In this document: positions 1 to 64,000 of the stretch, piece after piece
How positions within the stretch are numbered: position 1 is the first letter of the stretch
Layout: each line of letters opens with the position of its first letter
Assembly (NCBI GenBank): GCA_965649765.1
Contig: OZ287752.1
Location: 55,552,001 to 55,616,000 of the forward strand
Origin: Bispira polyomma
Lineage: Eukaryota
Direction: 5' to 3'
DNA length: 64,000 nt
Notes under the pieces: generated by a model
The model's database searches: none
Seen by the model: the letters and a program-made list of their open reading frames with translations, nothing else
Told to the model about the DNA's origin: nothing
Program-made: the position numbers and the translations under genes

Positions 1-421
1 ACACCTCACCGTGAAGTTTCCATTGTCATGCTCAAATATGACCTCTTCAACACAAGCAGTCTGAACACAAAATTCTCTGAGGTGAAACTGCTGTCCAGCT
101 TGAGCTAAATTCGAGCAAATATATATATAAATATACATTTATCAGTTGTTGATATCAGACAATGAAAATTCCAACTGTTTCGCAGTTTTCCTTTGAGAAA
201 TGTATAGGGTTGTCATAAATTTCTGAGGTATCAAATCCAAAGGAATTATTGTTAATCATAAATTGCTGTTATTGAATAGTCATGTATTGACCACAGAGCT
301 TATTGAATGCTATAAACTAACCTTATAAATATAGCCACACTATTTTTATAGAACTAAAAACCTATATTATGAAATATTGCTAAAAACGTTCTTACTTACA
401 TTTCATAGTAAGATATAGAAT

Positions 422-2404
422 CTGCTACTTTAAATGTTTTAGAAATATTCGGTACAATGTCAGGTTTAAAGATGAACACAACAAAATCAAAGATGATATG
501 GATTGGAAGGAAAAAACATTGTAGAGATAAACTGCATTCAAAATTTCATTTTAAGTGGAATTGTGAAAGGTTTTCATTGCTTGGACTAGAGTTTCACATT
601 GATTTAGGAAAGATACCTGACATTAATTATGTTAAAGCCCTAGCCAAGATTCAAAAATTGATATCAGCCTGGAATAAATGGACACTAACACCTCTTGGAA
701 AAGTAACAGTTATAAAAACATTGATTTTATCAAAATTGAATCATTTATTTATGGCTATCCCTCTACCAAATAGGGATTTCTATAAACACATAACTGCACT
801 CCTTTATAACTTCATATGGGAAGGAAAATCAGACAAAATATCTTGTGTACAGATGAATCAAAAATATGTTGACGGTGGACTAAAAATGATAAATATTGAA
901 CATTTTGTAAAGGCCCTAAAGAGTACATGGATTAGAAGACTGATTATATCACAAAATTCACAGTGGTCCAAACTTTTTGAGTTGATACATTCAACCATTG
1001 CAAAGATTACCCATTTTGGTCAATACTGGTTGACAATATTGACATCCAGGACTCAAAATCATTTTGGCAGGAAATTTTCCAAATTGTTTCTTCTCATTCT
1101 CTAGACAGTACTTGTCAAAGTGCTCAGCATATCTTGCGAACTCCCATATGGTACAATGAGACTATTAGTAAAACAAATCTCTTTAAGTCGAGATGGTACC
1201 AAAAAGGAATTACAGTTGTAGGAGACTTTGTACAGAATGGCAGTATGTTAAGTAAAGAGATGTTGGAGTCATTTTATAACCTTCCTATCATTAATTTTAT
1301 TGAATACTACCAAGTAAAAGCCGATCTGCTTCAGTTTATAAGGAAATCAAATGTGAATTTATCTTCTGATCTTGAAAGACCCTTTATTCCAGTACATTTA
1401 TCAATACTGCTTAAGAGTAAAAAGGGTTGTAAAGATATATATAATGTTATGAATAAATCTTATGTAGAAAGCAAATACAAATTAAAATGGAATAAAGATG
1501 TAAATATGAATATAGATACTACCACTTGGAAAAGAATATTTTATATATGTTTCAACACTGTAAAAGATAATAAATTCATTTGGTTTCAATATAAAATTCT
1601 GCATCGTATACTTGGAACAAGAAAACGTTTATTCAAAATGTCTATTTCTGAATCAGAGTCATGCAGATTGTGCAGCTCTAACACTGAAACGCTGCTTCAT
1701 TTGTTCACGCAATGCCAGCAGGTTAAAAAATATGGAAAGACTTACAACTATGGATAAAAATGTCATTAAACATTGATCTGAATATTACCTCAGAAGAAAT
1801 ATTATTCGGTTACTTATTAAAAGATGCAATGTTCCTTCCAATAATTATCATATTCATTGTAACCAAATACTATATCTACTCCTGTACCAGAAATAGCTCA
1901 TCTTTAAACTTTGATATCTTAAGAAAAAAACTTACATATATGTATGAATGTGAATATTATCTACATAAAGAGAACAATGAAGAAAATTTGTTTAATGAGG
2001 TGTGGTCACGATTTTCTAATATGTTTGACTACAATCCAGTAAGTGATTAACAGGTATGAAATGCAACATTGACAGTTAAAATATATGTAAGTTAACCATT
2101 ATTGATAAGATAAATCATTCCATTTATATGTATAGCAAATTACCTTGTTAACCATTGTGTTATTTGTAATGTATTTAAATATCAGTGTAGTTATTTGAGT
2201 TGTTGTATATAGAATACAGTGAAGTAAATATGAATTACAGAATTTACTGAAGGAATATATGAAAGTTTACTGCTGTGTCTACATGTCTAAATTATGTATT
2301 TCCATATTATAAATAATGTATATACTGGTATATTGTAACTACCTTTGTATATTTATGTTGGAGAATAAAGTTTTTTTTTTTGTTTTTTAAAAAAAAATAA
2401 AAAA
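422..2404 (+). mobile_element. 5'-truncated Tx1/L1-clade LINE (ORF2 RT C-terminus + zf-RVT), frameshifted
   Basis: ORFs 457-1104, 1134-1757 and 1760-2050 carry typical Tx1 ORF2 motifs (SGLKMNxxKS, LTPLGKVTVIKTLILSKLNH, GGLKMINI, WFQYKILHRIL, CxxC...HLFTQC). AATAAA and a T/A-rich tail lie at 2364-2404. A 9-bp target site duplication ATATAGAAT is at 413-421 and 2405-2413. Confidence 0.9.
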
Positions 2405-3614
2405 ATATAGAATTGTCTTTGCTTTACAGCCGCGTTCCAGATTTTACAAACTATTTCTATCCCACTCAATGTAATAACGGTTCACTTTATAAAAACTTCT
2501 AAAGTCACATCTTCAGATAAAATGTATATTTTTCCTGTCTTGCACAATGTGTTTCGTATCGAGTATTTAAGGAAATAATGACAACTTTGTTGGCAAAGTG
2601 GTTGTTGCCAAATTTGCTTTGCTGCCGAGGTGACCCAAGATATATACTCATATTTGTAATTGTGCGGATTTCTATGTTTCTGTCTAACATTGAAAGCTAA
2701 TATATAGGCATATTAGCAAATCGCATAATTACTGATAAAGTTATATCTCACCAACTGATCGATATTATAGCCAAACACAGAAAGTGATTGATATTATGGT
2801 TGAGGTAGTGACTAATACATATATATTATCTAAAAGGATTGCATATCAGTATTTTCTGATGTGTCCTAGTTAGATTACAACTTCAACCATTTTACTGTTT
2901 AATTTCTTTCTAAACCACACCCAAATAAATGTAATATAATGCAATCTATTACATTATTGAAAGTTATACTGTATTACTCTTAAATGTTAAGATATTTATT
3001 AGTTTTGTATTACTTCTAATACATTACCCCAACCCCGATCTACAATCTTACCATTCAGGGTGATTTTGACCGCATCTTCTTTGGTTTTGATCTTTTTCTT
3101 GCCAAAGTCGCAGCGGATATTGATATCAGATGATGAAAATTGAAACTGTGTTTCGCAGTTCTTCTTTGAGAAATGTATATGGCTGTCACAAATTATTTCT
3201 GTATGGAAGCCAAAGGAATTATTATTAATCACAAAGTCTGCCCTTATTGGTTTTCTGAGTACTGTCTAACATTTAGGCTGATTAAATGTCCTACTGCAAG
3301 TAACATATTACATATCATGCCTTCGAATAAAGTCTGGTTTATATATATCAGTCTGGTTTATATATTTTTATACATTTATTTATATATAATAACTTGGTGT
3401 TTGCTGAAAGGTATGTAGAATTTGAAACTTTGATTTTTATGATGTCATGGTCTAGCTAGTTTAGATGCTTGTTTACAAAGAGATAGACATATGACCCCAC
3501 ATCATTAAAGTCAGTCTTACTAGCAGGGTGTTTGGGCTCAATTTGCTATGGGTTCATACTAGTAGTACAGTATGTGAGGTGCAGTTTGATGGTGCAATTT
3601 GTTTTTGAATGTAC

Positions 3615-3794
3615 CTTCACACAGTGGCTCCGTCCCAGACCAGTTACCAGATGCTAAGCATTCCCTTGTATCAGCACCACTGAGGACAAATCCCTCATCA
3701 CACACGTAAGTGGCGTTGGATCCAATTGGGTTGGAAATTGCAACAGAGATATGTCCATTAGCTGGGGGAGGTAAAGGCCCACATCCCAGCATCA
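3615..3794 (-). CDS. Sushi/CCP domain exon, copy 2
   Basis: 180-bp phase 1-1 exon with AG/GT ends. CGPLPPPANG...GSNATYVCDEGFVLSGADTRECLASGNWSGTEPLCE fits the sushi consensus (4 Cys, Trp). Confidence 0.9.
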
Positions 3795-4114
3795 CTAAAT
3801 GTACAAAGATATTACCTATATTACCAATAGGTAAGCCTGTAAATGTCTATAAGTATATATATACATTTATATATATCATAATTTCTACACAGACTGGTGT
3901 TTGCTGAAAGGTATGTAGAATTTGAAATTTTGATTTTTATGATGTCATGGTCTAGCTAGTTTAGATGTTTGTTTACAAAGAGGTAGACATATGACCCGAC
4001 ATCATTAAAGTCAGGCTTACTAGCAGGGTGTTTGAGCTTAATTTGCTATGGATTCATACTAATAGTACAGTATGTGAGGTGCAGTTTGATGGTGCAATTT
4101 GTTTTTGAATGTAC

Positions 4115-4294
4115 CTTCACACAGTGGCTCCATCCCAGACCAGTTACCAGATGCTAAGCATTCCCTTGTATCAGCACCACTGAGGACAAATCCCTCATCA
4201 CACACGTAAGTGGCGTTGGATCCAATTGGGTTGGAAATTGCAACAGAGATATGTCCATTAGCTGGGGGAGGTAAAGGCCCACATCCCAGCATCA
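4115..4294 (-). CDS. Sushi/CCP domain exon, copy 1
   Basis: Identical to 3615-3794 except one base (T->M); same splice sites; offset exactly 500 bp. Confidence 0.9.
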
Positions 4295-5322
4295 CTAAAT
4301 GAACAACAATATTATCTATATTACCAATATGTGAGCCTGTAAACGTCTATCAATAATATCAAAAATTACTATTTTAACATGTTTTTGTTAGAGTAAAAGC
4401 AACTTGCAATCAGGGTCATTATATATTGTGATTGTGTTTTGTGTAAGAATAGGTCAACTGACTATGGATGGATTTTCAATGAAACCAAGCCATTACTATT
4501 AATGTAGTGTTATTAATATTCTGTTATCAACATGTGATTTGTCCTGGGACAACCCATTTGCTAATGGCCTGGTCTCATTTACATATACCCATGTAGTTAT
4601 CAACGCTTGTCTCACCTTCTGACACAAACACGTCATGAAGTCTTCACATACATGGAACGAATGAAGGTTTATTGTCAGCAATTTGTCACTGTCATGACAT
4701 GGAATGAAGATTCACTAATTATCACTTTTACAGACAAATGCCCATAAACATATATCTATATAGACAACGTGTTTATCTATGGTCTCTCACTAATCTTGAT
4801 GTTTCAGACGTATGAAAATGAACACATACCTTCTGACACATACCGCATCATTTTTAAGACAAATTTTCCATTTTAACAAAAATGGGAAACCATCACTCCC
4901 CCTTAAACCTGCCGTGGATAGCAGAGCCATGAGCCAATGCTTTTAACATGTACAACATTTGTCAAAAATCTACAAATTCTCACATACACAGACATTTCTG
5001 AAATATTTAATTGTGACACAATCAGCAGCAATCCATGTAAATGAGACATAGATATAAAATTATTCTCTTTTTTGTCAATTTTTTATTTTATTCACAAACA
5101 TAACCCAATGCAATACTGGATTTCACACATGCATACAAAGTGTTGTAAACGACATTTTTCAATGTAATACACTATATTGTTCTCCTAACAGTGTATAATG
5201 TCATCCGTGTGGTCTTTTCTAAGTATACTGGGAGCATATATGTGCTTTATGGACACAAAATATTCTAAGATATTAGCACAGGACAACGTTAATCACTCTA
5301 ACTTGATTAAAACAATACTAAC

Positions 5323-5386
5323 CAATCATGTATACAGATGTTGGTCCTTTACAGATGAAGACAAATAGCATCAAAAACAACTTCAT
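5323..5386 (-). CDS. Signal-peptide exon (MKLFLMLFVFICKGPTSVYMI)
   Basis: ATG at 5386, hydrophobic core, 64-nt coding part ending in phase 1 at a GTTAGT donor, compatible with the phase-1 sushi exons. Confidence 0.6.
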
Positions 5387-5631
5387 TATTTTGTTTCTGG
5401 CTTCCACAAAACACTAAAAATACATACAAATACATAATGAAATACAACTTTAACCCATATTGACAGCAGTGTTATGACTGCTTAATGCATCGTTCGATTT
5501 CCAACTTGCCAAGTGATTTTGTCAAAATCTACATGACCTACAATTTGCACAAGTCGAACTCAATTTATGTTTGACTTTGATTTTACGTTCACTCTTCGTG
5601 TAAGTTACATTATCAACTTGCCCCTAAGTCT

Positions 5632-5887
5632 GAGCTTCCTTTCAGCAGTCACTTACGTCGGCTGATTTATGAAAATCCGAGCCGACATCAGGCGATGTAG
5701 CACTTCCTTTCATCCGATATCTACTGTGTAAAATGAGCGATAAAATATGTTGGTCCAACAGACATTCGTTGTTCTGATCTGTTGCAAATAGGATGAAAGG
5801 AAGCACTTGGTTATATTATGTAGTGACCAATATAATCGACTAATGTCGGCCGACGTTGGCTGAGAAAAACATGCAGAAAGGGAGCCC
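5632..5887. mobile_element. MITE with terminal inverted repeats
   Basis: Left end GAGCTTCCTTTCAGCA versus reverse complement of right end GGGCTCCCTTTCTGCA; internal palindromes; a related half-copy lies at ~37280-37425. Confidence 0.65.
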
Positions 5888-6780
5888 AGGCTAACTCGAC
5901 TACAGATCATTTTTTTGAATGACCAGTGCATTGTTTTCATTGTGGAGTTAACACACTTTCTTCCCACCTCTGTTGTCATGGGTTTAATTCTCAGTCATGC
6001 CTAGTATGTGGGAAACATCGCAGTAGACTTGTTTAAGACTCGCAGTAGACTTGTTTAAGAACAGTAGATTGCAGTAAAACCTTCACCAACTACTGTGTAC
6101 TGTCTTTCCTCCCCATTAATACTCTCCATCAGGATATAATAACCAGTGATTGAAAACAATGTTAAAACCGAAAATAAGTGTGATATAACTAGTGTATACA
6201 TTAAACAATTTATACATGGCAACAGTTCCATTAGTTTATATCTTTTAAGTAATATCTGAAATGCCTGAAATAAGCTACTTAGTCTATTTACAGAAAAAAA
6301 AATTATATGTTTTTACCAAATACAAACTGGAGCTGTATAATTGATAAGCTAGCTGTTACTGTCCGTTGCTCTTGATACTACTGCCTTCCCGAATAAAATT
6401 GCATGTCAACAGGCCCTTTTAAAGAAATTTAGTTTTTTTTGATTGACATGTTCATTGAAAATATAATTTGTAAAGCTTTTTGCTGTTGCTCTTTTAAAAT
6501 TGCACTTAATAAACCTTGTATGTAGCCCTGCTTAAGCGTGATAACATTTCTACCTGAAGGTGCATATAATTCGAGGTTTTGGATGCTAGGTTACACTCGG
6601 ACCTTCTATAAATTGTTCCAAAGTCATTTGCTCAGATTTTTTTTTTTTTACTAAACCTCGAACCATGAAATTATTCTTTTTTTTACTGAATCAAGGAGTT
6701 TAACCCTTGGCCGGGCAGTTTTCATCCACAAAATTTCTTATTGTCTTTTTTCTTGGCCTTGGTGTTAGGAAGTGGGTCTG

Positions 6781-6957
6781 GTGGTCAGAAGGTTAGACTT
6801 CTGATTCATTAGTCTGGGGATCACTAGGTCTCCATTCCGGTGGTCAGAAGGTTAGACTTCTGATTCATTAGTCTGGTGATTACTAGGTCTCCATTCCATT
6901 GGTCAGAAGGTTAGACTTCTAATTCATTATTCTGGTGATCACTAGGTCTCCATTCTG
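6781..6957. repeat. Minisatellite, ~59-bp unit x3
   Basis: Three copies of GTGGTCAGAAGGTTAGACTTCTGATTCATTAGTCTGGTGATCACTAGGTCTCCATTC. Confidence 0.95.
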
Positions 6958-7639
6958 ACTCTTGGTAATGCCATTGCCTAATCATGATGATCACATGACA
7001 GTGTGTGAGGATCACAAATACCAGTTTATTATTTCTGATGTGCGGTGAGAAGCCGGGCGCTATAATCGTGATTAAACAAGTTTAGTAGGTGTTGCATACA
7101 CAAAATGCAAGCCCAAACACAAAGTACCAAATTTACCATTTTTTTTGTAAATATGCATTGTACACTACCGCTCGAAACTTGCTAGTCATTGCAGAAATTT
7201 AGTTTAAAACAAAAGCATTGTCATAGCCAGAGGTGAACATTCGATGCTGGCAAGGGTTGAGTTGACATGGAAATAAACATGTGTAGGATTGCCCCATTCG
7301 AGTGAAGCCCTGTGCATTAAGGAAGATATAAAGATAACCACCGTCTTGACCATCTAAAATGACTCAGAAATACATCATAACTTTATTTTTCATCAGTTAT
7401 AAGGTAATTTGGAAGTTATATAACATGCAAATGTTTGAATTTAAGCTAGTTTGGTGAAATCGTAACACAAATTCTCCGTTGCCGCAATGATCGAATCGAG
7501 AACGAATTTAGGGCCAATGCTGATTGCAATTTGTAGAATGCATAGTTTTATTGATATGTCATATGATATGCGTAGGAACCATAGTTATCCTTATAACATA
7601 TTGTAATTAGTAAATTTAAATGTAGGTTTATTGTCTTAC

Positions 7640-7907
7640 ATCACCCATGATAAGTACTCATCTGTACCTCCTAGCCGAGGTTCTTTTACTTGTCAACCCA
7701 AATGTTCACCCTCAGTTCTCTAATGGAGAGACTAACAACCTTTAGTGGTTAGTGGCCAGGTAGCTATTTATACACATAGATAGAGAGGAATAACTCTCTG
7801 TGTAAAGTACCTTGTCAAAGGGTGCAATCTCCAGGCCCACAGCGAGATTCACACCTAGGACCATCTGATCCAATGTCAAACACGTTAACCACTAGGCTAC
7901 AGAGTCC
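7640..7907 (-). mobile_element. tRNA-derived SINE (degenerate)
   Basis: The minus strand begins with an A-box-like TAGCCTAGTGG and a B-box-like GGTGTGAATCTC, followed by CCTTTGACAAGGTACTT, a central-domain-like motif. Confidence 0.6.
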
Positions 7908-8139
7908 ACAAATAAACAATCTTAATAAAGAAATATAAATATGTGTTGCAGACTGTCACAGATGATGTTTTAGCATATGGGTAAAATACAACAGAAAAGA
8001 AAAGTAATTAAACGTTTACAGGAAATATTGAGCCTAGAAAAGCCTATTTTATTTTTAGGCCAACATGTGTCAAAAATGAAATTTGAGGAATAAACAGCGC
8101 ATATTCAAGATCGAAAAAGTGGTGCCATTCTTCAGTGTT

Positions 8140-9115
8140 TACTAGATTTTCTGTCTCATATTCCTTAATGATGGCCTTGCATACTTCTGGTATAAACTTG
8201 GTCATCGATGATTTCCCCACCCTGAACTGGTAGGACAGGGACCTGTAGCTCTCCCCAGTGGCCAGGTACCTCAAAGTTACAGCCAGTTTAAGTCCAACAT
8301 CCAAGTGCTTTTTACACCAAGTTCTTGTTCTTTTAACATGGGGTGTTATCCTATCCTTGATTTCTTCAACTATATCAGGTGGTGGCCTGAAAAAATTCCT
8401 GTATGAGGCTGCATCCCCTTCCTGTAGCTCCGGCACTAAGTTTGTGTAGTAGGCTAGGGCCTCTCTCTGACTGATCCAAGGCATGGAAGTCTAATCTTCT
8501 CTGGGGGAGCCCAAGGGGCACGTGGTGGTGTTGGGTTCAAATCTTCCTGAGCCTGAGCCTGGGCCTTGCCTTTCTCATATTGTAATATAAGCATAAGGAT
8601 ACATATTTCAATCTCAAAAAAACTACAAATTTCCCTAGTCTCCTCAAAAAATCTTCATCACTTCTTCCTAGCATTGTACTCAATTACTCAATTATTAATG
8701 ACCTGATTACTCAAAAACTCCTGAGTTTTAGGGCTTAAAAGGGGGTACTTATAGGGTCTAAAAGCACTCCCGACTTCATTTTTCAGAAAGTTCGATCCTA
8801 TTGGTCGGGATGACCAATACGTCAGATCCTATAGTCAATACGTTCGATCCTAAGCCATTACATCAGATCCTATCACCAATAAGTTCGATCCTATCAAGGT
8901 CGGGGGGTCAATGAAGTTTAAAATCGTATGGCCTTTACATACGATCGGGATCTCGGGCCCGTCAAAATGGGGCGCAATCAGTTCGATCGGCAAGGTCGGG
9001 GCACATTTTTCTTTTCCCACCCAAAAAGTGGATTTTTCACATTTTTTGGTCCCGACTACCCTGACTTTAAAGTCTGGGACTTTTTGCCGATCGAACTTGA
9101 ATGTGGAATCCCCCT
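8140..9115 (-). mobile_element. PIF/Harbinger transposon 5' remnant with truncated transposase
   Basis: ORF 8044-8484 (YRNFFR...KLAVTLRYLATGESYRSLSYQFRVGKSS...IPEVCKAI) is the HARBI1-like transposase N-terminus; the DDE core is missing. The terminus at 9115 is followed by TTA. Confidence 0.85.
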
Positions 9116-9327
9116 TTAGGTAACTGACAAATTGCAATGCTTTACTTGTAATGTAAAAGTGAATATATACACCCACCACTTGAGCACTTCAATATAATCA
9201 CTCCAAATCGTCAAAACTATTGAACTGAAATATTTTACTTCAAGATAGCATGTCTACTATATCACTAAAAATATTTTTTTGAGATATTTTAGTTGGCAAC
9301 TATCACTCTTTGATATGACACAGTTTT

Positions 9328-9329
<2 letters not shown>

Positions 9330-9361
<32 letters not shown>
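9330..9361. repeat. (TA)n microsatellite
   Basis: Direct read. Confidence 0.95.
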
Positions 9362-9363
<2 letters not shown>

Positions 9364-10694
9364 CAAGTGTCAGTAAAAGTCGTTTGAGGTTGTATGATTT
9401 CTAATGTCTTCCTTAATTAAACTCTATTGTATATGTATGTCCTGTATATGTATATATCAGCCAATTACAGAACACAAACCAGGACAATGAAAATGACGTC
9501 ATTTCATCAACATATCATATATGCACCCCATATCTGAGCATATCTGAGGATCTGAGCGCACATACTGCGGGACGGACATATGGATAATTGTGTGCAGCAG
9601 GTCACTTTGTGAACAGTTTAAAGTCATGGTGACATTACAGTTTGGGCTTATCAGCCTAAGTCATAACTTACACTTGTAACTTACAGTAAAATGTAAATTT
9701 TAAGTTTCAGTATAATATCTTGTAATAATAATATACCAAATATATATATAGTATCCTATCCCTTCACAGAAATGCTCTAAAGTGCTTTACAATAACACAT
9801 TGAGTAAATATAATTATATAATGCTGTACAATAAATATATATATGTTACAGTCAATATGTTAAACCAGTCATTAGCATAATGACTAAAACTTTCAATCAT
9901 TTTGCGTAATGCCTATAATCACTGGTCATTATGCCTATAATAACTGGACTGAAACTACATTGAGCAGACAATAATATTATATATCATGATCAAATATTTC
10001 CCAAATACAATTTTATGTAAATTTTAATATTTTTCATACTTTCTGGTAGTAGATATGACAATGGTTGGAGCATTTCATTTTGCTTTTAAAGCAAAAATGG
10101 TACTCCGCGTTGAGTTGGAGCTTAGCTAACTCCCTACTTAGGCTTTGACATTGTTATGAAATTGCATGAAGATGAAGCATTATTGTTCAGCATTAAAGGT
10201 ACTAAGTGTATTAACTTTGATTGGAAGAACATTTGTACTTGTGTGAATAATTCAACTAAATCCTTACTCAGGTAGCAACACAAATAAGTCAATTACAAAA
10301 GAATGTTTACTCTAAATTGCACCCAAAGCAATACCAGTGGGCAAGCTTAACTTGTATTCATTAACTACTTTAATTTATTTGGCTTTCAAATTTCAACACA
10401 AAGCATCAAACAAAATAGACCTAATGACTATATACATATCAATGAAGTCATATGTGAACCCATTTTTATTTAAAGAAAAAAATTATAACATATTTCAACA
10501 TTTTATCTTGTCATTCAAACAATATAAAACCCCACTTGAGATACTTATAATGCATCAAATAATTTTAATTCACACAATACATATATATATATATCTTCTG
10601 TTTGATAAAATTTACTGACCCTGCTTACAGCTAGGGGTTTCACCAAGAAAAGGTGAAATTTGTTATTCCAAAGTTATTTTGACATTTTATTCCA

Positions 10695-10880
10695 TTTTAT
10701 AAGCTGTTTTAAAAAGATGTGGTTTAAGTTTAGACTTAAAGGACCCTAGAGTCTTGTTTGACATTATCTAGACGATCATTTGATGATGCAGCTGTAGATT
10801 TGTTGAAATATCTGTTGCCATAGGTTGCAGTGTGTGTTTTTGGTACAACCAACTGATCTTTTGTTTGGGTTTTTTTAAAT
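10695..10880 (-). mobile_element. L2 LINE 3' fragment
   Basis: The minus strand reads LVVPKTHTATYGNRYF...FKSKLKPHLFKTAY, the L2 ORF2 C-terminus. Confidence 0.6.
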
Positions 10881-11001
10881 TTAGTTTAAGTGTTATCTTA
10901 AAATCATCATTGAAAGTGGAATGTAAATATATTTTATATATTTCCACAAACCTGTTGTTTGGGGAGGTTAATGTTATTTAATAGTATTCAAAGTGCTGAT
11001 T

Positions 11002-11240
11002 GGGGAACTCGGTGGGGCAGTGCTAACACACTTGCCTCCCATCTTTATGGTCCCCAGTTTGAATCTCGGCTGGGGCTTTTAAGTGGGGAAGTAGACAGTT
11101 ACTTTCCGATCGTTGCTGGTTTTTAATGTAGAACCTTGGCAAACTAGTATACACTGGTTTTCTCCAGCTCTGAAACTGTCCGTCATGATACGACCTATAC
11201 AACACGTTGAAAGCGATGTTAAACCCAAATCAAATCAAGT
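11002..11240 (+). mobile_element. tRNA-derived SINE
   Basis: A box (GGTGGGGCAGTGC), B-box-like (GTTTGAATCTC), and a 3' end GTTGAAAGCGATGTTAAACCC with an (AAATC)n tail. Confidence 0.7.
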
Positions 11241-11289
11241 CAATGAAAGAAAAGATATTGTCTTTTATTCTGGAAGACTTCACCTTATA

Positions 11290-11460
11290 TGTGAACATGG
11301 CGGGTGCTAAAGGGTGTTAGCCTGTGCGCAGTAGGTGGCATCACAGCTGGTATGCTTGCTGTGGGGCTGAGGTTGAACAATTGGTTGACTAGTGGAAGAA
11401 CCCAGGCTGGGGATGTAACCTGTACAGCGCTTTGAAAGAAAGCGCTATATAAATGTTAAA
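11290..11460 (+). mobile_element. SINE/L2-type 3' tail fragment
   Basis: Ends in GTACAGCGCTTTGAAAGAAAGCGCTATATAAATG, an L2-type 3' stem-loop tail. Confidence 0.5.
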
Positions 11461-11549
11461 TGTATAAATGTATATATACTTTAGAAACAAATGACTGTTT
11501 CATAATACTTTTGTATATATAAAGTATTTCAATATATATCCACTATAAC

Positions 11550-13860
11550 AAATGGTTCGGGAGAGGCCCAAATTATGCGATCGTGAACAATCATTGGCAT
11601 TTCCCCACGATGTTTTAAAAAAAGGGCAGAAATTAATGCGTCACCACGGCTTGTAAGAGAAGTCGTACGACCGCCCGGATAAATTACGATCAATCATCCT
11701 GATTGGTAAAGATAAGTCGTTGGAATTACCTGACCTCCCCGAAAAGTTGTTAGCATTACGATCAATCAGGATCACATTTTTTTGTTCCCAGCCTTCCTAA
11801 TTGCTAAAGATAAGCCGTTGGAACTGTGTACCATCCAAACGATGCTTGGCCCCCTCCCCCCCCCACACACATAATTTTAAAGTCCAACCACAGGATGCCT
11901 AAGAAAAAAACACCTGTATTTAAACAAGCCCCCCACTTATGTAAATTTAAAATTAAAAGCTTACTGGGTTCCACATAAAGGGGGCCTCACTCAACAGAGT
12001 TCTACTAAGACGGTTTCAACATAAATTGGCCTGACTCAACAGAGTTCTATTTAGGGGTGTTTCCACATATTTTTAAAGAGGGAGTGAACTTTTTTCACAT
12101 TTCTAGTTTGGAGTGGTTTCAAGTATTGCATTAAAAAAGATGTTTGGGGGCCAAGTACTTCCTTGTGGTGTGTATGTTGGCCAAATTTCTACTTGCAGAA
12201 TTTATAAGTTTAAAAGTTAACAATTTATTTCTTATTTATGTGTGTGTGGCGGGGGAGTATTTTTTTTTATGTGTATGTGTGTTAAGCTATATGTGTGTTA
12301 AGCTATTTGTGGGGCAGTATGCTTCTTTTCATGATAGAATACTCCATCCCTGACGCTGTGTTTGTGCACTGGTGACTAGTGCTGTCTACGGCACTTGCAG
12401 ATGTTATAATTGATGGTTCGGTGTGTGGCACCTGGACTGTTGACTGCGGCCTGTCAGCTGAGGGCTGAATAGGTTGTGGAACTCTTAGCTGGGGTTGCTG
12501 GGGTTGCTGGTACATGTACTGCGGTTGTTGCTATTGAGGTACAAAGGTGGGTGGAGGCATCTGGTATTGCATCTTGGGTTGTGCCTGGTACTGGTGATGC
12601 TGCTGAAACTGTGACACTGCTTTTGGTGTAGTCACCCGTTCCTGGTTAGTGCTCACAAGGTTGAATGCCTCCCTTCTGAAGTAGTTGAAATGTTCATCTA
12701 GCAATTTCTTGGCCTCTAATGTCAACCAGTTGAGAAATGCCCCCGTGGGTCCCTCAGCTTTGGGCTTGATAGCATTCTTGAAGAAGCCTGAGACAGTGTC
12801 CTGCATTGTTGCCAGCAGGTCCCTCAGCTCAGTAAACAGTGCCGCCTCGAGGTTTGGGGTTGATATGGCACAGACTGAAGACTGCTTTCAAGTACTCGCA
12901 GGGGATTGCTTGGGGATGCTTGCCTGGGTGTCTTTGTATCTTGGATCTCTCTTGTTGTATAGCCATTCATGGTCCCGCAAAAAGTCCACCAGTGCCTACT
13001 CCTCTGCGACACTGACATGACCGTATGCATCTTCCCCTTTTTCTGTTTCCTAAATATGGAAGACACCTCTCCATCCCCAGCTGTATCAGCCTCATCCTCC
13101 AGCTAAGGCTGTTGGGTTCCCTCCTGCTCAATCACCGGGTTCTGTGAATGCTGAGAAAGCTGTGTCTCAGAGATGACAAGGGGTATTCAAATTGTCAGTT
13201 CTCCTCATCCTGTGCCTTCACATACTCCTCCATTCTCCTCTCCCTAGTCTTTCTCTTTGGTTTTGGTACCATATTGCTTAAAATTTTCTAACTAATATTT
13301 TATTATCAAAAAACAACAACAAAGTCCTATTCTCAATAATAATCTCAATAATAATCTCAATATTAATCTCAATAATAATCTCTCTCTGTAGAATTGCTGC
13401 AGCTGAATTAATGTAGAATGCTGTCACAGCCCTTCTCCCCAGGCGGCCTCCCAAAATATGCGCCGACCAATAAGATTTCGCGCCCTTGTTTCTTTTAACA
13501 CCCTGATCGATTGTTTCCCTCCCCGACCTATCTTTTGTTCCCCAAGTTATCTTTTCAATCGGCTGGCACCAACGATTTATTGTTTATTTGGCGTGACCTA
13601 TCTTTTCGATTGGGGCTTCTCAAACGACTAATCCTTTGTTTTACCCCAAATTATCTTTTCAATTGGGGGCAAACAAAGGATCTGACAATTGACACTATAA
13701 CTCGGGGGGGGGGGGGGGGGTGAAAGGATAACCCGTAATGGCCCCCTACCTATCTTTGTGATAGCAGATAAATCAGGATAAATTTTAAAACGGTTTAGGG
13801 GAAGATTGAAAAGATAGGTCTTTAGAAGGTAATAATAAGCCGTTGGTCGCCCAGACTGCC
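11550..13860 (-). mobile_element. Harbinger-type element remnant encoding a disrupted MADF/Myb-like DNA-binding protein
   Basis: The minus-strand frame near 13010-12925 reads EE*ALVDFLRDHEWLYNKRDPRYKDT (MADF N-terminus). It continues to a BESS-like segment (AFLNWLTLEAKKL..FRREAFNLV) and a Q/P-rich tail. Subterminal regions are repeat-rich; the right end CAGACTGCC is followed by TAA at 13861. The left boundary is uncertain. Confidence 0.6.
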
Positions 13861-14269
13861 TAACTGCTACATTATTGTCATTTTGCATCAGTGCTCTATA
13901 TGCAAGTGGACCTGTAAAAATGGTGAACAAGGAAAAACTCAGAAAACTGTGCTTTTATTTTAATAAATCAAGGAGTCGGGTGCATGGTATTAAAGAATTA
14001 TACTAATAATTACCGTAATGTATTGAATACTTTAATCTATGTGGCCTTAATAATACCCCCGTCTATTCTAAATAACGTTTTGTTTCTCTAGAAACCATAA
14101 CAACTGTGTCAAGACATTTTTATACAATATTTAGTTCCATTTATCAATTTTTACATGCATAGTTTTGACTGAAGCCCGTTCTATTAACAAAAACCTTTTG
14201 GTGATGGACAGTATATGACTTTAACATATTTTCACACATTAGTTTATTGTGTGGATCCATCTTCTCTAA

Positions 14270-17200
14270 AACATGCATTTAACAGACGCATTTAAGAGAC
14301 GCATTTAACGTTCAATGTGACCACAACAATAAATAATCGTAATGAAGAGTAAAATGCCAAATACTATTGCTGTAATGTCTCCTCTTTAACTTCTTCCAGT
14401 TGGCTGTGGTTTTATATCTGGAAAATGTTGTATTAAACCGAAGGTATTACATATATGTCTGAATGTCACTGCAGCAATTGGCCTAAATATGAACACATCT
14501 TTACATGCAAAAATATTTCTATCATAACTGTTAACTGAAATTTTTTGAACAAATGTTTCTAAGATATAAATTAACACAGACAACCAACCTGTGAATTTTA
14601 ATATTATTTTTGTTAGTTTAATGAAAATACCTAGCACATGATATGATACAAAAATGAAGATTCAGTTTTTCGAACAGATTCCTGTCTGTCCTAAGTTTGC
14701 TAAATGCAAACGCTGTCCTCAAAATGAGTGTGGCAGTATAAGAACAAGTTGTCTCTTGGAATTCAAACTAGTCCGTCCCAGTAAAATATCAACTTTCAAA
14801 TGTTAACTCTTTATAAAACTCAAATTTTTGCATATTGCACAAGGCACAATTTCACTTGCACAAGCAAAATTTACCTTACAAATGATCTTTTAACACCATT
14901 AAAATATTAATATTTTTGCTGTAGCAGTGTTTAAGTGAGACACCGGCTAATGCTGTCTGGTGTACAAACTAAATGTATATAATTGAACTGATTTTACCTT
15001 CTACAGTCAGCCATCCACTGAATGCCTGACCAACTGTGTTACCAGAAAAGGTACATGAAAAGAGACTTGTTTATGAAAGCATCCTGCTGAAGTGAACATG
15101 ATTTGTTATACAATGAGCTGTCACCACGCACATCACCATTGTGACTGTTGTTACATGAATACATGTTCAGAGAATCGTCAACATGAAACTGAAATGTTCC
15201 TTCTTTTGGGGCAAAACATTCAGCTAAACATACAACGTTTCCATCTGATTGTTCTATTTCCAGGTTTTGTAATACTGTAAAATACATATGATTACAAATT
15301 ATTAAACAATCAACTTTGCTGTGCTCTATTAAAATAGTAAAAACACATGTAACAAAGTTTATCAAGTGATATCAACTAGAAAACTGTTCGTTGACAAGGA
15401 ACAATGATGACATATATATGACACATATGTATCAAGTACATTGCTTTGTTGAAAAAGTAAAATAGTAAAACAATGCAACAGAAATATTGTGATACAGAAT
15501 TGTGTTTGTCTTCTATTTTTGTATTTATTTATTTGTGCACATAGATTAATCAAAGATACTTTTGATACTTCTTACCTATGATATTAACACCGTCATAACT
15601 GTGTTAATGGAGAAGAGCTTTTTTTAAACTACCAGTGCCTGATATGTGGCAATAACTGTAGGTCCGACGGACCGAAGCCTTACTGATAAAAGTCCTCCCT
15701 GAGCAAGGCCCCCTCCTCCCTTTATGTTTATTTATAATGTATTGGAAATAATTAAATTTAGGGGAGCGGGGGCTTTTGTCCTATGGTGGGAAGGTCTTTG
15801 ATCAAGAAGAGGAGGGGGGGGGGGGGTCTTTTGTTTTAGAGTAATCTCCAGAGATCACCTTAAGAAGATAAAACATTTCCGTAAAACCTTACCCATGTGA
15901 AAATTATTGTATACATGCAAATAAATTCTGATTGTAACCATTGTTCTCTTGTAAGTACGGACATGAGTGTGTGATTATTTTAAAATTATATTAATGTTAT
16001 AAATTTCCTACACATAACTGTCTAAGTGTCTAAGCTATATCACTTTCTTTTATTACACTAAATAGTAAATATTTAAAATGAGGTAAAAGTGTTAACCTTT
16101 TGTGACAGTAGAAAAAAATATAATAAATATATTTTAGATGTGCAATAAATTTATATAAGATAGCATTAACAATGGGTGCATGCTTGGTTATCATTTAGCC
16201 AATAAGGTTTCTTGGTTATTTCACTTTAAGTTGTGATACCCTACATGGCACATTATTCTCTTCCATCTCTCTATATTTCTGAACACTACAAAACTTATTT
16301 AGGCCTTTGCTTTTTGCAACTATCTTCCATTCCCTTTAGTATTGATGACTCAATAAAATACTTGCAATGTCAAGAGATAGACTCACATATGTCTCCCCAT
16401 TATGTATGCACCTCCAAACACCCTCATCCCTGTCTCTATCAGCATCTGATACAATAACAGTGTAGTTGTCACCAAAGCAGGTGGGTGTCTGTATATATTC
16501 TTCATTTGAAATACAATCTGCTGCTGCTGGTGTATCCTCTCGATTGTACTAAACAGTAAAACCATTCTCGATGGGTCCAGTCCTATTGCAAAGTAACATC
16601 AATGTGACAGAGTGATTTTCATCGACAATTTGTTTATAGTCACTATAGCTCTGTGTCAAACCTAAAATATATTTCATTTATAAAAGTTAACACTGTTTTG
16701 ACATAATAAAATAATATCTACACTCTCAATTGTGTTCAATTTTCTTTGGCCCTAGGCCAATTCTCAACCAAATTTCATGCAAATTGGTTCTGTTAAATTT
16801 GTGTAATCTTGGTGACAAACGATCAAACCAATGGACATGGATGAAAACAAAAACTTCTTGATGAAGAATAATTGACATTTAAAACATATACATGTTTTGT
16901 GAAGTAGAAATAATTCCATTATTGTATTTGTACATAGCTTTTGTAAAAATTCCTATATTAACCTTCTTTAACTTCCTTTAGTCTGTACGAAATTCCAAAC
17001 AAAAATATCCACATATATTCAGTAGATTTTTATCTCTGTACGTGATATACACCTTACATTCAAATTTTTACATATTGGCTTTGAATTTATTATGTGGTAC
17101 AACATAAAATTATAATATTGTCATTATTATAATTATATCAAATATTATGATAAATAATTTACTAGTCACAAAACAACAAATGTTAATGATATCCTTGATA

Positions 17201-17486
17201 ATAGAATTGAAAGAAAGTCACTTTAAATACATAGTAAACACTAATATATGCTACAACACGCCAATAAACATACGCAACAGCATTAGTACAAAATATTTAT
17301 TGAATATGACCATCTTTACGAATATCTGTTCTATGTACCAATTGATTGTTTTTTCTCTATGTTCAGTATTTCAGTCCCATACCTTTGGACTGTGTCACAA
17401 GCTGATAAAACATCTACATACACAATCGCCAAAAGTTTGCTGCCAGGCCGTAACTGGGCTAGAATATGTGACAAAGATATACTCAT
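14270..17486 (-). pseudogene. IgV-IgC2-TM receptor pseudogene
   Basis: Signal-like exon 17383-17486 (out of phase by one base). V-like exon 16362-16661 (300 bp, LLC...FTV*Y...DEGVWRC; TAG at 16549-16551 replaces the C-strand Trp). C2-like exon 14998-15274 (277 bp, +1 frameshift; VVCLAEC...SCTFSGNTVG..LTVE). TM exon from 14417 (GDITAIVFGILLFITII, with a stop and a frameshift). Confidence 0.75.
16725..16872 (-). mobile_element. HINE/Helentron-like non-autonomous repeat fragment
   Basis: CCAAATTTCATGCAAATTGG...ACAAAC...GATGAAAACAAAAACTTCTTG resembles the reverse of the HINE 5' end; related to 20235-20512. Confidence 0.4.
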
Positions 17487-18189
17487 TGTATCTTAATTAA
17501 CACTTTTGCAAATCTGCTGCCCAAATACACTTTCTTATATTGTTTAACTAAGTCAAGTTAAATTTCATATTTCTTTTCCAAAACAATAAAGCAAAAAAAA
17601 ATGAATTATTCACCGAAAAATATATTAATGGTACAAACGTGCAACTGAGAACAAGTGTATTTCACTACATAGTTTGACTCCCACTTTTTGCATGGGCATC
17701 AAATATGTTTTAAATGATGTTTGGAAATACTTCTGTTAATACCTCTGTTAAAAGTTTGCATATTTAAAAGTATGATATAATTTCTTTTTTTCGTATGTAA
17801 ATTATATGACAATTAAAAACGCCAGTGTCCGTAAGGATTTGACAATTTTGATCCTAGTTTTTGTCCTATGATTTAAACTTAAACTATATTGACTTTAATA
17901 ATAAAAACATATGAAGCTAAATGTAACACATAGGACACATCACAACATCAAGTAGCACATATCGCATCTAAAATTCTATAAATTAAGCTAACCAAATGAT
18001 AACAGGCAATTTATAATATTGAATAATTGCAAAAACTTAGAATTACAAATAACACCTTTAAAATGTTACCCTTTTTCTGACTGAGAGAATAGAAAAATTA
18101 CTATTATAACTTTGGCTCTTAGTGTATACTTGAACACAGATTTTTTTCCTTGTTGTTTTTGATATTGTGCATGTTGTGGTCACAGGAAT

Positions 18190-21100
18190 ATGCTAATAAT
18201 GAAACTTAAAGTAATAGTGCCCCTTTTGATACTGTATACTAAGGGTGCATTTACAGGTTAGTAGGTTTTGTTTATCATGATAGTACATATGAGTGGGAAC
18301 ATTCATGGTGGTTTGTTGTCAAAATGTCTTACACACATTAAAATTATTTAAAAATAAAGCATTGTAACCTGGCATATAGTATTGTTACAACATCCAAATT
18401 AGTACTGTTACATGTAAATTAGTAAACGTTTATCTAATGTAAAATATATAAAATATGTATAAAAAATCTACTTAAACTTAAAACTCACCAGACTTGCGTT
18501 TTCATTGGCGTATGTGTACTTAACTTATGTGTTTGTTAAAAAACTCACTAGATGCGTACATTATGTGATGAAACCATATAAAGAGTCTTATGTTCTATTG
18601 TCACACAATAGAAACATATTGATGTAACTACTGTGTATGATAAAAAAGCTCCCCCTTGCATATACACACACGACTACGCAAATATCGGGTGTTAATTATT
18701 AAAGCGACCAAAGCTGATGAATGTAACACATGTACTTGGTATATACCTAATGTATTAGTTAATTATATTACTCTGTGTCTGCTATATATGTCTGCCAGGT
18801 AATACACAATGTAGACATGGAGAGCTGTTACAGACAATTTGTTTCATTCCAGATAATACTATTACCTTTAGCAATGACTACATTGAGGTTGGTGAAAATT
18901 TTACTGTAACATGTGAAGTTGAATCTATACCTGTATTTACTACAATAAAACGTGCAAATAACATCTGCTATGGTGGATGTGGGGCAATTATAGCTTGTAA
19001 TGATGAAAGAGATGTTTCTGGAGACTGCAGTGGAAGTTCAATATGGGTAACTTTTAGTGCTGCTGTTATTGAAGATTTCACTGAATGGTCCTGTTACGAT
19101 GGAGACGATTTGTTAGTGTCAAAGAATCTAAAGCAGTTTGGTATGTTATATTTTATTGCAGTAATACCTTTGTCAGGTTAATATTATTAAATTGTATTAA
19201 TCCTTGTTTATAAATGAGAACAACATTACCAGGTATTCCTGGTGTAAATATAATTTCTGTTGTTATTGAATGACTTGCTCTCTGAACCATTTATTATTAG
19301 CTATGTTTTAGTATTCAGCAATAAATAGGTTATATAAATATTACAATTGTGACAATTAATTCCATTGTTAACCCTATGCATAAGGTTCCTTGTCAGATCA
19401 AAGTTAAATGGCAATCACCACTGTAATTGTTTGTCAGGTGACATATATCTGAATCTGTTGTGTGATTTTGTTGTATGGGCATTGGGAAAATAAAATGAGA
19501 TATTTGCCATCTAATGAATTAATGTCTAATCTTAGTAGATAATTCGATTTTCACTATAATACATATACAAACAAAGACATAGTAACAAGTAAGTAGTGTA
19601 TAAATTATCTTCGTATAGTAATTTATAGCATAAATACACACATATCCCTTGGTAATACATGAAATGTGTTAGTCTTGGTATATTTTATTCGACAAAGTAT
19701 TGTTTGATTGCACAGACAGCTCAATCTGATAATTACTTCTACATATATGAACCTACATAATAATCAAATTATCTATTTTAGTTGAAACTACATTAGAATA
19801 CCAACAACAACAAGAGGAAATTGTAAAAAATGAAACATATTCTTATGTGTGTAAAGCGGAGAATGGAAAACCTGAGCCTGTAATTAAATGGTATTTGAGT
19901 GGTATTCATCAAACTGACAATGTACTTGACTACAATACAACAGATGGGGAAGAAATAACCCATTTCAGCAATTTTAACTTGACATCACACACTAGCTTAC
20001 AAGGTCAGGTCCTGTACTGTGAGGCTGAACAACTGCCATATAAAGACAAAGTCAAAGCAAGAGAATTGGAACTCAATGTGTTGTGTAAGTATTTATGTTC
20101 TATGCAGGGTTTTTTTTAAAATGTAAAACTATCTGCCTTTATATGTGGTAGTATCTATTGCAAAATTATAGTAAACTGTAAGTGTATAGTGCTTTCTTGG
20201 CTTAGTGATAAACCTGTGCCATATAAATCATTTAGTAGTAGGAGGGATATGTTTTACCCCCGTTTATTTGATTATTTATTGTTTGTTTTTGTGTTGGTAG
20301 GTTACACGATAGGTTACTGAACCAAGTTGACCAAACCAATTTTGACCAAACGTGAGGGGGGGCTAAGGTATAAGTCATGAAATAACCTATTTAAAATTGG
20401 TGGCACACAGACCCCTGCCATGGCAGCACATGGACAAAAAATGAAAAAAAATTGTTGTACACTGTAGCGCCTTATGGATATATATGTACCCTACTAAGTG
20501 GCCTTCCAGTTACTGATCTATTAAGTTCAAGAAAACAATTGAATATAGAATCTTCACATAAATGTTTCTATTTTCAGTCAGTCCCGTAAAGGCAACTGGA
20601 CAACCTATTGCAGCAGGAGTTGTTAATCAGTCTGCAATATTTGAATGTACAGTTGAAGATGAAGACAAAGGAAATCCAGACTTATATAATTTCACGTGGA
20701 CAAGGAAAAATGATGAGACATTCGATAAAACTACCGCAGATGGCCAATTGAATTTCACACCAACATTTGTGAATGATGATGACACTTACTATTGTGAGCC
20801 CAGAAATAAAGTTGGAATTGGTCTGCCGGGAAGCATTACATTTACTGTTAATAGTATGTATAAAAACTTTGATACATATTATATTATATTCCATTATATA
20901 ACACTACAATCTAAAAACATTGTATAGTCAGACATGCAAATTATGTTGCCGGTGAATTAGTAATGAAACAAACAAGTAATATTATAGGTTTCACCTGGCT
21001 CAATATATATATTTACCTTTACAAAATAAAGTTTTGTCAACTGGTTTAACTGTCATCTAGGTCCTCCAATACGACGATCACCTGTCGATGGAAATTATCG

Positions 21101-24100
21101 CATATTTTACACAGATGACCTTGACATCAATTGTACTGTGGAAGGAAGACCAGATTTAAAACATATCCAATGGAACATTACACCGGATGTGGCAAATATT
21201 TTTTTGTCAAAAGAGGGCAACAAATGGTTTGAGGGCAAGCTTTATTTATCTAGTACAATTTTAAACTGGAATCCTGCGGGCCAAGAAAACAGACACCTGG
21301 GAAATGGGAAGGTGGTAATTTGCTATGCAGATAATGAAATTGGCATTCCTGTTAGCCATCCAGTGACAATGAATATTGAATGTAAGTGTTTCTATAGATG
21401 GACCAATTATACATTGTAAAATATTTATTGACAGTTTGTAATATGAATCTAAGCAACTAAGTAACTAATCCAAGCAACAATTTATTCTTCTTGTGTGATA
21501 GTTGAGACAAAAAATAATAATAATTATAGTTTCTTTCATTGTCATAGTGCACAGTCAATAATGTATTTTGAAAAAACTGAGAAAAGTATTTACAAACCAA
21601 ACAGTAAAAATATATAAACATTTATTTATGTATAAATATAGTTAATTTACATATCAATTTGAATTTAATATTCATCTCCACATAGATAAATATAATTACT
21701 ACTGTATATAATATGACATTCATTTCTCCCATCGGTCCCATCAGTACATATCTTAGAAATTTGGTCACTGTTGGTCTCCAAGAGTTTAAATTTACCAATG
21801 TTGTATGTTGTGTGAAAATACATGCATATTTTTGCCAGCAATAGATCTGCTTTACAAATAGGTATTACATAACTTGTACTAGAAATGCAACTACCAAATA
21901 ATTAAAAAATTTCTTATATGAATAAATTAAGGTATATTATGTGTATGTGGGGTAATCTTTGTATTAACCTGGCAGACTTTGTTGTTTAAGTTTTTTTGGA
22001 AAATATTTTAATGTTATTGCAAGTTTTCCAAACTTAATCATGGGTTTTTAGTTGAACCTGGGAAAGCTCAACTTGAACTGAGTATGGACAAAATCAATGT
22101 GGAAAATCAGTTAAATTTGACATGCAACCTTGACAAACCTGGTAACCCAGGTGCCCATGCTTACTATTTTGCCAATGACAAAGACTGGGAGAACAATATT
22201 ACTGCCAATGTAGAAATCATACAGATCACAGATATCAACCAAGAAGGGGTGTACAGATGTGCTGGAATAAATGAGCCATATAATAAAGGTGTCATGTGTG
22301 GGAAAACATCTGATGGACAATTCCTTACTGTTACAGGTATTATTAAAAAAAGTTCCAATTGTATTCTCCATTAAATAACTGCAGCATTCATATCTATTAC
22401 AGTGTCTCACATGTGTTATTTAACCTGGTATTTCAATAATTGACTTGTGGTTAACATATATTAGCATTTTAAATTTATGTTACCAAACAATGATAAATAC
22501 ATATATTTTTGCTGTAAAATATAGTGCCACCCAAAATCTTTGATCCAATGGAAGCCAAACTAGTGAACCCCATATATGGAGAGGATTTTTACTTGGTTTG
22601 TGTAGCTGCGGCAAAACCAAAGGTACAGATCAGTTGGTATAAGGGTGATGCAACTATTTTATCCGATGATGGATACTTTGACAAACCAGTCGAATTCACA
22701 ATAGATATCACAGATTATTTCCATGGTCTTACAGAAGGTAAACAGAGTACTATGATGTGGACTCCACCCAATACGGCTGTAACCTGTGAAAGTGTGACAA
22801 TATACGATGGTGTTTACACCTGCAAAGCTAAAACAGAGGAAGACAGTCATAATACTGTGCAATCAAAGACAATAACCTTACAAACTAGGTGTAAGTACTC
22901 ATGATGTTACATTAAGCTAATTAAGTAAGATAATCATAGATGGTATGTAACATAATGGTATATACATTCAAATACATGTAAAAGAAAAACTCTGACAAAA
23001 TTATATTTTACACAGATCCACCTATTTGGACAGGGAATACCAACTTTGTAGCTGAAATGAATTCATCTTTTACTTTCACATGTTCCATTTGTGCATCACC
23101 ACCTGTCAACAGTTATGTGTGGTACAAGGAAGGGGTTCTTAAAGAAGGGGTACCAATTTGATGAATGTTTTAGTGGCATTCACATATTTTAAAAAGTCAC
23201 AAATGTATTTGACCAATCATTGTGAAATATTAATGAAAATATATAGAGTATTTAGCGAAAGGTATAAAACGAACAAGAATAGCTTTAAAAAAAGTCAGGT
23301 CAAAGGGAGTTCTATTATAGACTAACACTTATGTGGGTATATTCCTGTTCGGAGTCATTCCGGAATTCATTAGAGACCATTTCGCGTAGCAATTTTACCT
23401 ACTTTTTAATTAGGTCAGACTTGAGAATCCCAAAAATAAAAAAGGGTTGTTGGCGTTTTCGAAATTGTATTCCATTATTTCTTTCATATTTAACATTAAC
23501 GGTGATAAAAGAAGATATATGTTGTCATGAATATTATCAATAAATCTACACCCCTAAATGGTTCATCCTAGTTTGCTTGTTAAAAATATATCTTCATACA
23601 GGAAACAGAAAAGGAACTTCATATTCAGATTACAAGCAAGACAGATTTTGGAATGTATGAATGTGAACCTACAAATGCTGTGGACTCTAAAAGATTCCCA
23701 ATCAATCTAACAAGATCAGGTATTTAAACGCCTAAGTCCAAAGTATTCATCATAGTGGCACTCACATAATTATCAGTATTATAACACTATGTTATTAATA
23801 TATGACGCTTTAATGGTGTAGCAGATACTTACTACCTCTTCACCTCTGTAGATAATGTTGCCAAGGTTGTTCTACAAAATACAAATGTCAAAGCATCTGA
23901 CACGAACACTTACAATATCCCCAATAGTGTAGTGTTAAATATATTTCTCATACGTGAATAGTTGCCATAGATGATATTTTATGTTTGTAAATAATTGTTC
24001 AAACTCAGTGCTACAGTTTATCTGATATAAGAGTTATGCACATCTGTGAAATTACACTGAAACAAGCCATATGATTGTTTGACACTACATAGTTAAGAAT

Positions 24101-26745
24101 GCTCTTTTGTAAACCATTAAGCTCTACATTTATGTACAATCATTTTAGTTTTTTTTTTGCTTGTCTCAGGTCCTCCAGTCATCAAAAAGTTAAAGATTAA
24201 TTTGAACATCACTTCCACAGCAATACCTATTTCATGGGTCATAGAAACCTTTGGGGACTCTCCATCACTAACTTTTACCATTTGGACCAAGCACATCTCT
24301 TCTAGCAGTTATGAAATATGGAAAGATGATATTTGCATGAATGTTAAAGAGGGTGACTTGGTACAAATTAATGTAGATGGCTTAGCACCAGACAGACAAT
24401 ATGACATCAAAATTGCAGCAAAAAGTGTTGAACCAAGTGGTGATGTCATGAGTCAGCCTTTGTACACTACTGGAGAAACAAGAGGTTGCTTATACTTTAA
24501 TAAAATATGTACCCATAGAAACAATCATGTAATCATCATTCATTTGCCACCAGTTTTTCTAATAGTTTATGAAGTGCTACATTGTTGCAATTTACAATGT
24601 TTATCACCAAATGGGATTGTGATATATTATCTGGTTAATCATTTGTCATGCTGTTTCCAGATGAAAATATGTAATATGTTGTACCATGGATAATAGAAGC
24701 CCAATCAATCTAGTTTTTCCCTGTCACTTTTTTGTTCTGTTTTTATTAGAATCACCAGTTATTGACATAGATACAGTTCTTGTTTCCACATATGACCTGA
24801 TAGTGACCTGGACATTTCTACAGAAAGTACATAATAACCAGGTTAGTTAATTATTTGGCAAAATCGAACATGCATGTAGAGTTATTAAAGCAAATTTTAC
24901 ATGAACAGTTTTATATTGGTTATATTTAAGTTGTGTGTGTATTTGGTTGCCATGTCAAAAGAATAACATAAAAACACTTAACACAGTTTGAGCCCTTTAT
25001 GACATTATGCATCAAGTACTGGGCGAGAGATAATGGGGAACAAAGCTCTATCATCTACCCCAGCATTGAAGCCTGTGTGATAGAAGTGTTTATAGGAACA
25101 GAGGTGATCCACGGCATATTTGACCCTACATCGACTTACTATATTGAATTAATGGTGTATGAAAATGGACTCCCAGGATCTAACTCTGGGAACAATTTTG
25201 AAGCTTCTAATGCAGAGGATGCTGATGACACTAGTTAGTGCATTTTTTATATTTCTGTGAGAGAGATAAAGTCATATAGATATGAAATGGGAATGTAATT
25301 TGATTTTACCTTCCTTGATGCTGCTTAATTTGACTAAATAAGGAAATATGGTTATGCGATGTAATTTTGTTGAGTTTTATATGAATGGTTAATTCATAAC
25401 TTTATGTTTTGTTGTAGTATCACCTGGTGGAATAGCAGCTATTGCTGTATCAATAGTTTTGGTTTTATTTATTGCACTGGAGTCTTTGATGCTAGTTTCC
25501 GGAATGCTTAATATCAACAGAAACTTTTGGAATCGTAAGAAAAATGTGTTTTTTTTTATCTTATCTAATATCGGATTTCTTCTTTAGTTCAAAGGAATAA
25601 TAACAGACAAGTAATTGAAAATTACACAAACATCTCCAACTAAATTAGGATATATTTTAGACATGATTAAAATTCTTAGGCCATATTTAAAAATACGTCT
25701 CAGTCTGAAGCTAGTCTTCAGCTTAAGATTTGTTTCTTTGATTTGGGCCTTTGAAAATGGCCTCTGGATTAATTGACTTAGCCACAAGCCTTTATATTGT
25801 ATACAACTAAAGAAAACTTTTACATTTTGCCTAGACATTACTAAACATTATTTTAAACATCTTAACACCAACAAGTGTACACATATCAAATTTAGTACAT
25901 TTCTTCATTGGCTAGTAAGCAATCATGTATCTATACAATTAAATTGTATTCTACAGGAAAGAGCCAGAATGCACCAACAGATAAAAGGTGAGAATATTTT
26001 TTATGCCGAAATTCAGTTTTCTAGTTTCTTAATATAATCCCAAATAACTGTTGTACTACATTTGTATTGTAGGGAGGATGAAACAATCTCTTGGGATAAA
26101 GGTAAATATTTGTGTTGATACAGAAACAGTAAAATGAGTTTACATTGTTGTTTGGCCTCGGTGAAATGTATTTAACATCATAACTTAAAGCTGAGGTAAA
26201 TATAAAAATCTTTAGAAACAAGAACAATATAAACTCCATGATCTTGTTAGGAGTAATCTATTTTTACTAAATACTTTTAGGCTATGAGTTGTGTCATTGG
26301 TATACTGTTCTCAAATGAAGGCCATTCCCAGCATATAATGTATATAATCATGACAGTGTGGTTTAAATCATCGTCTTCACCAAATCTACTGCTAATGTTC
26401 CCACATACATGTCAGAGCCGTGATTCGAAACCCATCACTACAGAGGTAGGAGGTATGAGTGTTATGGAGGTACCATATCCCCAGTGTTAGGCGAAATAAA
26501 TTTCATCTTATTTTCAGTTTTGTGTATTTTAATCAGTCTTAAAAGACAAAATAAAATAAATGAGTTGTTATTTCTGTGACTGTAATTAGTTTTGTTGATC
26601 AGGTTACAGTGAAATCCAAATGGCACAGAGTCAGAGTGAAGACCAGACATATGAAAAGCTCCGCCAGCAACACTATGAGAATACAGGATTTGAACAGTAT
26701 GAATCACTGGATAAGTTGGCTGGTGACTCAACAGACAAAGTGTGA
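18190..26745 (+). CDS. Type I membrane receptor: signal peptide + 7 Ig + 2 FN3 + TM + tyrosine-motif (ITAM-like) tail, ~1043 aa
   Basis: Manually spliced GT-AG exons in compatible phases with no stops: 18190-18256, 18853-19140, 19782-20084, 20578-20853, 21061-21381, 22052-22336, 22525-22890, 23016-23149, 23602-23719, 24170-24484, 24750-24841, 24987-25233, 25418-25534, 25957-25987, 26073-26101, 26603-26745 (3132 nt). Ig motifs include CKAENGKPEPVIKW, DDDTYYCEPRNKVG, EGVYRC, DGVYTC and DFGMYECEPTNAV. FN3: ITSTAIPISW...GLAPDRQYDIKIAA. TM: GGIAAIAVSIVLVLFIALESLMLV. Confidence 0.85.
20235..20512 (+). mobile_element. HINE/Helentron-like non-autonomous repeat in an intron
   Basis: GGAGGGATATGTTTTACCCCCGTTT, then a (TTTG/TTTA)n tract, and a 3' end ...CTACTAAGTGGCCTTCCAGTT, the typical HINE layout. 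Confidence 0.5.
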
Positions 26746-27999
26746 ACTCATTATACAGACTAACAATATTCACCTCAAAGGACTTAAGTGACACTTTTGA
26801 AATAATAATATCGAATTCCTAGGCCATGACCTACGTCTGATTTAGCTATGATACACTTCAAATATGATACAAACCCAATTATGTACATTAAACTTAATAT
26901 ATATAATGGAGAGGAATTATATTCAAGTACACAGAGGACACATACATGTCCAGTGCATATATATATTAGCTATTACATAATATATCAAACAATAGGAAAA
27001 CATATGAAACAGCATATATTTATGAAATAGTGTCCACCAAAGCTTTGTATAAACATTGTTTTTTTACAATCATGCTGTCGCCATGGCCTTGTAGCGGCTC
27101 TAAAAATTACAATTTTATTGGCCGTCTGATACAGAGCTAAAGGTGAACATCCTTGCAAACACATGATGTTGATCTGAAAGTGTAATGTTTGGTTGGGTTT
27201 TTACCTGAATTTTGCCCCAATTATAATTGTGCACAAATCTTATAAAAATACACAGCCCATTTTTCTAAAATTGCAGGACCTTGTAGTACATACAACAATT
27301 TTACCAAGGGATGAATTGGCTATATTTTAACGTAAATTGATTGATCATTGCACTTGTTTTGTCAAGATGTACTTCACTTAAGTATATGTTGCTTATGTTA
27401 TGACACTACACACCAGGAAATAAATATATCTTATTAACTACTCCACTCTACAGTTATCAGCTTTACAGGTCAAATTCCAGGCTGATTTAATTTATAAAAA
27501 GAATACATGTACTTTATTTAATTTTAAGAAAAAGGCTTAATTTAAAATTAGGTTTTGTCCTTTGTCATAATAACAGAGAAAATGTTAGTCTTATGGCAGA
27601 TATAATACAACGTTTCTCTCAAAGCTTACTATATTACATGATTGCATTATTATATACAAATATATTGTATTTTTTTTTATTTGTTTTTCTTTTGAAACCA
27701 CACATCAAGCAGAAATTTATTGAGCATGTTAAATGAAGACAGTAAAACCTCTGATTATGGTGAAGTATGTTAACTGATCACATCAGGTTGCAAAATTTGG
27801 AATAGACATAAAAAGCATGTATTTGGGCCGAGCGTCTAGATTTGTCTAGATGAAAATCAGCATGAACATATCAATTTGATAACATAATAATATTTGCAAA
27901 TTAGTTTAAACATGGAAAAAACAAGAAGTAAAATATTATTCTCTTAAATTTTCAGCCATTGATATACATCATCTGATCAACAAAGAAATGAAAGTCATG

Positions 28000-28620
28000 G
28001 TTCCTAATATAATTAGACGTAAGTCTCTATTGGCCAGTTTGTCTGGGAATCAGAAGGACCATGCTTCAACTCCCGGTTAGAGAAGTTGGTCTGGTGATAA
28101 GAAAGGTCTCCAGTTTGAATCCAAGTATAACATCCTTGGGCACATTGTGAACACACCATTGACTATCTATGACGACCAAGCCCAGGTTTTAGGACTAAGC
28201 CTTTCAGAAAATCTGAGCCTTAGAGAGTGATACAGCAATAGGGTGATACATAAATGCTCAATGATAATAATATAAACAATTTCACCAAATTCTGAATATA
28301 ACCTAGAAATGACATCAGTAATCATTTTATTCCTGCCAGGATTACATACATATCAATTAACAGCCATATGTTCCCAAGACAGTCTGGTAAAATAATCTTC
28401 AATGTTCAGTATGTCACCAAAATACTCTAAAGAAGGTTAACATATAACCTGGTTTGCTCAAGGTGACCTTTATCAAAGTAAATGCAATGTCAGGCAAAGA
28501 TAAGTCAAATTTCATAACACTGACATAACAACATAATGTAGATGCCACAATAACGGCTGTATAGATGGGTCCACATGTAAATGCCCTATTTTCTATTTTT
28601 GATTACCTTACATTGCCCCA
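28000..28620 (-). mobile_element. Degenerate DIRS/Ngaro RNase H-YR relic
   Basis: Minus-strand fragments LHVDPSIQxLxxI and NIWLLI...PGRNKMITDVISRL resemble the RNase H of the element at 30340-36310 (IGLDACLQGIG; ARNIFM..GKNNEVADLLSRW). Confidence 0.45.
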
Positions 28621-29439
28621 GTGAGATGCTCTGCAGCATGCCAATCCTTTTCAGGTGTCGGATGCCACTAAAATACATGATATGGTGAGAGAGGTCATCT
28701 ATTTCGTGATGCTGTATCACTTCCTTGGCTAGTAATTAGAACAACATGGTCGTTTTGAATGCAGGACATAGAGGAAGGAAGACTGGTGAGGGGTAACACC
28801 ACTCAGTAGTATCTCAAGAGGCTTAGTACTTCCTTGTTAGTCTTGATTACCAGCAAGGCAAAGTCAGTCAGTCTTACAACCAGCGACCATGTGACTAGAC
28901 TTTGAGTGACAATATAGTGAATACTGTAACGATTTGTGATTTATATATTAGACATAATGCTAATAGTATTATCATGGGAAGGTTATGATATCATTCATCA
29001 CTAACAAAGTTTATGAAGAAATAGGACTGAATAATGCTTCGAAAAACGTCATGAGTTGTAACCTTGTAATAAATTGGTAGCTGTTGCCTGCAGCGCCACA
29101 GTTACAGGTAGCTACCTAAACTTTATCTCTTTCTTAAAAATCTTTCTTGTTAATAGATGTAATTCATACCTGATTTAGAAGATTTGAACCTCCTTGTTAC
29201 TTGTCATCATCTTATTATTTCACCCCTTTTCTCCACCTCCGCCCTCTCTTTTCTTAGATATTGCCTTCATTTTATTAAAGCTTTTGGCAATGGCACACTG
29301 TGAAGTTTAGTGTTTATACAAATCTGGTTTCTTTTATATATTTGGTTTAAATGTTTTTAATTGTTTACCCTGAAGCCTTTTGTACTATTTTATTGACAAG
29401 CATGTATATAAGTAGGTATACTCTCTCATATAAAAAATG

Positions 29440-30000
29440 GGCAAAAGTAAAGTAAAAATGTGGTGATGGAGTCCACAAGTAACAGTGGTGATACACCTTA
29501 GTTCTGTATTCTGGGAAAGCTTAAAGCTCTAGGTGAACATATTGGATCCATTGTGAAGAAAGTCGACCAACCACAATGAGCGATGGGGGAACTTCGCCGA
29601 CTTTGACTCTCTGTCAGAGGACATGGTCAGCCCCACACTACAAACACTAAAGACATTAGCGATGTTACAAGCCCACATTGACGCCCGGTTGACGGAATTG
29701 CAGGCCCTACAGATAGATTTAAATCACAAAATGTGTATTACTTTGTAGGATGAAAGAGGGCCGAGTAAATTGGCAGGAATCCAAAAAAAAAAAAAAAAAT
29801 TGACAGAATTAGATGGGCAAATGCTCAGCGTGTAGTACATAAAATAACCAACACTGATGGTGTCCACAAGTCAAAAGAACTGTTGTGTAAATTATTTCAG
29901 AAAGGTGATTGCAGGGGACCAGAAGAGCATTAACACCATAGTATACTGCACAAACATATTTGCGTCATCTGTCACTCTTTCACCCTTTCTACCCTTTCTA
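29440..30000 (+). mobile_element. Degenerate Ngaro/DIRS gag relic
   Basis: MVSPTLQTLK..QAHIDARLTELQAL..RFKSQ, RMKEGRVNW..KIDRIRWANAQ and CKLFQKGDC...HKHICVIC align with the gag of the adjacent element. Confidence 0.7.
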
Positions 30001-30339
30001 GATTGAAACATAACAGGACTGCAAAGAACATTACAGAAAAATCCCACAAAAATTCCCCTTATTTAATAGGGCAAGCTGATGATACATAAATAGAAATATT
30101 GTACAATTCACCGGTGGTGGCTCAGGTAATTGAAATAGATATCACTTCAGTGTAAAAGTTCCACCTTAATGGTTTCATGTGAGAGGCTATTTGTCATTCT
30201 TGTATTAAGCACCCAGAGTGATGTCATAATAGTAGTGTTCCTACAAACATACAGGTTGACACAACGTCCGCAAATACAAACAAAGTGACAATGTGTCCAT
30301 GGACAACAAAGGTTAACAATCCAAACTAAATATTCTAAA

Positions 30340-33300
30340 ATTTTGGAATAGAATTTTGAGAATGCCTGATGACGGGTTTAATACAAAAATATTTTGCCGG
30401 GTAGAGCGGGTCACCGCACCAGCTAGTTCAGTGCTTTCTAGTACTTTTGCCAACTAAACTGCATCTATTTTAATTGGCCAACATGTGGGAGTACTAATTA
30501 ATTGTGGCCCAATTACCCCTTTACCTTCAGTTTTGAAAGTCAAACCAAGGAGGCAGGACACTGTTTTATAAATAACATAAAATATTTAAAAAATTTATTT
30601 TAATTTTTCCTTATTTACAACTTTTATATCTGACAATTGTATTGAATATAGAACAGTATCACTCTATGTACTTGGAACCATACTACTAGTATAACTAGAG
30701 ATAAAAGGAATAATTACACTAGTGCCATTTACAACATTCTATGTATGTGAAGCCGCACTACTTGTGTGAGGACGAACTGCTGTGTTATATATATATATAT
30801 AAAAGGATCAATAATAGTGTAGTGCCATATATGACCTTCTATGTAGGTGGAATAAGAATAAAAACTGGCTACGATTGTGTTTTATATACAAAAAGGAGCA
30901 TTTGTTTACGTGGAGATATAATACAAAAAAAAAAACTATCTCCGTGTTATGGAAACCCATTAAAAATGTTGTAAATTTAATGGACCTGTGAACTGAAGTA
31001 TTCCAAAGCTCCTCTGGATGTGTTCCTGGATGTTATATTTAACTCAAAACCTTTGAGTCATGCGAATATAGCTCATTGAGCATTATTTACAGGGCCGTAT
31101 TTTACTACCTATTGATATTTTAATTGTTTTTAACTCAACTATATATTCAAATCATTCCAAAACGCTCAACTTATATACGCATGTATCAAAGCACAGGATC
31201 TTCTTTTATTTTATTCTAGATTGACTGAAAATTATAAAACTGTAAAAATGCCAAAGGTAAGAACATATAACTGCAAATCATGTGGAGGTAATCACCAACG
31301 GCCGGTTGGTAATAGATGTCAAATGTTACAAGATGATGAACAATCAGGACTAAATGTACACTCACCGTCTATTAGTGGGAGTACTATGTCAGCCTCCGAG
31401 GTGAATCTACTGATTCTAGAAGAACTTAGGAGGTTGTATGACCACCATTGAACAACAAGCTATTAATGAGGTGCCCGATGTCACAACCCCTCGACGACCC
31501 GCCCAGGACAAACCTTGGACAGAGGACCGAGTATCTGATGCAATCTTGCCATCCCTACAATCTCTGCGGGCCTCACATTCAATCCAAGGGGAAGTCAACA
31601 ATCGTCTGAGGGAGCTTCAAGAACTGAACGAATCTGGTAGGTTCAAATCTCAACGGGGGGCTCAGACACCATATGGGTAAAGAAAGAAGTGGCCTGGCCA
31701 CATAATTATGTTTTGGGGTGCAGTGCTAAAGCTCGTGTTTCATATGACAATCTATCCATGTGTCAGTGGGTGTCTGGCTTTAGTGCTATTATTAAAGAGG
31801 AGTCAAACATTGAGACAGAAAACTGCCATGTTAGAATATATGTCAGATAACATGGATGATAGCCATGATTTTTCGTAGGCAGCAGGCATACTGTACTTCT
31901 GTGCAGGATGGAAGAGAACAAAATTGATTGGAAAAACACAGCCAAAATTGATAGGTTAAGAAGAGTAAATGCTCAAAAAACGTATACAAATGTAGACAGT
32001 AAGAGTAGTAATAGTTTTACTGCCTCCAAGAAAAGCCGGAAGGAAGGGGGCAATCCTTGCCTTTTGTATCAAAAAGGTACTTGCACACACAAAGGCGACC
32101 ATGAGTCGGGGGGCCAGATGTATCTTCACATCTGTGCTACTTGCTCTGCCTCTGCAAAGAGTTGTACTCGTCCATCCAAGAACTGTCGCAAAAATGCTGC
32201 AAAGAACTAGTAGGGCACTGCCAAAAGGCAGTGCAAAGTTCAGTAAATTATAAAAATAAACTGTTCAGAGATGTTGTTTGTAGAGAATATAAAAGTGTAA
32301 ATAACAATATTAAATGTCATAGTGAAAGTGCTAATTGGAGAGCTGACTTGGCCAAATTTCAAAATAAATCTTATGCAGACGTGGTCAAATCTGTAAGACA
32401 AACAAAGAAACAGCCCCAGGGATGGGATAATAAACACAACAGCTCCAACCAGCGCTCTCACAATAAAAGTAAAAAGAAATAATGCGTATCAGTCTAATGT
32501 GAACAAAACTGCTGTAAAATTGTCATCTGTCAAACATAAACAATTGTTTTCAGCAGAAAAAGAACAGCAATCAGCTGTCTTAGGTGAAGGTCACAGACCG
32601 TGAAATTATTGTCAGCTGGATGAAAATAAAACTTCTGTATATGTGTCATCTGTCAAACATAAATATTTGTTTTCAGCAGAAAAGGGACAGCAATCAGCTG
32701 TTTCAGGTGAAGGGGGTAAACCTTGGTATGATTGCAAGAGACAGACTCCCCCCATTCACAAAAACAGAAAAACCACAGTTTGTCACTCCTCCTCCAAACT
32801 AACAAAGAACCCTATTAAGAAAACAAAGGGGAATGGGATGTATCCAGTTAGTTTAGAAACAATAGACAAGAATGTTCACAAACCCCATATATTCCCTACA
32901 ACTAACAATAGGTTCAGTGTGTTAACCCCATCAGAGTGTCAAGATATCCCAGATGACATTAACAACGTGGTGGGGGGTAAGGGTATCAGTGTTGAAAAAA
33001 ATTACACTTCAGAAAAAGCCTCACAGCAACTACGAAAACCCTTTAGGGGTCACCGGGTAGTAAAAAACTTAGGCTATATTGATAGGTGTATTGTACCACT
33101 AACAAGAAAGTGAATAAACAGAATTTACTATCTGGGGGTACTAGAAACAGGGTAATCAGAAACCCCTCAGAGCAGGAAAACTCGGATATTAGCAACAAAG
33201 CTGCAGTTACAAATGCATCGGATGATAAGTATAACTTACAATTACAAGTCAAGCCCCGTACACAAGAAATACTGCAAGCAGCCGTCAGAAACCACACATT

Positions 33301-36300
33301 CAACAAGTGGTCTGCACAAGTGAGTGATAAATTCGGGTTTATTCCAATAGGGGACTTACAATTACCCTATAGTGATAAAAGAAATAAAACTGACAAATCT
33401 TTAATCGAATTGAATAAAATTATACGTGAATCAGCTTCCCTCAATTTCATGGGGAGGCAGTTGGAAATCACTTCTCAATTAAACTCAGATAAATGGGATG
33501 AATATTTAAAGGACTATTGGGACGTTCAATCCCACTTCTTATTAGATATGGATTTCCGTTTCAGATTTTTACAGAGATGCTACATTGTCTTATGTGCAAA
33601 AGAATCATAACTCGGCGTCGGCTTACTCGCGTGAGATTGAGGCATATTTAGAGGTAGAACAAGGTTAAGGGGAGATATTAGGTCCTTTCAGTACACCACC
33701 ATTTCGTGATACACACATATCACCCTTCATGAGTAGAGAAAAGCCTGGGGCCCCTCATAGGCGGGTCATCATAGATCTCAGCTTCTCCCCCGGGCAGTCA
33801 GTAAACTCAGCTCTAAAAAAAGACAAATACCTAGACACCCCTTTTATTTTGACACTACTGACAGTAGATAACATTACTGAAAAAGTTAAGCAATTAGGAA
33901 AAGTTTCAATGCTCTATAAAATTGATTTAAGCAGGGCATTTAGGCACGTGAAGCTTGACCCTTCCGACTATGACTTACTGGGCTTAAAAATTGACCAGTA
34001 CTACATAGACACTTGCCTTCCATTTGGTTTTAGGCACGGAAGGGCCATATTTCAACGCCTGAGCGACGCAGTCAGATTTGTCATGAATAACAAGCAATAT
34101 GATGTCATAAACTACATTGATGACATCATAGGTTTTGGCCTTCCTAGCAAAATTCAGGACTCTTTTAAAACACAACATGACCTCCTCCTGGAACTAGGTT
34201 TCAAAATTAGTAGACATAAACTAGTGGCACCAGCCACTAAGGTTACATGTTTAGGGGTTATAATTGACGCTGAGAAGTTTACAATGTCAATACCAGAAGA
34301 GAAATTAAATTCAATACGTAAAACATGTGGTAATTGGCTAGGGAAAAAATCATGTAAGAAAAGAGACCTACAATCCCTCCTAGGTAGTCTACTGTATATA
34401 TCCAAGTGTGTTAGAGTGGCCAGGGCATTTCTCAACAGAATGCTAGATACATTAAGATTATGCCATGACAAAAATAACATCACATTAAGCTCTTCTTTTA
34501 AATAAGACCTATCATGGTTCATAAAATTCCTACCTCATTTTAATGGTACCACATTCTTCGATCATAGACCCCCATCAGCTAAAATAGGACTTGATGCATG
34601 TCTCCAGGGTATAGGAGGAGCCTGGGGCTCCCAGGTCTATAAATTAGAAATACCACTCGGCTTTGAAGAGTCTGGAAGCACCAGTGGCAAGGCCAAAAAA
34701 TTATCATATATTGCGACAACCAGGCGGTAGTGTCCATCCTTGCTGCAGGTAAAACAAAAGATTTAACACTAGCAGCCATTGCTCGAAATATTTTTATGGA
34801 GGTTGCACTTGCAGGTATCAACCCTAGAACCATACATATTTTTGGAAAAAACAATGAAGTGGCAGATTTATTGTCGAGGTGGCACTGAACACCCCATAAT
34901 ACCGAAAAACTACTAACACACATTAAACACGCCCAGTGGGTAATCCCACCCAGTTTTTGTAATGTTGATTGGTCTATGTAATTCTCAGGCTCCAACCCAT
35001 GGGTAAGGGAGGTAGCAGGTAGAGCTGCAAGGAGAGCACAACAAGCCTTCAGATCATCTATCCAGAAGGCTTATCAATTCATGTTTAAAAACTTCCTCTC
35101 ATATGGTGTATTCATATCTGTATCAACCAGCAACATTTCACCACTGGTCCTCTTAGCATTTCTAGAGGTGCTAATCTTTAATAAGGTCTCCACATCATCA
35201 ATAGCAAATTATCTAGCTGCTATTAAAGCCAAAATGTCACTCTACGGCTTAGACATCTCAAGCTTTTCTGATCCCAGAACTAAGTACTATCAAAAAGCAA
35301 TGCTATTACAGAAACCCTTTAGAGCCACAATAAAAACTATTATAGATATCCCAACATTGCGAGCCATTGGCTCACAATGTGACAAAATGTACATGGGACA
35401 GGTTTTCAAAGCCCTATACCCAGTGGCCTATTTTTCATTTCTGAGAATTTCGAACTTTGTCCCACATTTCATAAAACAATATTCTCCAATACAACACCTG
35501 TCTAGGGGAGACATCTTGTTTGCCCCCCCTGGCATTCACGTAATCATAAAATGGTCAAAAACCATGCAGACCAGAGATACCTGTAAGGTTATTAAACTTC
35601 TTTCCTTAGGTTCCTCCCCCTTATGCCCATATAGGGCCCTCAAGAATCTGCTTGCAATAACTACTGGTTCCAAAAATAAACCCCTATTTTAATTTAAAAA
35701 CTTTCAGCAATGGAACCCTCTCACGGATTCAAAAGTCAGAAGAAATTTGTCACATTCAACCAAAATGTGTCAATCCAAAACATACAAAGTCGTGGCACAT
35801 GGTCCTCCGACTGTGTATGGAAATATATAATACAAGATCACAATGCTTCGGACCAAGTAGCATTGGCCTTCAGATCCTTACTACATCATTAACACTACTA
35901 CTAGCTGGGCTTTGGTGCTTTTTCTTGCTATATTCATATAACTTTTACATGCTTACCATATTGCGTGAACTTAATGTCACATATATACCAAATTTAATTC
36001 AAAAATCTTAAGGTCACCTTTAATTTATACATACGTAAACTTGTTAATGTCTCTTTTATTACAGTAACTTAAACTCATATTCCAAACTCACAGTTAAGGT
36101 TACCTTAAAGTTTAACCTTAACTTTAGGTTAAGGCAATCTTAAACTCATGCCTCAACTTAAGGTGACCTTAAATATTTTAATTCTAGTAATGTAAATAGT
36201 AGATCTAACCCTTAGAAAGTATTAAAATTAATATTCCCAAATGAATGTGTTTTTACTAACTTCATACACATGTCACTATCAGAGGCACTGATGTACGGTT

Positions 36301-36310
36301 ATAGTAGTAA
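30340..36310 (+). mobile_element. Ngaro/DIRS tyrosine-recombinase retrotransposon, near full length, inactive
   Basis: gag ~31248-32210 (CxxC-H-C knuckle, RFKSQRG, WPHNYV, C-terminal Cys/His finger). RT ~33450-34520 (RRVIIDLS, KIDLSRAFR, LPFGFR, YIDD). RNase H ~34520-34980 (LDAC, CDNQAVV, ADLLSRW). YR ~34990-35892 (FLRISN, KWSKT, LCP; the HxxR motif is deleted). Similar CTGATG(T)ACGG..TA motifs lie near both ends. Many frameshifts. Confidence 0.9.
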
Positions 36311-36399
36311 TAATGGATGGTGTAAAAAAAAATAAAAATAGCTTGAATTTATTGATACATATGAAACATTTCAACATTTAGAGATTTGTAATTCACAAT

Positions 36400-36630
36400 T
36401 GTCTTATGACAGACCAAAATCCAAATTTGAAACAAACTGGAAATCAGATATTGGGAGGAAACCAAAACTTTGTACCTATATTACATTTAAAAACTTTTTT
36501 GAAACTTCAAACTACATTAAATGGAATTTAGACAAAAGTAGCCAATTCCTGTTAGCACAATTTTGAAGTGGTATATTACAAATGAGAATAGAAACAGGTC
36601 GTTCTATAAATATTAAAGCTGAAGAAAGTT
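36400..36630 (+). mobile_element. LINE ORF2 C-terminal fragment (RTE-X/Proto2-like)
   Basis: WKSDIGRKPKLCTYITFKNFFE..Y...LLAQF*SGILQMRIETGR. Confidence 0.65.
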
Positions 36631-37279
36631 CAGTAATTTTTCAGGTGAAATCTCAATCATTCCCTCCAACTTTTGTAGTTGTCGGATGTAACCTTGGCAC
36701 AGACATCTAAGTTGGGAACTTCCTAGTAGACTTATCTACTGAAGTCCAGTGTTTTACAGAAATAATGACATGGTACCTGTAATGGCTTATATTTTATTTG
36801 CCTGTTTTGTATTCAATTTATTATGTTGATAATGTTGATTTTAAAAATGGCTTGAGAAAGCTTACTTTATTGTGATTACTGTGCTTTTTTTCAACAAAAT
36901 TCGTTAAGGCACAGCTAAGATATATACAGTTTAATAAGGGTGCCCATTTTTACTTCCTGGGGTCTAAACTGTGACGTAGCTACAAAACTGACGTCATTAT
37001 GACGTTGCTGTGATGTATTTTACGTAGTAGAAAGGGAAGTTAAAAGGGGTACCCGTCTATAAACTTAAATATCTGAGCCGTTTCTTAACGAATTTTGTTT
37101 GAGAAAGAAGCATTGTAATCACAATAAAATAAGCTTTCTCACGCCATTTTTTTTAAGTCAACATCCGACGAATATTGAGTATGTATAGAATAAAAACCAT
37201 ACCTGTGATAGCATTTTTGCAGCCATTTTTGTTATAAAATCGGTTAGTCCTCCCGATTTGTTCCCTCCCTGACAGATAA

Positions 37280-37425
37280 AATCTGTTAGCCAAATAGACG
37301 TCGGCCGACGTCTGGTTGGATCTGATGTAAATATGTTGAAAGGAAGCACTTGGTTGTATTATATAGAGAGCAATAAAATCGGCCGACGTCGGCGTCAGCC
37401 GAGAAAAACATGCTGAAAGGAAGCC
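37280..37425. mobile_element. Half-copy of the MITE family at 5632-5887
   Basis: Shares TGAAAGGAAGCACTTGGTT..ATTAT..GTCGGCCGACGT..GAGAAAAACATGC.GAAAGG.AGCC. Confidence 0.65.
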
Positions 37426-38929
37426 ATTTCCATTAAATTTGTTTATTATGCAAAAATATCAAATTTTTGAATTCATCTATTAAGGTGCTTGTTTTCCGGG
37501 ATTGGATAGCCATATAACATTGTATTGTTTGTAATGAGTAGGTGTGGTGGTAGTAATGGTGTGTCCAATTATGCTATCCCCGAATACCCGTTAAACTTCT
37601 AACAACTTCAATTTCTTCCATATCATCCAATACTTTGGGGAACGACTTCCACCTCTGCTGTTTTGGGTTAGAATATCCACATCTATGCAGTAAAGTTGTT
37701 GGCAATAAACTTCCAGCACACTGAAGGTTTGCAGATCAGAAAACCTTGACCGACTACCCGGTTATAAATTATTCCACCAGTGAACTGCTCATCATGATAT
37801 GACACACAACAGTGTAGAAAGCATCATGAAAAACCCAAAACTAAACTAAACAGCATTAAAATTTAAGCAGATTTGGGCAGAAGGAATTATCTACATTTTT
37901 GTCAATGTGGCACTTGGGCGGAGGTATGCACTATGCAGCAGCATCATCCCAACTACAACTTTGTTTTCCTTATACCTTGCGCTTGGCAATTATATTTTAT
38001 AATACATTTGAAAAAACAGTCTGGAAAATATAACGTCAGATTATTTGTTTATGGAATCCAAGCTTTCCATCAGTGCTAAAAAGTACAGTCTTGGATGTCT
38101 ACGACCCATTAATCACACTTGTTTAGGTCTATATATTTTACTGCCAAAGTGTGTGGTTCTGTGAGATATGTCAGTAGACCATTTTTTTTTGGTACTACAG
38201 ACCATTCCGGTAAACAATGGGTGTGAACAAATATTGTATGAACCATACACAATCTGAAAACAATGTACTTTAAGTATAAACAAACAGAACAGATCCAATT
38301 TTATCACAATATATTTCATCATGACGTGATCATTTTGGAAATATGGTTGTAACAGCTTTCAATAAGTAATTATAGCAGAAACACATAGGGGAAAGCTGTT
38401 CAAGTCCAACATACAATTAACATAAATACCAAGTATATAGTACAAAGTTAAATTGTCCCATCGTAATAAGGTTAATTGAACAGCACAAAATTGGTACAAA
38501 TTTCCTCAGTGTGCCCAATTATATTGTTTAAAAGGACAGTTCCATAAATGCAGAATGTGGCATCTGTATACATGTTACAGTCTCCAATTCAGCCAGTCCA
38601 AAGACAGAGAAACACAAAGTACTACTATAATATCTGTACATATCCAAGAGGTTATACATGGTTACGGTTATACAACATTAAAGTTTACCATTGGTAGTTA
38701 CACATTATGGTGACCTGACCAACAGGTCACTTTAAGTTTATTTTTCGTGTTAGTGTGACCACTGAAATAATCTAAGGGGAAGTAAAACTTCAGAATGGTA
38801 TATTTCTGACCAGTGAAAGCCACACCTTAGTCATACCAACCTGAATGTCCTGAATATCTGCACAGTAACATACCAAGCCTACCAAGTTCAAATTTACTCT
38901 AACAAGCAGTGCCATTTATTATTTTCATT

Positions 38930-39300
38930 TCACATTATGCCTTTAGAAAGGAGACATCATATACATATATACTTGTTCATGTGTTGTTTGTACTCAATCA
39001 TATACTTAAACTTGTATATTCATATTACCTCAGACTAAGGCCACCCCTATTTATAAACTCAAAACAACTCAAATAAAACCTAAACTCAACTTAAGTTTAC
39101 CCTAACTTAAAACACCATCTTAAATTTAAAATGGTCTTAAACTAAGGTCATTGGCATCTTAAATTAAGATTACCCCAAACTCGTAATCTTAATTCAACTT
39201 TAGGGTAACCTTAAACTTTCAAACCTTTAAAAAAATCTCGAGTGAGGGGTGACTTTACAACCACCTTAAACCTTTGGTAGCCTTAGGTTAGAAGTATGTA
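38930..39300 (+). mobile_element. Probable relic of an Ngaro/DIRS 3' non-coding end
   Basis: Same TTAAG-nnn-CCTTAA / AAACTCAACTTAAG motif array as 36000-36180. Confidence 0.4.
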
Positions 39301-39789
39301 TATGAAACTATAATAACGTAGAATAAATGGCTATTCTCACTGTGTTAAACCAGCAACTCAAAGGTCACTGTAGGGTACTGTTACCTTTAAAGAGCTACAA
39401 TTGCATCAAATTGACTGTACAGAGTGGATTATTGGCCATCTATTGTAGGATGAAACTATTTGTTTATTCAATATTGTCAAAGTATTGAGTATTAAACAGT
39501 TATCCATTGCTTTACTTACATGAGCATCATCGCGAAATTTTAATGTGTTGGATACTGTCTCAACCAAACAAGACTTAAACAAGTATCACTCCATCCTGGG
39601 TTAGAATCTGAATTTAATGTTGAGTTGACTTTAGCAAAGTTTAGGATAGAGCTCGTGATGCACAACTAGTGGTAATTCTGCTTAAATTGTGTCAGCTTAT
39701 GGCGGGCTGTAAAACCTTTTGAAAATGTTCAAAAGTTTGATGACACGTACTTAAGGTGAGCTAAGGAAGTCATAAAAGGATGTACAGAG

Positions 39790-40200
39790 AGCGAATTAAA
39801 GGGGGTTAAGTAAGCCTTTTCCTAAAACAAGAAAGTAATTCAAGTGATCTAAGGTATACAGGAAGACTGTTCCATAACATAGGGGAAGCAAAGGGAAAGC
39901 TGTAGATACAGCCCTTTTGCTATGTTGAACAGAGGAAACAGAAAGTCTTTCTCCACTTTTAATGTTACTGTAGGAAAAACGAGGAGCAAGGTTTAAGGAT
40001 TGTTAAGAGATAACAGCTTTGAAAGTAGTTACATGGATTTTAAACAGAATACGATAATGAATGGATGGGATAGAATTGCTGACTAGCTTTAATAACATGT
40101 ATACAAGCATTTAATGCGGTGCAATTAAGTGGAATAGGAGCGTCACTACAGTTGGATCTCTGAAAGCCATATATAATAAGGCACAGCAAGGTTTTACTGC
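39790..40200 (-). mobile_element. L2 LINE 3' fragment
   Basis: The minus strand reads FASPMLWNSLPVYLR...FRKRL, with a remnant of the HWLP/YRIxFK region. Confidence 0.6.
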
Positions 40201-41080
40201 ATTGTTGAAATAGAAGTTGAAACAATTGAATTTGTACCATGAAAATAGTTGTTGATAAAATAATTGCATAAAGTTATTATGGGAAATTTCTTAAAGACTT
40301 CATCTTAAAGGCATCAATAAAAATTACAGCTGTCAAAAAAATTACTTGGTGGGTAATACTGTTGAATGTATTACTTTTGGAGTGGCACACATTAGTATTG
40401 AGCTGTGATGGAAAGTGGTCGAAGTCCACACTTTTGGATGTAAACTTATTATGTGCTTGCGAACATACCAACATGTACCTGCAGGAAACCCCAAGCGATA
40501 TCAGATCAGACACTCAGTATTTAAGGTAAGTCTCACACCTTCCCTAGTTAAAAATCCAAATTTACTGCCAATGTAACCAGCCAGGTGAAGCTCATAGTTA
40601 GAGCTCTTGATCACTTTGATGTAACATACTCTGTATACCTTGTGTCAACTCGGCTAAAATCGTGTCAGATTGTGGTGAGCTGAAAAAAATGGCAAAGCCA
40701 AGAGCCAAGCAAAGCAGAGTTTAAGAAATACCTTTCAAACCAAAAGTTTACATATTTGACACATGTTTCAAACCAGGAACAGTGTACTAAAATGCTTCTT
40801 ATGTCATGTTCGAAGCTTATAGTCTTATTTACTTTTATACCCACCACATTTATCTGACTTTGTCTGGAATTTAAAGTACTAATAAAAATTTCTTAAATAA
40901 CAAAGTACAACTGACCAGGTATTAGTAACTGACACTCTCATATCTATAGACAGACAGAAGCTTAAGCATGCCAATTTATCAACATCCCCAAGGTTCTTTA
41001 GCCTGCCATAGGGATAAGACCCTGAAACAAATGCAGGTGGGTCAACTCATGTGATTTGCATTCCTAAGTGAGGGTGTTAT

Positions 41081-41223
41081 NNNNNNNNNNNNNNNNNNNN
41101 NNNNNNNNNNNNNNNNNNNNNNNNNNNNNNNNNNNNNNNNNNNNNNNNNNNNNNNNNNNNNNNNNNNNNNNNNNNNNNNNNNNNNNNNNNNNNNNNNNNN
41201 NNNNNNNNNNNNNNNNNNNNNNN
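41081..41223. other. Assembly gap (143 N)
   Basis: Run of N inside the LRR locus. Confidence 1.
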
Positions 41224-41738
41224 NTGTTGGTTTGAATGACACTAGCCTAAATACAAGTGTCATAAGTAACCAAGTGATTGAACTAACTGCTTTCGTCCTG
41301 GCGTACAATCAGCTGACCAAGGTAAGATATGTCTATCATTGTCTTTAACAAAAATCCAGACTTAAGTGTAACAAATTGAATTTGGTCATAAGGTATGCAA
41401 TAATTGTATCTTTCAGTCTATTCTACACAGAACAACACCCAAGATTTGTACCACTTTGTACAGATTTAAACATTAACTGCTATTTGATATAACCATGAAA
41501 AATATTTCCACCATACAATAAACAATTAAATAAATTTGACACCCAAACTTTGTCCCAAAAAGCAATATAGTGAAATTGGGTTGTGTTGTGGTTAATGATA
41601 TGCGACAATAATGATACCATTGACTAACATGGTTTCTAATGATCACACGTTGTGTTGCACAAACAGTAACCTGCTGCAAACTTTTATAGTTTTTGATTGA
41701 ATATACAGTAATAATTATGTTAGACATAAAATAGGTTA

Positions 41739-44700
41739 AATGGTGGTTCCACTATGCCGATTTGGTCCCCGGCCTTCCCGATTTTCAGGTTCAGGGCGTG
41801 TCCGTATAGGTCCAAGGGTGAAAACTCGGCAAACATGGTAGTCGCGAAGATTATTAAAAATGTTCAATATTTTAAAAAAGTCCCCCATCTCTAAAAATAG
41901 GAAGGTCGGTATCGCCAAATAAGTTCGATCAGGTTGTCATTACGTTCTGTTTGATAGCTCTTATCTCACTCCAGGCCTGTTCTAACAGTGGCTTGTTCAA
42001 ACGTATAGGTCGGGGGCCGAAAACGGGGTGAACGGGTGGTATGAGGAGGCTGAGGCAGTTTTAGTACAGACTTCAAGGCCTAATCTAATCTAATCATACT
42101 TTTATAGCACTTAACCTTAACTTAACCAACAAATTTGAAGCTGCAGCTAAGCTAAGCATTAATCAAAAAAAAAATCAGAAATGGGGGATGGATGGTGGTC
42201 ATAACCAGAAAGACTACCGGGATGGTTGTGATGGCTAGGCCTGTTCGAAAAGGTAGGCTTTCAGCCTATTCCTAAAAGAGAAGAACGTTTGAGCCAAGCG
42301 AACATGATCAGGCAGGCTGTTCCTTATGAACGGGCCATCATGAGCAAGGCAATGATTAAAATGTACTTTGGATTTGTGGATGCGAGCGTCGAAAGTGAGA
42401 ATATTTAGATACAATTTATCAGAGTTACTGCACCTAGTCCTGACTGAGCATGTATATTTGGATAGATGGGGGCTGAAATAGATGGGGGATCCAGAATTTA
42501 GAAATTTGTATATAATTGTTGCAGTTTTGAAAGCAACACAATTTTTTATTGGGAGCCAGTGGAATGACTTGAGTACAGGAGTAATATGAGAAAATTTAGA
42601 AGTTTTTGCCACAATGCAAGCCAAAGAGTGTTGAACGTTCTAAAGGCGTTTGAGGTCACTACAACATAGCGATGGAAGAGAGAGTTGCAGTAATCAAGCC
42701 TACTGCTGACCAAGGCATTGGCAATAGTGATTGCATGTGGATTTGGTTAGATAATGTTGAATTCGCCTGAAATCACGGAGGCCAACAAAACATGATCCGC
42801 GCATGGATGCAACATAGTTGGAGAAGGAGAATCCGAGTCGAACAACACGCCAAGGTTGCGTACTTTGTCAGCTAGGAAAAGCCTGCTGTCAAGAATACTA
42901 ACTGGGAAACAGCTGGACAGTTTTTCCCGTTGCGACTTTGAGCCAAACAAAATAATCTCAGTCTTATCAGGGTTCAGCTTGAGTTTATTTGCTGCCATCC
43001 AGTGTTGTACATCGACAAGGCAGTTCTATAAGGAGGTGAAAGCTGCCTGGGCAGAATCGGGTGTGAGGTGGATGTACAATTGGATATCATCCGCATTGAA
43101 GTGAAAGTTTATATTTTTGTATGCAGCCATGAACTGGCTGCGTGGAGTGGTGTACATTGAGAACAAAATAGGACCCAGGACTGAACCCTAGGAAACTTTT
43201 TAACCATGTAGGGTCGGACGAGATGTTGCCAATTTTGACCGATTGAAATTTCTCAGACAAATATGCCGTGAAACATTTAAGTGCAGTACCGCTGATACCA
43301 AACCAAGATGATAGGCACTAAAGAAGAACTTTGTGATCAATAGTATCAAATGCCGCCGACAGATCCAGCAGTACTAAGGCAGTAGGCATACCTTTGGATA
43401 AAGATATATGAACGTCATTTTTGATGCAGAGTAGTGCAGTCTCTGTAGAATGACCCCTTCTGTACGTTGACTTATACTTATTGTAAAGATTACTAACATC
43501 GAGATGTTGTTTGATCTGTAAGACGACCGCACGTTCAACCAACTTAGAGATATAGCAAAGGCCTGAGACAGGATGATAGTTTTTCGAATCAGCCTTTGGA
43601 AGAGAAGATTTTTTTATTAAAAGAGTGACAATGGTTTTTTAAAAATCATTTTGAAAGACGCCATTGACCAATGAGAGGTTAACAAGTTTGGTGATTGAGG
43701 GCAATAAAATGTCAATACATTCCTTAACAAGGAATGTAGGCCACGGATCTAACAAGCTAGATGTTACGGGTGCTGTAAGTATAATCTTTCTGACCTCATC
43801 AACAGATATTGTGAAGAAATAGTTGAAGATGGTTGGTGGAGCTGATGGTAAAGGAGCATTTGGGCAGATAATATAAATCTATCACGGATCCTAGTAATTT
43901 TATCAGTAAAAAATGTTTGCCAGTGATTTACTATTGCTGTTTTCGTGTAGTATAGTCTGTTTTTTTCTGGTGTAGGGTGCTGTTTAATTTCTCCCAGAGT
44001 TTCTTGGAGTCGCCCTCACTTACTGTGATCAGTTGGTGTAGTATACACGTTTGGCATCATTGATAGTGTTATTGCACCTGGTGATGCATTTGTGTAGTCG
44101 TGATCTGTTTATGGTAGTATTGTTTCGGCGCCATGTCAGTTCAGCTTGTCTACGCAGCATCTTCAACTCCCGGTACATACCAGTGATCAACTAAAGTGCA
44201 GGCTTCTTCAATGTCTTGGACTTACATGGAGCATGGCATTCTAAGAGAGATTGTAGATCAGCACAGTACTGCGTGTATAGATCCATTGCATTATCAGCAG
44301 GAGACTTGACGAAGGCCATATCAGCCAAGTTTCGTCTAAGGTATGACATATTGATTTTATGAAATTGACGAAAGTGATTTGTGTGACAGCAAAAGATTGC
44401 GGGTAGGGAGCATCAAGTTCGCAGGATATTGAGAAATGATCGCTGATGTGATCAATGTTTTTTTATATTTCTGATACCATTGAAATCAGTAGGAGTAAGC
44501 AGGCAGTCTAGTGTATGCCCATGAATATGGGTAGGGAAGTTTATGTGTTGGATAAGGTTGCAAGATTCCAGAACAGTAGAGAAGCGATTACTATTACTAG
44601 ATGCAGTGTCTATGTGGATATTAAAATCACCACAGAATATAGTATGAGAGGGTAACGAGCAAGTGAACCAGAAAAAAGGTCGATCATGGTCGGTGTTCCG

Positions 44701-44855
44701 TCAGAACGGGAGACAATCAGTTCAATTGGGAAGGTCGCCCCACATTTTCATTTTTCCATCCAAAATATTAAATTCATTGATTTTTTTACTCCAACCGCCT
44801 CGATCTCAAAAACTGGCCCATTTTGCCAATCGAACTTGAATATGGAACCACCACT
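41739..44855. mobile_element. Harbinger MITE interrupted by an L2 LINE
   Basis: TIRs AATGGTGGTTCCA / TGGAACCACCACT; TTA target duplication at 41736-41738 and 44856-44858; the two halves are colinear with the copy at 49965-51263. Confidence 0.85.
42079..44675 (-). mobile_element. L2 LINE (partial APE + RT), frameshifted, (GATTA)n tail
   Basis: ORFs 42235-42624, 42747-42998 and 43318-43542 (LVLLDLSAAFDTIDH, NKLKLNPDKTE, HITPVLKSFHWLPI). CGDFNIH and HGHTLD endonuclease motifs lie near 44500-44640. The tail TAATCTAATC is at 42081. Confidence 0.9.
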
Positions 44856-45339
44856 TTAAAGACAATAATTATTTTGGTTTTCATAATGTATTATTAAATT
44901 TTGTTTATGACTAAAAATTCATATTTGTGTTTTAGATTCCTGATGTGACCATGCTCAATTTAACCTTGCAGTATCTGTCATTAGCAAATAACCATTTAAC
45001 ACATGTTAACTTGAATTACTTCACTAATTTTCCACAACTAAGTATGCTGAATTTCAACTATAGTAATATTGTTAATGTAACACTCTCTCAACCAATAGCA
45101 GTGTCTGAATTACAGTTCACAATCAATAAACTGACCGAGAAAGATATGAATTTACTTCCTCAGATATGATTAAATTGGATTTGAGTTCAAATCCACTGAT
45201 CAATGTTATTGCTGCAAATACAGCAATCACTGTACAGGCTCTGTACATAAATGACATACAGTCACATGTCACATCAGACATAACAATCAATATCACCCAT
45301 TTAGAAATGTATAGCTCATCTGCAAGTGATTTTACTTCA

Positions 45340-47298
45340 CCCGGTGCAACAACACTATAAATGACTCAAAACGTGCCTACTATGCCAACATGATATCACA
45401 AAGCGAGGGTGACCGGAAGAAACTTTGGCAAAAACTAAATAGCACCCTCCACCGTAAAAAACAGACTATACTACCCGAAAATTCCAATAGCAAATCACTG
45501 GCAAACATTTTTAGTACTTTTTTCACTGATAAAATTATCAGAATCCGTGACGGTTTTACATTAGCTGCTCCAAATGCCCCTTTACCAACAGCTCCACCAA
45601 CCGTCTTTAACTGTTTCTCCACAGTAACTGTTGATGAAGTCAGGAAAATTATACTGGCATCACCCGTAATATCTTGCTTGCTAGATCCGTGGCCCACATT
45701 CCTTGTCAAAGAATGTATTGACAATTTATTGCCCTCAATCACAAAACTTATCAACCTCTCGTTGATAAATGCCGTCTTTCCAGATGATTTTAAAAAGGCT
45801 ATTGTCACTCCTTTAATAAAAAAACCTTCTCTTTCAAAGGCTGACTTGACCTGTCTCAGGCATTTGCTATATCTCTAAGTTGGTAGAACGCGCGGTTGCC
45901 TTACAGATCAAACAACATGTTGACGTCAGCAATCTGTCCAAGTATCAGTCAGCGTACAAAAGTGGTCATTCTACTTAGACTGCACTTCTCTGCATCAAAT
46001 ATGATGTTCATACATCTTTATCCAAAGGTATGCCTACTGCCTTAGTACTGCTGGATCTGTCAGCAGCCTTTGATACTATTGATCACAAAGTTCTTCTTGA
46101 GTGCCTATCGTCTTGGTTCGGTATCAGCGGTATGGCGCTTAAGTGGTTCACGGCATATTTGTCTGATAGATTCCAATCAGTCAAAATTGGCAATATCTTA
46201 TCCGACCCAACATGGTTAAAATTTGGTGTTCCCCAAGGTTCCGTCTTGGGTCCCATTTTGTTTTCCATGTACACCACTCCACTCATACAAAAACATAAAC
46301 TTTCACTTCTATGCTGATGATACCCAACTGTACATCTACCTTACACCTGACTCTGCCCAGGCAGCTTTCACTTCTTTACAAAACTGCTTTGTCGATGTAC
46401 AACACTGGATGGCAGCAAATAAACTGAAGCTGAACCCTGAGAAGACTGAGTTTATTTTGTTTGGCTCCAAGTTGCAACGGGAAAATTTGTCCAGCTGTTT
46501 TCCACTTTACATTCTTGGCAGCAGGTTTTTTCCAGCTGACAAAGTACGAAACCTGGGTGTGGTGTTCGACTCGTAGATCATGTTTTGTTGGCCTCCGTGA
46601 TTTCAGGCGGATTCGACGCTATCTTTCCAAATCCACTGCAATCACTGTTGCCAATGCTTTGGTCAGCAGCAGGCTTGATTACTGCAACTCTCTGTTCCGT
46701 TCCTTATCTCATAGTGATCTCAGACGCCTTCAGAATATCCAACACTCATTGGCACGTATTGTGACCAAAACTTCTAAATTTTCCCACATTACTCCTGTAC
46801 TCAAGTCACTGCACTGGCTCCCAATAAAATATCGTGTTGCTTTCAAAACAGCAACAATAATATATAAATTTCTAAATTCTGGATTACCCACTTATTTTAG
46901 CCCCCATCTATCCAAATATACATGCTCAGTCAGGACAAGGCGCAGTAACCCTGATAAATTATACCTTAACATTTCCACTTTCGACCCTCGCATCCACAAA
47001 TCCAAAGTTCAGTTCAATCACTGCCTAGCTCATGATGGCCCCCTCATTTGGAACAGCCTACCTGATCATGTTCGTCTGGCTCAAACTTTCTCCTCTTTCA
47101 GGAGTAAGCTGAAGGCCTATCTTTTTGAACAGGCATTTTCACCTTAGCCGTCGCAACCCTTTACGGTAGTCTCCCTGGTTATGACTTTCATCCGCCCACT
47201 ATTTTTGATTTTCGATTAACGTTTTGAGTTTGTTGCGCCTTAGAATTTGTTGTACAAAGATTAAGCGCTATAAAAGTACGATTAGATTAGATTAGATT
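45340..47298 (+). mobile_element. 5'-truncated L2 LINE of the same family, inserted in an LRR exon
   Basis: ORFs 45390-47147 (LDLSAAFDTIDH, GVPQGSVLGP, YADD, SRLDYCNSL, HWLP) and an (ATTAG)n tail at 47281-47298. Removing it rejoins the LRR frame as SDFTS|FEMRNF. Confidence 0.92.
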
Positions 47299-47934
47299 CA
47301 TTTGAAATGAGAAATTTTTCACACTTAAGAAACTTGACTACATTATATTTGAGTGAAAACCTTATTGCTGACATACAACCCATGCCCTTTGTAATGACCC
47401 TGCCAAAACTGCTGGACACTGGACCTCCAAAGTTGTCACCTGGCCGGTGTCTTACATCTCACAATTAGACATTAGATCACCTAAATGAACTGTATTTAAA
47501 TCATAACTTAATAACGGAAATGGACCTACAATTCTACATAAAAGCAACACCAACACTGACATATCTGAACATGAATGATAACTTCATAACAAAGGTTTGT
47601 TCTTAATTTTATCATGTGGTTATGATACATAGTTTGGGCAGGGAAATGAAAAAAGTAAATATAATAAGTGTAAAATATTGTTTTTGTTTATGATTGGCTA
47701 GTCCAATAGTAAAACTAAAAAAGGTTCTTTTTATTGCATGTAAGTGATTTACAGGTCACTTGGATGTCACAAACTTGCTGAAATATTTAAACTTAGTGAA
47801 CGGTGTCTTTGAGGGATGCAAAATGTGTTATATTACCCAGTATAAATGAAGTTCATATCTGTGATCAATATTCCAAATTTTATACTATATAAAAAGTGGA
47901 TAATAAAATTGAAACAACGCTGGAAATGTGCCAT

Positions 47935-48180
47935 AACATATGGGCAGCAACTGAAAAAGCTCTACATCCAGCCCTATTGGTAGGTTTTACCGAGGCAACA
48001 GAAAAGTCTCATTTCCCTTTTAAGATTACTGAAAAAAGACAAGTAGCAAGGTAGGAGTGTTGTTGAGAGACAACCGCTTTGAAAGTGATACCAGATTTGA
48101 ACAAAATTTTATAATGGATAGGAAGCAAATGTAATTTTTTGAGGTACAGAGAGACATCATTACGGATACCCAGATGAATA
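47935..48180 (-). mobile_element. L2 LINE 3' fragment
   Basis: The minus strand reads LYLKKLHLLPIHYKILFK...RAFSVAAHMLW. Confidence 0.6.
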
Positions 48181-49964
48181 ATTACTACATAGATGGTTTT
48201 GTATGAACTGTAATTTTTTTTGTATATTTAATTTTCATATATGCTACATAACAGAAGTGATTCAGTTGGTATGTAACAATAGTTAAGTGCATTTTAAGTT
48301 ATATTCTTTGTTACAGATCACTTTTCCTACAAATGGATCTTACCACCACACACGGAATACCCTAAATGTGCAAAACAATCTCATAGAATCGCTGAAAAAC
48401 TACTGACACTCACACTTCAGCCAAAAGTCCACCTCCTTTACCATTAGGTTATCCAACACAAACGTCAGGTGTGATGCTTGTATGCATTGGCTGATAAGCT
48501 GTCCCTATTGTGTATATAGAGATGAACTTCTCTGTGCTACAGTTTGTGGACTCCGTGGAATGACTTTAACTGCTGCCTCACCATACTTGTTAGACTCTCC
48601 TTGCATGAGTGAAACAAGTAAGTTTGTAAGTACATGTGTCACTAAGAAATAGCCTACACTGATACATGCCTAAAATGAGTATGCAAACTGTGGTGTGATA
48701 TAGAGTTCTTTTTTTAGGCGGTCCTAATATTACAAAGAAGTGAGCTAGAGAATATTCAAACAACACAGCTCAATCATCTGAAAAATTGTTTAAAACATAT
48801 TATTTAAAAGTACTATACCTAAGCTTAAATGTAATGTTTCTGCAACTGTTATGGTTCAGATATGTATGCTGTGGTGATATTTGCTATGAAAGAAAAGCAA
48901 AAAAAAATCATTGTTGGATCGATGAGAAGTCAACAATATGTAGTGCAAAAAAATCATAAAATAAAAGAATTTATAGCTGTTGTATCACAGAGTGAAAAAC
49001 TGTCTATGAATTATATATTAGTATAGAGTTTGCATGGAGTAAATTTCATTGTTTACTTTCTTGCAGAAAATCCTGTTTTACAGAATTCTGTTTTACAGAA
49101 ATATAGATACTATTGATAAATAAGAATTCCATAATATTTCATTCAGGATCATAATCTTTTAGGTGATATGCCTATGTTTAAATCTAAAAATTCACTATTT
49201 TCATTGAACATTTGATCTAACCTTAAGGTTAAAAGAAATGTATCCATAAAAGTATTCACAATATTTAGTGGGAATGCAGAAAACGCACTTCTTAAAGTGT
49301 TTTGTGATATATGAAACAGGCTAGTTTGAAATATAACATTAAATTTCATTTGATGAAAATTTGATATTATTTCAGATCAACCTTCACTCTTTGTTGTGAA
49401 AATACCAAGTTCAAGTCAGAATCCCATGATGTCTGTGGAAACCACCAGGGGGATCCAACAATGTCAGTGAAAGCTAAACTATCACATGCAGGATCATTTG
49501 ATTACAATGATGCATCAAATACTTGTGATATTTATATTGATGATGGTGGAAAGTTTGGACTCGCATAACCAAAGAACAATATCAAAAATAATTTTACTGT
49601 GGATGCACAGAAATAGATAAATGACTACGAAAACAACAATATTGGAAGAACTCAAAGAAGAAATCAATTGTTTGTAAATTTATACTGTTCCCCGAAATGT
49701 GGCACTATTTATATATATTTATAGTTTTCTGTAAGATAAACTAGATTGTCAATCACAACTTGTTTTAATAGATTTCATTCAGTTCAAAATAGTTTTTGTA
49801 GAATCCTTTTCTTTCTGCTAATCAAACACAATTCAATAATTAAAAACCTATTTTTACAGAATAATATATTAAGTTCATCCACACAAACATTATAAACACT
49901 GCTAAAGCACCACTGCTAAAGCACCACTGCCCACCAATTGATTTCCAAATTTAATTTTGAGTAA

Positions 49965-51263
49965 AGTGGTGGTTCCATATTTAAATTCGATCGGCAAAAT
50001 GGACCAAATTTTAAAATTGGGGCAGTTGTGGCCAAAAAGGCGGGAAAATGAAAGTGTGGGGCGACCTTGCAGATCAAACTAATTGCATCCCGTTTTGATG
50101 GAACACCGACCACGATCAAACTTGAAGTCTGTACTAAAACTGCCCCGGCCTCCCCGACATAGGTTAGGATCTAACTTATTGGCGATAGGATCTGACGTAT
50201 CACCCTAGGATCACCTTTAGGATCTGATGGATCCATATCCCCTATTATCAGGATCAAACGTCTAAAAATCAAAGTCGGGACTCTTTTGGTAAGATAACTG
50301 ACCTGACAAAATGGTCTTATATTCTTCCCGACTGCCCCGTTTGCCCTGTTTTCGCCCCCGACCTATACTTTTTACTGGGCCAGTGTTAAGACAGGCCTGG
50401 AGTGAGATAAGACCTATCAGACAGAACATAATGACAGTCCGATCGAACTTATTCGCAAAAGCTGACCTTTCCATTTTAGAGGTTGGGGAGGTAAGTCGGG
50501 GTACCTTTAGAAAATATCAAACATGTTGAATATCCTTCCAGACCACTGCGACTACCCCGTTTTTGCCCCCAGACCTAAACGGTATACGAGCAAGTCGTGA
50601 CCACAACAACTCGCACCCAACAACTCGCACATACAAGTCGCACCCCAAATTACATTTCTAAATTATCTGAAGAACTTTAAGTCACGGTAGCGTGGATTGA
50701 AATAAAAATAGGAAAACATACCATACAGTGCAGTACAGTTCGACCCGTTTTTTCAAGTTCGACCTAAAATTCGTTGGCCGATAACTTAAAAAATATTGAA
50801 GGTAAAAAAAAATTTAAAATATAGTGAGAAAGTTTATTTTATTGTGGTTAATTAATTTGCATAAAATTCTTCCATTGTCGCTCATATACACGTGCTTCAC
50901 TTCCACGGTATACATCAGCCACAGACTTAATAAAAGCAAATAGCAGAACGCTTTCCTCATTAACATAATATATCACGTAACTAACAAAAGCTAAACAACA
51001 AAAACTAACAATCTATTAATTGATGAAATTTACTTGTTTAAAATATGTAGGTCGAATCATCTTAACACCTTATTTTATTTTACCGAATTTAGAATGATGA
51101 AGTTAATATATATTTTTCAAAAATCGGGTGCGAGTTGTATGTGCGAGTCGATGGGTGTGAGTCGTTTTGGTGGCGACTCGCTGGTATTTCACCTAAACAG
51201 ACACGGCCCTGATCTCAAAATTGGCAATGACCGGGACGAAATCAGCATAGTAGAACCACTATT
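49965..51263. mobile_element. Harbinger MITE with a nested insertion
   Basis: TIRs AGTGGTGGTTCCA / TAGAACCACTATT; TAA target duplication at 49962-49964 and 51264-51266; the subterminal sequence matches 8770-9115. Confidence 0.85.
50581..51190. mobile_element. Non-autonomous TIR DNA transposon (Mutator- or hAT-like) nested in the MITE
   Basis: 8-bp TSD ACCTAAAC (50573-50580 and 51191-51198); ~65-bp imperfect TIRs built from ACTCGCAC/AGTCGCAC repeats. Confidence 0.8.
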
Positions 51264-51646
51264 TAAAGCCACTTACGTTTTAGGCTATTCATGTTCACAA
51301 CCAGCTTAATCATCTAGCATCCATGATTTCTCCATAATTTTATCAATATGCTTTTGTTCTGATTAAAATCAAGTAGGTGGCAGATAATTTTATGGGAAGA
51401 CAACCTGACTTGGGAAGGACTGGTTTTTGTTTAGGTATATTGATCATGGCTTTAACAAATGTATATTGAACTATACTATCTGTTGCATGATGCAGGCATG
51501 AATTAAAGGGGGGATGATATCATAAAAATATGGCAATTTTAGTAATGAAGATGTCTAACTTGAAAAAAAAAATCAGATTAATTATTTCTGTTATAATAAA
51601 CTAAACCGTTCAATTTCAAGATCAACATAAATATTAAATCTGTTAC

Positions 51647-53457
51647 TTTTCATCCCTTTGTTCATTCTGTCTTTTTCCTGTAAATAAAACATACATATAC
51701 AAGGGGACCAACACATACATATACAGCTATACATTGTGTATAATTAAGTGTTTCAAAAATAAATAAAAACTGATATAGTTAGTCAGTTCTAGCATAAAAT
51801 ATTGGATTGAACAAAGTAATGAATGATATTTATCTTGTACAGTAGTCACACAAAGTTTCAGTAAAGGCTTAGATTTAACTTTTCTTATAACAAGTGAAAT
51901 GTCAGAACTTGTTCTTTAAAGACTGCTGATCAAGGCAGTTAAGTTTGATATTTAGCTGATGTAACATTTTGTTTTCTGCATTTTGCACAAGTACAACTGA
52001 TGAGTTGAAGATATGTTACACTTACGAATACAAAAGTTACTGTTGATATTAAGAATTCCCAAAAATGGCATCAAAGACACCAGTGCAATAAATATACCAA
52101 AAACTATTGATAAAGCAATAGCTGCTATTCCACCAGCTGATACTCAAACAAAATATAAAATTATCAATTCATCGTTCATATAAAATTCAACAAATTTGCA
52201 TCACATAACCTTATTTTATTATTTATTAATATTATCCCTAAGTAACAATCAGGTACAGGTAAAACTAAATTACATTCCCATTTTATATCCAGATAACATT
52301 ATCTTTTTTTCACAGAAATATAACAAAATGTACTAACTGGAGTCATCAGGAGCCTCTGCATCAGAATTTTAAAAACTATTGCCCGAGTTGGATCCTGAAA
52401 GTTCATTTTCATACGCAATCAATTCAATAAAATAGGTCAATGTAGGGTCAAATCGGCCATTGATCATTTCTCTTCCTCTAAATGCTTCTATCACATATTA
52501 TCCAGTGCTGGGATGGATGACATAGCTTTCTGCCCCATTATAGCTCATCCAGTACTTGATGCATAATGTCACATGGAGCTCAAACTGTGTTTAGTGGTAC
52601 ATGTATTACATGTGCAAGTTAAATAAAACAAATAAAATCTTTATGTAATGAGTTAAAACATAAAATTTGATAAAAATTGCCGCTATTTTAGTATAGACTA
52701 GTTTTATTTCGATCAATGGCTGGCATCACGGGCTTTGTAAACAGTCACTAGAATTTAAAATAGTCCCAGATGTTATATTATTATATATAATAAAATATTA
52801 TCTTGCTTTAACAACTGCAAGTTACATGCATGTTCTATTTAAAAAAAAAACTAACCTGGTTATTATGTAGTTTCTGCAGAAATGTTCAGTTACTATTAAA
52901 TCATAAGTAGAAACAAGAACAGTATCTATGTAAATAACTGGTGATTCTAACAAAAATAGAACAAACACATTTTAGGAGTAAAACTATAATGGTTCTGCTT
53001 TTATTACCCATGGTCGAATATAGCATTACATATTGTCATGTGGTCATCCAATGTCAAATGGTTACTAAAAGGACAGAAACCGTTGTTTTACCAGATACCA
53101 TATTACTATCCCCTTTGGAAAGAAACACTGTAAGTTCCACATTGTTGCACTTTATTAAATATGAAATACAACCAGTAGCAAATGGATGGTGAGTACATGT
53201 TTCCATGTGTAAATATTTTGAATAAAGTAGAAGGGACCTCTTGTTTCTCCAGTGGTGTACAAAGGCTGACTCATGACATCACCACTTGGTCTATCACTGT
53301 GTGCTGTAACTTTGATGTTATATCGTATGTGCGGTATTAAAGCATCTACATTCATTTGTACCAAGTCTCCCTATTTAATATCCAACCAAATATCATCTTT
53401 TCATAGTTCATAACTGCTAGATAAGACATGCCTGATCCAAACTGTAAAATTTAGTAA
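51647..53457 (-). pseudogene. Paralog 2 of the Ig-FN3 receptor (partial FN3-FN3-TM-tail exons)
   Basis: Homologous exons at 53238-~53457 (5' truncated; TGA and TAG stops), 52856-52946 (-1 nt), ~52338-52584 (TAA), TM ~52026-52142 and mini-exon 51647-51677. Introns also align. Confidence 0.88.
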
Positions 53458-55439
53458 TACGCAAGACTGGTGTAATCTGATTTTCTGTTGTACCTAAATA
53501 TCTATAAGGGGTGTGTGTACCACACTTTGCATATACTTATGAGTACCTTTTTATACCGTTTTAAGAGTGGCACACAATGACCAGTCTGTTGTAGACAATG
53601 TCTTCTAGAGAGACTGTCCAATGTCACATTTAGAAAACTGGCAATATATCTTTCTAGAGTTTTCAATGGTCAGTATTGCAACTTACAAAAGTTGTATTTT
53701 AAATTGCAAAAATTCTAAATTAAAAGCAGATCAGATCTAGTTAATAGGAGTAGTAGTTATAGTCTCATTGTATGCAGACTTCATGACAAACGACGCATGG
53801 ATTATTGTCTGTATTTAGTTCAAACCAAGTTGTGGTTGTATATGAATGCAAGTGCTTCACAGTGAGAAACTGTAACAGAGTACATACAGTTAAATATGCA
53901 GTTATTAATAATTATCGTTTGTGGTAATTTAACATGATTTGAAGTATGTCTTTTGTAAAATATAGTATGAAATACATTAGCCTTATACTGTGTAATACAG
54001 TTCCCTAATGTATGACATTTAATGAAAAAAAAAAGATTACGTTTGGACATTTACAAGTTAATATATTATGTACAGGGTTAAAATATAATATTTAAAATTT
54101 TAATAAGCCCACAACGAGTACATAAACTAAGTTTAGAGTAAACCAAGTTACAGTAAAATTAGTCAATACGTAAATTAAAATAAAATACATGCGGATCTAG
54201 CCCAAATATAACAAATAGTAACACCCTTATACCAGCTAGTACTTTAACAGCCTGAGAAACACTAGTTTGGAAACCCTTAGGGTTATGTGTGTAGATTACC
54301 AATAGCAAATGCGTTTAAAAATTTCATTTCCTTATTGGAATTATAAACGTTATCAAATAAATGTTAACACAAAGCTTCTTGTGGTACAGAATGCAGCCCA
54401 GCATTACTAAGGTTTGAACCCTGGGCCTATGGCACCTAATTGCCTAGCAGAGGCAGGTTCCCCGCTGCAGAGCTCCTAAACCTCCCTAGTAGCCCTCACT
54501 CAGGGGATAGTTTACAAGGGGGAAACTGGCTCCGGCCCCGGGTTCTAACCCGTCATCTGCTGCATTGGTATAGCCTTGTAATTTTGGTACATTCCCCAGC
54601 ATAATAGAGGAGCCAAGGGGATGATAGTGGGAAACATAAAATTTTAGTTTTTACCAGTTGAAATCTTATTTATTTTGGAAGTGGCCGTACTAGTCATTTG
54701 TTCTAGTGAATAATTAAAAATGTTGCCTAACTTTGCATCTTTGATGCCCACACAACACAGACTGTTTTGTCAATGTTTAATACTACGATAAATTCATAAT
54801 TGTTGTTATTTAGTAATATGAGAAGATTCCATAGTATTATGCTGTAGTAAAATTTTAAAATGTTTGAAGTGATTTTAATGGAATATTGGAATGTTTTAAG
54901 CTTATCACAGTATAGTCAATATGTTAGTTACTGTGTACTACTTGTTATTTACTTCTTATATAATTATGTAGTCCTATAAATGATTAAATCTTCCAGATAA
55001 AACCTCCCACCCATCTCTTGTGCATTTCCCAAATGGTAAATCTATAAAAAGTGCCAGGATAGAATTTTTCTCGCACAATCCGTGTAACTCCCCGCACCCT
55101 CCACTGAGAGATTAGCCACCTTTGACAGATCCCTAGCCATGGAAAAGGCTGTTGTTCAAGACTATGTAAAATGTACTATATTTTATTTACTAAACTCAGT
55201 TGAGTAACGACCTTTTATGGGGTTCGGTGTTTAGATTTTAATGGAAGACATAAGTTTGACATTTAAGCATGCACACCATACAATATTCCACAATATTCCT
55301 ATTTGAAATATGTTATATTTGGCCGTGCTTGGAGGTGCTGTGGGAAACACATAATATTACAAACTATCCCTCCCATATATAAAGAACATTTTTTTGGTCT
55401 AATACATTTTATATACTTGTAGATGGAGAACACTCTCAC

Positions 55440-56460
55440 ATCAATATTAATAGTCGCATGAGTCAATACCACAACTCAAACCTTTTTTTCGGCAATTGCA
55501 ATTCCATTCTACAGTAAGTGCTCTTTTACTATCAGCAATAAAATCAATCTTGCACTGGACCGCAACGAAACAGTAGCCCTCACCCTTCTAGTTATTTCAG
55601 CAGCATTCGACACTATTGATCATGGCCTTCTCTGTGACACCCTCAAGCAGTGGTTTGGAATAAATAGCAGTGTCCTTGAATGGATCAGATCCTACCTTAT
55701 TCTTAGAGCACACATAATTAAATTAGATGATCATCTATCATTTTCCATAAACCTACCATACGATGTACCCCAGGAACCCGTCCTTGGGCCTCTACTTTTT
55801 ACCCTGTATACACATCCTCTCAACACTGTCATCAATAATCATAATATAAAACACCACATGCATGCCGATGAAACTCAATCCTATCTCTCTCTCAACCCTC
55901 AAAATGCAAATATAAATATTGACCTACTTGCAGACTGTATGTCCGCTGTCCAGGCGTGGATGAACTACTCCAGACTGAAACTAAACCCAGACAAAACAGT
56001 ATTTATTCTCATTGGAAACAAGAAAAACAGTGAATTCTTAAAATATTTGTTTCCCATCTCACTTATGGGAAAAGACTACCGTCCAAAAATGCCAAAACGT
56101 GGGTGTCACTTTCGATTCAGCATTTTCGTTCGACATTCATATTGACAACATCTGTAGCTCCTGCTATTACCATATACGTGACATCAAAAGAATCCGAAAC
56201 CACCTGTCAATGGACACAGCAATAACTGTGGCTAACGCCTTTGTGAGCAGCCGCCTCGACTAATGCAACTCTCTTCTGTTCGGAGTAAACAAGTCATAGA
56301 TTAGAAAGCTCTATTCCATTCAAAACTACATATGCAGAGTTATTTTTCACCTGGCTAGTCACACAGACGTCACTCCTTACCTTAAAAATTACACTGGCAG
56401 CCCATTCGTATTTTGTTCAATATTCACTGTACCACTTTCAAGGCCCTAGACACTCAACAG
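55440..56460 (+). mobile_element. Degenerate L2 LINE RT fragment
   Basis: LLVISAAFDTIDH, VPQEPVLGPLLF, HADETQ, SRLKLNPDKT, ANAFVSSRLD*CNSL. Confidence 0.8.
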
Positions 56461-57644
56461 TATGCCAGAAAGTTTGTAACATTGAGGTGTAAGTGGAAAG
56501 TCAAAATGCCTGATGAGCTTTAATGGCGGCTTTTTCTGCCCTGTTTTCTAACTGTTTGGTAAACCTGGATCTTTTGGATTGGAAATAAATGCTCCTTTGA
56601 ATTTCCTCAGTGACTTTCAGTCACACAGGCTAGATATCAATTAGTGAAGTTATTGATGATTCAGAGGTTAGGTTGCTGTGAGATGCCCAATGCCTTGTGG
56701 GCAGGCATTTACTTCCACATGGTATGGGCCGGCGTTAAAAAACGCTGTGCCATTAAATGTAGGTACACATTTGTTGAACCAGTTGAAAAATGATATAATA
56801 TGTTTGTGATCATAAGCATTTGTGAGGACCTGAAACATTTGGAGACATAAATAAACCTCATAGTGATCGTTGTAATTGCCTTTTTGTGCATGACATTTCC
56901 CCCCATGCTTTAAATCTCTAGTAACTCATTCCCCTCTCTTCACAGTTTTAATGTTTTTGAAAATGATGTTAGGATTTCCTTCTAACCCATCCATCACACA
57001 ATGTAATTTTCTCTCTTATTTCTCTCATATTTTAATACAGTGGTGTCCAATTTACATTCAGTAACAGTGTATCTTTACATGGTTCCATAGCCGTTGTAGT
57101 TAATGAGCAATATGACTCTATTTATGTTTCCCATATTGTATCAGTGGTTAAGCTTAAGTTTGTTTCAGGCATTCCTTATTACCTTAATTTGGGATTCAAG
57201 CTTGAAATATTTAAGAATTGAATAGCTCAGTTTTCTTACTTCATTAATATAAAATAGCTTGTTTACTATGAACAAATATTGACGTTAATGTCTATTATAT
57301 TTAAACTTGTATTTATTCTTGACATTAGTAACTATACACAATACACACAACTACTACGAGGGTCTCATGTTTCAGTTATGCCCTGACCATATTTACTTTC
57401 TGTAATTTTGTCCAATCACATATCATCTAAACTGTAATGTTGGCTTCTACTAGTATACTGCATCTTAAGTTAATGCACTACAACAATACAGTTTGCCACA
57501 GCTTGAATTAGAGCCTTATTCATGTCCCTTTCATGTCTATAAATAATTTTGGCCATTGCAGTGATTAACTGGAATTTTATTATGTTTTTTTGCAATAAAA
57601 TTATACAAAAGCCTATAAGCAGTTCAAAATAGTGGAGGTATTTG

Positions 57645-57650
<6 letters not shown>

Positions 57651-57691
<41 letters not shown>
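57651..57691. repeat. (TAA)n microsatellite
   Basis: Direct read. Confidence 0.95.
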
Positions 57692-57819
57692 TTTGTATAT
57701 TATATTTTATGAACATCATTTGATATAATAGTTATATTACCTAAATATATACCTTAGTTACAAGTAAATATATGTTAACATATGCTAAACAAATGCTTGG
57801 ACGAAATTAAAGCCACAAA

Positions 57820-59600
57820 AGAACTGTTTTGTTGATCAGATGTCACACAACACCAGAAAATTTTTACTATTATTCTCTAAAATAATATCTAACATAAAAT
57901 CAAAGAGAATAACGTTCTACTTTTTGTTTTTCCATGTTTTAATTAATTTAGAAATATCGTCCTCAATAAAAACAACACAATGTGTTTGGATGTGATAATG
58001 CACCCATGTAATATTTGTAAGCCTTAAGAGAAAGTCTGTATTTCATTTACCATAACAATAACATTTCCTCCATTTCATCATGTATATTTGAAATAGAAAT
58101 GATATTATCATGGATCTTATGATGACTTGCTGATCATTATAATGGAATTGTTTGATAACAAAGGACAAGCTAATTTAAAAAATGAAGCATTTCAATTTTT
58201 ATGGAATTGAGAATTAAGTTATAAATCAAGTAGTCTCAACAATTCCAATCAGCATGCACTTTTACCTAATTATAAATCAAATAATGTCACTGTGTCTCAA
58301 CTATGTCACCATTACATTGACTGAAACATTTAAAGAGGCATAAATTGCCCATAAACGTCCAGTAAATACTGGTCAAAATTCTCATATATAATGCTTAATC
58401 TGTCCATAAACTTGATAATTATGGAAAGTAAAAAAATAAGAGATTTTGATGTTCTAATTTACAGCTTCCTAGTAACAGAGGCCAGTGTGTGGTGTCATGA
58501 CATAAGCAACATACATTAGTAAAGTACATCTTGGATGATAACACAAGTGCACTGATAAATAAGTTAACAGGAGAAGTTTATCTGAGAAAGTCCCAAGCAA
58601 CCTTTTGAGACAGCATGACAGCATGACAAAATTACTATAAATAACAAAGCTTATGGAATCAAAAAACTTTAGTGGCCATCGGTTAATAACAAACTATAAG
58701 CTTGCTGACAAATCTTAGAATTTATTAATATGCAAATTATGCACTGTAAGTGATAATATATGTGCACTAGCCCTATATGTGCCCCCCATGTACTTCAATA
58801 TGAGTTAGACAAACTAAGGAAATAAAATCCTATAATGTTGAAACATATTACAGATTTTGTTTTAAAACTGGTCGACCAAATCCTCTGCATCATATACTAA
58901 GTTTCATGTACATATGTCAGCTCTTTACATTTGTCTCATGTTCTAAGGTGTCATAGCTAAAATTTCTGTAGCACATTCCCTATGAAACTTTCTGTAGCAC
59001 ATTCCCTATGAATTTGATCTTTATTTTTAATATGTCACAGTATGTCAGAGTTTAAGTTAACATGTCATTTTACCACATTATAATAACATATTGACTTAGT
59101 GTTGTATTATACATTTTTTGTTTGTTTTACTGTCATACAATTCTGTCTGTATAATGAGTTTCATGGAAAGTGAACAAAAAGAAGAGAAAGACAAACGTTC
59201 CTTATTGGGAATATGTGTAATTCATAATTTAGAAAAAATGACAGTTGTATGTGGTAACAAGTTCATCATGGTGAAGTATGAACACATTTTAATGTTCTAA
59301 AATACAGCTTCCTAATAACAGAAGCCGGTGTGTGGTATCATGACATAAGCAACATACTTTAGTGAAGTACATCTTAAATGATAACACAAACGCACTGATA
59401 AGTTAATTTTTACCTAATTTTCCAATTTATAGATATTAAGATTATGTAAGAGATAATATTTGTGCACTGGCCCTATATGTGTCTCCTGTGTAGTGTACTT
59501 GAAAATGGATTATAAAATATAAGGATATAAAATCCTATTGTGTTTAAACATCCTACACATTTTGTTTTACAATTGACCCACAAAATCCTCTGCATCATAT
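57820..59600 (-). repeat. Duplicated 3' flank of the Ig-FN3 receptor, with an internal tandem repeat
   Basis: The reverse complement of ~26900-27950 (e.g. AAGATGTACTTCACTTAAGTATATGTTGCTTATGTTATGACACTACACACC) recurs at ~58460-58900 and ~59305-59600. Confidence 0.7.
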
Positions 59601-59919
59601 ATTTGCACAACAGGCCCATTCAGGGGACTGTTAGTTCAGTCCACCTGAAACCATATATACTTCACAACCTTACATTTATCTTTAGATGTTTTCCTAAAAA
59701 ATTGTGTATCAACCTTCAGCCAATCACAGCCCACACACTTCCAGCTTAAGCTTCACTTTTTAAACTCCATATTGAAATGGCCATTTTAAACTTCAAATTC
59801 TCCTAAGCCCACCACCTCCCCTAACCACAGCCTATTGCTAGACTGGTGGTCAGCATTCTGTGGCAACTATTGGGGCTAAGAGATTTATAGATTATGTTGG
59901 ATAGACTTAGATAACACTT

Positions 59920-60076
59920 TCCTTGAGGACACTGGGTAGTGGATGTATAGTGGGTTCGAACCCGGGTCGTGTAGGGAGGCTATTCTGTTCCTTATGTTCC
60001 CCTGGGTCATATAATGCAACTACAGAGGGTGTCATGACTGACAGAATAGTCTTTCTGCTAGGCGATTGGTGCCACA
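59920..60076 (+). mobile_element. SINE-like insertion truncating the paralog 3 tail
   Basis: B-box GGGTTCGAACCC at 59952. The GCACC..T..CCTAGCAGA motif also occurs at ~54432 and ~61406. Homology to the intact gene stops at ~60083. Confidence 0.45.
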
Positions 60077-60079
60077 GCT

Positions 60080-62764
60080 AGTCTCATACTGTTTTAATCC
60101 TGTATTTTCATGAAGTTGCTGACAGGGCTTCTCATATGACTGATCTTCACTCTGACTCTGTGCTATTTGGATTTCACTGTAGCCTGCTAAACAAAACTAA
60201 ACAGTCTTAGAAGTAACAACTAATTTACTTTATTTGTCTTTTAAGACTGGTTTAATGAAAATGAAAAAGATGACATATTCCATATAACAGTGGGCATGTT
60301 TGGACACTGTAAAACTTTCACCCCCTGCCTCTGCGGTCATGGGGTAACACTTATCTTGTTTTAGGCTTGCTGAAGGTTGTTGTTTGCAGATTGAAAATCT
60401 GGAAAAACTACACTGTTCTGATTTCTAAAATTAATAACTGTAAACAAGATCACCTATTTTATATTGTTCATGTTTCAAAAGATTGTTATATTTTCCTCTC
60501 CTTCGAGTTCTTATGTTAAACATAGTACACCAAGGCCAACCATCATTGTAAACTCACAAATATTTACCTTTATCTCAAGAGACTGTGACATCCTCCCTAC
60601 AATACAGATGTAGTACAACATGTATTAACATTTAGTGTACTAAATTTGAGAATTGATAAGACGATGGAATATATAACTCAAAGATAAATTATTTCTCTTT
60701 TGTCCCCTGATGCATCCTGTCTCTTTCCTATAGAAGACAATTTAATTATTTACACATGCGATTACATACCAGTCAATGAAAACATGTATTAAATTTAGTA
60801 TATGTAAACTATTTTGCATTAAGATTCCTAAAATAATGTTTAGTCAGGTCTTAGGCATAATGTAAAAGTTTTATTTAGTTTTGTACAATATAAAGGCTTG
60901 TGGCTAAGAATAGGCTTACTAGGTAATTAAAACAGAATTTTACAGCTTGAGTTATTGATCTGGATGTACTTTTATGTTTGTATTTTTTATTACTTGTCAG
61001 TTATTATTCCTAGTGACATTAGCTTAGATGAAACAATATTTTGCTTACGATTCCAAAAGTTTCCGTTGATATTAAGAATTCTCAAAAAATAACATCAAAA
61101 ACACCAGTGCAATAAATAAAATGTATTGATACAACAATAGCTGCTATTCCACAAGCTGAAACTAAAACAAAATACAAAGTTATAAAAATTAATTTACATT
61201 CATGTAAAATTCAACAAATTTGCATCACAGTTTGCCTGATTGGTGATGATAAGGTCATGTCTAAATTGACCATAAGGTCATATATGGGTTTCGACCTGAT
61301 TGGTCAATGATAGGTTAAATTGAGGTCAATGTCTAAGTTTCAAAATTTGACCTTCTAAAGGTCAAAATTTCCATGTAACCTAGGCACAGGAGCCCGACAC
61401 CTGCAGCACCTAGTCACCTAGCAGAGTGTCCTGCCTCCCAGGGCTTCTATTCAACTCAGGTCCCCTAAATGTGAACTCAGGGGGCGGGGGGTAGGGGACA
61501 GGACAGTCCACACGGTGCCTGGGCTCCTGCTACCCATAGTGTGTGGTCGTGCTGGCTCCCCAGCATTGTTTCATTATTTAATAAAAGTATGCACAACTAA
61601 CATACATTTACTCTAATTGAGCAGAATCAAAGGCTAAATTACTTTCCCATTTTATAACCAAATGACTTTTATCTCTTTCGCAAAAATAAAACAAAATGTA
61701 CTAACTGGTGTCATCAGGATCTTCTGCATTAGAAGTTTCCAAAACTATTTCCAGAGTTAGATCCTGGGAATCCATTTTCATACACAATTAATTCAATGTA
61801 GTACTTAATGTAGGTCAAATTGTTTGTTCACTACTTCTCTTTTTCTGAATGCTTCTACCACACCGTGTCCAGAGCTGGGATGGATGACAGAGCTTCCCTC
61901 CCCATTATCTCTCACCCAGTACTTGATGCACAATGTCAAATGGGGCTCAAAAGTATTATGTGTGTTATTTTTTTGACATGTCAACAAATCCACATACAAG
62001 TTAAATATAACAAATACAAAAGTATTTATGAAACAGTTGCTTTGGTAACAGTATAGTACATACAAGTTCTATTTTGCCCAATAAAGAACTAACCTCATTA
62101 TTATGATCTTTCTGCGGAAATATCCAGGTTACTATCAAGTCATAAGTAGAAACAAGAACTGTATCTATATCAATAACTGGTGATTCTAACAAAAAAGAAC
62201 AAAAACAGTGCTAGAATGGCTCTATTTCCATTACCATTACATATTTTCAACTGAAAACAGGATATCCAATGATTGGTAAATGGGCAAAAACCTTTGTTTT
62301 ACCAGATAACATATCGCTCCCCAATTTGGTAAGTAACATTGTGAATTATAATAATGGAGCACTTCATAAAATATTAAATACAACCAGTGGCAAATAAATA
62401 AAGGTTATATATTTTTGTGTGGTTATATTTTGATTAAAGTAAAAGCAACCTCCTGTTTCTCCAGTAGTGTACAAAGGCTGACCCATGACATCACCACTTG
62501 GTTTATCACTTTCTGCTGCAACTTTGATGTCATATTGTCTGTTCGGTACAAAGCCATTTACATTTATATGTACCAAGTCACCCCCTTCAACATCCACCCA
62601 AATGCTATCTCTCCACAGTTCATAACTGCTAGAAGAGATGTGCTTGATCCAAATGGTAAATGTTAGTGATAGAGAACCCCCAAAGGTTTCTATGATCCAT
62701 GAAATAGGTATAACTGTTGATGTGATATTAAAATTAATACTTAATGTTTTGATGATAGGAGGAC
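60080..62764 (-). pseudogene. Paralog 3 of the Ig-FN3 receptor (FN3-FN3-TM-tail exons)
   Basis: Intact FN3 exon 62450-62764 (315 bp) and exon 62094-62185. Exon ~61706-61951 has a lost acceptor and frameshifts; TM 61049-61161 is 4 nt short; 60697-60727 has lost its donor; 60568-60596 has TGA; the terminal exon from 60183 reads YSEIQIAQSQSEDQSYEKP. Upstream Ig exons may lie beyond the window. Confidence 0.9.
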
Positions 62765-64000
62765 CTGAGAAAAGCACAAGAAATAAAATGCTTGTACATA
62801 GATACAGAGTTTAATGTTTGATTGCTTTGCATCATGCTTAACCATGTAATTTTGAAATAATTATATAATCTCTTTCCATGTCATTTTACAGATGTGTATA
62901 ACTGTTATTTAAAACAAGTTGTAGCACTCAGTTTGACCAATTTTTACAAACCTGAAATATAATATCTGATGTAACTACTCACGTATGATGCATATATTTA
63001 ATACATCACTATTTAGGATATTATATGTGTTTGTGGCAGATGTTCTGGTAATCATAATTTGAAATAACCTTACTACCGTTACAAATGCTCATATATAAGC
63101 TAGATATTATTTACAGTACACAATAGGTGCACAGAATATACTTAGCTTTATTCGGATACGCCCTACAATTTGATGGGTTCTTGCTTGACTCATGCCCTTA
63201 TCCTGAACAAAACAAAAATAGGTAAAACAAACAGAAGCATAAACATTTCCTTGGCTGAGGTAATTGATAACATTTTGTCCTAGTTCTGAAAAGCCCTGGT
63301 ACAAAACCTTTGTCAAAGAAATGAGAAATTGTTTCTTCACATAAGGCAGTAAAAATTTGTGACAAATTTGTGGCTTTGCTGGATCTGGTAAAAGACCGGT
63401 GAGGTAGTCTGTCTGATAGCTCTAAAAATGTTAAATTTTGGTGAACCTTACTACTGGTTTAGCATGGTATTGATACCATGAAAGGCACCGACTTAATTTA
63501 TAGAGCAGGGATCAGAATCCACATGAAAAGCTAGAGCAACTCTTTGAGCCGGGATGAGTGGGCACCTACAAGGGCCATTTTGTTAATCTTTAAACTTCTA
63601 TGAATCGATCACAGTGGAAAGGCATCATGATCATGCCATGTACCCCGTGATGGAAGCCCTGGTGACCTGTGATTAATTTGTGGGCAAGACACGGATAGCC
63701 ATGTGTGGTAAGAGTGTCACCTGCCTGCCACAAGAAAAGTCAAATATTTTACAAGTCAAGGTCACTCGCAGTTAGTCAGAATGTCAGGTGAGGACGCGAT
63801 GTCACCCTGGTGTCATCAAAAATGGGTATAAATTGTAAGTCTTGCTCAAGTGAACAGAACTGTGATACAAGGGGTGGCCATTGTCTATTGTAAAAAGTTG
63901 TTGTATTGGATCTTCATGAGACTTTTTTTATGAAGATCCATAATTCTTCTATGTAGTACCTTAAGGGATGAAACAACAATCAAATAGCCTGACGAATAAT

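Follow-up and report, generated by a model that had tools for sequence, protein, structure and literature searches.

The question raised by this locus is whether the gene at 18190-26745 (plus strand), within the 64,000-nt window of DNA analysed here, encodes an intact receptor and, if so, whether its tail of tyrosines is that of an activating recognition receptor. All 16 predicted exons were located and the 15 introns (85-670 nt) are without exception of the GT-AG type; the coding sequence of 3132 nt gives one open frame of 1043 amino acids whose sole stop is the terminal one, as an earlier sequence-only reading had predicted (16 GT-AG exons in frame, ~1043 aa). The GC content is 0.38 in exons and 0.29 in introns. 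The frame encodes, in this order, a leader, seven Ig-type domains, two FN3 domains, a transmembrane (TM) helix and a tail with four Tyr; the Ig exons are of phase 1-1, and Ig7 and the second FN3 domain each contain a phase-0 intron. Pfam matches for Ig2, Ig3, Ig6, Ig7 and FN3, together with one TM, fit a type I membrane protein of the immunoglobulin superfamily (IgSF).

Domain composition of the ectodomain

Exon 1 (18190-18256) carries the start codon and a probable signal peptide of 22 aa; this leader, recognised by visual inspection and by comparison with a paralogue, matches the leader of the paralogue P3 at 66% of nucleotides. Immediately upstream lies an AG acceptor, a sign of a possible additional non-coding exon. 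Exon 3 (19782-20084) encodes Ig2, a CD80-like C2-set domain (PF08205, E=6e-8) with domain 2 of SYG-2 as its best PDB match (E=2.4e-7). Exon-level PDB matches of the other domains were weak, each pointing elsewhere, and there was no sign of one-to-one orthology to a neural IgCAM, in line with the earlier view that the protein is not a conserved neural IgCAM. In Pfam searches exon by exon, Ig3 (exon 4, 20578-20853; PF13927, E=1.7e-5), Ig6 (exon 7, 22525-22890; I-set with an extra Cys found family-wide; PF07679, E=5.5e-6) and Ig7 (exons 8 and 9, 23016-23149 and 23602-23719, joined by the gene model) matched Ig_3 or I-set profiles with E=1e-4 to 5e-6, and the first FN3 domain (exon 10, 24170-24484) matched PF00041 with E=6e-6. 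Matches were faint (E about 0.08-0.1) for the divergent Ig4 (exon 5, 21061-21381), which has homologous exons in P5, P6 and the gene L029 of a second species, and for Ig5 (exon 6, 22052-22336), which has homologous exons in paralogues. The remaining two domains, a degenerate V-like Ig1 with six Cys and no canonical C-strand Trp (exon 2, 18853-19140) and a second FN3-like domain whose first part lies in exon 11 (24750-24841; gene model, paralogues) and whose remainder lies in the family-specific exon 12 (24987-25233), had no Ig or FN3 match in Pfam and were assigned by Cys/Trp pattern, exon phase, paralogue alignment and a language-model lead. The proposed 7Ig-2FN3 layout is thus backed by Pfam for Ig2, Ig3, Ig6, Ig7 and the first FN3 domain but, since Pfam gave no match, rests on pattern evidence for Ig1 and the second FN3 domain.

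The single-sequence AlphaFold model of Ig1 had a pLDDT of 37 and was unusable. When single exons (FN3, Ig1) were used in word searches, nothing matched, a weak negative given the length filter. Among 1.84 billion entries, the profile built from the family-specific half of FN3 retrieved no annotated animal protein; two long matches, P0004 and P0007, were discarded as multi-stretch repeat matches. In read mapping, 20263-20292 was flagged as repeat and no depth was found at 18180-18379. No exon variant was seen across three DNA contig runs of one study, which says nothing on polymorphism because contigs drop variants.

Transmembrane helix and tyrosine tail

Exon 13 (25418-25534) encodes the TM helix (about aa 941-968, hydropathy 2.8). 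It is followed by two cytoplasmic microexons of 31 nt (exon 14, 25957-25987) and 29 nt (exon 15, 26073-26101, ending in SWDK) and by exon 16 (26603-26745), which encodes the four-Tyr tail (YSEI, YEKL, YENT, YESL) and the stop. A phase-matched exon 14, and an exon 15 of the same length, phase and end motif, are present in P1 and in the second-species gene L023. Because the second-species homologue has identical phases (1-1, 1-2, 2-1, 1) and the identical SWDK/GY junction, the microexons and the last exon are independently supported. The TM Glu959 (25480-25482) is private to the focal copy; a role as adaptor-pairing residue was rejected because neither the paralogues nor the second-species genes have an acidic residue there.

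The 75-aa tail has Tyr spacings of x11 and x12 only. In a motif check the tail showed neither ITIM nor ITSM, nor an ITAM with x6-9 spacing, and the classical ITAM, YxxL/I-x6-8(9)-YxxL/I, is therefore absent. Present instead, at 26650-26709, is YxxL-x12-YxxL, with the D-x2 ahead of its first Tyr (D-x2-YxxL-x12-YxxL) that the FcgRIIA motif also has, and with a YxN site between both boxes. This is the YxxL-x11/12-YxxL pattern of the non-classical ITAM of primate FcgRIIA, which occurs with x11 and x12 spacings, x11 being the macaque variant (PMC6563257). The loose ITAM pattern arises in 0.5% of shuffled tails. Three second-species genes, whose tails are only 52-65% identical, keep every one of the four Tyr, the residues at +3 and the YxN; a second-species gene has the x11 variant of the pair, as in macaque. 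The ectodomain is unrelated to that of FcgRIIA and the YxN between the boxes is extra; the likeness is convergent, at the level of the motif. Against paralogues, the dN/dS of the tail was 0.24-0.29. The ITAM/ITIM label given earlier to this receptor hence needs dividing: the conserved tyrosine tail and ITIM-type relatives in the cluster are real, but the focal tail itself has neither an ITIM nor an x6-9 ITAM.

Paralogue clusters and cassette homogenisation

The family has some 20 loci, which form two clusters on the same chromosome (one contig) and bear out the paralogue cluster suspected before. Sequence was read over 200 kb; of the members at C5:55.9-56.2 Mb, 53.7-53.9 Mb and 53.24 Mb, only the coordinates are known. 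Many members are pseudogenes, P1-P5 are all broken, and among the six copies read with the FN3-TM-tail block, the focal gene is the sole intact one. Two of the broken copies lie on the minus strand of the window: P2 (52030-53454), a remnant with FN3 exons and TM, carries stops and a frameshift, and no Ig or tail exon was found in it; P3 (60080-64000, continuing about 5 kb past the window end) is a 3Ig-2FN3 paralogue with a four-Tyr-type tail, and it is the closest relative of the focal gene in leader and Ig1. Simple deletion of Ig4-7 in P3 was rejected because the second-species genes L023/L024 share the 3Ig-2FN3 arrangement.

The block common to P1, P2, P3 and P5 begins at exon 10 of the focal gene. 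FN3, TM and tail are homogenised, even though the Ig domains of the genes concerned are no more than 30-45% alike (AU p=2e-10), and domain trees conflict, since Ig6 of P1/P5 joins the second-species L026 whereas FN3 of P1/P5 joins the focal gene (AU p=0.03 and 2e-10). The family bears the marks of birth-and-death evolution: tandem copies on a single contig, the broken state of five of the copies read, and lineage-specific turnover. The idea of a lineage-specific, fast-evolving family therefore holds as regards lineage restriction and turnover, but "fast-evolving" in the sense of positive selection is unsupported because dN/dS >1 was supported in no domain, bar one 38-codon TM comparison with a pseudogene. 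For Ig1, where such a signal had been sought, dN/dS was 0.91 (0.49-1.89) against a pseudogene, which does not support positive selection.

Activating-type (four-Tyr) and ITIM tails occur within one gene cluster in both species. The ITIM reads SYYADL in paralogue P6 and IVYADL in the second-species genes L022, L025 and L028, and in the ITIM-type relatives of both species an I-set exon behind the ITIM exon is probably cytoplasmic. By domain, the ectodomain identity to P6 is 29-51% for the focal gene and 27-51% for P1, and no close ITIM twin of the focal ectodomain was found in the minority of cluster members that was read.

Interpretation of the focal gene

We lean, somewhat beyond even, to the reading that the focal gene is a lineage-restricted activating recognition receptor, a candidate single-pass IgSF protein. 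The ectodomain (Cys-rich V-like tip, C2-set domain, five more Ig and two FN3) would bind a cell-surface or microbial ligand; by analogy with known pathways, clustering would lead a Src-family kinase to phosphorylate the tail tyrosines, upon which the YxxL-x12-YxxL pair, like the FcgRIIA motif, may dock a Syk/Shark-type tandem-SH2 kinase and the YxN in the middle a Grb2-type adaptor, resulting in engulfment or an effector response. The ITIM-bearing cluster members may give the opposing phosphatase signal. By the sequence pattern, recombination or gene conversion has repeatedly set a single FN3-TM-tail cassette behind ectodomains that are old and divergent, and the majority of these products have decayed since. 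Against an activating receptor stand the non-classical motif, the failure to find a close ITIM twin or a signal of positive selection, the five other cassette copies, all read as broken, and the TM Glu private to this copy.

The nephrin/Echinoid adhesion group is indicated as well, by the domain layout and by the top match of Ig2. Unlike Echinoid, a single-copy gene for an adhesion protein whose tail is long, the focal family is multi-copy, of high turnover and equipped with a 75-aa four-Tyr tail. A locally expanded, nephrin/Echinoid-like adhesion or neural cell-recognition molecule, whose tyrosines would recruit adaptors of the cytoskeletal or growth-factor kind (Nck, Grb2, SHP2) without any immune role, is nevertheless suggested by Drosophila Echinoid, which is tyrosine-phosphorylated and has the same 7 Ig + 2 FN3 ectodomain (PMC2409562), three domains of the focal gene being weakly supported in this comparison, and by the C2-set second domain with its SYG-2 match. 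A terminal Val, which could serve as a PDZ ligand, is found in most four-Tyr tails. We consider this explanation unlikely: the weak matches to adhesion molecules change from domain to domain, the focal tail lacks the Nck-type YDxV motif, and pseudogene load, cassette swapping and ITIM-type siblings suit immune-type clusters better.

It is improbable that the gene is a silent or dying copy, with a frame still open but unexpressed or relaxed like its broken neighbours P1-P5. The Glu that arose in the TM and an FN3 dN/dS of 0.4-1.1 against paralogues would fit such decay, but a frame of 3132 nt free of stops and frameshifts, together with 30 splice sites that are all intact, contrasts with several lesions in every neighbour, and the last exon retains four Tyr where P1 and P3 lost some.

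Alr proteins of Hydractinia have one to three Ig domains and one FN3-like region. The focal gene differs from them in its 7 Ig, 2 FN3 and x11/x12 spacing without ITIM, and no homology is shown. The Alr layout proposed by the sequence-only reading is unsupported because the extracellular count is that of Echinoid (PMC2409562) and the tail falls outside the x6-9 spacing by which Alr ITAMs are defined (PMC9546547). That the gene is a self/non-self (allorecognition) determinant or receptor comparable to Hydractinia Alr or Botryllus FcoR is highly improbable: these loci are likewise invertebrate IgSF clusters (Ig, FN3-like and TM in Alr) with degenerate V-like tips, pseudogenes and activating, ITAM-like or ITIM tails (PMC9546547, PMC12065747), and one second-species pair has 18 amino-acid-changing differences in Ig6 and none in FN3 or tail, but the architecture differs, the likeness is by description with no sequence link to Alr or FcoR seen, and the animal is probably a segmented worm, without a known fusion/rejection system. 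Oyster CgIgIT2 and FcoR are invertebrate Ig receptors with ITAM, hemITAM or ITIM tails in immune or self recognition (PMC11999971, PMC12065747), but, compared by domain set alone, they have 5 Ig without FN3, and V, sushi and 2 C2, respectively.

A wider relative of the activating-receptor reading

In cnidarians, tunicates and vertebrates, Ig receptor clusters balanced by ITAM and ITIM are known, and oysters have yielded isolated cases; literature searches found none in annelids. We put forward tentatively, as doubtful rather than probable, a hitherto undescribed annelid immune-receptor complex, shared by at least two species, in which an FcgRIIA-like activating cassette made up of two FN3, TM and the four-Tyr tail is copied behind Ig ectodomains that are old and divergent and is balanced by ITIM receptors with intracellular Ig. 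The general kind of system is already known, but no description of a homogenised signalling cassette or of an ITIM partner with cytoplasmic Ig was found in the literature; for intracellular Ig domains on ITIM receptors the search returned nothing relevant, a weak test. With an intact activating candidate whose tail is conserved across species, whether worms use Syk/SHP-balanced germline receptor repertoires becomes directly testable.

In vertebrate paired receptors (KLRC, PIR, CEACAM, Siglec), activating and inhibitory tails are clustered and genes are homogenised in part (PMC3210942). The likeness to such receptors claimed earlier extends to the two kinds of tail in one cluster, but the strict term is unsupported because the nearest ITIM-type ectodomain read is so divergent by domain; highly similar ectodomains on opposing tails were not seen among the members read. 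In the vertebrate receptors, homogenisation affects the ligand-binding part and acts between receptors of opposing sign, whereas here the membrane-proximal FN3-TM-tail part is homogenised among receptors of the same sign and the Ig domains diverge; if true, this cassette copying would be the mirror image of vertebrate paired-receptor homogenisation.

Structure of the window gene and its tail

The candidate receptor of the window is a real, intact gene. Its coding sequence comprises 16 exons (18190-26745, plus strand) which are separated by 15 GT-AG introns and are predicted to splice to 3132 nt, encoding 1043 aa with a single stop at the end; the gene model of the sequence-only reading (16 GT-AG exons, ~1043 aa in frame) was thus correct. 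Databases were searched one exon at a time and the joined translation served for the frame check only. Pfam supported Ig2 (C2-set), Ig3, Ig6, Ig7 and the first FN3, the matches to Ig4 and Ig5 were faint, and the exons of Ig1 and the second FN3 had no Ig or FN3 match. Ig1 retains the B- and F-strand cysteines, lacks the usual tryptophan and has four additional cysteines in common with the paralogue P5; its nearest neighbours in a language-model search, taken as a lead only, were unnamed, mostly mollusc clusters, followed by V-set domains. A single TM helix is followed by a tail of ~75 aa with YSEI, YEKL, YENT and YESL. This had been read as an ITAM/ITIM tail: the four tyrosine motifs stand, but neither an ITIM, an ITSM nor an x6-9 ITAM was found there in a motif check. 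Intron 8 contains a short, very high-copy repeat (window ~23490-23570) with a read depth >100 times that of the gene.

Paralogues and ITIM-type relatives

Searching the Bispira polyomma genome (1.035 Gb, 75 contigs) with a profile built on the half of FN3 that is specific to this family gave 20 loci, all on C5 (window: C5:55,552,001-55,616,000). They form one group of 15 (55.53-56.16 Mb) and one of 5 (53.70-53.86 Mb), which confirms the proposed paralogue cluster. The four-Tyr exon is present in five copies, in the window gene, P1, P3, P5 and at 53.24 Mb (C5:53241668-53241790; 76% identical), the last at a distance of 2.3 Mb and without a match to the family FN3 in its vicinity. Stops, frameshifts or deletions disrupt P1 and P5 (7 Ig each, P1 with a V-set tip), P3 (3 Ig) and also the remnants P2 and P4; within the 264 kb in which intactness was judged, the window gene is the sole intact copy with this membrane-proximal block (FN3-TM-tail).

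The tip of P6, ~180 kb from the window gene, is a V-set domain. Its TM is of another kind, its tail includes several microexons, and one exon contains SYYADL, which fits the ITIM consensus; 3' of that exon, in phase, come an exon scored by Pfam as I-set (E=3e-13) and then the final exon. Ten exons of its ectodomain are open, the second half of Ig7 was not found in P6 and its microexon phasing was not unique. In this genome, the I-set exon of ITIM-type members lies at L018:7583-8322 (C5:55.784 Mb) and also at C5:55932478-55932750. In a second species, the IVYADL exons of L022/L025 and L028 are each followed by an I-set exon (L022:16987-18029; L025:19006-20033; L028:14220-17030). In both species this well-scoring exon (44% identity between P6 and L022) sits 3' of the exons for TM and ITIM and, if spliced, would put an intracellular Ig domain on the receptor tail.

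The family in a second species

Since a word search and Pfam left the family FN3 domain open and the claim of a lineage-specific family rests on absent relatives, a large profile search was chosen. Its nine matches were five exon fragments on host contigs of ENA assembly ERZ22147071, two short contigs from other samples and two repeat artefacts; none was an annotated animal protein. The host contigs, known from 20-kb pieces, contain both four-Tyr and ITIM types. Four-Tyr tails of L023/L024, L026/L027 and L029 are 52-65% identical to that of the window gene and retain all four tyrosines, the +3 residues and YxN. Ig3 of L023/L024 is directly joined to FN3, like in P3, and L023 has TM, microexon and last-exon phases identical to those of the window gene, which supports the predicted small exons of the latter. 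Both tail types are found in both species and are therefore older than the species split.

L026 and L027, alleles or recent copies, differ at 24 positions in the Ig6 exon (2368-2724 and 3194-3550; 18 non-synonymous, 6 synonymous) and at none in FN3 or tail, showing a variable ectodomain; pN did not exceed pS in Ig6. In both, the FN3 exons are separated by a reverse-transcriptase insertion. For the window gene, with pseudogenes as partners and wide intervals, dN/dS was 0.24-0.29 for the tail and 0.4-1.1 for FN3. The family had been called fast-evolving, but Ig1 against the broken P3 gave 0.91 (0.49-1.89), and none of these comparisons shows positive selection.

Mosaic history

At the nucleotide level, the stretch of the window gene that begins with the first FN3 and ends at the stop is 73-87% identical to P1, P2, P3 and P5, adjacent intron sequence included; upstream of it, matches are confined to the leader and Ig1 of P3, and the other Ig domains have 30-50% protein identity. 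Ig6 of P1/P5 is 61-64% identical to L026/L027 and 33-35% to the window gene, whereas in their first FN3 the identity is 73-75% with the window gene and 35-38% with L026. AU tests rejected a window gene-P1-P5 clade for Ig6 (p=0.03) and a P1-P5-L026 clade for FN3 (p=2e-10), and with them a single history for both domains; the groups were picked after the identities were seen, and the Ig6 branch of the window gene is long. Within the second species, L026 and L029 share FN3 (61%) but Ig6 only at 33%. Together, these patterns show that the four-Tyr genes of each lineage have had their membrane-proximal block homogenised. Vertebrate paired receptors differ in that homogenisation affects the ligand-binding domain (PMC3210942). 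P1 (C5:55.529-55.536 Mb; L004:3815-4204, minus strand, to L003:6815) is a broken three-way mosaic: V-set and Ig2-Ig5 are closest to the ITIM gene P6, Ig6-Ig7 are of P5 type and the cassette is four-Tyr.

Possible function

What is directly seen is the architecture, the conservation of the tyrosines, neighbours of ITIM type, exchange of the cassette and turnover. By inference the window gene works like an activating member of an ITAM/ITIM-balanced cluster. YxN is an established SH2 docking site of Grb2-type adaptors, one of which would dock on the tail. Src would phosphorylate the tail tyrosines and Syk/Shark would dock on YxxL-x12-YxxL, the spacing of the non-classical ITAM of FcgRIIA (PMC6563257); the output would be engulfment or defence, as for Draper/Megf10 (PMC8092387) or oyster CgIgIT2 (PMC11999971). 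We lean slightly towards such an activating receptor. The likeness to paired receptors holds for the ITIM-type neighbours in the cluster, but the genes read did not include a close ITIM twin, and the window gene is therefore not a strict paired receptor. An Echinoid/nephrin-like adhesion role is rather unlikely; Echinoid has the same domain count (PMC2409562). That this intact gene is a silent copy is improbable. Least probable is an allorecognition role. The window gene is not an Alr, as the supposed Hydractinia layout would have it: it has neither the domain layout nor the motif as defined in the Alr paper (PMC9546547).

Other features

Two sushi (CCP) exons on the minus strand (window 3395-4350), a 500-bp tandem duplication with 96% identity, are part of another gene. 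Decayed mobile elements lie at window 412-2047, 8047-8490, 31134-35689, 42238-47144 and 55462-56142, which we take to be LINE-like, Harbinger-like and DIRS-like pieces; Pfam confirmed a reverse transcriptase in two of them. Exons of an erythrocruorin linker, which fit an annelid, were located elsewhere in the genome (C7:48557639-48568253), and a run of 144 N occupies window 41081-41224.

Follow-up and report, generated by a model that had tools for sequence, protein, structure and literature searches.

The window analysed here, C5:55552001-55616000, is a 64,000-nucleotide stretch of the Bispira polyomma genome, and relatives of its genes were sought across 1.04 Gb in 75 contigs. On its forward strand lies gene A, an unbroken gene for a single-pass Ig/FN3 receptor, and the exon at 26603-26745 is the end of its cytoplasmic tail. 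Gene A comprises 16 exons that encode a signal peptide, seven Ig domains, two FN3 domains, a transmembrane segment and a 67-residue tail (Table 1). Without the signal exon it runs through 15 exons and 14 introns with 1039 open codons, AG/GT at every junction and zero defects. A Pfam scan of the second exon of the second FN3-like domain returned no match.

Table 1. Features of gene A, of its window and of related genes. Positions without a contig name are those of the window.
Feature	Position	Strand	Basis or remark
Sushi/CCP-like exon	3363-4359	-	two tandem copies, 93% identical
Divergent gene with V-like exon	15042-16660	-	head to head with gene A
Gene A, probable first coding exon	18190-18256	+	signal-peptide-like, phase-1 donor; assigned by eye
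Gene A, N-terminal Cys-rich Ig-like exon V0	18799-19140	+	by eye; Pfam Ig_3 at E 0.16
Gene A, six further Ig domains in seven exons	19782-23719 (19782-20084, 20578-20853, 21061-21381, 22052-22336, 22525-22890, 23016-23149 + 23602-23719)	+	open frame, AG/GT; Pfam Ig E 6e-8 to 0.1
Gene A, FN3 domain 1	24170-24484	+	Pfam fn3 E 6e-6; begins block 73-75% identical in copies B, D and F
Gene A, second FN3-like domain, two exons	24750-24841, 24987-25233	+	open frame; fold inferred by eye
Gene A, transmembrane exon	25418-25534	+	splice chain and tail alignment
Gene A, cytoplasmic exon C1, 31 nt	25957-25987	+	equal size in B, F and G
Gene A, cytoplasmic exon C2, 29 nt	26073-26101	+	equal size in B and G; in F 17 nt, frame kept
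Gene A, terminal exon C3 with stop	26603-26745	+	YSEI 26605-26616, YEKL 26650-26661, YENT 26674-26685, YESL 26698-26709
Conserved core, acidic-YEKL then YxN	26650-26685	+	Tyr in 9/9 tails (inflated by selection of the distant tails), YxN in 7/9
Retrotransposon-like element	31134-35689	+	tyrosine-recombinase type
LINE-like fragments	42080-44084, 45337-47295		inverted pair, 82% identical
Copy C	52021-53458	-	broken FN3-transmembrane fragment of the gene A block
Copy D, 3' part	60080-63042	-	paralogue, broken, oriented towards gene A; its tail exon (60080-60184) is decayed
Gene J	C5:55779638-55784320		ITIM-bearing
Gene K	C5:55925152-55933664		ITIM-bearing
V-like exons upstream of short gene N	C5:55947467-55966243		four in succession, two with stops
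EMI-like/EGF/FN3 receptor kinase cluster	C5:52644000-53157000
Gene G	C5:53224600-53241805		chimera: ectodomain of probable receptor-pseudokinase type, transmembrane-tail cassette
Syk gene	C3:71526422-71559780		two SH2 and kinase; no ankyrin motif seen
Shark-like gene	C10:34437128-34477226		SH2, ankyrin, SH2, kinase, by motif

The V-like exon of the divergent gene carries a stop and is 43% like an exon at C5:55675490-55675830. The retrotransposon-like element downstream of gene A has gag-like, RT, RNase H-like and YR frames, and others of its kind lie in the cluster.

Genome-wide, five close copies of the terminal exon were found, namely those of A, B, D and F in one cluster and that of G, 2.3 Mb away. 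Further members (J, K, M, N, O and P) came from a genome search with the Ig5 domain and from the DNA flanking its matches; the search gives a lower bound, and the intactness of these six members rests on single exons. M, N, O and P, read by eye, each have a related transmembrane exon and end in an exon whose acceptor is phase 1, and their tails (21-29% identity) were aligned with the five close ones to give a set of nine. Within the transmembrane segment there is a Glu in A as against a Val in B, F and G; in N, O and P an acidic residue stands at its start.

The sequence-only reading had described the terminal exon as carrying four phosphotyrosine motifs in ITAM-like spacing. Its peptide and limits are confirmed: the exon follows a TCAG acceptor, is read in phase 1 and ends in DKV before a TGA. 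Phase 1 is supplied by the upstream AG/GT chain of the transmembrane, 31-nt and 29-nt exons, with the two small exons either both in or both out. A second frame (26604-26788, + strand), tyrosine-free and basic, has no stop within the terminal exon, and splicing that skipped C1 alone would lead into it. The spacings YSEI-x11-YEKL and YEKL-x12-YESL are also as described, as is the acidic context, the 67-residue tail having 4 Tyr and 15 acidic residues, with one acidic residue at -3 of both YSEI and YEKL. In 200,000 composition-preserving shuffles of the tail, tails with at least three Yxx[LI] motifs arose at a frequency of 7.3e-4 and tails with two pairs spaced by 6-12 residues at 6.5e-5; the patterns were picked post hoc, and the result says that the arrangement is unlikely from composition, nothing more. 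Of 863 overlapping ectodomain stretches of 67 residues, none has three such motifs.

As to class, the canonical ITAM (YxxL/I-x6-8(9)-YxxL/I) is not present, the spacers being 11 and 12 instead, and a 6-8 pair is absent from A, B, F and G. The extended pattern of the Draper and FcgammaRIIA type (YxxL/I-x6-12-YxxL/I, acidic upstream) is matched by two pairs in A. The hemITAM consensus [ED][ED][ED]xYxxL is matched at two of its three acidic positions by E-D-Q-T-YEKL, which is hemITAM-like only, and YENT is a motif match to the Grb2-type YxN core. The absence of an ITIM that had been noted for A extends to B, F and G, in none of which [SIVL]xYxx[IVL] occurs. The suggestion that DKV is a PDZ ligand fares less well. 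A terminal Val stands in three of five close copies (DKV in A, DNV in B, ASV in F) and an Asp at -2 in two of five, while this end is lost from G, D and the four distant tails; a PDZ-ligand role is at best weakly suggested.

The frame that had been read is the only one that shows purifying selection. In it, pN/pS for A against B, F and G is 0.28, 0.32 and 0.25 (Fisher p 0.022, 0.022 and 0.0003), three comparisons that are non-independent because B, F and G are mutually related, as against at least 0.86 in either other frame; D, whose 3' end is replaced, was omitted. Third codon positions are the most variable, with 6, 8 and 18 variable columns, of 42, at positions 1, 2 and 3. Two other frames of the exon were rejected, phase 0 (about 60 open codons, no Tyr) at a pN/pS of at least 1.25 and phase 2 for its 8-10 stops. 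The terminal exon is 76-86% identical, whereas the intron and UTR on either side are at about 40%; exon-limited gene conversion could be another contributor to the identity of the exon. For the tail of G, the comparison with A points to past purifying selection.

Among the close copies found, gene A alone is unbroken; the other four tail copies all lie in broken genes. In B, three Ig exons are frameshifted and an FN3 exon is cut; F carries two stops and one frameshift, D several stops, and G, in its EMI-like exon, a TGA at a codon that is Cys in its relatives. For copy C no terminal exon was found. Such a record, together with the transmembrane Glu that sets A apart from B, F and G, would suit a gene A that is itself silent or newly dying, its motifs a relic, an explanation that we regard as very unlikely given that A is intact over 1039 codons and 14 introns.

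Only one tyrosine persists throughout. The YEKL tyrosine is invariant across the nine tails, a figure inflated by the choice of the distant tails with a tyrosine-motif filter, so that they align mainly on the motif, and no other tyrosine is invariant. Its Leu+3 is kept in seven of nine, with Pro in two broken genes, and a YxN follows 6-8 residues past YEKL, likewise in seven of nine. YSEI occurs in three of nine (A, D and F; three of five close copies and 0/4 distant), and B and G share a change of its tyrosine to Phe with a 2-residue deletion; since A, D and F have it, YSEI is probably ancestral to the close group. The 12-spaced YxxL is found in four of nine tails (4/5 close, 0/4 distant). 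With both missing from the distant tails, the two long ITAMs do not appear to be the conserved unit. The proposed check on tyrosine conservation thus upholds YEKL and YxN and confines YSEI and the 12-spaced YxxL to the close group. The natural Tyr-to-Phe and Leu-to-Pro variants form a mutant series bearing on the site needs of invertebrate Syk, Shark and Grb2.

These patterns bear directly on a strict two-tyrosine ITAM, in which YSEI-x11-YEKL or YEKL-x12-YESL would bind tandem SH2 domains in cis. Its spacers have precedents in the x11 of Draper and the 12 or 11 of FcgammaRIIA (PMC13148388, PMC6563257), and the acidic -3 residues at YSEI and YEKL and the probable ancestry of YSEI in the close group agree with it. 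The loss of YSEI in B and G and the absence of either pair from the four distant tails count against it, and we consider it unlikely.

Two relatives in the same cluster carry tails of the opposite type. The ectodomain exons of K are open, and its transmembrane segment and tail differ from those of gene A: the tail has VIYADL and LVYADL, and next comes an exon for a cytoplasmic I-set domain (E 6e-7). J likewise has SYYADL and then a cytoplasmic I-set (E 5e-13), and both genes end in an acidic DDD..F-E-[VI]-[YF]-G. ITIM receptors with a cytoplasmic Ig domain have been described in invertebrates and no novelty is claimed for them, although none was found in our literature search. Further broken copies of this type of cytoplasmic Ig exon lie at C5:55863800-55867200.

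The ectodomains of the family are mosaic. F resembles K at 75-89% in all seven Ig exons tested and at 31-36% in the FN3 exons; against A, its Ig exons reach 32-47%, its FN3 exons 75-77% and its tail 78%. B resembles K (70-93%) in Ig5-Ig6 only. These figures place the swap point between Ig6 and FN1, and the FN3-transmembrane-tail block, or the transmembrane-tail part alone, appears to be a cassette that has come to lie behind different ectodomains through recombination. F and K thus combine similar ectodomains with opposite tails in one cluster, as paired receptors do, F being a broken gene. For gene A no close inhibitory twin was found, its Ig exons reaching at most 53% to the nine other genes compared in a search that gives a lower bound. 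The family looks like one of predicted paired activating and inhibitory receptors. Among the V-like exons upstream of N, one is 74% like the V exon of F, which possibly reflects V-exon turnover.

Seven Ig and two FN3 domains in a row are a layout typical of adhesion molecules, and YxxL/I is also the AP-2 sorting signal. Gene A could accordingly be a nephrin- or IgCAM-like adhesion receptor whose tyrosines serve endocytic sorting and developmental adaptor binding, not immune activation, and the terminal Val in three of five close copies would suit it. Immune receptor families are a better fit to the quick gain and loss of genes, the mosaic ectodomains and the ITIM siblings. Such an adhesion receptor also finds no support in the Ig5 profile search, which gave 823 matches at E 0.001: among the best 150 no long orthologue stood out, nine were short, single-domain, family-like fragments without a tail, and none of the ten long matches in which a hydrophobic stretch lies close to the end showed a 6-12 pair. 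FN1, a G ectodomain exon and the tail alignment were also used as queries in word-based searches for homologues, which are weak searches, and returned nothing (43, 46 and 148 candidates). We hold an adhesion receptor to be quite improbable.

Gene G carries the cassette outside the Ig family. Its transmembrane, C1, C2 and C3 exons follow an EMI-like/EGF/FN3 ectodomain in compatible splice phases, and that ectodomain is 89% identical in DNA to genes H and I over 8.8 kb. In each of the five relatives of G, out of six, whose downstream DNA was examined, a tyrosine-kinase domain lies 3' of the ectodomain, while the 120 kb surrounding G hold no kinase exon. The catalytic loop reads HRRLG or HKRLG in the four relatives in which the exon was seen; this loop lacks the usual catalytic Asp, so the relatives are probably pseudokinases. 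At the junction, G has 2.5 copies of a 323-base tandem unit in which the end of an Ig-family FN2 exon is joined to the end of a native FN3 exon, and this composition argues that the cassette moved from the Ig family into G. In three runs, short contigs agree with separate stretches of the junction without differences, but the 323-base repeats are spanned by none of them and one or two bins lack coverage, so that the junction is not proven to be free of assembly error. For the stop in G an assembly error was rejected: in all three runs it lies within a 709-base contig that is identical to the assembly (two samples of one study, which may be the source samples). In the receptor kinase cluster, HRRLG/HKRLG and GFG stand where the usual catalytic motifs would be; H and I form an inverted pair, 98-99% identical, and the 5' part of G is 98% identical to them while its FN3 is at about 80%, which suggests recent conversion. 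No report of an invertebrate tail grafted onto a receptor kinase surfaced in literature searches that were not aimed squarely at this point.

The genome encodes candidate partners for such a tail. Of 71 candidates in an SH2 search, 38 matched, a lower bound, and 35 of these were examined. The first SH2 of the Syk gene has SYK as its best PDB match (E 3e-16), and the Shark-like gene was assigned by the order of its motifs, its PDB match alone being ambiguous. Other SH2 exons are presumably Src-, Csk-, SHIP- and SHP2-like, and one gene with two adjacent SH2 exons we take to be SHP2-like. Grb2 was not recognised among the 35 of 38 matches, the search being a lower bound. The presence of the two adjacent SHP2-like exons, and a TxYxxL that G has gained nine residues past YETL through a one-base shift, would allow an inhibitory or switch tail, its tandem YxxL bound by both SHP2 SH2 domains. 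We rate this as highly improbable, since A, B, F and G are without an ITIM, whereas the true ITIMs belong to two other genes, K and J, whose tail is unrelated.

Together, these observations lead us to favor, at a probability of roughly 0.55, a tail that acts as an activating phosphotyrosine docking site anchored on YEKL, in a predicted paired activating and inhibitory family. From the motifs and known pathways we infer that ligand-driven clustering would lead to phosphorylation of the tail by a Src-family kinase and that the acidic YEKL would anchor Syk or Shark. The partner of YEKL could be YSEI (11 spacer) or YESL (12 spacer) in cis, or a second chain in a hemITAM-like arrangement. YENT may recruit a Grb2-type adaptor and lead to ERK, YxN being known to bind Grb2 (PMC4263166), and the ITIM-bearing K and J would counteract through SHP2 or SHIP. 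The activating Src-Syk/Shark receptor proposed at the outset thus finds backing in the selected frame, the Syk and Shark-like genes, the nearby ITIM relatives and a motif like that of oyster CgIgR, and appears to lose its two long ITAMs as the conserved unit.

We further put forward, as a tentative idea that may well prove wrong, that a portable multi-exon activation cassette (transmembrane segment and acidic-YxxL/YxN tail, with FN3 domains optional) has repeatedly been grafted behind ectodomains of the family's own ITIM/cytoplasmic-Ig inhibitory receptors and even of an unrelated receptor pseudokinase. Short-lived activating counter-receptors would result, and A would be the current live one. 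Both informative chimeras, F and G, are broken genes.

Receptors of comparable design have been described elsewhere. The oyster receptor CgIgR, whose tail carries YTEL-x8-YEKL and co-precipitates with Syk, is like A an invertebrate single-pass multi-Ig protein with a motif near YSEI-x11-YEKL and with Syk in the genome (PMC6994640). Compared by tail motif and layout, it differs in having five Ig domains, no FN3 reported and a shorter spacer, and A adds YxN and YESL; motif mutants of CgIgR were not found in the passages searched (PMC6994640). Hydractinia Alr genes resemble the A family in their clustered Ig and FN3-like domains, ITAM and ITIM members, exon shuffling, and Syk and Shark (10.1101/2022.03.04.482883). 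As described there, however, Alr ITAMs are defined with 6-9 spacers, as against 11 and 12 in A, and Alr tails diverge more than ectodomains, whereas in A, B, D and F conservation is highest in the tail block. The tail of gene A appears to be of the same kind as those of CgIgR and Alr, likely activating and not a canonical ITAM.

Botryllus FcoR also has IgSF members with ITIM and hemITAM, the latter defined as [ED][ED][ED]xYxxL, and swapped motifs; there the swap is between alleles or by splicing inside one gene, whereas the A family would recombine multi-exon blocks between genes (PMC12582321). Draper shares the YxxI-x11-YxxL spacing, its ITAM being YXXI-X11-YXXL, and is non-homologous, with an EGF-type ectodomain and an NPxY motif (PMC13148388, 10.1101/198986). 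Since ITAM-like Ig receptors are known from oyster, Hydractinia and Botryllus, the motif alone is ordinary and tail swapping is the new part. The locus adds evolutionary mechanics: activating-type and ITIM-type members, a clean Ig6/FN3 swap point, frequent death of activating copies and a tail replacing a kinase domain.

A parallel is found in vertebrate paired receptors. FCGR2A/2B/2C and CD300A/C show common ectodomains with opposite tails, chimeras and activating members that are often pseudogenised (PMC6563257, PMC12447643). FcgammaRIIA has 12 or 11 residues between its boxes and FCGR2C is a chimera (PMC6563257), while CD300C is often pseudogenised and CD300A persists (PMC12447643). The vertebrate swaps are intra-family and the receptors share no homology with gene A, whereas here the cassette seems also to have reached an unrelated receptor-kinase gene. 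If confirmed, paired-receptor turnover of the vertebrate style runs in Bispira polyomma too.
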